Origin: Macrostomum lignano | Taxonomy: Eukaryota | Length of the DNA stretch: 64,000 bases | NCBI GenBank assembly: GCA_002269645.1 | Contig: NIVC01000041.1 | Coordinates: 558,001-622,000, forward strand | Reading direction: 5' to 3' | Shown here: piece by piece, positions 1-64,000 of the stretch | Numbering within the stretch: position 1 is the first letter of the stretch | Layout of the letters: every line of letters begins with the position of its first letter | The notes under the pieces: generated by a model | The model's database searches: none | Told to the model about the DNA's origin: nothing | Seen by the model: only the letters and a program-made list of their open reading frames with translations | Translations under genes and position numbers: made by a program

Positions 1-270
1 CTGCTGCCCTCCCTCCCATCCTTCAGTGCCCGCTGCTGCCCTCCCTCCCATCCTTCAGTGCCCGCTGCTGCCCTCCCTCCCATCCTTCAGTCCCTCTGCT
101 GCCCTCCCTCCCATCCTTCAGTTCCTCTGCTGCCCTCCCTCCGATCCTTCAGTTCCTCTGCTGCCCTCCCTCCCATCCTTCAGTTCCTCTGCTGCCCTCC
201 CTCCGATCCTTCAGTGCCCGCTGCTGCCCTCCCTCCGATCCTTCAGTTCCTCTGCTGCTGCTGCCCTCCC
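1..270. repeat. 32-bp minisatellite (CTGCTGCCCTCCCTCCCATCCTTCAGTGCCCG), probably continuing beyond the window start
   Basis: Unit recurs at 1 and 33 and continues with variants; it generates the low-complexity ORFs 26..304 and 58..282. Confidence 0.9.
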
Positions 271-614
271 TCTGAAAAATAAGATTCTTTTCAATCCCAG
301 TTAAATTTTCTTTTTCCATAAAAAACAGCCCATGCTTCTCGGTCCCACAAAATCTGTTTATAACACGCCATTGTGTGAGCGCTTTGAAATTTGAGCTGAA
401 TAAATCTCCTATCCTTTTTACAACCTGCCTGTCTTGATAATCCGTCTGCGCTCTGAATTTTCACTTTCCACAAAAAACACAAAATGCCGCCCTTTGGGTG
501 TCTCAAATTCTTCGAAATCTTTGAAGTTAGATTGACAGATAGACACTCGTGCGGACAGACCAGGTGAGATAAAGTATAATATATATATTTATATAAGTAT
601 ATCCAGAAAGAATG

Positions 615-1527
<913 letters not shown>

Positions 1528-3004
1528 CTAATTTAAACTTGATAGCATTAGTTCAGTGCCGGTTCAGTTTTCAGTGAGAGCATTGGTTGGTAGCTAATTG
1601 TCTCTCGCCCAGCAGGATTTGTTTGCCAGCTTCCAATTTATTTTTCTGGGGCCCTAATTTTCTTTGTTGCTGGCCTCTTTAATTCCTGTGCACTCGCCTG
1701 CGGTTCGTCGCTCGTCACTCCTATGGCCTGGGCTCTTATCCGACACTTCCCAATTACTCTATTTTTCCTCATCTCTTCCTCCATGTCTGTGTCAGATTGG
1801 TGACCAACTCTTCTCCATCCTCTCCCCTCTTATGCTTTTTTGCTTCTCCCTCTGTCTGTGCTTCCTCTTTTTCATTGCCACCGCCGTCTTCTCTTCCCAG
1901 TTCCCTAATCCCTCGTTCCTTCACCGACCGACCGACACCCCCGTACTGGCTGCTTTCCGCTTTTGCTCTTCCACCTCTGCCCCCCCCCCCCCCGGCCCGC
2001 CCCCAATAGAGCATCTCCCTCTCCTACTCTCTTTAACTAGGAAATAGGGGAGAGTAAGGATTGGCCTGACCGATAGAAACACTATGAAAACCGAGTCTGA
2101 GGAGTGTTTAGTTGATGGAGAGAAGCTTTGCCCGGGACTACCTCTCCCCATCCGCAGCCCCCCCCCCTACCCAACCCCACCCCGGCATGATTGCTTTCTG
2201 CTTTCTATACTCCGTCTTCTTCTTGCTTCCCCCCTCCTTTTCCCCGGACTGAGCCGCTTAGGATGGAGGTGAAGGGGCAGATGATAGGGATTTGTGGCGG
2301 CTTGACTGGGGCCATTAAGAGGCAACCGTTGGCTAAAAAAACTTGCGAGCGAAGCAGAGAGAGAGAGGGTGAGAGCGAGTTGAGGTTAGGGTTGGATGTG
2401 AGGAGGAGATCTTTTCTCCTCCCGAGCCCGTGTTCCTCGCCTCCCTCTGGCTGGCCAAGCATCTCCCTGTCTGGGGCTTCACCCATAGTATTATTGATCG
2501 GTGCTATGATTTCTTTCTATTCTCTTTCTCTCCTCACTGGAGCGCCCCACTTTTCTGGCTCTCTATCCCTCCGCGGCGCCGAGAGAGGGGTGGACAGGGG
2601 TGGCATTGGGAGATCGCAAATTCCCTTATTATGCTGCTTATTTTATTCAGAATGGTTCCGGCGCTTGGCAGAGAGACGGGGGTGCGGGAGGGGAGGCGAG
2701 GGTCGCGGCGTCGCTCCACTGGTTGGGCTCACTCTGGCAGCAGACACTCGCACCGTTTCGATAGTTGGGTTGGGGAGGGGGGGTGATTGGTGTGGCTGTG
2801 CTGGTTAGCCATGCATTATCCCCATGCGTGCGTGTTTCTTCCCTGCCCTTCTCACTCACTCTCAACTAAGCCCATTTTGCCGCCAGCCAACCTCTCAAAT
2901 AACTCGATAGTTACTTATTAGTGGCCTGCCGCATTCGGTCTCCAGTGTTGACTGACAGACTGACAGGCTGGCACTAAGATAGTGACATAAGACACCAAGA
3001 CAGA

Positions 3005-3290
<286 letters not shown>

Positions 3291-3769
3291 GACTACAGAC
3301 TGACTGATTGATAGGCAGACACTAGGGCAGACTGTCATACGGGTACTCACTCCCAGCGGATCCATAAAATGGGGTGTTTGAAAAATCGATTTTTTAAACT
3401 ACTTTCGATTTCTCACGTTTTCTCTTGGAAAGCAAAATTTCTACTTTTATTTTTAATGATTTTCACTTTTCAGTATTCTTGCACTAGAACAGTTTTTGAG
3501 TAGCAAACTGGGCTTTGAAATCCTCTCTCCAAGGCTAAACAAAATATTTTAAGTAAAATCAATTTCATCAAGTCTCTGTTCTGAAACTGTTTGTTTAGGC
3601 TATAATTACAAGGCGTTTTGTGGCCGCCTCGCGGCTGACTCTTTACAACCTTTTTAGCTAGCCACTCGGAGATCAGGTTAATAGTGTGTAAAAATGTGTA
3701 AAAAACCGGCAATTCGACAGACCAAGAACTAGGTTTCACATTAGAATTCCTATAAGTTGGTGATGCTTG

Positions 3770-4375
3770 AGTAGATTAGCAATCCATACTATTCATTATA
3801 GTGTTTTGACTAGATTAGCAATCCATACTATTCCTTATGGTGTTTTGACTAGATTAGCAATCCATACTATTCCTTATAGTGTTTTGACTAGATTAGCAAT
3901 CCATACTATTCATTATAGTGTTTTGACTAGATTAGCAATCCATACTATTCCTTATAGTGTTTTGACTAGAGTAGCAATCCATACTATTCCTTATAGTGTT
4001 TTGACTAGATTAGCAATCCATACTATTCCTTATAGTGTTTTGACTAGATTAGCAATCCATGCTATGCCTCATAAGTGTTTTGACTAGATTAGCAATCCAT
4101 ACTATTCCTTATGGTGTTTTGACTAGATTAGCAATCCATACTATTCATTATAGTGTTTTGACTAGATTAGCAATCCATACTATTCCTTATGGTGTTTTGA
4201 CTAGATTAGCAATCCATACTATTCCTTATGGTTTTTTGACTAGATTAGCAATCCATACTATTCCTTATAGTGTTTTGACTAGATTAGAAATCCATTCTAT
4301 TCCTCATAAGTGTTTTGACTAGATTAGCAATCCATTCTATGCCTCATAAGTGTTTTGAATAGATTAGCAATCCAT
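3770..4375. repeat. 39-bp minisatellite (GACTAGATTAGCAATCCATACTATTCCTTATAGTGTTTT), ~15 copies
   Basis: TAGATTAGC recurs at 3772 and 3811 and onward at the same period. Confidence 0.95.
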
Positions 4376-4675
4376 CCTAAGTTTTATCCAGTCAGCCTGG
4401 CCTTTTCCAAGTGCAGCAGTCTTATTGGCGCACACAATGGTCGTCACCAACATAAGGCTAAAAAGCTCCTGTCAGTTGCAAATTTCAAGTCCTTTTTTAT
4501 TAGTGTCTGTATGATGAAGCATATATTTAAAGCCTAATTTTGTTTTAATTTACTGATTTGAGCCCCCGCAGGCGCATTCGTTGCGCCATTAATAAGGAGA
4601 TATTTTTTCTGCATCCTGTAGTCTGCAACATCTTCTTAAATTGAAAGAAGATTTGTTTCAACAGCGACAGCAGAC

Positions 4676-7600
4676 ATGGATAATGGCGGACCGCTATCAA
4701 ACGGGCCAATGTCCAATGGTCCGCTGTCAAACGGTCCCCTGTCCAACATGTCCGCCCAGCACTCGGACAGCGGATCCAGTCGGTCGACTGTTGGCAAACT
4801 TGAAGACTGGCAGTTGCCAAGCGTGCTGTATTTTCTAGTTTATCATAAGCGCAGATTTCGATTCGCCAAGGTCAGACTGACGGATCTGGAACGGGTGCTG
4901 GACAGCGCCGATACCAGTGCCGTTCGCGACATCCTGGCTAGAATGCTTCGCGTAATGCGCAGCGGCGATCCCAACGTTACCATGGCCAATGCGGAGCGCC
5001 AGCTGGCTCTGTACTTCCAGGAGAAGCGGCCGCATATTGCCAAACTGTTGGGCGCTAATAAGCTGGACGATCTCAGCTTTGAGTCTAAGGCTCGGCTGCT
5101 TAAGAAGGTAATTAGCGCGTTTGAAATGTGGCTTGTTTGACTTTCTACTGGTAGTTTGGTGGATTTATTAATATATTAACCGATTGATAAATTGATAGAT
5201 TGGTAGAGTGATAGATTGATAGATTAGTAGATAGATTGGTAGATTGATAGATTAGTAGATTAGTAGATAGATTGGTAGATTGATAGATTAGTAGATAGAT
5301 TGGTAGATTGATAGATTAGTAGATCGATTGGTAGATTGATAGATTAGTAGATCGATAGATTGGTAGATTGACAGATTGGTAGATTATTAGGTTGATAGGT
5401 TGATAGATGGAAAGATTGGTAGATTGGTAGATTGATAGATTCGTAGATCGATAGATTAGTAGATCGATAGATTGGTAGATTGACAGATTGGTAGATTAGT
5501 AGGTTGATAGGTTGATCGATGGAAAGATGGGTAGATTGATAGATTGGTAAAATAATAGATTGGGAGATTGATAGAATAATAAATCGGTAGATTGACAGGT
5601 TGGTAGATTGGTAGATTGATAGATAGATAAATTGATAGATTGGCAGACAAAAAAGTTTTTTGAGTGTCTTTCAAATTGACCAACTAATTAGCCTGTTGGG
5701 CTCTCAACTCTTCCAATTCGCTAAGCCAATTCAATTCAATTCAATTCAATTCAATTCAATGCTCCAGGTGATCGACTACCTAAACGATGACGTCATCCCA
5801 GGCTGGGAGATGCAGGACATGAAGTACGAGCCGCAACAGTCGGCCCAGGACGACACCGGCCAGGTTGCCATCAACTGCGGCATCGACTCGCGCAATCGGC
5901 GACATTTCTACCTGGACGATCACCGACTGTACAGGCAGCGGCTTGGCGAAAGCGGCGCCGGCGGTGTCGGCAGTAGCGGCGTTGGAGGAGGCGGCATCGG
6001 CAGCGTCGGAAACGGCGGCGGAGGCTCCAGCAACGGCAGCTCCGCCGGCGGCCAGTCGTCGAATTCGTCGCACCAGGTGTACGAGATCGTGGTCGGTCCG
6101 TGCGCCGAGGAGTGGGAGCGGTTCACCGCCCGCATGACGGCGTCGAAGAACGAGAACGAGCGGGACATGGGCGTGTTCCTGCAGTCCTGCCTGCTCGAGC
6201 TGGTCATCGACGAGATGAAGCAGGGCTGCCATCTGCATGGCAACGAAGAGCTGCATCCGGTTCGGTTGATTCGAATGGAGCGCCTGCACTGCAGGGAGCT
6301 GCGATTGGCTAGGAAGGAGCCTGTACCGGCCGATGAAGAAGAGGAAGCTGGACGAGCAACTCCGCCGATTCAGCAGCCTGGTAGCGGAGGCTGCGGCTCG
6401 AATCCTGGCTCGAATTGCAGCGCATCTGCTGCTGCTGCTGCTGCTTCTGCGCCAACTCAGCAACAGCAGCAGTTCCCGGTGAATACCGCTGCAGCTCCTA
6501 TTGAGACCAGCCCGGCCGGCTATCGACAGGTGGCCTCGCGAGATCCCAGGGTGAGGATTTGTACCCTTTCTAATGGGCAGCATTGTTGTTACTTTATTGG
6601 GAGAATGGGATTGCGTCATCTTCTAGGCTGAGATTTCCTGATCTCATGGGCTGAGATTTCCTGATCTCATGGGCTGAGGTTTCCTGATCTCATGGGCTGC
6701 GATTTCCTGATCTCATTGGCTGAGGTTTCCTGATCTCACGGGCTGAGATTTCCTGATCTCATGGGCTGAGATTTCGTCATCTCATGGGCTGAGACTTCTT
6801 GAATCCTGATCTCATGGGCTGAGATTTCCTGATCTCACGGGCTGAGATTTCCTGATCTCATGGGCTGAGATTTCGTCATCTCATGGGCTGAGACTTCCTG
6901 AATCCTTATCTCATGGGCTGAGATTTCCTGATCTCATGGGCTGAGATTTCCTGATCTCGCGGGCTGAGATTTCCTGATCTCATGGGCTGAGATTTCGTCA
7001 TCTCATGGGCTGAGACTTCCTGAATCCTGATCTCATGGGCTGAGATTTCCTGATCTCATGGGCTGAGATTTTCTGATCTCATGGGTTGAAATTACCGGTT
7101 TTCATAATAAGAAATTTTCTACTTGTATGGGTTGAGATTTCGTAGCCTCGCGTGGCCAGAGATTTTTTTTCACCTAATAATTGCCTATTTTTAATATTTT
7201 CGTCCCAGTGTTTCTTGCTTTGTATTATCCAATTCTTTTAATAATATCGTAAGACTCTACTGTCAGTAATAGATAAATTTACTTTCGCAAACAGTTTCCT
7301 TTCATTACGAATTTCTTTCAGCAGCAGCAGCAGATTACGCAGCCTCCGTATGCACCGCAAACAGCAACTGACTTTGTTGCACCAGCTGACCGCCAGCAGA
7401 TGCAGCTGCCGCAGCAGCAGCAGTTTGTTGCTAATTCTCCTGCTTCCGGTTATTGCCCGCCCGAGTCTATGGTATGGCTGCTATTCTAATAATTCCAGCC
7501 ACCCGCTGTTCTAATCATTCCTGTCTCCTTTTATTCTCCACTCCATGGGAATCTATTTTGATTACCCCCTCCATGAGGATTTCCCTTCATAAAGATTCCC

Positions 7601-10600
7601 CTTGATTCTCCCCTCCATGAGGATTCCCCTTCATAAAGATTCCCCTTGATTCTCCCCTCCATGAGGATTCCCCTTCATAAAGATTCCCCTTGATTCTCCC
7701 CTCCATGAGGATTCCCCTTCATAAAGATTCCCCTTGATTCTCCCCTCCATGAGGATTCCCCTTCATAAAGATTCCCCTTGATTCTCCCCTCCATGAGGAT
7801 TCCCCTCCATGAAGATTCCCCTTGATTCTCCCCTCCATGAAGATTCCCCTTGATTCTCCCCTCCATGAGGATTCCCCTTGATTCTCCCCTCCATGAAGAT
7901 TCCCCTTGATTCTCCCCTCCATGAGGATTCCCCTTGATTCTCCCCTCCATGAGGATTCCCCTTGATTCTCCCCTCCATGAGGATTCCCCTTGATTCTCCC
8001 CTCCATGAGGATTCCCCTTGATTCTCCCCTCCATGAGGATTCCCCTTGATTCTCCCCTCCATGAGGATTCCCCTTGATTCTCCCCTCCATGAGGATTCCC
8101 CTTGATTCTCCCCTCCATGAAGATTCCCCATTGGTTCTCCTCCATGAGGCTTGATTCTCCCCTCAACGAGGATTCCCCTTTAATGCTTCCCTCCCTATAT
8201 TCCCTCTATGTTTTCCGTCTTCAGCCCTTCTTTCTGAGAAAAGACACTAAAAATCTTCATAAAAATCCTTGCTTAGCTACTCACATAGTAATGCGCGCCT
8301 GTAGCCGCCGAACTAGCACGAGTCGCACGACTTTCAACAATTTCAGCACTACCTGTCAGCTTCTCCGCCCTGGCAGCAGCAGCCGCAGCAGCCAGCAGTG
8401 CCGCCCCAGGCATCCAGGTCCCAGCCTCAGCAATACCCAATACCCAACGGCGGGCCCTGCCCAGCCTACTACTCCGCCAGTCACTATCAGTATCCAGCCA
8501 GGCAGCCGCCGCCGGTTCGCGTATTCGCCAGCCAGATGGCCAACGAGTGCAGCAGGCAGTGCGCGGCTAGCGGCCACTCAATGCGACCGGACCAGTGGCA
8601 TCAGGCTTGGCTAGATAGGCAACAGTTGTCATGGATACAGGATCAGCGGGCTCAGCCTTCGGCTCTTCATCATCATCATCCTCAGCAACAGCAGCAGCAG
8701 CCGCCTCCGCCTCCATCATCGACAGCTGGCGGCATCACGGCTGAGCAGCAGCGCAAACGGGAGGAGAAAATCCAGCGAATAATGCAGATTGGCCAGTCGG
8801 CCGGCCTGGCACCGCAGCAGATGCAGCCGCCTCCACCGCCGCCTTCTCAGCTGCATTCGCATCCTCCTGACAATGTCAGCTTTCCTCAGTATCACCATCA
8901 GTATCCGCATGCTGTGATGATGAATCATGCTCGTCTGCCTCCGCAGCAGCAGCCGCCTCCGGTGCCTCCGCCGCCTACAGCAGCGATTGCTCAGCCAGCC
9001 GCAGGCGGCAAGCGTCAGCATCCCTATGCTCAGCCTACAACCTTGAACACTGCAGCTACTACTTCTAGTAGCACGCCAACCCCTGCCGCCGCTCCTAAGC
9101 CGGCTTCTGGAGCCAGCAAGAGACGAAAGAAAGATCAACAGCAGAAGCAGCAACAGCAGCAGCAACAACAAGATGTGAAGCCGCCGTCAGGCCTGGCACT
9201 GGAGCAGTCAGTCGCATCAATCGTGACAAGCAGCTCCAGCAGCTCTGCATCTACCAACATCACCAGCGCCAGCTTGGCCAGTTTAGCCAAGCTGAGCAAG
9301 GATGTGCCAGTAATGGGCGTGCCATTCCAGTCTATTGGTATGACTAATAATAATCATCTTCATCAAAATCATCAATATAGTCCTCAGCAGCAGTCTCAGC
9401 CTCAGCATCAGCCTTCGCCACAAAATCAACAGCAACAACAGCCACAACAACCAATGGTTGTTAACAATACGTTTGTCAATGCCCAGTTAAACGTTCAACA
9501 ATTGAATTATCAATCTGTTAACGGAGTTGGAGCGCAAGCGCACATGCAGGTTGGTTACGCTTTGGGCTGATTTATTGGCTTTATAAGTGTCAGATCATTG
9601 CAGGGAATATCTTAGAAGAGTGTACTTTCCCTTACTAGGATGCATGCAAGGAGGGTCCGGGTTATAAAATCCATCTTGTTGTACTTAAATAGTCAATTGA
9701 AAGTTCACTTTAGAAGAAACTATCGCCTTTGAGAGTAGCCTTTTAGATTCTTGGATAATCGCCTTTAAGAATCGGCCTTTAGATTCTTAGATAATCGACT
9801 TTGAGAATCTCCCTTCTTTTAGATAATCGCCTTTGAGAGTTGCCTTTTAGATTCTTAGATAATCGCCTTTGAGAATCTCCCCTTTAGATTCTTAGATAAT
9901 CGCCTTTGAGAATCGGCCTTTAGATTCTTAGATAATCGCCTTTGAGAATCGGCCTTTAGATTCTTAGATAATCGCCTTTGAGAATCTCCCTTCTTTTAGA
10001 TAATCGCCTTTGAGAGTTGCCTTTTAGATTATTAAATAATCGCCTTTAAGAATCGGCCTTTAGATTCTTAGATAATCGACTTTGAGAATCTCCCTTCTTT
10101 TAGATAATCGCCTTTGAGAGTTGCCTTTTAGATTCTTAGATAATCGCCTTTAAGAATCGGCCTTTAGATTCTTAGATAATCGCCTTTGAGAATCGGCCTT
10201 TAGATTCTTAGATAATCGCCTTTAAGAATCGGCCTTTAGATTCTTAGATAATCGCCTTTGAGAATCTCCCTTCTTTTAGATAATCGCCTTTGAGAGTTGC
10301 CTTTTAGATTCTTAGATAATCGCCTTTGAGAATCGGCCTTTAGATTCTTAGATAATCGCCTTTGAGAATCTCCCCTTTAGATTCTTAGATAATCGCCTTT
10401 GAGAATCTCCCTTTAGACTCCTAGATAATCGCCGTTGAGAAGCGCGGGTAATCTCATTGATCTCAATTTTCCTTTGCACCCTGCCGCAGGTGCAGCAGGC
10501 AATGTCCTATCCAACAGTTCCGATGAGCAACCAGCCGCAGCAGCAGGAGCCGCCGCAGCAGCAGCAGCCTCAGACCAGCGCAGGTGTGCAAATCTCAGCT

Positions 10601-11116
10601 AAAAGCGCCAATACAATTCAGTACAGACCCAGCGGTAACCAGCAGACTCCGCAGCAGCAGCAGCAACAACAGCAGCAAAAGCAGCAACAGCAGCAGCCAG
10701 GTGTTGCTGCAGCCTCAGTAGCAGCCGCAGCGGCCGCATCGGCAGCAGCAGCAGCTTCATCAACCGCAAAATCTGCTCAACAGCAGCAGAAACAGCAGCC
10801 TCAGCATCCGCAACAGCAAGTGCTGCATCAGTACACCGAGTACACGGGTCAGTATCTGGAATCTGGCTACCCCAACCAGCCGCATCACGTGATGATGCAG
10901 CAGCACCAGTATCATCATCATCAGCATCAGCAGCAGCACTTGGCGCCAGATTCTTCTTATAGCCATCAATACCAGAGACAGATGTACTCAACCTCCTACG
11001 CCTCTGGTGGCTATCAGCAGCAGTTCTACCAGCCTCATCAGCAGCATCATCAGATGGCGATGCAGCAGAATTATTCTCAACAGGCTGGGCCGCCGCAAAC
11101 GCCTCAATATTTTTGA
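4676..11116 (+). CDS. DDT/WHIM-WSD domain chromatin-remodelling accessory protein (RSF1/CECR2-like N-terminus) with a long Q/P-rich C-terminus; join(4676..5107,5768..6550,7322..7471,8347..9549,10490..11116), ~1064 aa
   Basis: All four introns are GT-AG phase 0 and the joined frame is open. WQLPSVLYFL...LTDLERVL resembles the DDT-like W-E/Q-x-P start of CECR2/RSF1-type proteins; GIDSRNRRHFYLDDHRLYRQ resembles WHIM2; YEIV...EEWERFTARMTASKNENERD resembles WHIM3/WSD. No bromodomain or PHD seen. Confidence 0.75.
5180..5645. repeat. Degenerate GATAGATTGGTAGATT array in intron 1 of the DDT/WHIM gene
   Basis: Visible between donor 5108 and acceptor 5767. Confidence 0.9.
6625..7085. repeat. 23-bp minisatellite (GGGCTGAGATTTCCTGATCTCAT) in intron 2
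   Basis: CTGAGATTTC at 6628 and 6651; variant units recur periodically. Confidence 0.95.
7555..8180. repeat. 28/44-bp minisatellite (CCCTCCATGAGGATTCCCCTTGATTCTC) in intron 3
   Basis: Visible between donor 7472 and acceptor 8346. Confidence 0.95.
9730..10440. repeat. ~36-bp minisatellite (GATAATCGCCTTTGAGAATCGGCCTTTAGATTCTTA) in intron 4
   Basis: CGCC at 9901 and 9937; lies between donor 9550 and acceptor 10489. Confidence 0.95.
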
Positions 11117-11526
11117 GATTCTCGACTATTAGATCGGCTTTTTTAAATCTGCGCTTTATTTACATACTACTGGCGTGTACAAATTTGTGAGTAGTATGTA
11201 TTATACAAAAGCTATAATGCATATTTTTTCTTCCTATTACAAGTATTTGTTTGGCCTTTCTTGTATTCATATAAAGATTGTGCTCAGAAACTGATTCACG
11301 ACAATGTTCGCTGCCGCTTCCCTCCCTTCTGTTTGGCCAGATGGACAGGCCAGACCTGTCCTTCGTTTATCCGTCTGTGGAATTTTTATTCTGCGTATTT
11401 TTTTTAACTAGCTGCAATTTTTATGAAAATTTGGCTTGCAGCTTCTTATGTATAGTAGCTATTGGTGGGGATGCCATGGATCTCTTGGGCTCCGCTGGTG
11501 ATCCTGATGACCTTCTTGCTGCCATT

Positions 11527-11882
<356 letters not shown>

Positions 11883-12633
11883 CATGTTCTCCACCCCTCC
11901 ATCCGTCCTCCAGCACCGCTCAGTACTCAAGCCCCCAATTCGATCTCAAGCCAGAAGCCGCGCCGTTCTTCTGTCTGCCGCCTCCTCCCTCTGTTTTTAG
12001 CACTTTTGGTGTTTTATCATTTTTCTGCTTTAACTTGCTGCTGTCGACTTTGCTTTTTACTCGAAAATATTAAAAGTGCTCACCATATGCTACTGTTAGT
12101 AAGATAGCGTCATTTTAAACATCAATTTCCCCCCTACCAGTGTAAAATAACTTGTCTCTCTGCAAACATTTCAAGTTCTCGCGATTTCGTATTAAAACTT
12201 TACAAACGGTATTTATTTAATCGAAATATCATTGTTCAACTGTAATCTAGTATGGATTGAGTTGATAGACTAAAGTTTATTTTGACAAGTTTGTGTCAGG
12301 CTCCCCAACCCTGATGTCCTCCTGTGTCTGTCTTTTCTAAATTATACAGATTTATTAAAGATGGATTATGCACTGCATCTGTACTGTTATCTAGCTTTTA
12401 TATAATATTTAATGTGTACTAATATCAGCGCATGCTAATCTTGAAGACAATGCGCCCTGCTTTCTGCTTCTTGGATATTTCAATTACTGGTATAGGTGAA
12501 CATGCTGCGTCATCGTGTACTTTGCAAACTCATTTTTTATAAATTATAACTCTGCATTTTCTAATGAAAAACGTTACACCAATTCAATTTGAATTAGGCG
12601 TGTTATGGATTTGGTTATTTTCTTTTTAAAGCT

Positions 12634-14620
12634 GTAAGTCGTGTCTTCTCTCTCCCTGCACCCACTGTCCTCTCCCTGCACCCACTGTCCTCTCCCTGCA
12701 CCCACTGTCCTCTCTCCCTGCACCCACTGTCCTCTCCCTGCACCCACTGTCCTCTCACCCTGCACCCACTGTCCTCTCCCTGCACCCACTGTCCTCTCCC
12801 TGCACCCACTGTCCTCTCCCTGCACCCACTGTCCTCTCCCTGCACCCACTGTCCTCTCCCTGCACCCACTGTCCTCTCCCTGCACCCACTGTCCTCTCCC
12901 TGCACCCACTGTCCTCTCTCCCTGCACCCACTGTCCTCTCCCTGCACCCACTGTCTTCTCCCTGCACCCACTATCCTCTCCCTGCACCCACTGTCCTCTC
13001 TCCCTGCACCCACTGTCCTCTCCCTGCACCCACTGTCCTCTCCCTGCACCCACTGTCCTCTCCCTGCACCCACTGTTCTCTCCCTGCACCCACTGTCCTC
13101 TCCCTGCACCCACTGTCCTCTCCCTGCACCCACTGTCCTCTCCCTGCACCCACTGTCCTCTCCCTGCACCCACTGTCCTCTCCCTGCACCCACTGTCCTC
13201 TCCCTGCACCCACTGTCTTCTCTCCCTGCACCCACTGTCCTCTCTCCCTGCACCCACTGTCCTCTCCCTGCACCCACTGTCCTCTCTCCCTGCACCCACT
13301 GTCCTCTCCCTGCACCCACTGTCTTCTCCCTGCACACACTATCCTCTCCCTGCACCCACTGTCCTCTCTCCCTGCACCCACTGTCCTCTCCCTGCACCCA
13401 CTGTCCTCTCCCTGCACCCACTGTCCTCTCCCTGCACCCACTGTTCTCTCCCTGCACCCACTGACCTCTCCCTGCACCCACTGTCCTCTCCCTGCACCCA
13501 CTGTCCTCTCCCTGCACCCACTGTCCTCTCCCTGCACCCACTGTCCTCTCCCTGCACCCACTGTCTTCTCTCCCTGCACCCACTGTCTTCTCTCTCTGCA
13601 CCCACTGTCCTCTCCCTGCACCCACTGTCCTCTCCCTGCACCCACTGTCTTCTCTCCCTGCACCCACTGTCTTCTCTCCCTGCACCCACTGTCCTCTCCC
13701 TGCACCCACTGTCTTCTCTCCCTGCACCCACTGTCCTCTCCCTGCACCCACTGTCCTCTCCCTGCACCCACTGTCCTCTCCCTGCACCCACTGTCCTCTC
13801 CCTGCACCCACTGTCCTCTCCCTGCACCCACTGTCCTCTCCCTGCACCCACTGTCCTCTCCCTGCACCCACTGTCCTCTCCCTGCACCCACTGTCTTCTC
13901 TCCCTGCACCCACTGTCTTCTCTCCCTGCACCCACTGTCCTCTCCCTGCACCCACTGTCCTCTCCCTGCACCCACTGTCTTCTCTCCCTGCACCCACTGT
14001 CTTCTCTCCCTGCACCCACTATCCTCTCCCTGCACCCACTGTCCTCTCTCCCTGCACCCACTGTCCTCTCCCTGCACCCACTGTCCTCTCCCTGCACCCA
14101 CTGTCCTCTCCCTGCACCCACTGTTCTCTCCCTGCACCCACTGTCCTCTCCCTGCACCCACTGTCCTCTCCCTGCACCCACTGTCCTCTCCCTGCACCCA
14201 CTGTCTTCTCTCCCTGCACCCACTGTCCTCTCTCCCTGCACCCACTGTCCTCTCCCTGCACCCACTGTCATCTCCCTGCACCTCCTATACTGCAACAGGT
14301 TTGGAACAGTAAAAACGAGACTGCATAAGAAATGCTACATTGATCTAAAGTACACACAGAACTTCAACATGCAACATCAATAAGCGCATACCAAGTACTC
14401 CCGCATTCTTCATGCGGTCATCAACTTTCTTGTGTAAGCATAAAAGTTGCTAATTTTTCACAGAGATGCTCAGAGAGCAATAAAACATCAATAGAATATG
14501 CCGCACATTGGGCTTCAATTGATGACAGAAAAGCTTTTGTTTTCGATGCACGCACTGACACACCTTGCTAAGGTAAGGTTGGGTGCAATATTTCCAACCG
14601 GTAATGTGCAAGTGTCACAG
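12634..14620 (+). other. Putative spliced transcript with no clear coding frame: introns 12634..14298, 14434..14463 (30 nt) and 14573..14620 (48 nt)
   Basis: Donors GTAAGT, GTAAGC and GTAAGG; acceptors CAACAG, TTTTTCACAG (with GCTAAT branch-like site) and GTCACAG. Exon 14299..14433 has stops in all three frames. Confidence 0.4.
12645..14285. repeat. 20/22-bp minisatellite (CCCTGCACCCACTGTCCTCT), ~1.6 kb
   Basis: Directly visible; bracketed by GCT|GTAAGT (12634) and CAACAG| (14298). Confidence 0.97.
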
Positions 14621-14799
14621 GTCACTTCGTTAGCCTACTGCTCTGTAACTCGGCTATGTTATTTCAAATGCTCCTGTATTTTTGTTTGAAAGTAGTTCGA
14701 TTGGTGCAATCTCCATGCACCTCCATTGTGAAAGGAAGATTTGGAATGCATGATATAATGGAGCTTTATACTGCAATTCCCTGCAATAGTCGTATAATG

Positions 14800-15430
14800 C
14801 AGGGACAGGACAGTGGGTGCAGGGAGAATAAGTGAATGAAGGGAGGTGCAGGGACAGTAAAGTGGATAAGGGAGTTGCAGTGAGGGGAGAGTGAAGTCAA
14901 TGAAGGGAGGTGCAGGGAGAGTGAAGTGGATCAAGTGAGGTGCAGGGAGAGTGAAGTCGATGAAGGGAGGTGCAGAGAGAATGAAGTGGATGAAGGGAGG
15001 TGCAGAGAGAGTGAAGTGGATGAAAGGAGGTGCAGAGAGAGTGAAGTGGATCAAGTGAGGTGCAGAGAGAGTGAAGTGGATCAAGTGAGGTGCAGAGAGA
15101 GTGAAGTGGATCAAGTGAGGTGCAGAGAGAGTGAAGTGGATCAAGTGAGGTGCAGAGAGAGTGAAGTGGATCAAGTGAGGTGCAGAGAGAGTGAAGTGGA
15201 TCAAGTGAGGTGCAGAGAGAATGAAGTCGATGAAGGGAGGTGCAGAGAGAGTGAAGTGGATCAAGTGAGGTGCAGAGAGAGTGAAGTGGATCAAGTGAGG
15301 TGCAGAGAGAGTGAAGTGGATCAAGGGAGGTGCAGAGAGAATGAAGTCGATGAAGGGAGGTGCAGAGAGAGTGAAGTGGATGAAGGGAGCTGGTATCGGG
15401 GATACAGTATGGGATGAGCAGGTGCAGTGC
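14800..15430. repeat. 30-bp minisatellite (GTGCAGAGAGAGTGAAGTGGATCAAGTGAG)
   Basis: Exact 30-bp period in 15001..15330; its left edge (GGACAGTGGGTGCAGGGAG) is the reverse complement of the 12.6-14.3 kb unit. Confidence 0.95.
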
Positions 15431-15883
15431 AGGCGGTGAGCGTGGAGGGTCAGGCAGTCATGAGTCATAGTCATAAATAAAGCGGAAAGAGCTTCGATTG
15501 TGGCATAATGAAATTTAAGAATAAAATGAGACGGTGTGAACTCAATATTGGTGTGTGAACTGAAACCTACGCGATAGCGCAGAAGCGGCCTTAGAATGCG
15601 CAATACTGAAAAGGTCCAATCTATCACATATTCCACATCTCCCTTTCATAAGCCATCATTGTACTTTCAAGGAACCTTCTGAGAATGCGCGGCCGGAAGC
15701 CCGCGCTGGCCGGAGATTGGCCGATGCGGAAGAAATGATGGAGCTGGAGCCCCGCTCTGGTTGCCCCACTCTCTCTCTCTCTCTCTCTCATTTATATTCT
15801 CCGTAGCTGGCCAGGCAGAGCTCAAACTCAAGAGAGAGTCTGTGCAAATAAAAACCTTGCTCTGCACGCTATTTCAACACAGA

Positions 15884-17440
15884 ATGGAATCGGTCTCCGC
15901 CGCCGCGTCAGTTCGATCGCTGGCCGCTGACAGCAGCTCGAAGTCGGATTTCGAAGATCGAATTGATGACAGCGGCAACAACGACTTCGGGCTGGACTCC
16001 GACGGCATCGAGCAGCTCTACGAGTTGCTGCAGCGGCAGCTTGATCGACGCGATGAGGAACCGTCGCCTACGTCGGCATCGACTCGGCTGCCGGACTGGC
16101 AGTTTCTCGTGTCGTCGTCCTCAGCCGAGGGTCCCGACGACAGCGGCGGGGCGCAGCAGCTTCGGCCCCGACGCGGTCAAGCGCACCGGCGCGGCTCCGA
16201 GTTCCAGCCGGCTGTGGTCGGTCAAAACCAGTCGGTGCAGCGGCAGGCGCAGCGCCTGCTCCGTCAGTGGTTCGCCGAGCAGCGCTCCCAGCTGGAGAAG
16301 CTCGCCGGCTTGCAGCGGGTCGCCCGCCGCCGTCTTGCCGGTCTGCATCTCGACAGGCGGCGCCAGGCGCGGGAGCGGGCGCGCCGGCGCCAGGACGAGG
16401 CCAGGCTGGACGCGCAGCGAGCCGACGAGAGGCAGCGCTGGCGCCAAGAATTGGCGCTAATCGAGCGCGCCATGGCGGAGTTGAGCTCGGCGGCTACGGC
16501 GGCCGATGACTCCACGGAGTCGCCGCCAGCTCCTTCTTCGAGGCTGGAGGCGGTTGAAGAACCGCAGCAGCAGCCGCCGCCGCCATCATCTGAACTGGTC
16601 ACCCTGACGGCCAAGGTGCTGGAAGTTGACCGGGCCGGCTACAGAGCCGCCGCTGCCAACGCGCCAGATGCGCCGGAGCTGCTGGCGCTGACCCGGTCTC
16701 GCAGCAAGAGTTTCATTCGAGAGGCCAGCGGCAACCTGCGGCCGGCCGAGGCCGACCCGACGCCTGAATATCTGGCGGAGCTCAACTTGCCGCCGCTGAC
16801 GAAAGTCAAAGAAACTGCATGCAGCAGCACCGCCAAGAAGAAAGCCAAGAAAAAGCAGGTGACAATTGTGGAATCCCAGCCAGCCGGAGGCCAGCTCCCG
16901 CCAGTGTTGAAGCCGCCGGCATCGAGAAAGCCGTCAGACTCCGAGCGTCGGGCCGTTCGACGCCAGACGGAGGAGCGGCGCATCCTGGACCAGCCGTTCC
17001 GGCGCTACCGACTGGCACCGGACGGCCGGCTCGAGCCGCTGGAGTCGTCACTGCCCGCCGCCCGGTTCTCCATGGTTGGCGAGCCGTCAAACCGGCCGCT
17101 GTACGAGCACCGGAAGCGGCTGGAGCAGGCCAGGGCGGACCAGCTGGAGAGCATGCGAAGGCTGGACGAGCGAACGGCGGACATGCTGAGGACCGCGCAG
17201 GCCGCCACCGCCGCCGCCATGGTGCAACAGCGCCGTCCGGAGAGAGCTGCTCCTCCCCCGGCAGCTGCGGCATCGGGTCCCGCAGCCTGGGCGAGCGTGT
17301 TCATCAGGAACGAACTGCCGGAAGGCGTGCAGCCGGGCAGCCTGGAGGCGATGCGCTACGTCGAGTACATCAGGCCGGATCCGCTGAGACCGGACAGGCC
17401 GGCCGGCATTGAGCACGTGTTTAGCGATCTGCAGAATTGA
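15884..17440 (+). CDS. Intronless hypothetical protein, ~518 aa, with a central R/E/Q-rich coiled-coil-like segment
   Basis: Long GC-rich ORF with strong GC3 bias. The ATG at 15884 follows an acceptor-like TTTCAACACAG. No family recognised. Confidence 0.8.
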   Translation: MESVSAAASVRSLAADSSSKSDFEDRIDDSGNNDFGLDSDGIEQLYELLQRQLDRRDEEPSPTSASTRLPDWQFLVSSSSAEGPDDSGGAQQLRPRRGQAHRRGSEFQPAVVGQNQSVQRQAQRLLRQWFAEQRSQLEKLAGLQRVARRRLAGLHLDRRRQARERARRRQDEARLDAQRADERQRWRQELALIERAMAELSSAATAADDSTESPPAPSSRLEAVEEPQQQPPPPSSELVTLTAKVLEVDRAGYRAAAANAPDAPELLALTRSRSKSFIREASGNLRPAEADPTPEYLAELNLPPLTKVKETACSSTAKKKAKKKQVTIVESQPAGGQLPPVLKPPASRKPSDSERRAVRRQTEERRILDQPFRRYRLAPDGRLEPLESSLPAARFSMVGEPSNRPLYEHRKRLEQARADQLESMRRLDERTADMLRTAQAATAAAMVQQRRPERAAPPPAAAASGPAAWASVFIRNELPEGVQPGSLEAMRYVEYIRPDPLRPDRPAGIEHVFSDLQN

Positions 17441-17749
17441 TTGTTCCTCTGTTGAGACCCGAGCTCAGGAATTTAGAGCTGCTTAGTTAGTAGTATGTGA
17501 AGCTTATTTACAGCTCAGCGCTTAACAAGTCTGACTCACGGGTTGGATCACGTGACCTTGATTTACGAGTATTTTCATAACGATGCGAACAACTATTTAT
17601 ACGTTGTAAATATTTGAATCTGGCTACTTATAGTACGTGAAGTCAAAGGGAACAACCAGACCTCTTTTTTCTTTTTTTAGCTTTAATTTCTTTAGCTGCG
17701 AGATTGAATTCAAAGTTGTTAAGTTGTTTGAGGCGCGATTAAATGGATT

Positions 17750-18090
17750 CTCTGTTTTGGCGCCAATTTGAATGTCCAGCCGTTGTGGCGCCAATTTGAA
17801 TGTCCAGCAGTTGTGGCGCCAATTTGAATGTCCAGCAGTTGTGGCGCCAATTTGAATGTCTAGCAGTTTTGGAACCAATTTGAATCAACAGTTGTGGCGC
17901 CAATTTGAATGTCCAGCAGTTGTGGCGCCAATTTGAATGTCTATAGTTTTGGCGCCAAATTAAATAATTAGTTTTGGCACTAATTTGAATGTCTATTTTT
18001 GGCGCCAATTTGAATGTCCAGCAGTTGTAGCGCCAGTTTGAATGCCTAGCAGTTGTGGCGCCAATTTCAATATCCAGTAGTTGTGGCACC
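17750..18090. repeat. 28-bp minisatellite (GGCGCCAATTTGAATGTCCAGCAGTTGT)
   Basis: CGCC at 17761 and 17789. Confidence 0.93.
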
Positions 18091-18659
18091 AAATGCAATG
18101 GTTATACATATAAATGTAGAAGAAAACTCATTAAAAAACGGATAGTTTCGTAAAAATCCCATCCCCTCGACATTGATATGCATGTATTGCAAATTCTAAC
18201 AGAGAATTTTATAACTTTCACTTCCTACAATATTGCAGCAGTTGCTGAGAGAGAAGAGGCCTTTATTGCAGGCGGCTACTCAGAACTGAAAGAAATGCTT
18301 AGTAATAGCTGTGGCTCCTTGGCCACAGGTGCGGAGTGCCCATACCCGCCCCTCTGAAATCACCCCCCCCCCCTCGGTTCTGTCGCTGAACAGCTGTCGG
18401 GCGCTGACCAACTCGAACCGTGCCCTCTATTTTTTGGTCTCTGCTTTTAGAAGCTAGAAGAACGGCTTAGACAAGAGAGCCAAACAGAACCAAGGACATC
18501 TCAAAGCTAGAAATCTGGACTAGAAATAAGTTTATGTCGATGATTCAGAGGCAGAAATTACACAATTTCATAACTGGTTAAGACAAAACTCAGCTGCCAG
18601 TCCAGATGCTGCAACAAGGACGCGACGAACAGAAAGATTTATATTAAAAGCAATTTTTG

Positions 18660-19005
18660 GGAGTGAATCTATGGAGTGACTCTCTTAGATTCGATTCTAA
18701 AAATAGAACTCTATGGAGTGAATCTAGCGAGTGACTCTCTCAGATTCGATTCTAAAAATAGAACTCTATGGAGTGAATCTAGCGAGTGACTCTCTTAGAT
18801 TCGATTCTAAAAATAGAACTCTATGGAGTGAATCTAGCGAGTGACTCTCTTAGATTCGATTCTAAAAATAGAACTCTATGGAGTGAATCTAGCGAGTGAC
18901 TCTCTTAGATTCGATTCTAAAAATAGAACTCTATGGAGTGAATCTAGCGAGTGACTCTCTTAGATTCGATTCTAAAAATAGAACTCTATGGAGTGAATCT
19001 AGCTA
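18660..19005. repeat. 55-bp minisatellite (CTATGGAGTGAATCTAGCGAGTGACTCTCTTAGATTCGATTCTAAAAATAGAACT), ~6 copies
   Basis: CTATG at 18711 and 18766; copies are near-identical. Confidence 0.95.
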
Positions 19006-19228
19006 GTGATTTGAGTGTACAATTTACAAGCACACATGAAGATTATGGTAGGCAGTTTTGAGCATAGCTCTGGGATCACGATCTCAGGCAGCCAATCGCA
19101 GACCAGATAGACGGACCCCTATAAGATTAAATTCTTAAGCAATGGCATAAAATGCTCCAACCCCAACCCTTGAACTCCTCTCTGCAAATTTCTCGGCAAA
19201 AGAAGATAAGTTATTTTAAAGCATAGAA

Positions 19229-23709
<4,481 letters not shown>

Positions 23710-23964
23710 AATTTGTCGAGATTTTGTCTTTGCCGTTGCTATGGCAACGATAATCTTCAGTTTGAAAAATTAGTGCTAAATTCAATGACAAGTTTAATAT
23801 AGCAACAATTTATCAATAATGATATCTATTCGCCTACTACATGAATACAATAACTACAATGCATCAGCTAATAAATGCAAAAAATTTAGTTTGAGATTCA
23901 TATTCGCGGTATGCCTACTGACTTTAGACAAAAAATTAGTAGCGTTTTTTGCGCATTAACGCAG

Positions 23965-25337
23965 TTAAGTTATTTTCCGTGTTTTATTGGTCTCTCGAGT
24001 CAGGGGAAGCCACAGAATCGCATAGTGGGGATCTGCCGCAGCCGCGGGTTGCTCTTGCTCAAAGCCAGCTGCAGCAAAAAATTCCAACGAAACGGCATTG
24101 AATTTGAAAACTGTGGCCACCACGCCGGACATTCCCGCGCCGGTGGCAACCCGGCGAAGACAGGCCAGGAGGCGTTGGCCAATGCCGCGCCTGCGACAGT
24201 CCGGCGCTACCTGCCAGCAATATAGTAGTAAAAATAGAGTTTTTTGCTATTTTTAATATAGCTGCAACGAAACTTAAAAAGCCCCACTAAGCCTACGTAG
24301 CGAAGTTGATTTGACGCGAAAGACCGGGGTTCGATTCCGGTGTTACAAAAATAAACTTGAATGCATAAAGCCTGACTCTCATAGAACAATGCTGAACACA
24401 GTTTGACATCGTAGCACTTGCCTGAATCTCATAGCAACTGCTTGAATCTCATAGCACCTGCTTGAATCTCGTAGCACTTGCCTGAATCTCATAGCACCTG
24501 CTTAAATCTCATAGCACTTGCCTGAATCTCATAGCACCTGCTTAAATCTCATAGCACTTGCCTGAATCTCATAGCACTTGCCTGAATCTCATAGCACCTG
24601 CTTGAAACTCATAGCACTAGCCTGAATCTCATAGCACTAACCTGAATCTCATAGCACTTGCCTGAATCTCATAGCACTAACCTGAATCTCATAGCACTTG
24701 CCTGAATCTCAAAGCACTTGCCTGAATCTCATAGCACTTGCCTGAATCTCATACAAATATAGCACAGGTTTGCCGGCCTCCAAATCGAACCGAAAGTTGG
24801 CCAACCCGACAATCTGCTGCTGGCCGCAGTCAGCAACGCCTGCGGCCTCTTCTGGAAGCGGCAACAGCAACAGGAAATAAGCCTCCGGGTGGAACAGCTC
24901 TCTGCGTTTAGCCGAGTCGCTCCAGCCCCAGGCGCTGCGCCGGTACATGTCGCGCATGTTCGACCGGACCAAGTCGAAGGCGCAGCGCCGAAGGCAGACG
25001 TCGAGGTTCCGAGCTCGACGACAGACCAGCTGACCGCTAGCGGTATCGACAGCCGGCGAATTCGACGCGTCGACAGCGAATGCCGACAAAGGGTCGTCGA
25101 TGAGGCTGGCAGCGGCCACGACGGCGCTTGCCGACGAGACGTCTTGACGACGGCGGCGGCGGCCGTGGCGACGAGGCGAGGATGACTGTAAGAGCCGAGC
25201 AATCTGTTACATGCAGATTTGAATGCCTTAACTGCCTAGTGTACCTGGGTCGGCACTTCACAACAGCAATCCGACCCGCTCAATGTTTGACTTTTCTCTG
25301 CTTCTCCACTCTTCTCTTCTTCTGGTCTATAGTACAT
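23965..25337 (-). CDS. NAA40: N-alpha-acetyltransferase 40 (NatD, GNAT family); complement(join(23965..24210,24742..25185,25245..25337)), ~260 aa, intron 2 is GC-AG
   Basis: FDLVRSNMRDMYRRSAWGWSDSAKRRELF, FRFDLE...VLYLYEIQ, the acetyl-CoA motif RRRGIG and VATVFKFN. CAG|GCAAGT donor joins phase 0 to GGCAG|GTA. The first exon (MYYRP...PTQ|GTACAC) is less certain. Confidence 0.9.
24410..24741 (-). repeat. 20-bp array (GCAAGTGCTATGAGATTCAG) made of the NAA40 exon end plus its 5' splice site
   Basis: TATGAGATTCAG equals the last 12 nt of the exon and GCAAGTGC equals the first 8 nt of the intron. Confidence 0.93.
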
Positions 25338-25984
25338 GTGCGTGGATTTGGTGAAAAAGTACATTAACTATAGGGATAACTTGAAACTTCGGCTAGTTGC
25401 TTGTGCACATTCTCCAGTGCACAAAGTCGGGGCCGGTGTACACTCTGTGATGATGCGCTAATTAAAAAAATCAAACTACGATATGCTTATATATTTTCAG
25501 CACGCAAGCACCTGGAACATATATATTATATTATAACAGAAAACAACGCAAATGATTTGTTTAACTACTGGAATATCCATACAAGAGTACTTGAAGTACG
25601 AGTAATATAAAAATTAAAGGCATCGAAGATATCGATAGCTATGAGCTGTGGCTAAAAAAGAAGAAAATATTGAATATTAATATCAGAGCAAAAAATTGCT
25701 TAGGGCTCACCGGAATACGGCAGTTGATGTTTGTCTATTAGAAGACCTGCTAGAAAGGATTCAGTCAAAAATAAGCAGCGGCGGACTGCCGCTAACTAAA
25801 AAATAAAATTGGATAAATGTCGAAGAATAAAAACTTTCGTAAAAGTAAAAAATAACTTTTTAGCAACAGCTTTTTGGAAACCTGCTTAGACTGTCAATTC
25901 TTTTGCTTCAGATTTTCTCCACGCTCTACATGTAGTATAGAGCGTTTCTATCTCGGCCATTTCTTCGCCGGACCAATCAGAGAT

Positions 25985-26350
25985 CAACTGTAGCAACCCC
26001 GCCTCAATTCCTTCCCCTCCTAGCCAATAAGAGAGCAGCACCAGGACACGCTGCTACTGTAGCAACCCCGCCTCAATTCCTTCCTCTCCTAGCCAATAAG
26101 AGAGCAGCACCAGGACACGCTGCTACTGTAGCAACCCCGCCTCAATTCCTTCCTCTCCTAGCCAATAAGAGAGCAGCAGCAGGACACACTGCTACTGTAG
26201 CAACCCCTCCTCAATTCCTTCCCCTCCTAGCCAATAAGAGAGCAGCAGCAGGACACACTGCTACTGTAGCAACCCCTCCTCAATTCCTTCCCCTCCTAGC
26301 CAATAAGAGAGCAGCAGCAGGACACACTGCTACTGTAGCAACCCCGCCTC
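25985..26350. repeat. 69-bp minisatellite, ~5 copies, between the ENPP gene and NAA40
   Basis: CTGTAGCAACC at 25988 and 26057. Confidence 0.93.
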
Positions 26351-26443
26351 AAAGACCAACAGAACAGACTGCAACAACCCCGCTCTAATTCTTTCCCTGT
26401 TCCTGTTTAATAGGAGAGCAGCCAATTAAAGTCACTGAATTAG

Positions 26444-29400
26444 TCACTTGTTAAGTCTAATAGCAGTGCGGTAAAATTGAGCATCAATCCGCAGCTTCAG
26501 CCATCGCGTACGCCACTGACAAGCCAGATAGCTAACAATAACCAGTAGCGCCAAAACGAAGAGACACAGAGCACCAAGTACAAAGGCAGGAGTATATGGC
26601 CTGTATTTATTAAACCAGCAATCAAACAGGTCTGAGAGAAATTTGTCGATAAACTTATTGCCAGTTGGTATCGGCTCAACCAGTAGCCAGTCGGGCGAAG
26701 ACAGCACTGCGCTAATCCGATCTAGGGAGCCATTATTCGGATTAGCTCGGATGCCCAATAGTCGGCAAGCCAGGGGATAAAGATCCACAGACTCAATCAG
26801 CTGATCAATCTCAACTCCGCCAGACTGAAATGCCGGCCCCCTAGCCAGCCACAGAGGCCACATATCCGTGTCATTGTTAGCGTAGCCGTGCACGCCAAAC
26901 GTAGCAGGATGCTCAGGCGGTATGCCGCCAACAACGATGACGTATGGGGGTCCGCGTACAAATACACTGGCGGTGTCCGCCGCGACCCGTTAAAGTGCAT
27001 CCAATCGGGCAGGTGAGAGGCCAGGTTAGCCCGCAGGTAGGGCAATTTAGCGTCCGAGACGGCTTTGATAATATCTTGAGCTCGGCCTGGTTTCGGCATT
27101 AAGCCCAGGTGTATATTAGCCTTATCGGCTAAGTAATTAACGTACCAATCCGGATTAACTATTTGATCCAAGTCAATTAGATTCGAACTATTGCCCGTCG
27201 TCATGCCGTGATCGGCTGTCAATACGATATTGATTCGATCAGTTAGGCCCAGCTCTTTCAAGCCGGTCATCAATTGGCCAAGCTGTTGGTCCAATTCTAT
27301 TAGCCTGGCGGCAACATCATCGCTCAGGTGGCCAGCCTGGTGGGCAGTGTGATCCGGCTCGTCAAAGTACAACAGGCCCAGATTAATGCCGTACAGCTGC
27401 GGCTGGCCCAGCCAGTGCAGCATGCGACTCACCCGCCGGCTGTACGGATAGCGGACTGAGCTGCCGTTGTTCAGGGTGGCGTACTGGTCCACCTGGGTTG
27501 AGTGGATGGGGTGGGTTGGCTTGCCTAGATATACTAGATTAGCTTGTCTAGATATACTAGATTAGCTTGTCTAGATCTACTAGTTTAGCTTGTCTAGATC
27601 TGCTATACTGGCTTGTCTAGATCTGCTATACTGGCTTGTCTAGATCTGCTAGACTGGCTTGTCTAGATCTGCTAGACTGGCCTGTCTAGATCTGCTAGAC
27701 TGACCTGTCTAGATCTGCTAGACTGACCTGTCTAGATCTACTAGATTGGTATGTCTAGATCTGCTAGACTGACCTGTCTAGATCTACTAGATTGGTATGT
27801 CTAGATTTGCTAGACTGGCTTGTCTAGATCTGCTAGATTGACTTTCCCCAGTGTAATGATTTTTTTGTTGGCCAATAAAGGTTTTAGGTTATCTAATACC
27901 AACTCCTACCTGTACAAAGGGCAAAAAGCCGTTGTAAGGCAGGTCGGAATTCGGGTACAGCACCACGGCGGATCGGCCGCCCTGCCTCTGATTGGTCACC
28001 CACAACGGCTCCGGCCAGCCAGCAGACCAGTCGGGATCATTCAGACTGGACTGGTCAAAGACAGAGAACAATTTGCCTGGCAATTCGGGATCGGCAAACG
28101 TGTTCAAAATGAAACCGTGACTCTCAGAGTAGAGTCCGGTAACCAGGCTCTGATGATTGGGCAGAGTCTCCGTAGGGTACACGTTCTTCACCCGTTTAGC
28201 TCGAACGCCTTGACTAGCGAACGCTTCAAAATTTGGCAGTTGAACGCCTCTAGAGCGGTACAGTTCGAGGTAGTCGTGACGGAATCCATCGAATATGACG
28301 ATTAGTAAGGGCAGTCGGCCGGGTGGTGAACCGGCGGAGTGGTTCGCGCCGCAGGCGATTGACACCTGGGCTAACAGGGCCGCGATGAGCAGAAGGGCGA
28401 CTCTGGCCTGACGGGTGCAGGTTTGGAGTAAAGTTAGAGACGATTTCCAGTGTGGGTGAAGAGGGGATGCTCAGTGTGGGTGGAGGGGATTCTCAGTGTG
28501 GGTGAAGAGGGGATGCTCAGTGTGGGTGAAGAGGGGATTCCCAGTGTGGGTGAAGAGGGGATGCTCAGTGTGGGTGAAGAGGGGACTCAGTGTGGGTGAA
28601 GAGGAGATTCTCAGTGTGGGTGAAGAGGAGATTCTCAGTGTGGGTGAAGAGGAGATTCTCAGTGTGGGTGAAGAGGGGATTCTCAGTGTGGGTGAAGAGG
28701 GGATTCTCAGTGTGGGTGAAGAGGAGATTCTCAGTGTGGGTGAAGAGGAGATTCTCAGTGTGGGTGAAGAGGGGATTCTCAGTGTGGGTGAAGAGGGGAT
28801 TCTCAGTGTGGGTGAAGAGGGGATGCTCAGTGTGGGTGAAGAGGGGATTCTCAGTGTGGGTGAAGAGGAGATTCTCAGTGTGGGTGAAGAGGAGATTCTC
28901 AGTGTGGGTGAAGAGGGGATTCTCAGTGTGGGTGAAGAGGGATTCTCAGTGTGGGTGAAGAGGAGATTCTCAGTGTGGGTGAAGAGGGGATTCTCAGTGT
29001 GGGTGAAGAGGAGATTCTCAGTGTGGGTGAGAGGGGATTCTCAGTGTGGGTGAAGATGGGATTCTCAGTGTGGGTGAAGAGGAGATTCTCAGTGTGGGTG
29101 AAGAGGGGATTCTCAGTGTGGGTGAGAGGGGATTCTCAGTGTGGGTGAAGAGGGGATGCTCAGTGTGGGTGAAGAGGGGATCCTCAGTGTGGGTGAAGAG
29201 GGGATTCTCAGTGTGGGTGAAGAGGGGATTCTCAGTGTGGGTGAAGAGGAGATTCTCAGTGTGGGTGAAGAGGGGATTCTCAGTGTGGGTGAAGAGGGGA
29301 TTCTCAGTGTGGGTGAGAGGAGATTCTCAGTGTGGGTGAAGAGGGGATTCTCAGTGTGGGTGAAGAGGAGATTCTCAGTGTGGGTGAAGAGGAGATTCTC

Positions 29401-30892
29401 AGTGTGGGTGAAGAGGGGATTCTCAGTGTGGGTGAAGAGGAGATTCTCAGTGTGGGTGAAGAGGAGATTCTCAGTGTGGGTGAAGAGGAGATTCTCAGTG
29501 TGGGTGAAGAGGAGATTCTCAGTGTGGGTGAAGAGGGGATTCTCAGTGTGGGTGAAGAGGGACTCAGTGTGGGTGAAGAGGAGATTCTCAGTGTGGGTGA
29601 AGAGGGGATTCTCAGTGTGGGTGAAGAGGAGATTCTCAGTGTGGGTGAAGAGGGGATTCCCAGTGTGGGTGAAGAGGGGATTCTCAGTGTGGGTGAAGAG
29701 GAGATTCTCAGTGTGGGTGAAGAGGAGATTCTCAGTGTGGGTGAAGAGGGGATTCTCAGTGTGGGTGAAGAGGGGATTCTCAGTGTGGGTGAAGAGGGGA
29801 TGCTCAGTGTGGGTGAAGAGGGGATTCTCAGTGTGGGTGAAGAGGAGATTCTCAGTGTGGGTGAAGAGGAGATTCTCAGTGTGGGTGAAGAGGGGATTCT
29901 CAGTGTGGGTGAAGAGGGGATTCTCAGTGTGGGTGAAGAGGAGATTCTCAGTGTGGGTGAAGAGGGGATTCTCAGTGTGGGTGAAGAGGAGATTCTCAGT
30001 GTGGGTGAGAGGGGATTCTCAGTGTGGGTGAAGATGGGATTCTCAGTGTGGGTGAAGAGGAGATTCTCAGTGTGGGTGAAGAGGGGATTCTCAGTGTGGG
30101 TGAGAGGGGATTCTCAGTGTGGGTGAAGAGGGGATGCTCAGTGTGGGTGAAGAGGGGATCCTCAGTGTGGGTGAAGAGGGGATTCTCAGTGTGGGTGAAG
30201 AGGGGATTCTCAGTGTGGGTGAAGAGGAGATTCTCAGTGTGGGTGAAGAGGGGATTCTCAGTGTGGGTGAAGAGGGGATTCTCAGTGTGGGTGAGAGGAG
30301 ATTCTCAGTGTGGGTGAAGAGGGGATTCTCAGTGTGGGTGAAGAGGAGATTCTCAGTGTGGGTGAAGAGGAGATTCTCAGTGTGGGTGAAGAGGGGATTC
30401 TCAGTGTGGGTGAAGAGGAGATTCTCAGTGTGGGTGAAGAGGAGATTCTCAGTGTGGGTGAAGAGGAGATTCTCAGTGTGGGTGAAGAGGAGATTCTCAG
30501 TGTGGGTGAAGAGGGGATTCTCAGTGTGGGTGAAGAGGGGACTCAGTGTGGGTGAAGAGGAGATTCTCAGTGTGGGTGAAGAGGGGATTCTCAGTGTGGG
30601 TGAAGAGGAGATTCTCAGTGTGGGTGAAGAGGGGATTCTCAGTGTGGGTGAAGAGGGGATGCTCAGTGTGGGTGAAGAGGGGATCCTCAGTGTGGGTGAA
30701 GAGGGGATTCTCAGTGTGGGTGAAGAGGGGATTCTCAGTGTGGGTGAAGAGGAGATTCTCAGTGTGGGTGAAGAGGGGACTCAGTGTGGGTGAAGAGGGG
30801 ATTCTCAGTGTGGGTGAAGAGGGGACTCAGTGTGGGTGAAGAGGAGATTCTCAGTGTGGGTGAAGTGCTGATAAGAGAGGGAAATTTACCAT
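26444..30892 (-). CDS. Ectonucleotide pyrophosphatase/phosphodiesterase, type I membrane (ENPP4/5/7-like); complement(join(26444..27492 with a 1-bp frameshift at 26946..26950,27910..28407,30890..30892)), ~516 aa
   Basis: Signal peptide M|ARVALLLIAALLAQVSIA; motifs FDGFR, [36 protein letters not shown] and GVHGY; C-terminal TM AFVLGALCLFVLALLVIVSYL. One extra C restores YADPPYVIVV...GVHGY. Confidence 0.88.
27520..27840. repeat. 23-bp array of hairpin-forming units (CTAGACTGGCTTGTCTAGATCTG) in ENPP intron 2
   Basis: The unit contains the inverted pair CTAGAC...GTCTAG. Confidence 0.9.
28450..30866. repeat. 24-bp array (CAGTGTGGGTGAAGAGGGGATTCT), ~2.4 kb, filling ENPP intron 1
   Basis: Directly visible; gives the SVGEEGIL-type spurious ORFs and contains a 978-bp higher-order duplication. 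Confidence 0.97.
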
Positions 30893-31148
30893 GGATAATG
30901 ACTAATCTCAAATATCTGAGTTTTAGCGAAGGCAAATATTAGAACGAAAAGTCGAAATAGATACTTTTATTGCAATTGAAAGAAACAATTTATTTTCATT
31001 TATTTTTACACAAGAAAGTCTTACAAATTTGATAAATTTAGTACCTTGTTTTTTTCTTAATTCAAGCCCCTAAGCTACTGTCAGTAGCTAGTCAGAGATT
31101 ATACAGTAAAATAATTGAATCGAAAGCAAAAAATGCAGTTATTTTCAG

Positions 31149-32981
31149 TCACATTTTGCAGAAAGTCTGCTGGTAGCCGCAGTCCAGACAAGTGCGGCAG
31201 AACTCGTCCTCGGCGGCCCCGTCAACACCGGCGGAGGCCGCAGGGACCTCGTCGCCGAACCGGTGCTCGTGTCGGTACTGCCGCTTCGGCGCCAGACTGG
31301 ACCGAACGTGCAGCCGCAACTCGCTCATTCGCTTATCGAATTGGCGCTTCTTGGCGCGGTCGCGGGCGCCGGCGCGCTTCTCGTGCTCAGCGTTGAGCGC
31401 CTCCTCGGAGCCCCAGACTTCTAGGGCTCGTTGGGCCACCTGGACAATGATGGGGAATGCAGATGCTGGGTAGAGTATTCTAATGTGCTGGATTATCTCC
31501 ATTTGCAGAAGTACTTGGACGCTTATCTTTGTCCTTTATCTAGAAACAGGATTATCTAGCTACTGGTGGACGTGGATTATCTATTTACTGGTAGATTATC
31601 TATTTACTGGTAGATTATCTAGCTACTGGTGGTTTATCTAGCTACTGATGGATTATCTAGCTACTGATGGATTATCTAGCTACTGATGGATTATCTAGCT
31701 ACTGATGGATTATCTAGCTACTGATGGATTATCTAGCTACTGATGGATTATCTAGCTACTGATGGATTATCTAGCTGCTAGTGGATTATCTAGCTACTGA
31801 TGGATTATCTAGCTGCTAGTGGATTATCTAGCTACTGATGGATTATCTAGCTACTGATGGATTATCTAGCTACTGATGGATTATCTAGCTACTGATGGAT
31901 TATCTAGCTACTGATGGATTATCTAGCTACTGATGGATTATCTAGCTACTAATGGATTATCTAGCTACTGATGGATTATCTAGCTACTGATGGATTATCT
32001 AGCTACTGATGGATTATCTAGCTACTGATGGATTATCTAGCTACTGATGGATTATCTAGCTACTGATGGATTATCTAGCTACTGATGGATTATCTAGCTA
32101 CTGATGGATTATCTAGCTACTGATGGATTATCTAGCTACTGATGGATTATCTAGCTACTGATGGATTATCTAGCTACTGATGGATTATCTAGCTACTGAT
32201 GGATTATCTAGCTACTGATGGATTATCTAGCTACTGATGGATTATCTAGCTACTGATGGATTATCTAGCTACTGATGGATTATCTAGCTACTGATGGATT
32301 ATCTAGCTACTGATGGATTATCTAGCTACTGATGGATTATCTAGAGAGAATTTTACTTATCTAGATTATTTAACTAGCACGACAGGCCACTAACTAACCT
32401 AACCCGGCACCTACCTGAGCCTCCAAATACAGGCGCATATCGCCACCCCTGGGATTGTGCGGGTTCCGCCTGAGCAGGCAGCGCAACGGCGGCTCTCGCC
32501 TGTCCAAATCGCCGTCCTTCAACAGGTAGCGCGACTTGGCGTCGCTGCGAGCCAACAGGCCGTACACATCCTCACGCTGCGTCTCGTAGCAGGCGTCGCA
32601 CACGGCAACGTCAAATCTGTCGTAGAGAAACGACGAATTAAACGGCCTGTCGCAGTCGGCGCACACCAGCTCGTTCGGGTCGATCAGCGGTCCGGGTTCG
32701 ACAACGAGACGACGAGGCTTCTGCTGGTTTCCTCGCTTGCCGCCGCCGCTGCCGTCCTCCTCGTAGATGAAGCCGCCGCAAGAGTCAGTCGCCGCGGCAC
32801 CGACACCGCCGAAACCGACGGCGACGGCTACTGGCGTGGCGTTTGAGGCTGCGCCTGTGGAGGCGGATGGGGCGGCAGCGGATTTGTCCTGCAGGTCGCG
32901 CAGGCGCTGCTTCGACTGGCGCAATAAGAGGGCAGCCTGGCGGTTGCGCTCGCTGCGGGCCAGCTGCTCTTGGGTTAGCGG
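31149..32981 (-). CDS. XPA: XPA/Rad14 DNA damage recognition factor; complement(join(31149..31439,32415..32981)); initiator ATG not found in genomic context
   Basis: N-terminal PLTQEQLARSERNRQAALLLRQ, C4 zinc finger CADC...CDAC, AKSRYLLKDGDLDRREPPLR...RNPHNPRGGDMRLYLEAQ|VAQRALEVWGS and C-terminal HEHRFGDE...CLDCG. Confidence 0.95.
31550..32345. repeat. 19-bp array (GGATTATCTAGCTACTGAT) in the XPA intron
   Basis: Directly visible and highly homogeneous. Confidence 0.97.
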
Positions 32982-33054
32982 CTGCAGTGAAGTGGAGATT
33001 TGCCCATTTTGTATCTACTACTAATAGTAGTTTGTGTATTTCTCTTCTGTATCA

Positions 33055-33300
33055 TCTACTTGCTGGATTATCTACCTTTGTACCATCTACCTGCTGGATT
33101 ATCTACCTTTGTACCATCTACCTGCTGGATTATCTACCTTTGTACCATCTACCTGCTGGATTATCTACCTTTGTACCATCTACCTGCTGGATTATCTATT
33201 AACTGAATTATCTACCCACTGAATTATCTACCCACTGAATTATCTACCCACTGAATTATCTACCTACTGGATGATCTACCTACTGAGATTATCTACCTAT
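33055..33300. repeat. 31-bp then ~18-bp arrays upstream of XPA sharing the GGATTATCTA core
   Basis: GTACCATC at 33080 and 33111. Confidence 0.9.
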
Positions 33301-34015
33301 TGGGTATCACTCAAGTTCTGATAACCAACAGATGCAATGATTATGCAATGGAATAATCGCCTCTCTAAACTGAATACTACAGAGGTATACATAAACCAAT
33401 GAGTTAAACTGAAGCTTAGGTTAGCAAATAGCAAGGTATTGAAGTTGCACTTTAATTAAAGTTAATACACGTGAGTCGAGATAGATGAGTAAACGGAAAA
33501 CGGTCATAGATAACGCGCCCTGTTTACACACTTTACTCGCTCGCTCCCCACTTGAGCAAACACACTGGCTGAGCAAACTTGTGCAGATAAGGCTACAAAA
33601 GCACAACATAGTACACTAGTACAGTGTCTATTGACAAGGCTAAGGATTCTATAGCTAGTTTAATAAACCCCACAATCCAGATTATATCTATGAAAGTCTC
33701 TGGTCTTTGGCAGGGTCAAATTTGGTTAAGAACAGGCACACAAGTGCTACAAGTGTACACGCTGGTATCAAGAGAAATTCTACCGCTGTCAACCACCCCA
33801 CACACGAATGAGGATGTTAGACAATAAATTTAATTAAGTATCTAAAAGTGGTAGCCAGTTCTAACTTGTACTGTCTAACTATACTTGCCTTTAACTTATT
33901 AATTTTATAAGAAGCACAATAATAATAAGCCAATTCCAACAACTATGGTGACTACCACAAGGTAACTACATAGAAAGTCTAAAATGTTCCAAAACAGTCT
34001 CAAATGTGCCTAGCC

Positions 34016-34291
34016 CATGGAGGAAAGAATAGAATCGAGTGCTAATCTGAGCAAGTTATTTTTATCTCGCTCGATTTTCGCTTTTAACATCCCTTTCCCC
34101 CCCCCGTTCTTTCCTATTGGCTGAAAGCATATTTTGATGCGAGCTCGAACTATGCTGGGACAGACCTTTTAGAGGGGAACGAAAGCGAAAACGAGACGAA
34201 AAATACTTTGTCTATGGCAGTCACGAGCCAATAAAAGCGAAAATCGAGCGAGATAAAATAACTTGCTTGCACTCCATTCTATTCTTTCATG
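34016..34291. mobile_element. 276-bp MITE with ~60-bp imperfect TIRs and an 8-bp TSD (P-element or hAT type)
   Basis: TSD GCCTAGCC at 34008..34015 and 34292..34299; termini CATG...CATG; GCAAGTTATT(T)TTATCTCGCTCGATTTTCGCTTTTA is inverted at both ends. Confidence 0.88.
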
Positions 34292-34566
34292 GCCTAGCCC
34301 TAGAGTGTCTCAAATATGTCCGAATCATTTCAGATGTCCAAAAATGTCTCACATGTTTAAAGTGTAAAGTGTAAAATACTGATAGATGTGCTCAAAATGT
34401 CTCAAAAATGTCTAACCCTGATAGCAAAATTGCGTATCCAATACGTAATTTTATTAATAAATAAATTGGATGTCTCAAGGACGTTCCTGCAACCAAAAAA
34501 TATTGGATACATCATTTTGCTATGCAGGTAAAGTGTCTTAATGTACTTTAAGTGTCTGAACAATAT

Positions 34567-37500
34567 TCAAGGCGTCTCAAACATGTTTAAAGTGTCTACA
34601 CAGGGCCAGAGCAGCGTCTGACTCTTGCACCCGGGTCCCTGGTTCGATTCCTTGCACAAAAATGCATTCAAGGCTTGTACACCCTGTGTGAGCGTGTGCA
34701 TGAGTGCCTGCCTGTGTACAGTATTGGCGCGCTTGCATGTGCTCAGGAGTCCCGTCAATACTGCCGCTGAATCAGCCAAGGGCTCACTATGCAGCTAATG
34801 ACTATGCTGCCTAAAAGTACAAATAAACAAAACGATCCAAAAGCAAGAATGCCAAACTTCAGTCAGATCAGAATAAACAAATGGATATTCGAGCAATTTA
34901 TACTTAAAAATAAAACAAACCGGGTCGATTAGGTAATTCGAAGCATTAAAGAAAAAGCCAACAAAAATATTGCCAGAAAAGATAAGCCAAATTTGTGTAC
35001 AAAAATACAGTAACAGACAAGTGAGTGAAATGGACGAATAAAATAATTATTGATATAACAGTGCATAAAATCATATTAGCATATAATGACTGACAGTAAA
35101 ACACTATGGCAATAATCAATGTTTTTAAAATATTTGTTATAATGATTAACTCGAATAATAATATATAAAAACTACACCATACTGACAATCAATAAAAATC
35201 ATTATTTAGGTACGTACACACTAAGTGACAAAAATTGTACCTATTGCATTCATCATTTCTGGGATAAAATGTCTCAACTACATACTCATACTATTGCTTG
35301 TAAATATACTGAAAATAATATGCAGTCACCAATTATCTAGCTAGCTAACTAATTAGCTATCCAGGTAACTAATTAGCTATCCAGGTAACTAATCAGCTAT
35401 CCAGGTAACTAATCAGCTATCCAGGTAACTAATCAGATATCCAGGTAACTAATCAGCTATCCAGGTAACTAATCAGCTACCCAGGTAACTAATCAGATAT
35501 CCAGGTAACTAATCAGCTATCCAGGTAACTAATCAGCTATCCAGGTAACTAATCAGATATCCAGGTAACTAATCAGCTATCCAGGTAACTAGTCAGCTAC
35601 CCAGGTAACTAATCAGCTACCCAGGTAACTAATGAGCCCTCCAGATAACTAATTAGACATCTAGGTAACTAATCAGCAATGTCACTACAATCAAACTTAC
35701 TCCAATCCATGTCAGTATCCCTAAGCCCCAACTGAGCGATCAAAGTGTCGCAAATAGCGCAGCAAATTCTGCATAGTAACAAAGTCGGCCTTACCAAAGC
35801 TGAAGCCGAACCTAAACAGGTTGTCAAGCAAGCCGCGTCTGCCGGGAAAGCGGAACGAGTCGATGTCGGGCCGCTGGAACAGGCCCGGCTGAAGGCTGTT
35901 TCCGAGCTCCAGCAGCCCGTCAAAGATGAGGTCGCAGTCGCGGTACACGAAGAACAGCGGCCTGCGGGTGTCCAAGCAGCGCTGCAGCAGGGACCTGGCG
36001 TGGCTGCCTTCACGGCGCAGCTCCTCGAACAGCGGCTCGTCCAGCACAAATAGGAAAATGGTTTGTCCAAGCTGCTGCGGGCCGATATTTACTGGCTTCA
36101 AATCCAAGTGCCTTAACCTTACTGGGATTTTATCCCTATCCGTATTCCCAATACACTTTCCATTATCCACATTCTCAGAATCACCTGTCATCATCAGTAT
36201 TCCGATGAAAATTCCCAATACTGACTCCCAGCATCCCCAATCCCAATTTCCAGCATCCCCGATCTCGACTCCCAGCATCCCCAATCCCGATTCCCAGCAT
36301 CCCCAATCCCGATTCCCAGCATCCCCAATCCCGATTCCCAGCATCCCCAATCCGGATTCCCAGCATCTGCAATCCCGATTTCCATCATCACTAATGGCGA
36401 TTCCCAGCAGCATATTTCTTTAAAGGAATAAGTATAAGCTGCAGACAAAGCCGGAACCTGTTTAATGCCAATAGCAGCATCGCAAAGCCCTCACCTGCGT
36501 AACACCGTCAGCGTAAGCAGTTGGCCCAGGCGAACATTTCCAGTCAGTCTCAAAGCAGACATCGTAGGGAATGAGCTCCACGCTGGCGGGCTCCGCACAG
36601 GCAATGAATTTGCCCAACTGCAGGTCCAAGTCCGCCAAACTGACGGCTCCGTTAGCGCAGATGCGCACAGCGGCGCGGCGAAGCGTCAGGCCAGCCGGCT
36701 GCGCTGCGCTGCCCCGGCCTGCCAGCCGGCCTGCCAAGCTGTGCAGCAGCTGGCGTAGCGGACTCAGCGGCGACCTGCGATTTGGGGGCTCTTCTTCGAG
36801 CAGCTCGAACAGAATGACAGCCGCCAGTTCCAGACGATTTCTGTCGATCAATCCGACAAGAAAGCCGCGAACTTGGTTGCCAGCCTGCCTGCTGATGTGC
36901 TGCACCAGCTGGTCCTGACATGTGACATGGTTATTACAAGTTATTAGCAGGGGAGCGGTGAACTTGTAAGAGGCTTGAACGCAGTGCCGCACTCTCTCAC
37001 AGCAGTGCAGCACTATATCACAACAGCAGTGCAGCACTCTCACACAGCAGCAGTGCAGCACTCTCACACAGCAGCAGTGCAGCACTCTCTCACAGCAGCA
37101 GTGCAGCACTCTCTCACAGCAGCAGTGCAGCACTTTATCACAGCAGCAGTGCAGCACTCTCACAGCAGCAGTGCAGCACTCTCTCACACAGCAGCAGTGC
37201 AGCACTCTCACAGCAACAAGACAGCACTCTCTCACACAGCAGCAGTACAGCACTCTCTCACAGCAGCAGTGCAGCACTCGCACACAGCAGCAGTGCAGCA
37301 CTCCCTCACAGCAGCAGTGCAGCACTCTCTCACAGCAGCAGTGCAGCACTCTCTCACAGCAGCAGTGCAGCACTCTCTCACAGCAGCAGTGCAGCACTCT
37401 CTCACAGCAGCAGTGCAGCACTCTCTCACAGCAGCAGTGCAGCACTCTCTCACAGCAGCAGTGCAGCACTCTCTCTCACAGCAGCAGTGCAGCACTCTCA

Positions 37501-38565
37501 CAGCAGCAGTGCAGCACTCTCACAGCAGCAGTGCAGCACTCTCACACAGCAGTGCAGCACTCCCTCACAGCAGCAGTGCAGCACTCTCTCACAGCAGCAG
37601 TGCAGCACTCTCTCACAGCAGTGCAGCACTCTCACAGCAGCAGTGCAGCACTCTCACAGCAGCAGTGCAGCACTCTCTCACACAGCAGCAGTGCAGCACT
37701 CTCTCACACAGCAGCAGTGCAGCACTCTCTCACACACAGCAGCAGTGCAGCACTCTCTCACACAGCAGCAGTGCAGCACTCTCACACAGCAGCAGTGCAG
37801 CACTCTCTCACAGCAGTGCAGCACTCTCTCACACAGCAGCAGTGCAGCACTCGCACACAGCAGCATATCACACATGACACCATAGCACATCATAGCACTC
37901 ACCACGCTCATGCCCATTATGGTCTGAAAGTCCAGGTTCTGAACCAAGCCAATGTTGACTACAAAATCGTGACCCAACACCGGGTTCTGAAGCCGAGCCA
38001 GGTACAACTTGAATAGAGATTCTCCTCTGCTACTGATGTCGCCCAGAGGAGACTGCAGTCGCCGTGCCAGCTGCACAGACTTGGCCTCTGCCAGGTGTAC
38101 AAGACCGGCAAGGGACCCAGACCCGAAGCTGCGCAGGTGGTCGCAGCGCCGCAGGAAGTCAGCAAACCGAATCAGCTTGCTTGAACGATCTGCAAGATTC
38201 TCCTCCCACAGGTGCAGCAGTTTCAGCAGGCAGCACCGCAGCTCTGCAAAGTCCTCTGACTGCAGCTGGTACAGCTGCTGAACTGTCACCAGCTGGTCCA
38301 TCAGTTTAACTAACAGCACTTCTCCTCTAAGGCTCATCGCTTCATTGGATGTCAGGTTAACAAGACGGAGTATGTCTCCAGTGGATTCACTGTGGACAAT
38401 GCTGTGCAGCGCACTCAGTAGGTCAGTCAGAATCAGCTTTGATGCTTCGGGTAAATAGCCAAATAAGGCGAGTGGCAGTGAGCCATGCCTGTCTAAGACC
38501 TCATCATCTCTATTGTTGTTGAGTGGCTGCTCCATGTCTGACATTGCAGCAATGTAGAATGCCAT
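34567..38565 (-). CDS. Unknown protein, paralog 1: helical N-terminus plus a TIR-like alpha/beta region; complement(join(34567..34766,35795..36074,36495..36914,37903..38565)), ~520 aa
   Basis: Donors GTG|GTGAGT, CAG|GTGAGG and G|GTAAGG; phases 0,0,1 give an open frame. The acceptor at 36075 and the last exon are less sure. If the last donor is unused, the ORF stops at 35721. Confidence 0.65.
34603..34651 (+). other. Degenerate tRNA-Lys(CTT)-like sequence, probably a tRNA-derived SINE head
   Basis: GGCCAGAGC...GACTCTT...GGGTCCCTGGTTCGATTCC with a B-box; no intact acceptor stem, so not called as a tRNA. Confidence 0.45.
35340..35675. repeat. 20-bp array (CCAGGTAACTAATCAGCTAT) in putative intron 3 of paralog 1
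   Basis: Directly visible. Confidence 0.95.
36225..36410. repeat. 22-bp array (CCCAGCATCCCCAATCCCGATT) in intron 2 of paralog 1
   Basis: About 8 copies; only degenerate seed copies in the equivalent intron of paralog 2. Confidence 0.88.
36985..37865. repeat. ~24-bp array (CAGCAGCAGTGCAGCACTCTCTCA) in intron 1 of paralog 1
   Basis: Directly visible; same family as 42225..43272. Confidence 0.95.
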
Positions 38566-38624
38566 TCAAGTTGGTAAGTAAATGGAGTTTTGTCTAAAGC
38601 AGATTGGGGTTTACTGTTTACGTA

Positions 38625-39450
38625 ATTCCTGTCCTGTCCAATCCCCACCTAAGGTGTGACTGTATTAAAATAAATTCCTGTCCGATCCCCACCTAAGGCA
38701 TGACTGTATTAAAATAAATTCCTGTCCGATATCTACCTAAAGTGGGATTGTATTTACCTAATTCCTGTCCTGTCCAATCTCCACCTAAGGCATGACTGTA
38801 TTAAAATAAATTCCTGTCCGATATCTACCTAAAGTCGGATTGTATTTACCTAATTCCTGTCCTGTCCAATCTCCACCTAAGGCATGACTGTATTAAAATA
38901 AATTCCTGTCCGATATCTACCTAAAGTGGGATTGTATTTACCTAATTCCTGTCCTGTCCGATCTCCACCTAAGGCATGACTGTATTAAAATAAACTCCTG
39001 TCCAATCCCCACCTAAGGCGTGACCATATTAAAATAAATTCCTGTCCAATCCCCACCTAAAGTGGGACTGCATTTACCTAATTCCTGTCCGATATCTACC
39101 TAAAGTGGGACTGTATTTACCTAATTCCTGTCCGATATCTACCTAAAGTGGGACTGTATTTACCTAATTCCTGTCCGATATCTACCTAAAGTGGGACTGT
39201 ATTTACCTAATTCCTGTCCTGTCCGATATCTACCTAAAGTGGGACTGTATTTACCTAATTCCTGTCCGATATCTACCTAAAGTGGGACTGTATTTACCTA
39301 ATTCCTGTCCGATATCTACCTAAAGTGGGACTGTATTTACCTAATTCCTGTCCGATATCTACCTAAAGTGGGACTGTATTTACCTAATTCCTGTCCTGTC
39401 CGATATCTACCTAAAGTGGGACTGTATTTACCTAATTCCTGTCCGACCAT
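38625..39450. repeat. Composite ~40-bp array (ATTCCTGTCC...CACCTAA...GACTGTATT) upstream of the paralog 1 ATG
   Basis: Same family as 44030..44700. Confidence 0.9.
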
Positions 39451-39959
39451 AACCTAAGGTCAACGTTGACGTTCAACTATATGCTTGTAATCAAAAAACA
39501 CGTGGACAATATTTAACACAGCTATGTAGATATTTAAATGAAATAAATCAAGCCAAATAGAATTTACCTGCAAAAATGTAAAACATCGTTGGAAAATTAG
39601 CAACCAAAAAACTGTATACTGCGTTTGCGCAGCGACTATTCAGCAGCGAATTGCGAAGTAAACGTGTACAAAAGCCTGTCACAAGTATATGTACATGGGT
39701 GAATACAATTCAGTTAAATCTAGACATACGAATATACGCTAACAAGGTCTCATACCATTATAAATACTTTATATACAAAATCTAAAAACAATTGAAAACA
39801 AAATCAACTAATTTAAGCTGCAAGGTAATAAGTACCAAACTTTTTTAAGTCTCCGAACCAATTCGGACTATGAGCAAGGCATAAAAGGTGCTTACGAGTA
39901 CAATATAGAAAGAATTCGCCTATGTTGAGGCAACAGATAAAGGCTAGATCATCGGCGAT

Positions 39960-40327
39960 AGGGAGCGGATAAGGAACAGATATTGATACAGGGAGCGGAT
40001 ACTGATGCAGGGAGCGGATACTGATGCAGGGAGCGGATACTGATGCAGGGAGCGGATACTGATGCAGGGAGCGGATACTGATGCAGGGAGCGGATACTGA
40101 TGCAGGGAGCGGATACTGATGCAGGGAGCGGATACTGATGCAGGGAGCGGATACTGATACAGGGAGCGGATACTGATGCAGGGAGCGGATACTGATGCAG
40201 GGAGCGGATACTGATACAGGGAGCGGATACTGATGCAGGGAGCGGATACTGATGCAGGGAGCGGATACTGATACAGGGAGCGGATACTGATGCAGGGAGC
40301 GGATACTGATGCAGGGAGCGGATACTG
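39960..40327. repeat. 19-bp array (GCAGGGAGCGGATACTGAT), probably in a 5'-UTR intron of paralog 1
   Basis: On the minus strand it is bracketed by ATG|GTAACA (~40336) and GATCTAG| (~39944). Confidence 0.9.
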
Positions 40328-41162
40328 AGGTGTTACCATCTGATATTATTAATTCGGACGTAATTAACCTATAACACCCTGAATGTCTTCAAACTGGAAA
40401 CCAAGCAAATAATTCAGCATTATTGACACCAAGAACCGGATACTAGCACTAATTCCTATTAGAAAAGACAATTTGTCTATCCGTGAAAACAAACTCTGGA
40501 ATACAATAACTGAAACGGGAAGACAGAAAAAAGCACTCAGACTTAAATTCGATGATCAATAAAGCTATAAAATATGAATCAATAAAGAACTAGATGACTG
40601 GATAGATTAGACACTAAGTTATTGCATCATCCTGGAATATGAAAAGGCGCCCAGTATATGTGATACTGCACAGAGCGATCAATGAGAAAATATATTGCAC
40701 ACAGAAAAACTGGTTAAAAATTTCATTGCAGCACCAAAGTTCTTTATTTGATTAAAGACAGAAAAAAGCTCTAGAAATAGAAAAGGCCGTGGCCCAAAAA
40801 TACTGATTCTATAAACTACATTGTTCTCCAGGTGGGGTCATTCTTGCAACTGGAACTTGTTCTCTAGATGTTCTCCATTGCTGCTGAGTGGGAGGATTGT
40901 TCTCCAGATGTGAACTTGCCGTCTCAAGACTGGAACTTGTCTAATGTCATCAGGGTCACATATCATCCCTACCTCATGTCATCTGGGCCACATATCATCC
41001 CTACCTCATGTCATCGGGGTCACAGGTACTCAAGGTCACATATCCTCTAATTTGCCTCGTGTCACCCGGGCCACATGCCACTCTCCCAGCAAAGCATCTG
41101 CCAACGCCATCACAGCCAATCAATCAAAGTTGCCCAAAAAGCAACCAATTCTAAAGTTGCTT

Positions 41163-43973
41163 TTATTCCATCGCAGCGTCTAAACAACTTAAACAGCTTA
41201 TCAGATTCTGCATGGTAACAATTTCGGCTCTCCGACGCATCGCCGATTCGTTGCGACGGCCAGCTGGCCAGCCGATGCGGAGCGGGCAAAACCGGGAACA
41301 TCCAACTGTTGACGTGGTTTCAGACAGGCAAACCGTCTGTCCAGGAAAGCGGAACGAGTCGATGTCGGGCCGCTTGAACAGGCCCGACTGAAGGCCGTTC
41401 CCGAGTTCCAGCAGCCCGTCAAAGATGAGGTCGCAGTCGCGGTACACGAAGAACAGCGGCCTGCGGGTGCCCAAGCAGTGCTGCAGCAGGGACCTGGCGT
41501 GGCTGCCTTCACGGCGCAGCTCCTCGAACAGCGGCTCGTCCAGCACAAATAGGAAAATGGTTTGATGAAGCTGCTGCTCCAGTAGCTGCTGCGGGCCGAT
41601 ATTTACTGGCTTCGAATCCAAGTGGCTTAACCTTACTGGAACTTGATCCCTAGCCGTACTCTTACAATATCCATTCCATAATTTACATTCCCAGAATCAA
41701 TCCCCAATCTCGATTCCAAAATCATTAATCCAGACTTCTTCAGCAATCCCTGTTTAAAGAATCCCCATTTCCAATTCCAAGCATCCCCAATCCAAATGTC
41801 CAGCAGGTCTCACCGACATCACCCAATCAGAGTAGCAAAATCCATCATCTGCAGCGAAGGTCCAGTCAGTCTCAAAGCAGACATCGTAGGGAATGAGCTC
41901 CACGCTGGCGGGCTCCGCACAGGCAATGCATTTGCCCAACTGCGGGTCCAAGTCCGCCAAACTGACGGCTCCGCTAGCGCAGATGCGCACAGCGGCGCGG
42001 CGAAGCATTGGGCCAGCCGGCTGCGCTGGCGGCGGCGCACAGTTCGACGGATTTGCATCTTCGAGCAGCTCGAACAGAATGACGGCCGCCAGTTCCAGAC
42101 GATTTCTGTCGATCGATCCGACGAGAAAGCCGCGAACTTGGTTGACAGCCTGCCTGCTGATGTGCTGCACCAGCTGGTCCTGACATGTGACATGGAAGTT
42201 GTATAAAACGTAATGTAATAGCTTAGCAGCACTCTCACACAGCAGCAGTGCAGCACTCTCTCACACAGCAGCAGTGCAGCACTTTATCACAGCAGCAGTG
42301 CAGCACTCTCTCACAGCAGCAGTGCAGCACTCTCTCACACAGCAGCAGTGCAGCACTTTATCACAGCAGCAGTGCAGCAATCTCTCACAGCAGCAGTGCA
42401 GCACTCTCTCACAGCAGCAGTGCAGCACTTTATCACAGCAGCAGTGCAGCACTCTCTCACAGCAGCAGTGCAGCACTCTCTCACAGCAGCAGTGCAGCAC
42501 TCTCTCTCAGCAGCAGTGCAGCACTCTCTCTCACAGCAGCAGTGCAGCACTCTCTCACAGCAGCAGTGCAGCACTCTCTCACAGCAGCAGTGCAGCACTC
42601 TCTCACAGCAGCAGTGCAGCACTCTCGCTCAGCAGCAGTGCAGCACTCTCTCTCACAGCAGCAGTGCAGCACTCTCTCACAGCAGCAGTGCAGCACTCTC
42701 TCACAGCAGCAGTGCAGCACTCTCTCACAGCAGCAGTGCAGCACTCTCTCACAGCAGCAGTGCAGCACTCTCTCACAGCAGCAGTGCAGCACTCTCTCAC
42801 AGCAGCAGTGCAGCACTCTCTCACAGCAGCAGTGCAGCACTCTCTCTCACAGCAGCAGTGCAGCACTCTCTCACAGCAGCAGTGCAGCACTCTCTCACAG
42901 CAGCAGTGCAGCACTCTCTCTCACAGCAGCAGTGCAGCACTCTCTCACAGCAGCAGTGCAGCACTCTCTCACAGCAGCAGTGCAGCACTCTCTCACAGCA
43001 GCAGTGCAGCACTCTCTCACAGCAGCAGTGCAGCACTCTCTCACAGCAGCAGTGCAGCACTCTCTCTCACAGCAGCAGTGCAGCACTCTCTCACAGAAGC
43101 AGTGCAGCACTCTCTCTCACAGCAGCAGTGCAGTACTCTCTCACAGCAGCAGTGCAGCACTCTCACACAGCAGCAGTGCAGCACTCTCACACAGCAGCAG
43201 TGCAGCACTCTCTCATACAGCAGCAGTGCAGCACTCACACACAGCAGCAGTGCAGCACTCGCACACAGCAGCATATCACACATGACACCATAGCACATCA
43301 TAGCACTCACCACGCTCATGCCCATTATGGTCTGAAAGTCCAGGTTCTGAACCAAGCCAATGTTGACTACAAAATCGTGACCCAACACCGGGTTCTGAAG
43401 CCGAGCCAGGTACAACTTGAATAGAGATTCTCCTCTGCTACTGCTGTCGCCCAGAGGAGACTGCAGTCGCTGTGCCAGCTGCACAGACTTGGCCTCTGCC
43501 AGGTGTACAAGACCGGCAAGAGACCCAGACCCGAAGCTGCGCAGGTGGTCGCAGCGCCGCAGGAAGTCAGCAAACCGAATCAGCTTGCTTGAACGATCTG
43601 CAAGATTCTCCTCCCACAGGTGCAGCAGTTTCACCAGGCAGCACCGCAGCTCTGCAAAGTCCTCTGGCTGCAGCTGGTACAGCTGCTGAACTGTCACCAG
43701 CTGGTCCATCAGTTTAACTAACAGCACTTCGCCTCTAAGGCTCATCGCTTCATTGGATGTCAGGTTAACAAGACGGAGTATGTCTCCAGTGGATTCACTG
43801 TGGACAATGCTGTGCAGCGCACTCAGTAGGTCAGTCAGAATCAGCTTTGATGCTTCGGGTAAATAGCCAAATAAGGCGAGTGGCAGTGAGCCATGCCTGT
43901 CTAAGACCTCATCATCTCTATTGTTGTTGGGTGGCTGCTCCATGTCTGACATTGCTGCAATGTAGAATGCCAT
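41163..43973 (-). CDS. Unknown protein, paralog 2; complement(join(41163..41588,41814..42179,43311..43973))
   Basis: Exon 1 is the same length as in paralog 1 (663 nt) and nearly identical; exon 2 lacks the SPLSPLRQLLHSLAGRLAGRG segment; the C-terminus diverges after FRFPG. Confidence 0.65.
42225..43272. repeat. ~24-bp CAGCAGCAGTGCAGCACTCTCTCA array in intron 1 of paralog 2
   Basis: Directly visible; longer than its counterpart in paralog 1. Confidence 0.95.
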
Positions 43974-44029
43974 TCAAGTTGGTAAGTAAATGGAGTTTTG
44001 TCTAAAGCAGATTGGGGTTTACTGTTTAC

Positions 44030-44700
44030 GTAATTCCTGTCCTGTCCAATCCCCACCTAAGGTGTGACTGTATTAAAATAAATTCGTGTCCAATCTCTAC
44101 TAAAGTGGGACTGTATTTACCTAATTCCTGCCCAATATCTACCTAAGGCGTGACTATTAAAATAAATTCCTGTCCAATCCCCACCTAAGGTGTGACTGTA
44201 TTAAAATAAATTCCTGTCCAATCCCCACCTAAGGCGTGACTGTATTAAAATAAATTCCTGTCCAATCCCCACCTAAGGTGTGACTGTATTAAAATAAATT
44301 CCTGTCCAATCCCCACCTAAGGCGTGACCATATTAAAATAAATTCGTGTCCAATCTCTACTAAAGTGGGACTGTATTTACCTAATTCCTGTCCGATATCT
44401 ACCTAAGGCGTGACTATTAAAATAAATTCCTGTCCAATCCCCACCTAAGGTGTGACTGTATTAAAATAAATTCCTGTCTAATCCCCACCTAAGGCGTGAC
44501 TGTATTAAAATAAATTCCTGTCCAATCCCCACCTAAGGCGTGACCATATTAAAATAAATTCCTGTCCAATCCCCACCTAAGGTGTGACTGTATTAAAATA
44601 AATTCCTGTCTAATCCCCACCTAAGGCGTGACTGTATTAAAATAAATTCCTGTCCAATCCCCACCTAAGGCGTGACCATATTAAAATAAATTCCTGTCTA
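44030..44700. repeat. Composite ~43-bp array upstream of paralog 2
   Basis: Same family as 38625..39450 but with a different mix of units. Confidence 0.9.
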
Positions 44701-45858
44701 ATTTCTACCTAAATTAAGACTATAATAATTACCTAATTTGTCCCATCTTATTTAAGGCATACTGATGTTTAACCATATGCTTATATATACATGCCCAACA
44801 CCCATCTAACCTATTTAAACCAGACAGATAAAATGGCTGCAGGCCAAGGTAAGTCACAAAATCAAAAATGCAAAAAACAAAAATTGGGAGAGGGAATAAA
44901 GGGGAGGAAAAGAAAAGGAAAAGAAAAGAAGAAGAGTGAGGGGGAAAGAGGAGAAAGAAAGAAAAGAAAAAAGAAAAGGCAAGAAAAGTCATATACAAAG
45001 TGAAAATTAAGTTGCAATTAGGGGAACTAAGTCACAATGGGGTGGAACTAAGTCCCAAATCTGGGCAAAACTAAGTTGCACTGGATAGGTGAAATTTTGA
45101 GGTTTCATGTATATGCTTTTAAATACCAAATGGACAATATTTAATACAAATATGCAGATATTTAAATAAAATAAATCAAACAAAATAGAATTTACATGCA
45201 AAAAATATAATAAAAAACACTAAAAAATAAGCAACAAAAAATGTATATTATTTTTGCCCAGCAACTTCAGCAAACTGTAGCAAGTTGCAAAGTAAGTGTA
45301 CAAAAGCTTATTATAAATAAGAGTACATATACATAGATAAATACAATTTACTTAAGTCTATAGTCTATAATATATATTAGTATATATTAATAAGGTCTGA
45401 AAGATTGGATCACAACTGGCTTTTATTTAGCATATCAGTTGACTGGCTGAATTGTGTCACTATAAAACATGACTTCCATCATAAGACTGCATTAAAACTT
45501 AGAATTAATTTGGATTGAATTATTATTGCCTTTTGATTTTCTTGCCAACTTTAATAGAGAAATGATATTGACTGAGAAAATTGATTGCATTATATTTGTC
45601 TCCTATATGACTTTTACTGACTTGATATGAGAGCAGATTTATAATACAAGTCATATTGATATAGTTCTTGTCATTGAGTGGTCAAAAGCCAGATTAGACA
45701 TGAACAGGCTAAAATATTAGGCCTAATATAGCAACCTGCTTTAAAACTTTGATTTTTAGAAGTTCTTTCAAAGATGAAAATAAAAATTAATAAACAAAAC
45801 AAAAAAACAAAAACTAACAATAAAAGAGCAATTTTTTAAAGGCAGTGCTTATCCCCAC

Positions 45859-48800
45859 CGAAGAGCTTGCGTGCACGGCGGCCGTGCATATAGTATAAGA
45901 ATTGCGTGAACGGCTGCCGTGCACGTAATGTTCTACTTACGTGCACGGCGGCCGTGCATATAATATAAGAATTGCGTGCACGGCGGCCGTGCATATAGTA
46001 TAAGAATTGCGTGAACGGCTGCCGTGCACGTAATGTTCTACTTACGTGCACGGCGGCCGTGCATATAATATAAGAATTGCGTGAACGGCTGCCGTGCACG
46101 TAATGCTATGCTTGCGTGCACGGCGGGCGTGCATAAGATAGGCATTATTTGCGTGAACGACGGATGTTCTAATTGCATGCACGGTGGCAGCCGTTGCGAA
46201 TACTTTGGACTTGCACATGTACCATGTATGTACCATGTAAGAAACAATTAACACATAGCAATTTATTTAAGTGTAATTATACATGTAGACAGTACTAACC
46301 ATGCAGTTTAAATTGTTACTATATAAGCACTGATGTTCTTCTCTACGTCCCCTGGCCTGATTCGGAACGTGAATTCTCGAATTCTCAATTGTTGGACCAA
46401 ATTATAATGCCGCTGTGCCAGCTTTGCTACAATAGACAAAAGCTCCATTACAGTGTCAAACGAATACAGCTCAATAATATTGAAAATTCGCCACCCTTTC
46501 GCCCCAGTGAGCAGTGTCTTTCGACCAGCGTCCATCACCTGGCCAACCATTTGGATATAAAAATGCTTGTGATGAGGACGCACTTTTTCCCAAATCCCGC
46601 GCTAGCACATGGACTCTAAACTTACCAGCCTACTAACAGTGGGCAATGGGTATTTTTATCCTTTTTCTGCGAATTGTCATAGAATCTATACTAGATATAA
46701 TGTCTGGTCATACTAGTAGTCATAATAACATAGGCGCAGCTTCTTGGGTCATAAATCATCGCTTTCGAAGCTGGTCTGACAGCCACCTGCGCCTCACTCA
46801 GTGTTGAGGCGGGCGCCAGATGGTCTGAGAGGATGCAGGCGGTAGCTTTTTTCTCATCATTTTGACAGGCCATCAAGATATATGAGGTCAGAGCCTATTG
46901 TTCGTGTTCACTCAAGCGTGTGACAGCTTTGACAGCTATGCGTTTTACCCCTAAAAGTACCTTGGGATTAGCGATTAGCAATTTCTCTTCATTATCTTCA
47001 TTATCTATTTAATAAGAGCTTTCTAATGTATATTTTTTCATTAATTTCTGTCAATCCTACGCGAAAAGTCATAAATCATTTTGTTGCGATTTTGAGTGAT
47101 TTATGGCCGCACCTGTCATCTTTTTACGACCCTGTGGGAACTGATAGGATCTCTCGGTCACGTGATTCTGGGTAGCAACAAGCTTAGCCAATCAGAAAAT
47201 TCGGCGCTCATTTTAACAAAACGGCTCAGCCAATCAGAATCGACGTGTTCCATTATAACAAACTGCGGTCCAGTTGGCGGCTATTTAAACCGGTGTTTTT
47301 GGCCCGCTTGGACCTCAACTTTCCTGGTTCCTGCTCCACCGGCCAGGAACTGACCGTCGTTTCTTGATCCCCGGATTATGACTTCTCCCCATCATCATCA
47401 AGGACGAGTCCCCCGGTCATCAGCAGCGAACATCAAGTGAAGAGCATCACCTGCTAGCTAACAGCGAAGATTGTGACCTCAGCATCATCCCGAGTCTACA
47501 GCTGCAGAGCGTCAAGCCGATTCGGTCACTGTGGATTACCGATTCTGGATCTGGATTCTGGTCTCCGGCTGTTGAGTTTCTGATTGGTTGGGTGAGAGGC
47601 TACCTAGACTTGCTTGATTGGGTGATCCCTTATCTGTCCCCTGTTTCAGTAGCTGAATTAGGCGCACACTTTTGCTCTTTTTGTTCAGTAGTGCTGTTGC
47701 TGAGGCAGAAATCATTCAATAATACTGCTAGTAGTCTAAGACTCCAATTCAATCTGAAGTGTGAAGTGAACTAAGGAGAAGGTTAAATCTAACAGTTATT
47801 TTTATTGGTTTTATTTCTTTGTTCGCCGATGGCTCAGATGAGTAGCTAAGCTAGTAGGCGCCGGTCACAGTGGACCAATGGCAAGGCAGTTCTCAGTCGA
47901 CCAATCTATCAAATCAACGAGCAAAACTGCCAGAAGTGCAGAATCGGCGCCAGAGATGTACTTTGTGCACTCTAGGGTAGCCAAGCGGCTCGGGTAAATG
48001 AATCATGCGGTCTCTGAAGTTCGAGTTAGTCTATCATCAGCGCTATGAGAGGCTAGTTGGCGCGTTGAAGGCCAAAAGTACATATCTTCGTATTTAGCAA
48101 TGTAATAGTACATGTAGCTACCCCATAGACTCGCCACCGCAAGAATCCCCTGCACAAGTCCTTTCTGTACCTGCATGGCCAATGCGATCTAGTCCCAGCA
48201 GTGTCCCGTATCATCGGCTATGACTTCGAGATTGACAGCAAAAAGACACTAGTTGGCAGGTAAGTGCAAAGCCCCTTCTAGTCGGAAGCCCGGTTTCGAG
48301 AGTCCCGGTGTGGTGAGCCAGGGCGCACGGGCTGGTGGCAGCAAGTTAGTTGATCTGTGGATTAGCTAATTTCTACTTTCAAAATTCTCCCTGCTCGTCT
48401 CTCGCTGTCCCTCTCTTAGCTATAGGACCTAGACTGCTCGCCACACGATCAAGCTACCATGGGGCTGACCATCTGACAGGAGTGGGGGGCCAGGTCTCTA
48501 ATTGATTTATTTCTGAGCCTGAGGCCCGAAGGCTTCCCTAACAAGGAGCCCGAAGGTCGAAATCCATCACTTGAAAAAAACTATTAAAACCGGGCGGTAG
48601 CTTTAATCCATCCAATCTTCGCCCTCCGCTCTTCCCTATCTTTTCACCCAGCCCAACTCTGCGTCGTGTGGCCATAGCGCAAGTTGCGTCACTGAAAAGT
48701 CAATACTGAGCTAGAATTTAATGCGCACAAAGGTGGCGACTTTTTAATGTTGTTGAGTGTATATTAAAGCAATTGGAAAAATTATAACTTACAGAAAAGG

Positions 48801-51800
48801 TGACCATTGCAAAATGGCTACTTGGAAATTATTGCATGATTGTAGTGTGTATTTTCCAAAACTGCGCAATAACTACAATAAAATGCCTGAACTTGCAAGC
48901 TGTGAACAAAAAGATCGAGAAAAATAGCTGGGTCACAATCACATACACGCACACACACACCAAGTACTAATTAACTGTGTACAGTAGCTATTGCTGTTAT
49001 TACAACATAGAAAGTGAATTGTTACTTGAAAGGCTTGTGATCACAAAACGCTTTGTCTAGCGCAGTCAAAATGATGCCACAACTGGCACGAGTCACAAAG
49101 GATAGAACGGCCACTTGATAGCTCTTTACGACAGCTTCCACAAAAGTGCTGGGGCGCACGCAGGGATTTCGTTATCATTTGCAGCAGTCGAGTTGTATCG
49201 ACGTAATTGACCAGAAGTGCGACAGAACTACTGACATCTTCTTCGATGAACTGAGACGGAAGGTTATGAACCTCGACAGGCGCAACAGGCTCGCCTCCCT
49301 TCATAAGAGCATCAGCGCGCCGAGAGTCAAAAAGCCAGGTTAACATGGCTACAAAGTTACAAATCATATAGCTCGTAGTCATTTAAAGGAATGCAGCAAC
49401 CAAAAAGCAGAGCATATAAAAACCGATTTATACTTACTTTTGACTTTATTTTTGTTGTCCAGTTCGGAGAACGCACGAGGTCCGCGAAGGCGTCTTCTCT
49501 TGATTCCAGTTACAGTCGTATCAGAACCTCTCGGTCGACCTCGTCGCTTACAGGCAGCTGGAAGTGACAAGCCTGCCAATCGCTCAGCCTCAGCACGACG
49601 CTCAGCTTCGGCGAGTCGCTCAGCTTCGGTGAGTCGCTCAGCTTCGGCGAGTCGCTCAGCTTCGGCGAGTCGCTCAGCTTCGGCGAGTCGCTCAGCCTCC
49701 AGACGCTTAGCTTCGGCGAGTCGCTCAGCTTCGGCGAGTCGCTCAGCCTCCAGACGCTTAGCTTCGGCGAGTCGCTCAGCTTCGGCGAGTCGCTCAGCTT
49801 CGGCGAGTCGCTCAGCTTCGGCGAGTCGCTCAGCCTCAGCACGACGCTTAGCTTCGGAGAGTCGCTCAGCTTCGGCGAGTCGCTCAGCCTCCAGACGCTC
49901 AGCTTCGGCGAGTCGCTCAGCTTCGGCGAGTCGCTCAGCTTCGGCGAGTCGCTCAGCCTCAGCACGACGCTTAGCTTCTGCGAGTCGCTGAGCCTCAGCA
50001 CGACGCTTAGCTTCGGCGAGTCGCTCAGCTTCGGCGAGTCGCTCAGCTTCGGCGAGTCGCTCAGCTTCGGCGAGTCGCTCAGCTTCGGCGAGTCGCTCAG
50101 CCTCAGCACGACGCTTAGCTTCTGCGAGTCGCTGAGCCTCAGCACGACGCTTAGCTTCGGCGAGTCGCTCAGCTTCGGCGAGTCGCTCAGCTTCGGCGAG
50201 TCGCTCAGCTTCGACGAGTCGCTCAGCTTCAGCGAGTCGCTCAGCCTTATCACGACGCTCAGCTTCGGCGAGTCGTTCAGCTTCGGCGAGTCGCTCAGCT
50301 TTGGCGAGTTGCGCTGCTTCCTGTTGTTTGGTCCTGGCCTGTTGTTCTGAATCGACCAGTCGCTCGGTGTTCTCTGTTCTCTTAAATGAAAGCCGAACAG
50401 CAACTAAAAAATACTTTGCAAGCTTTGCAACTTTTAACCCAATAACATATATGGCCGCAATACTTACCCCCAGGAGCGCATCAATGTCGAATGTGTCAAA
50501 AACATTGTCGTCAGATGTGCTTGTCCGGTCTCCTTGAGGCAGGTGTTGGAGTGGTTCGCGTCGGAGTGGCTCACTCTGAATTTCGATACCGAGAGCCGTA
50601 CCTTCCTTCCAGGCTTGCAGCACGTACTCCAAGAGCGATATTCGCCTGTTAAATTCAGTCATCCCTACGGATGACGCGACCTGTGCCAGTTCGATGCAAA
50701 CTGAGTGAGCCTTGCGAAATTTCTGCGTCTCCGTCAAAACCCGCTTCTCCTTTTTCTCAGTCGTATGGACAGTAACGGAGCTGTCGGTTGATGGCATTTC
50801 TGTCACGGAAAGCCAGTAACGTTGCAGCCACCTCTGTGGAACTAAGTTCTCATGAAACAATGGAAGGAGCTCCTGCTCCCTGAGTCGCAGAATATGCCTG
50901 CATGGCAGCAGAAAAGCATTAAAAGCGGCGCACTGGCACGACTGCCTGGTAACTGAAAGAATGCCTTCCCGGTTTTTTGACAGTCCATCATTGACAGTAG
51001 TTGATGAAATGTGCCCAGCTTCCTTCTGAACATGTGCAAAGGCATACGGTGTGAGTACTCGGTAGTATGAGTACAGAAAACTTGTGCGCGGCGGCGGTGG
51101 CATTGGTCTGTTCAGTGCATCAAATGATTGATGATTCAGCTCCTCGTCGGTTGCTCGAAGCACGAGGAGAAGGTCGCCAACGAAGGACGTCATCTCTGCA
51201 TTGCGCCCAGTGACACCTTTCACCCGTCGATGGAAGCTTTCTAGTCGCTGAGTACCGGTCAAGCCAATGTTCATGCTGAGCTTTGTGTAGCACCACGCCC
51301 ACTGTTGCCTGCAGCCATACCAGTTTTTGTCGAAATACTCCATAAATCTCGGCGATCCCAAATGCTGCAGTTCGCTGTAAAGGCTTTCAAACTTCGCTTG
51401 CGTTGCTGAGTGGACCATTTTTTGGAGATTCTCAATGATTGCATTTTTCTGAGATGCCGTGATGCCCATTTGGCTTTCCGTCACCTGGCGCCTGAAGGTG
51501 CGTAAAACGTGAAATTGACATAAATTTGCCTCGGCATTCGAGAAACACTGAGTCAGTATTTTCAGCGCTGTCAAATCTTTATCAACTAACAGGGATCGGA
51601 CCTTGTCACATGATTTAAAAGTACGTTGAAAAAAATTTATAGCAGTAGTCACAGTATCTGCTTCTTCATTTGCCGTTAGGATGACTGCCACTACTCGACT
51701 ATTGCCATTACCATCAACAACCATCGGCAAGAACAGTGGCATATTACGGTTGTTGACCTTATAGGTAGCGTCAAAAATCAGAACTTCTGGATATGCTTCG

Positions 51801-54437
51801 AAAATGCGCACCATTGCCTCCGATTGATATACGATAGCTGAGATTACGCCGCCTGATTCCTGTACCTCTACCGTTGCGCCTGGCACACTTTGCAGCTGCT
51901 CCACAATTGTGATTACGGGATTTGCACCCTTCTTAGCCTCGCGCAGCTGATTCCGTAGGTTTTGCACATCGGAATTTGATACGATCTTTCCGATATTCTC
52001 CATTAAATAACTTTTAACTTTTGTAACATTGGCTCCAACATCCAGCATTAACTTGGCACGTTCGCGAGCATCCTCGGGAAGCTTGCGCTGCTTCCTGGTA
52101 TGGCGAAATGCCTCCGGTACAATTGTATGGTTATGTTCAGATGACATGGACAGTACAACAAGTTTGTCACCTGTGCCATTTGCATGAATTACAATCTCAA
52201 ATGGGCAGTTCTGCCGATGGGATCTGTGGGAATAAAAAATATGCTGCAATGATTCTATGATCGCTATTACTTCTATCGAATCCGTCTAATCAATGAATAA
52301 ATCTTGAATGCTAACGAGTGCATCAATGTAGAGATGACGCACTGCTTTCGAGTGTAGCAACGACCTAGGCACGAGTGCGCGGAGCGCACGAGTGATTTCG
52401 GCCATAGATGCACGAGTGAGCGTTCATGATTTCCATTCTTGTTTGAGCCATTCCTGCTCGAAAGATAGACTAGAGTGGGAAGAATGTGCAGAAGCGGGGT
52501 GTGTGGCGTGTGGGGGTGTGGGAGCGAAGCCTCCACTATTGACCGATAGGTTTAGCCGTAGACAAATGTGTACAAGCGTAATTCAATGCCATAGACATTG
52601 ATAAAATTAAAGCTGTGCCTGGATGGAATGGATCAGGTTTTTTTCCTGCGACCGAGGCTGCGTGTAGGCTCCGATGGCCTGTGGTACACAAAACAGGCAA
52701 TTGTATCAATACGCTAGGACCTATGTTAAAGCGCGCATGTCTGCTAGTGCCGAGCTGTCGCGACCCTATACAGCGCATTGTGTACGGCCTACTGTAGGGA
52801 GCTACACGAATTGCTGGAATTCCGACAGATTACTATCACGAAGGTGACTGGGCACAACGTAATTTCCAAATTTATATAATTATCTAGTTGAAACAACTGG
52901 TGTCATCCTATTAAATTATCTAAAAATCATACATGTTCCATTATTGATTTACAGATAAGTACATCGGTCAAGGAAGCTAGAGAGGGCATCATGGCCAAGA
53001 TGAGCAACCACTTGACAGAGGCTCTCGTCGGGCATACATGTACGCCATCAATTGAAGGAACTATACCGGCAACGGGTCGGCCGAAATAGTGGAAATATCT
53101 GAGCAGACTTTTAGCACAGATTCTGCATTACGAATTGCCGCACTGTCAAAAAATCTGAAGATTTTAGCCGGCGGCACCAACAACATTGTGCAATTTACTT
53201 TTGAGTAAGGCCTTGACGCTCTGGGCAGTTGTGTATTTGACATATTGCTTAATTTCTGTATTTTATATAGTTGTGTCCCGATCGTTTCTGTAGCTACTAA
53301 CTGTTACTAACTGTTGTCATACATAATTAAATAAATGTGTCAGCGTGCAGGAATGCAGCGTTAATGAAATTCGGCCATAGACAATACCATCCTGTGCGGT
53401 TTACATGTACATCATTCCCGCACGCTGGCTCAAACAAGAATGTATTTTATATCAGCAAACACCGACCTTTGGTTTGGACGACTTCCTGCGCCCCTAGGTT
53501 GATAGGCCCCTGCGTTCTGGCAAACAAACCGAAGATAGGTGTACTGCAATGCTTGTCTACAAATGCAGAAGATGAGAAAAGCAGGTAATCACTTTGACAG
53601 TTTTGAGTAAAGACAATAATTGAGTATGATATTATTTTGCATTATTTTTGGATCAGAATAAAAATACTTACTGAAATTGTCGAGATGGAGCCTTCTTTTT
53701 TGCTTGAACAATAGTTGTAGAATCTCTGATCCTAAGGTTAAAAAAGCTTGCTTTCTCAAAGTCTACAATGGCCTTTTTTAAATCTTCGTAGGAATCAAAA
53801 GTTGCACCTTTCTCCATATTTCAGACACAGACAAATTAGCTAGCAGATATATAGATTCAGGCCTTATGCTCTAGACAAATATAGGTCTTTATAATTTAAA
53901 CTATATAGTACAAATATACTATGCATAGCATATTGCACATTATAAAATATAGAATCTTTGAGATTGTTTTTTAGTTGAAAGAGAAGTTAATTGGAAATTC
54001 TATGTAAAAAAATCAATCGGTACACACGATTTAGGGCTTTATTGAATAATACCACCGTATTTTATATATTATTTGGAGCTAGCTTGCTTGCGTCTGAGGT
54101 TTAAACTACACAAATAAAGACTAATATTATTATAACAAACTTATAGTTGTTTTGTTATCGACATCGTTAGAGTAAGTTCCGTGTTATTTATTTATATAAT
54201 AAAACTTATGTTTCATTTATATATTCTCTAGCATAATAACAATAAATGCGTTAATAAAAAAGTATTATTTCTGTCCGCCGTGCACGCAAGCATAGCATTA
54301 CGTGCACGGCAACCGTTCACGCAATTCTTATATTATATGCACGGCCGCCGTGCACGTAAGTAGAACATTACGTGCACGGCAGCCGTTCACGCAATTCTTA
54401 TACTATATGCACGGCCGCCGTGCACGCAAGCTCTTCG
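45859..54437 (-). mobile_element. Autonomous-type Mutator (MULE) transposon, 8.58 kb
   Basis: TIRs begin CGAAGAGCTTGCGTGCACGGCGGCCGTGCATA and run at least 160 bp; 9-bp TSD TATCCCCAC at 45850..45858 and 54438..54446; contains a MULE transposase gene. Confidence 0.95.
49041..53817 (-). CDS. MULE transposase with ZSWIM3-like N-terminus, DDE core, SWIM finger, (AEAERL)n tract, AT-hook and partial PHD; complement(join(49041..49348,49438..50380,50468..52223,53467..53556,53672..53817)), ~1080 aa
   Basis: [17 protein letters not shown]; GSRPNQ|RSHRQNCPF; LIFDATYK; LLVDKD; CQFH; RLESFH; SWIM CQC...CRH; RRGRPRG; CGSC...[12 protein letters not shown]. All four introns are GT-AG with phases 2,2,0,1 and the joined frame is open. 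Confidence 0.9.
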
Positions 54438-57400
54438 TATCCCCACGGTACCGTAGGAATAATTTCTGTCTTATTCCAATGGTACCGTGCGAATAATTTT
54501 CTGCTTATTCGCACGGCACACTGAGGAGATAGCTGCCCTATCTTCTACATATGCCGTGCGAATTATTTTCTGCTTATCCGCACGGCACACTGATGAGATA
54601 GCTGCCCTATCTTCTACATATGCCGTGTGGGAAGTTTAGTACATACGATTTGAGTACAGTATAACAACTTTGTTGAATTATTGTTGAATAAGTTGAATAA
54701 GATAAAGAAGGGTATCAGTAAAGCAGAATAACATGCATTTACACATGCATATACTAGTCTAGAACTGATTTGAGTTTATACATCAAGATCAACAGCTTCT
54801 TATTATCCTCAGTTCAAATTCCTTTTCAATAAGCTATAAACTATTCACGCATAGCATATATATGTAGCAGATAGGGCAGCTAGTAAAGCAGAAGGAATAA
54901 AATAGAGGCAGCTATCTCGTCAGTGTGCCGTGCGGATAAGCAGAAAATTATTCGCACGGCATATGTAGAAGATGGTACCGTGGGGATAAGCACTGCCTTT
55001 TTTAAAATGCACAGAGCATTCTTGAAAATTGCACATAGGCCTTAGCTGCAGGGCAGTCCAAAGACGCAGCGGGGAGGCCAAAGTTGCCCATTTTGCTAGC
55101 ATATAGGCCTAGCATTCTCAAAAATTGCACACAACATTCTTAAAAATTTTACATAGCAATATTAAAAATTGTACACCACAAAATTAAAAATTGCATACAG
55201 CAATATTGAAAATTGCATACAGCATTCTCATAAACTGTACAGAGCACATGTTGATCACTGATATTTTTAATTACACTTAACTTTATTTTCTAGGCCTAGC
55301 CGGCAGCCACCTAGTCCACTCATTCATGGCCATAGACATAGGCCTAGCTAGTTTTAGACTCTGAAAACTTTAATCAAGTTTACCAAAACTGCAAACTAGT
55401 TTGCCCATAGCAAGCAAAGGCCTAGTTCTAGAGTCTTACTTGTCTAACCTATTTAAGTATTATCAGCCTGAGCTGAGCCTAGGCCTAGGGCGGGGCTAAT
55501 AAGCCAAGAAAATATTATTAGGCCTAGTTAAATAATTCATTTAGAATCTGACTTAGGTCTACCTTGGAAGTCTATCACTTCCATTGTGTTGCCATGGGTA
55601 CCCATCACACTTATAATCTTCCAAATCAGTTTCACTTTCTGGCTTAAATAAATAAATTGTTCCACCTTGGGGTCGAAACAGTGTTGTCGCAGCTGGCCCG
55701 GCCGGGCCGCGAAAATACCAACACCGTATACGATCCATTCATTCATTCCTATCGCTATTAAAATACGTCCTAAATGAAATAAAAAGTGATTTTTTATTTT
55801 ATGACAGATCATTCTCCTAACTATTTAATTAAATGCAACTATTGGATGTTTTCTGTACTGAATCATTTTTTGTTAATATGCATCAACTTATTTAAGATGG
55901 GTGTTTTCCAGAAAAGAGATCTGGAAACGAGCTGTGCAATTCGATCACGGACACGGTAAATTTATCAAGTTAGTTAGGCCTACATGTCCAATCAGACTAT
56001 TGTTAACTTAACTTGAAAACAATTGATATCTGACATGGAGTTACAAGAACATGTTTTAGTTACACGTGTTGATAATGTGTCGATTTTAAAGATTGGTTCG
56101 CCTCCTCAAGTTTCTGCATGTCTTTCACTGACATCATATTTTTCTGTGTTTTTTACTTCAGATGGAAGACAAATCGTAAGTAAAATTGATTCTCTTGCTT
56201 TTCAAGTCATACTGTCTTGAAAAATTAAACTCCAAAATAATTTTTAAGTAACAAGTTATCCTAGCATTCCTAATTCATAGTAATTTGGTAATTCCCCATG
56301 GTCAAGAAGGTGCACCATGTGCACCGCAACAAATCCCCAGTCAAATTTTTAACTGTGCACTGTAGGCCAGGTAAAAAAGTGCATGTGCACCAAGAAAAAG
56401 ATATTTGCACCTTGTATTACTATTAGGCCTAGTAGCTAGAAGCTATTATACAGCAATGTAACAAATTATAGGTTTTGCAAAATGCATCAGTCAAAGACAT
56501 AAAAGAAAGCAAAAAAGCACAATTCTAAAAAAATAAATGTCCATGTCATCCTCAGACTTCGATTCAGCCAGTTCACAGTTGTAGACTTAACATCCAATGA
56601 ATAATCAGACTTCTTCAAGTTTATGTTGATAAAATATTTCCATTTTTTTATTTTTCTGAAATTTTCACCAGAAACTTAGGGGATGCTCAAAATGATAAAA
56701 AAGCAAAAAAATCACCAAAAAACTAAATTCTGTGGTGATGTGGCCTCAGTTTATTAATCCCTTATATTGTCAATAAGAATTCAAAAAAAATTGTTTCAAT
56801 GAATTTTGAATTTAAAAATGAACATTTTTTGAAACAAAAAGCGAAATCCAAAAACGTGGGATAAAATGGTAAAACAAATCTGCGGACATTCGATGGAAAG
56901 TAATGTATCTAAAAAAGGTTTTTGAAAGATAGATAGGTCTTTAAAAATAGTTCTGGATAAAAACTATTGTTTTCCCATAGCTGGGAAGGTGGCAGTTTTT
57001 GGTGAATTTTCCGGCGCAAATTGGCCCTTTTTTGGCATACACGGCGCACATGGCGTACAAGGAAAAATCGGAAATGCTCTGGCGGTGCACATGGCGCATG
57101 GCGCTGAAAAAAATATATAGTTACACATCGTTATACTTTGCAAAATATATAGTGTCAGGCCTAATTCCATAATTCGTAAAATAAAATTACGTAAATTACG
57201 TAAATCACGATATACAATACGTAAATGAAATTCAAATTTGTCTACCGTAAATTCCTTACGGTAGAATAAATACCTTACCTTTCCTTACCTTACCTTATCA
57301 TGGCGCGCTGCGGTGCACGAAATCTTTTCTTCATGGCGCACGGCGCACAGTGCTCAAAAGCCATCAAAATAGTTCCAGCGCACACTGTGCCACCTTCCCG

Positions 57401-57876
57401 ACTATGGTTGTTTTCATGCTTTATATTGTTGAATAAATAAGAAAAAACCACCAAAAAGCATTTTGAAAGTCCAAGTTGACCGATTTGCAATTTTTTATTT
57501 CACTTTTTTTCATTATTAAACAATTAATTTTAAGACTTGTAGGCCTTAGAGAAGGCTAATTTTTTTATTACTTACAAAACAGAAAGTAATCTGTGTTTTA
57601 CTTTTTATTCAATTCAAAAAGATGAAGTATTTCTAAGGATTTCATAGTTTTTCTAAAACCATATAAACTCGCAAAAATTCATACTAATATAAAGTGCAAA
57701 GTTTGCCAGCAAACATCTTTCTCTAAAAGTAAATATATCGCTAATTCCTTGTTGCAAAATAATCTTTAAGTTGTTTTCTTTCATTTAAATATCAACTTGC
57801 ATACTGCATAGTATTAGTGTTTGTAATATGCCTATATTTAGACTTCAAAATTTTGGGTAAAAAATGGTATCACAAA

Positions 57877-58225
57877 ATGTGAACCCGGCATCCAAATCAG
57901 ATGCTTACTGTATGCTCATTAAGCGACAAAGAACAATGAAATTACACTAAAACATGTATCATCGTGGCGTATATGCAGGAAAAAAAGAATTTTCCAAATT
58001 GCTTCAGTAGAAGCTGAGTAAAATGCAATTTTCCAATCCTTATGGGAATTCCAATGTGTTACCCGGCTTCTAAATCAGATGCTTACTGTATGCTCATTAA
58101 GCGACGAAGAACAATGAAATTACACTAAAACATGTATCATCGCGGCGTGTATGCAGGAAAAAAGAATTTTCCAAATCGCTTTAGTAGAAGCTGAGTAAAA
58201 TGCAATTTTCCCATCCTTACAGGAA
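57877..58225. repeat. Two-copy ~177-bp direct tandem duplication
   Basis: ATGTG..ACCCGGC..C.AAATCAGATGCTTACTGTATGCTCATTAAGCGAC at ~57878 and ~58054. Confidence 0.88.
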
Positions 58226-58720
58226 TTTGTATGTTTAAATAATAAACTTACGTTGAATACAATTTATTGCAAACGAACTCTACAAAATATACATTGTCAA
58301 GAGTAACAAAAGTGATAAACAAATAAACCCTTGAAAATAATGTTAAATATGTTGTAGAATTATAGAGTGTAACATTATAAGATAGTTAAAGTTAATAAAA
58401 TACATTATTATAGCTTTTCTATCATTTTCATTAGACTCATTTTAGGTCGTAATTAAACTTACCGTTTTAACAAATCATTTTATTAAAAATAAATCTATAC
58501 AAAAATAATTTGTGCTTTAATAGACTTTTTTACGTTTTAAAAACTTGAATAAATTTATTTTATAGCTTTATTGCTTTCGAATTGCCAAAAAAACAAATTT
58601 TCATAAAACTTGCCCCTAATTTTTGGATTTCACCAAAAATAAGTTAAAATGTTTATAAATATAAAATTAAAAAATCACAAGTAATATTAAACATTTTACA
58701 ATTATAATGTACAGTGAATA

Positions 58721-60052
58721 CGAGGGGCATTCAAAAAGTTTTGGCAACTGCATATGCAGATATACTTTGGCTCAAGCAAAACACACTAAATTTTAGGGAC
58801 ATTTTTAGTAACATGCCTGAGACCACCATATAAATTTTCAGCTCAATGGCTTCACCCGTTATTGCACAATTCACACTTAACCATACCTACGTTTCAGCTT
58901 CTGACAAATTATGGAAAATATCAGCTCAGAAAACACGCGCTTCTACATCTTCATGCGCGCACAACTTGGAGAAAATGCCACCAAAATCCATGCCGACTTA
59001 GCACAGGTGATAGGGGATCAAGCTCCATCTTATCGCACCGTTGCGCGATGGATTGAGGCTTTTGGCGCCGGCAGGAGCAGCCTCTGTGACGACCCTCGAT
59101 CGGGGAGGCCGAGCACAGCCGTGACCAAGAGCAACATTGACACTGTGCAATCGCTGGTGGCTGAGGACCCAAACATTTCTGTTGCCATGCTGAGCCAGAC
59201 ACTTGACATATCTGAGGGCAGCGTTTTCACCATCCTGAATGAGCAGCTCGGGCTCAGGAAGATCACAGCTCGTTGGGTGCCACATCAGCTCACTGAGGAG
59301 CAGCGCCAGGAGCGGGTTCGCTGCAGTCAGGAGTTCTTGCGATGCTTCGGTTCTGGCGGCACCAAGCGCCTCTCTGACATTGTCACCGGTGACGAGAAGT
59401 GGTTTTACTACTTCCAGGTGCCCAACAAGAGCCAGAACAAGGTTTGGATTGGCGCAGATGAAGAGCGTCCAACAGTTCTGCAATCAGCATTTTGCTCACG
59501 CAAGCAGATGTTCGTTGTGTTCTTCAGCATCTGTGGCCCAGTAGCTGTTGTCATGGTGCCCAAAGGCCAGAATGTGAACGCCAGCTTCTATACCAGCACT
59601 GCCCTGCCAGCTGTCGTTGATTTCGTGCGGCAAAATCAACGCACGCGCTTGGAGTCAGGTCGCATCCACCTTCACCATGACAATGCGTCAAGCCACACTG
59701 CGGCGATGACTTCAGCATTTCTGGAGGAGAATCGGCTGAAAACCGTTCGCCACCCGCCCTACAGCCCGGACTTGGCTCCGTGCGACTTCTGGGCCTTCCC
59801 GAAACTGACCGAGAGGCTGGCTGGGTGCCAATTTCAGAGGCCGCAAGACCTGGCGCGCGCTATCAATTCAGAGTTGAGGGCATTCACTGAATCGGAGTAC
59901 CGCGGCGCCTTTGATTCGTGGCTACGGAGGCATCAGAAGTGCATAGAGCGCGGCAGAGACTACATAGAAGGACTGTAAACCCTTACTTTTAGAATAATGA
60001 GCTTGCACTAGGTTTTAGTAGCCTGTTGCCAAAACTTTTTGAATACCCCTCG
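58721..60052 (+). mobile_element. Full-length mariner transposon (1332 bp), CGAGGGG-type TIR as in the irritans/Hsmar2-like group
   Basis: 28-bp TIRs CGAGGGG(C/T)ATTCAAAAAGTTTTGGCAAC with one mismatch; TA TSD at 58719..58720 and 60053..60054. Confidence 0.97.
58911..59978 (+). CDS. Mariner transposase, 355 aa, intact DD34D
   Basis: HTH N-terminus, WVPHQL, TGDEKW, HHDNA and YSPDLAPCDF; 34 residues between the second and third Asp. Confidence 0.97.
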   Translation: MENISSENTRFYIFMRAQLGENATKIHADLAQVIGDQAPSYRTVARWIEAFGAGRSSLCDDPRSGRPSTAVTKSNIDTVQSLVAEDPNISVAMLSQTLDISEGSVFTILNEQLGLRKITARWVPHQLTEEQRQERVRCSQEFLRCFGSGGTKRLSDIVTGDEKWFYYFQVPNKSQNKVWIGADEERPTVLQSAFCSRKQMFVVFFSICGPVAVVMVPKGQNVNASFYTSTALPAVVDFVRQNQRTRLESGRIHLHHDNASSHTAAMTSAFLEENRLKTVRHPPYSPDLAPCDFWAFPKLTERLAGCQFQRPQDLARAINSELRAFTESEYRGAFDSWLRRHQKCIERGRDYIEGL

Positions 60053-61199
60053 TATAAATAACTTTATCAAATTGGATATTGAGTTTTGTTATAATGTCAA
60101 ATAATTGCCACATCACAGCTTCCTATTTTTTAAATTTGCCATATCTACAATGTGCTGACAAACATCTAATACATTCTGATTTGTTGCTATCTTTGACATT
60201 GTGGTAAACATTAATCTCTTGCCAAATGAATTAATGATATAAATAATTAATCATATTATAAATGTCTGTAATATTCAAGTTTGCATTGATTAAATCAACT
60301 TCCATGAAGAATCCCCTACCCAAAAACCCCTTATCCCATTCTATGCCCAGATATTTGATCACATACATGCGCAACTGCTGGCCAATCTGGCCACTGTAAA
60401 TTGTGGTGGACCAGGGGTAAGTTGCAAAAATGCCCAGCCTAAAGAATATGGATGTAGTACTAATCAGATGACAAGGCATTTAGCTCTTATAATGCAGTCA
60501 AAGTTACTCCTGCCATTTAACCAAAATTGCATTAAGGTTTCTTTCACAGGTAAGTCGCATTTTTGGTCAAAAAGTAAGTCGCATGGCCAGTGTAAATCAG
60601 CGGGGTTGTGCGTGTATGGTTGATCATTGACCTTTTTCTTCCTTCTATTTTGGAGAAAGATTGATCTTTCTTCTATTGAGTCTAGAATTTATCAACACCT
60701 TGAATGGGTCTGACTCTAGGCCTCTATTCAAGTTTTTGTTGATAAAAGTAACCCCCATCAAGGATCCCCTACCCATAAACCCCCTATTTCCCATGCCCTA
60801 GTATTTGGTCATTGACCTTTTGGTAGGCCCTAGGGTTTACATTCCCTAGTTTATATTATTGAATTGAATATTTGAGAAAGAGCAAATACACATTTATATG
60901 TCACACTTTATGTGAAAAAAATTTTTATTGCATGAGACTGCACCCTAAGTGCCACGCATTATGTGCCGTGTGCACCAAAAAATTCCTTTGTGTGCACCAC
61001 AATTTTTCATGACATATATCACTTTCCTGACTGTGATAATTCCCTTTATTATAGACCAAGTCAGGGTGATTTTATATATGCTAGAAGTTACCCAAAAATC
61101 TTACTGCATATTGAAAAGCTTTAAAGCAGCAATCAGCATAATTGAGAACCTTTTTTTGCAAGAACAAAACCTGCTACATACTTTAGAGGCTTGTCTAGT

Positions 61200-63799
61200 T
61201 TGGCTCTAGGGTGAACTCAAAGCTTGGCATTGACAAGTCATTGACAAGCTATACAGTAGCTAAGAGTTAAGGGCTTCTGCACCTTATCAGCAGAATTATC
61301 TGCATTCACAGAAGCTCCGAGCTGGTTCTTGTTTCCTGTGTCGATTGCAGCTATGCACTTGTCATTCTGGCAGTTCCAACCTTGTGCAGTTGATTGCACC
61401 AATCCACTTGCGGCAATTGATTGAAGTGTGCTAAAAATGCTATGACTTCTGGCTTGTTGTTAAATCTGTTGTGTCCATAAACCAGGCTGAACAAGTTCTG
61501 TATAAATTATGAAACAAAGTACAAAACAAGTTTTATTCAGTTTTGATTTCTGAATAATTTAAGTTATTCAGCTACAATTACAAATACTATATGACTGTAC
61601 AATTCAAAATGTTTAAATTTAATGATTGACTTTTGCAATAGCAGCAATAGATTTATTTGCAATGATTCTATGTAGTTCTGTTGTTTATTGTCTATTATTA
61701 ATATTTGTAAAACATAAATTTAGTAAAATGCTGGACTTACAAAGTCATACCATGAAGAAGTTTGAAAAGCTTATAAAAATACTCACCTCCACATGATCCT
61801 GAGTCAGTCTTCTAGTACAGACAAAGTCAAAGCTATCCATAAGGATTAGAGATTCTGCCAGTTTTGAGATTGATGCAATTGAAGTCAGCCACAGGCCTTG
61901 AATTTCGCAGTCATTTTTGCAGCACGACAGCCTAAAGGGTGAAATATCCGGCTCTTGACAAACTTGCTAAACTGCTGTAGGCTTGCTAGTTGGTCATAGA
62001 ATTTTTCCTTAGAGATGGGCTGCTTATATTCCTTGCCAAATACATGAATGGAGTTTAACATGTCGGATACACTGTCAACCTCATCAGCAAACTCGGCTGT
62101 CTGTAGAGCTTACTTAGGCATCTCTTGGTGATGAACAAGAATTTTAATCCTACTGGCATTCGAGTGGCTTGAGCAGCCAACAAGACTTTCATCTTCTAGG
62201 CCATTTGCAAATTGAAATGGGTGTCATCTAACTTGTTTGCCAATTTCAGATGAAGACTGCTGTCTATATTATAGAAGCAGACAATGTGTTGCCACTGAGC
62301 CACCTTACAACCATCAAATTCGATATTGTTTTTGATGAGAGCGTTTCTCAAACTTTTTAGACAATGGGGCACATCAATGAAAACGTAAACTGCTTCCTTT
62401 GTAATTGGATGGCACAGGAATGGTCTTTCTGGACTGTTTTGATAAGTATGCTCACTGTGTTGTTTCCTGATCTGCAAAAATAGTGACAACTCGAATTCCT
62501 GCATTATGACTGGCTGTCAAGCACTCGTTAATGGCGTTTTCAAATCCTTCCTGACACTGGGGATCTGTAAACCGGATAATAAGCAATAGTTTGTCTCCAG
62601 TCTCGTCTAACACCTTGCAGTACACCAACTACAGCTTCGTTCACAACTGGAGGAAAACACTTGCCACTGCCTCTGGTCTGCTTAGTTGCAGGGTCAAAGC
62701 AAACAATCTCGTCGCAGTGCTGGTCATATCGAATTGATGAAGACAGACTTATGCCATCAAAACAGTGTAGCGATGCGTTCATGGTCAGGTGCTGTAGTAT
62801 TTTCTCAGACAAGGAGCGCATGGTCATGCTGCATACACCAGTAGTGCTGAAGAACAGCCGAGTCCGCCTCTTGATCAAAGATTCCGACGGAATCGTCAAA
62901 TTCCAGTTGCTTCTTAGCAATCAATAAGCAGCTGGACTCTTGTGCCGCAGTTGTATCACCGATGATATGTCTCGGTTGGACCATCGCATGCCATGATAGT
63001 GTCTGGGCTCGTGCTAGATGAAGCTGAAGCTTATTTATCGTCGCTTGATGGTTGCAGAGTTGCTTTTGCAGCTTTTTTACTTGACTGGATTGGAGCGAAA
63101 ATCACAGTCGCAGCGCTCGATCTCTGTTGATGCATGTAGCTGTCACATCAGGTGCCCGCTTCGAAGTGCCTGGAGCAGCTGCAGTGTCCTCCTCAGCATC
63201 CCACCTTGTTAGAACAGGCGGATATAGTTTGTCAGCGTCTGCATCAGTCCTTGTTATCTCCAGCTCGCTTTCAAGCTTTAGCCGGGGCAGTACTAGCAGC
63301 TTGTTTGGTACTGCACTGCATTCCATAGCAATCGAGTAGATGCCTCATGCCGCAGTGTGGGGCAGCTGTAATCTGAATCGTCGAAATGTGCACTGCAGAC
63401 TTTCAACTCGCGCTTTCGAATCGCTGTAAGCTCTAAATCCAGCTCCAGAATTCCTTTCTATCGAGTAGCCACCGCGTCATCTGCAGGGAATCTGTACATT
63501 CGCACTGGAGTTCCAATATCACCTGTGTATGCTTGTGTTGTGTTTGTGCAAGTGGCTGCACAGCACTTTTTGAGCTAAATATAGAAGTTTGCGTGGCCAT
63601 GACCTAGCCTAAAGTCAGGAATGTATACTTTAGAAGATTGTACATATGGTTGAAAACTTCTTTTCCGATTGATTTCGTTTTAGTCACTGATAAGAATGTT
63701 TCTTATGATTTGCATTTACACTACCGTCCTAAGAGTAGTATCATTTTTGGTCCCCACATCGAGATAGGGAGTGACCTATCTAGTTATATAGTATCTGTG
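61200..63799 (-). pseudogene. Decayed THAP-domain P-element-type transposase/element
   Basis: THAP remnants KKCCAATC...YRFP...KVCSAHF; IPSESLIKRR; CFDGISL; WRQTIAYY; FIDVPHCLKSLRN; KMKV..AAQ. Several stops and frameshifts. A CACAGATACTATATAACTAG-like terminus ends at 63799; the other end was not found. Confidence 0.8.
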
Positions 63800-64000
63800 G
63801 TAAAAACCTAAAAAAGCCACAAAAAACATAAAATAACTTGTATATCAGTGTAAGAAACCTGGACTTGGGATCATACCTGTACAAAGTTCATGTCTAACTT
63901 TCTAAATACATGTGTGTTTTCGGTGTATTTTACTTGTGTAACTAAATTTTCCTAATCCTTACTAAATCATTAACTGAATTCCAATGTAAAAAACTGGGAA

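What the first reader, a model, noticed from the sequence alone, without database searches (positions are those of the whole stretch)
32940..33300. XPA lacks a genomic initiator ATG: candidate for a spliced-leader-supplied AUG
The XPA frame begins right after an acceptor (TTCACTGCAG|CCG CTA ACC) in phase 0. The unspliced upstream frame hits TAG with no ATG, the nearby ATG at ~33007 is out of frame, and I found no convincing phase-0 ATG exon upstream. M+PLTQEQLARSERNRQAAL aligns with the extreme N-terminus of yeast Rad14 (MTPEQKAKLEANRKLA), so only the Met seems to be missing. Flatworm spliced leaders are known to end in AUG, which can act as the start codon. An alternative is that the 31-bp repeat supplies ATG|GTACAA on the minus strand as a Met-only exon.
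Basis: partly seen in the sequence, partly recalled or inferred. Interest (0 to 1): 0.7.

Follow-up and report, generated by a model that had tools for sequence, protein, structure and literature searches.

The report
XPA start codon supplied by trans-splicing
This flatworm (Macrostomum lignano) DNA-repair gene XPA has no start codon of its own in the genome and almost certainly gets its AUG from the spliced-leader RNA joined to its first exon, a mechanism already known in flatworms, so the finding is correct but ordinary.

Summary
The window is Macrostomum lignano (Mlig_3_7, contig NIVC01000041.1). XPA lies on the minus strand in two exons (32981..32415 and 31439..31149). Its frame opens after three TAG codons and holds no ATG before the acceptor ctgCAG|CCG at 32981. 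The first in-frame Met is residue 182, after the zinc finger.

The published single SL of this species ends in ...TTGCATG, and the acceptor fits the published trans-splice motif [T/C]TNCAG. GenBank's model of a paralogous copy is a "partial" CDS that starts exactly at CCG.

In the two paralogous loci, the only clustered differences in the 120 nt upstream turn the bases next to the junction into the last 4 or 6 SL bases (CATG, TGCATG). That assembly was polished with RNA-seq, and the older ML2 assembly reads CTG CAG there. I read these bases as footprints of SL-bearing XPA mRNA.

The rival 400-aa GenBank model for this locus borrows an out-of-frame ATG from an upstream same-strand gene. The next gene downstream (ENPP-like) shows the same anatomy: a signal peptide that lacks only its Met.

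The mechanism has been known since Cheng et al. 2006. No SL-joined reads could be inspected here.

The parts
32982..32998 (-). Pyrimidine-rich tract plus the 3' splice acceptor (atctccacttcactgCAG). This is the proposed SL trans-splice site. The SL would be joined to base 32981.
   Evidence: Sequence. CTGCAG fits the published M. lignano trans-splice acceptor motif [T/C]TNCAG (PMC8629364). GenBank model PAA92718.1 uses the same acceptor. The equivalent base is the CDS 5' end of paralogue PAA60043.1.
32415..32981 (-). XPA exon 1: 567 nt, 189 codons, phase 0, starting with CCG (Pro) and containing no initiator ATG. It holds the zinc finger (C107-C131 of the 285-aa product). It ends at the donor CAG|GTAGGT.
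   Evidence: Pfam XPA_N and XPA_C. The first in-frame Met is residue 182.
31440..32414 (-). Intron 1 of XPA (GTAGGT...CAG). Most of it is a 19-bp minisatellite (31573..32344, 40.6 copies).
31149..31439 (-). XPA exon 2 (VAQRALEVWGSEE...TFCKM) including the TGA stop at 31151..31149.
   Evidence: The spliced product is 100% identical to A0A1I8G7R7 and PAA92718.1.
33015..33023 (-). Three consecutive in-frame TAG stops that close the XPA frame 11 codons upstream of the acceptor.
33005..33007 (-). The nearest upstream ATG. It is out of frame (MGKSPLHCSR*) and lies in the outron, which trans-splicing would remove.
33048..33298 (-). 31-bp minisatellite in the outron.
   Evidence: TRF. ATGs listed. Copy number differs between the three loci.
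35795..36071 (-). A coding exon of the upstream same-strand gene g1. The real frame reads LGQTIFLFVLDEPLFEEL.... Its donor, GTAAGG at 35794, is joined to the XPA acceptor in GenBank model PAA92718.1, which reads this exon in the wrong frame.
   Evidence: Frame corroborated by the ML2-derived protein P0027.
36495..36872 (-). g1 exon 2 (VRGFLVG...ADGVTQ, 126 codons). The ATG at 36562 used by the 400-aa XPA model lies inside it, in another frame.
37975..38565 (-). g1 exon 1 (MAFYIAAMSDMEQPLNNNRDDEVL...), which carries g1's own genomic ATG.
35721..35723 (-). TAG stop of g1 when the donor at 35794 is not used (...GFSFGKADFVTMQNLLRYLRHFDRSVGA*). It lies 2739 bp upstream of the XPA acceptor.
27913..28410 (-). 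Acceptor cccgtCAG (28410..28408) plus the first exon of the downstream ENPP-like phosphodiesterase gene. The exon starts at 28407 with GCC AGA GTC = ARVALLLIAALLAQVSIACG. This is a second ORF that lacks only its Met.
   Evidence: Pfam Phosphodiest from residue 34.

Best explanation
XPA is the second of three same-strand genes (g1, XPA, ENPP-like) that are probably transcribed together. Its mature mRNA is made by spliced-leader trans-splicing. The 35-nt SL exon (...AATTTATTGCATG) is joined to the acceptor ctgCAG| at base 32981, which discards the outron together with its TAG stops, its out-of-frame ATG and its 31-bp minisatellite. The last three SL bases then sit directly in front of CCG CTA ACC and act as the initiator codon of a 286-aa XPA (MPLTQEQLARSERNRQ...).

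Shown here: the gene structure, the absence of any usable genomic ATG, the species and its SL sequence, the fit to the acceptor motif, and the SL-like bases at the junction in the paralogous loci.

Inferred: that this particular copy is trans-spliced at 32981, and that ribosomes start at the SL AUG.
For: 1. Anatomy. The exon starts in phase 0 right after a CAG that follows a pyrimidine-rich tract. Three TAGs lie upstream and there is no in-frame ATG. The first in-frame Met is residue 182 of 285, after the zinc finger.

2. Species and SL. The protein is 100% identical to M. lignano proteins, and the locus is GCA_002269645.1 NIVC01000041.1. The SL is CGGTCTCTTACTGCGAAGACTCAATTTATTGCATG (PMC8629364; PMC5173321). 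[quoted passage not shown]

3. Acceptor. CTGCAG fits the trans-splice motif [T/C]TNCAG.

4. Annotation. Gene 5' ends in this annotation were set from SL-read peaks by the TBONE pipeline (PMC5730564). Paralogue PAA60043.1 is a 5'-partial CDS that begins exactly at CCG.

5. Footprints. From -120 to -1 the three copies are identical apart from one substitution at -94 and a block next to the junction. That block reads CTGCAG in the window, CATG (last 4 SL bases) in L002 and TGCATG (last 6 SL bases) in L003. Fisher tests for the clustering give p = 1.4e-5 and 1.9e-7. Mlig_3_7 was Pilon-polished with STAR-mapped RNA-seq. The ML2-derived proteins of the window-type and L003-type alleles both read T-S-L-Q (ACT TCA CTG CAG) before PLTQ. 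So mRNA of the form ...TGCATG|CCGCTAACC exists.

6. Neighbours. The same acceptor is used in the locus's own GenBank model. The downstream ENPP-like gene has the same no-ATG anatomy. The three-gene order is conserved in all three loci.

7. Precedent. [quoted passage not shown] 2006, as summarised in PMC9851317).
Against: No SL-containing read or cDNA joined at 32981 could be inspected. The junction was not found in the one collection that could be scanned. The footprints are in the paralogous loci, not in this copy. The GenBank model for this copy (PAA92718.1) is a cis-spliced read-through rather than a transcript cut at the SL site. The genome may hold more than three copies, so matching the ML2 proteins to L003 is not certain. 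N-terminal extensions of XPA vary in length between species, so protein homology alone cannot exclude a short upstream coding exon. Translation from the SL AUG is inferred, not shown.
Confidence: 0.85

Rival explanations
1. A cis-spliced upstream exon supplies the ATG, as in GenBank PAA92718.1 (400 aa). In that model the ATG at 36562 leads through exon 36562..36495 and exon 36071..35795 into the acceptor at 32981.
For: The model exists in GenBank for exactly this locus. It has canonical splice sites (GTGAGG, CAG, GTAAGG) and is in frame with XPA.
Against: Its 115 extra residues (rich in C, S, T and A, with no Pfam hit) are read from the coding exons of the upstream gene g1 in the wrong frame. 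The g1 frame is open across all three exons and is the one used by the ML2-derived protein P0027. A transcript that includes g1's own AUG would be read in the g1 frame, which enters XPA exon 1 shifted by one base and stops after about 66 junk codons. The paralogue models lack the extension. The substitution test between frames was inconclusive. This junction is better read as a by-product of co-transcription.
Confidence: 0.04
2. A first exon ending in ...ATG inside the 31-bp minisatellite (ATG|GTACAA, for example at 33086 or 33179) is cis-spliced to 32981.
For: Two repeat copies place the ATG in phase 0 relative to the acceptor, at -105 and -198.
Against: The donor GTACA does not fit the species consensus GT[G/A]AG. 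No gene model uses it. The array differs in copy number and composition between the three loci. It does not explain the SL-derived bases at the junction.
Confidence: 0.02
3. The ATGs in front of CCG in L002 and L003 are real genomic bases. Those copies then make XPA from their own start codon, and the window copy is a start-less, possibly non-functional, duplicate.
For: The deposited assembly reads cATG|CCG in L002 and tgcATG|CCG in L003. The window copy's own model is not cut at an SL site.
Against: The changed bases equal the SL's terminal bases beyond the ATG itself, and they form the only cluster of change in 120 nt. The assembly was polished with RNA-seq. The ML2 proteins read CTG CAG for the L003-type allele. 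Even in L002 the transcript-based CDS starts at CCG and is flagged partial, which is not expected if an ATG were transcribed just upstream. The window ORF is intact and identical to a UniProt entry.
Confidence: 0.06
4. Translation starts at a non-AUG codon (for example the CTG just upstream of CAG) on an unspliced or differently processed transcript.
For: A CTG lies in frame at -6.
Against: That codon lies in the outron. The outron also contains an out-of-frame ATG uORF. Nothing here calls for this when an AUG-terminated SL and a matching acceptor are present.
Confidence: 0.02

Closest known systems
Schistosoma mansoni mRNAs that use the SL 3'-terminal AUG as initiator (Cheng, Cohen, Ndegwa & Davis 2006, J Biol Chem 281:733; cited through PMC9851317 and PMC12582326)
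   Same: A flatworm SL ending in AUG is joined in frame to an ORF that has no genomic start codon. The SL supplies both the cap and the initiator Met.
   Different: The species is different (a free-living macrostomorph) and so is the gene (XPA). Use of the SL AUG is inferred here from genome anatomy, annotation boundaries and assembly footprints, not shown by cDNA or translation assays.
slORFs (ORFs created by SL addition; slORFfinder, PMC9851317)
   Same: The ORF is complete only after the SL is added.
   Different: slORFs were defined from SL-containing reads together with ribosome footprints. Neither data type was available here.
M. lignano operons / transcriptional units resolved by SL trans-splicing (Wudarski 2017, PMC5730564; Ustyantsev & Berezikov 2021, PMC8629364)
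   Same: Same-strand neighbours, downstream genes that begin at trans-splice acceptors, and intergenic spacers inflated by minisatellites. The gene name Mlig004330.g2 marks it as the second gene of a transcriptional unit.
   Different: XPA to ENPP-like meets the repeat-adjusted criterion of under 1 kb (about 323 bp). g1 to XPA is about 2.1 kb after subtracting tandem repeats only, so operon membership of that pair is not established.
XPA / Rad14 of other eukaryotes
   Same: XPA_N zinc finger and XPA_C domain. The conserved N-terminal ERNRQ motif starts at residue 3-4.
   Different: The orthologues retrieved all start with Met in their deposited sequences, and most have 8-28 extra N-terminal residues.

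Membership tests
Flatworm ORFs initiated by the spliced-leader AUG | The organism's SL exon ends in AUG. | tested here: met
   The organism was identified as M. lignano. The published SL is ...TTATTGCATG (PMC8629364; PMC5173321).
Flatworm ORFs initiated by the spliced-leader AUG | A 3' splice acceptor lies directly in front of the first sense codon, so that SL-AUG is in phase 0 with the ORF. | tested here: met
   ctgCAG|CCG CTA ACC. Exon 1 is 567 nt and in phase 0. It fits the motif [T/C]TNCAG.
Flatworm ORFs initiated by the spliced-leader AUG | No usable genomic AUG exists, either upstream in frame or early within the ORF. | tested here: met
   Three TAGs lie 11 codons upstream with no ATG between them and the acceptor. 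The first internal Met is residue 182.
Flatworm ORFs initiated by the spliced-leader AUG | SL-bearing transcripts are joined at that acceptor. | tested here: inconclusive
   The evidence is indirect only. The paralogue's CDS 5' end is at CCG in an annotation cut at SL-read peaks. SL-derived CATG/TGCATG bases sit at the junction in L002 and L003 of an RNA-seq-polished assembly. No reads could be examined, and the junction string is absent from metagenome contigs.
Flatworm ORFs initiated by the spliced-leader AUG | Translation starts at the SL AUG (protein N-terminus or ribosome footprints). | not testable with these tools
   This needs ribosome profiling or N-terminal proteomics.
XPA/Rad14 DNA-repair protein | XPA_N zinc finger and XPA_C domain. 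| tested here: met
   PF01286 at 32.7 bits (cut-off 27.1) and PF05181 at 63.1 bits (cut-off 25). 39-43% identity to metazoan XPAs over 98-100% of the length.
M. lignano SL-resolved operon (criterion of PMC8629364) | Adjacent same-strand genes, with the downstream one trans-spliced and a repeat-adjusted intergenic distance under 1 kb. | tested here: inconclusive
   XPA stop to ENPP-like acceptor is 2741 bp, of which 2418 bp is one 24-bp minisatellite, leaving about 323 bp: met. g1 stop to XPA acceptor is 2739 bp with only 588 bp of tandem repeat: not met unless the rest is transposon sequence, which was not masked here. Co-transcription is suggested by the exon-B-to-XPA junction in PAA92718.1.

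The most novel reading that the evidence does not exclude
The SL-identical bases in front of CCG in the two paralogous loci (CATG, TGCATG) might be real genomic sequence rather than polishing artefacts. That would mean short RNA-templated conversion from SL-trans-spliced XPA mRNA has hard-wired the leader's AUG into the genome and destroyed the acceptor. The three copies would then capture the evolutionary step from an SL-supplied start codon to a genomic one.
Probability: 0.05. Interest if true: 0.8.

Novelty: new member of a known kind. Interest (0 to 1): 0.3.

Why it matters
For XPA itself, the correct protein is 286 aa (MPLTQEQ...). The three public models are each wrong at the N-terminus: the 285-aa "partial" one, the 289-aa TSLQ... 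one and the 400-aa one. This is a concrete example of how gene finders that require an ATG, or longest-ORF callers, mis-annotate SL-AUG genes in flatworms.

For users of the Mlig_3_7 assembly, the junction bases in the paralogous loci suggest that RNA-seq polishing overwrote some trans-splice acceptors with SL bases. That creates false genomic ATGs and erases AG acceptors, which matters for promoter and 5'-end design of transgenes and for acceptor-motif statistics.

Biologically this is another instance of a mechanism described in 2006, so it does not open a new question.

Tried and rejected
1. Synonymous versus non-synonymous changes between the three loci and the tandem copy, to decide which frame of g1 exon 2 and exon B is coding. 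There were too few substitutions (5-14 per comparison) and no frame stood out. The frame argument therefore rests on ORF continuity, the ML2 model P0027 and amino-acid composition.

2. Direct search for the chimeric SL-XPA junction (29-mer) in metagenome contigs: no match.

3. Looking for a protein starting MPLTQEQ in the 5.8-billion-protein collection.

4. An exact 11-nt SL suffix (TTTATTGCATG) at 60924..60934 (+) was considered as another footprint. It was rejected because it lies in AT-rich sequence with no ORF behind it, and such matches occur at chance level.

5. A window-wide scan for other long ORFs that start at in-phase acceptors. The first script had a coordinate bug and is disregarded. 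The corrected scan added nothing beyond XPA and the ENPP-like gene.

6. Gene ids Mlig026438, Mlig004330 and Mlig015453 were searched in papers and in the supplements of PMC8629364: nothing is held.

7. The UniProt label 'MMS19' for the upstream gene has no Pfam family and no PDB relative at E < 1, so it is not relied on.

8. The bacterial promoter/terminator scan of the outron is at shuffle level and is irrelevant for a eukaryote.
Full report
**What is there**

The feature is on the minus strand. Read that way, the sequence is ...TAG TAG TAG ATA CAA AAT GGG CAA ATC TCC ACT TCA CTG CAG|CCG CTA ACC CAA GAG CAG CTG..., with the bar between 32982 and 32981.

From 32981 the frame stays open for 189 codons to a donor CAG|GTAGGT at 32415/32414. 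A 975-bp intron follows, mostly a 19-bp minisatellite. The frame resumes after ...tccag| at 31439 and ends at the TGA at 31151..31149.

The 285-aa product has the Pfam XPA_N zinc finger and the XPA_C domain, both above cut-off. It is 39-43% identical to metazoan XPAs over its full length.

The frame contains no ATG between the three TAGs (33023..33015) and the acceptor. The ATG at 33007 is in another frame and gives MGKSPLHCSR*. The other five ATGs within 400 nt upstream are the repeated ATG GTA CAA AGG TAG of the 31-bp minisatellite or are out of frame. The first Met inside the ORF is residue 182, after the four zinc-finger cysteines at 107-131.

**Whose genome it is**

The product is 100% identical to UniProt A0A1I8G7R7 of Macrostomum lignano. 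The window matches GenBank assembly GCA_002269645.1 (Mlig_3_7), contig NIVC01000041.1 (locus L001). This matters because M. lignano has a single, well-documented spliced leader, CGGTCTCTTACTGCGAAGACTCAATTTATTGCATG, which ends in ATG (PMC8629364; the same 3' end is given in PMC5173321). About 30% of its genes are trans-spliced and about 15% lie in operons. Joining that leader to 32981 gives ...TTGC ATG CCG CTA ACC = M-P-L-T-Q-E-Q in frame. The acceptor CTGCAG fits the motif most enriched at M. lignano trans-splice sites, [T/C]TNCAG.

**What the public gene models say**

The 90%-identity cluster holds five models.

- Two UniProt entries derived from the older ML2 assembly start TSLQPLTQ..., with no Met. 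The four extra codons are the last 12 nt of the outron, ACT TCA CTG CAG.
- GenBank PAA60043.1 (a paralogous locus, L002) is flagged "partial" and starts exactly at PLTQ.
- PAA60049.1 (a third locus, L003) is partial and starts 15 nt further in, at QLARS.
- PAA92718.1, the model for this very locus (Mlig004330.g2), is 400 aa and starts with Met.

In the Mlig_3_7 annotation, gene 5' ends were set by cutting transcriptional units at peaks of SL-containing reads after trimming the SL (TBONE pipeline, PMC5730564). ORFs were then called on the trimmed transcripts. A 5'-partial CDS that starts at the first base after an acceptor is what that procedure yields for a gene whose AUG was trimmed away with the leader.

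I rebuilt it. Exon 36562..36495 (donor GTGAGG), exon 36071..35795 (acceptor CAG, donor GTAAGG) and the XPA acceptor at 32981 reproduce its sequence exactly. So 32981 is also used as a cis acceptor in at least one assembled transcript, which independently validates the splice site.

Both upstream exons, however, are coding exons of another gene on the same strand, which I call g1. It has its own ATG at 38565, and its frame is open through 38565..37975, 36872..36495 and 36071..35795. It ends at a TAG at 35723..35721 if the last donor is not used. The ML2-derived protein P0027, which corresponds to a tandem copy of g1 at 41-44 kb in this window, uses that frame (...QTIFLFVLDEPLFEELRREGSHARSLLQRCL...).

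The 400-aa model reads those exons in a different frame, starting from an internal ATG. That gives 115 residues rich in Cys, Ser, Thr and Ala with no family match. In the g1 frame, the exon-B-to-XPA junction enters XPA shifted by one base and stops after about 66 codons. The extension is therefore a longest-ORF artefact on a read-through transcript. An attempt to confirm the frame from substitution patterns between copies failed for lack of differences. What the junction does suggest is that transcription runs from g1 into XPA.

**Footprints of the leader in the paralogous loci**

I aligned the three loci around the junction. From -120 to -1 they are identical except for one base at -94 in L003 and a block that touches the junction.

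| Locus | Sequence at the junction |
|---|---|
| Window | CACTTCACTGCAG\|CCG |
| L002 | CACTTCACTCATG\|CCG |
| L003 | CACTTCATGCATG\|CCG |

The changed bases turn the outron end into exactly the last 4 nt (L002) or last 6 nt (L003) of the SL. The clustering is far from chance (Fisher p = 1.4e-5 and 1.9e-7), and every changed base equals the SL base.

Taken at face value these are genomic ATGs. I think they are not real, for four reasons.

- Mlig_3_7 was polished with Pilon using Illumina DNA reads and also RNA-seq mapped by STAR. The same paper ran STAR end-to-end for transcript assembly. In that mode, reads starting a few bases inside the SL align across the junction with terminal mismatches. 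It is my inference that this mode, or an equivalent, was also used for the polishing step.
- The match extends beyond ATG into the preceding SL bases.
- The ML2-derived proteins of both the window-type and the L003-type alleles read T-S-L-Q before PLTQ, which corresponds to CTG CAG.
- In L002 the transcript-based CDS still starts at CCG and is marked partial. That would not happen if an ATG were transcribed immediately upstream.

PMC8629364 also reports that a sequence earlier taken for the SL RNA gene maps to the 5' end of a trans-spliced protein-coding gene. This shows that SL sequence can turn up at such sites in these assemblies.

Whether the blocks are artefact or real, they have to come from mRNA in which ...TGCATG is joined to CCGCTAACC. 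This is the closest thing to transcript evidence available here. It comes from the paralogues, which share bases -93 to +53 with the window copy.

**A second case next door**

The next gene downstream on the same strand is an ENPP-like phosphodiesterase (Pfam Phosphodiest from residue 34). Its annotated CDS begins directly after cccgtCAG| at 28407 with ARVALLLIAALLAQVSIACG, a signal peptide that lacks only its Met. There is a stop in frame upstream, no ATG in any frame within 200 nt, and no Met in the 165 codons of the exon.

The 2741 bp between the XPA stop and this acceptor include a 2418-bp minisatellite with a 24-bp unit. The repeat-adjusted spacer is therefore about 323 bp, inside the 1-kb operon criterion of PMC8629364. 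The order g1, XPA, ENPP-like is conserved in all three loci. The g1-to-XPA spacer is 2739 bp with only 588 bp of tandem repeat, so operon status for that pair is not established by that criterion.

**Comparison with what is known**

All flatworm SLs described end in AUG (PMC12582326). Cheng et al. 2006 showed in Schistosoma mansoni that this AUG is in frame in 28% of trans-spliced mRNAs and is required by more than 40 cDNAs (as summarised in PMC9851317). For Macrostomum, Wiberg et al. 2023 state that the SL likely contains the start codon. XPA of M. lignano meets the sequence-level criteria for this class. The transcript-level criterion is met only indirectly, and the translation-level criterion could not be tested. 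It is a new example of a known mechanism, not a new mechanism.

**Alternatives**

Its donor GTACA does not fit the species consensus GT[G/A]AG, no model uses it, and it does not explain the SL bases at the junction. Non-AUG initiation in the outron is unnecessary and would compete with an out-of-frame uORF. Real genomic ATGs in the paralogues are discussed above. I give that about 5%, and it is the only reading that would make the locus remarkable.

**Limits**

No reads, cDNAs or peptides were examined. The window copy itself shows no footprint, and its own GenBank model is a read-through. The number of XPA copies in this partly duplicated genome is not known. XPA N-termini vary in length between species, so homology alone cannot prove that only the Met is missing. 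One orthologue, however, starts MPKLTDAQRAKIERNRQ, just one residue longer than MPLTQEQLARSERNRQ.

**Verdict**

Novelty is low. The practical value lies in correcting three discordant public protein models and in flagging probable RNA-seq-polishing footprints at trans-splice sites of the reference assembly.

Noticed in passing
window 27913-28410 (minus strand): The ENPP-like phosphodiesterase gene downstream of XPA also has no genomic ATG. Its first exon starts right after cccgtCAG| with ARVALLLIAALLAQVSIACG, a signal peptide that lacks only the Met. There is no ATG within 200 nt upstream and no Met in the 165-codon exon. It is probably a second ORF that depends on the SL AUG, in the same transcription unit.
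   Followed up: partly
L002 9997-10000 and L003 9980-9985 (paralogous XPA loci on NIVC01002200.1): The bases just upstream of the XPA exon read CATG and TGCATG, the last 4 and 6 nt of the SL, where the window and the ML2-derived proteins have CTGCAG. These are probably SL bases written into Mlig_3_7 by Pilon polishing with RNA-seq. They create false genomic ATGs and erase the AG acceptor.
   Followed up: partly
L003 10001 (equivalent to window 32966): GenBank's partial CDS for the third copy starts 15 nt further in, at CAG CTG GCC (QLARS), after ...CCCAAGAG|. An SL joined there would also be in frame (MQLARSERN...). This may be an alternative in-frame trans-splice acceptor or a boundary-calling offset. 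Unexplained.
   Followed up: no
window 35721-38565 and 41166-43973 (minus strand): There are two tandem copies of the upstream gene g1 (about 438 aa; MAFYIAAMSDMEQP(L/P)NNNRDDEVL...). Each has a 24-bp minisatellite in its first intron (36981-37865 and about 42.2-43.3 kb). UniProt names the ML2 version 'MMS19 nucleotide excision repair protein', but no Pfam family or PDB relative supports that name. If the name were right, two excision-repair genes would be co-transcribed.
   Followed up: partly
window 31573-32344, 33048-33303, 35346-35677, 28448-30865: Minisatellites fill the XPA intron (19-bp unit), the outron (31- and 16-bp units), the g1-XPA spacer (20-bp unit) and the XPA-ENPP spacer (24-bp unit, 101 copies). 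The intron and outron units share the core TAGATAATCCA. Copy numbers differ between the three paralogous loci.
   Followed up: no
L002 and L003: NIVC01002200.1 55307-77883 (forward) and 116707-138163 (reversed): Two g1-XPA-ENPP copies lie on the same 194-kb contig in opposite orientation, about 40-60 kb apart. This is either a real inverted segmental duplication or an assembly join between haplotypes or homeologues.
   Followed up: no
window 58905-59975 (+) and 49382-52285 (-): There are two transposase-like ORFs. One is mariner/Mos1-type (HTH_48 plus DDE_3, 357 aa). The other is a 968-aa MULE/ZSWIM1-3-type ORF whose C-terminal third is a low-complexity repeat.
   Followed up: partly
window 60924-60934 (+): An exact 11-nt match to the SL 3' end (TTTATTGCATG) lies in AT-rich sequence with no ORF behind it. 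It is judged to be chance: 11 of 100 shuffles give as many one-mismatch hits.
   Followed up: yes
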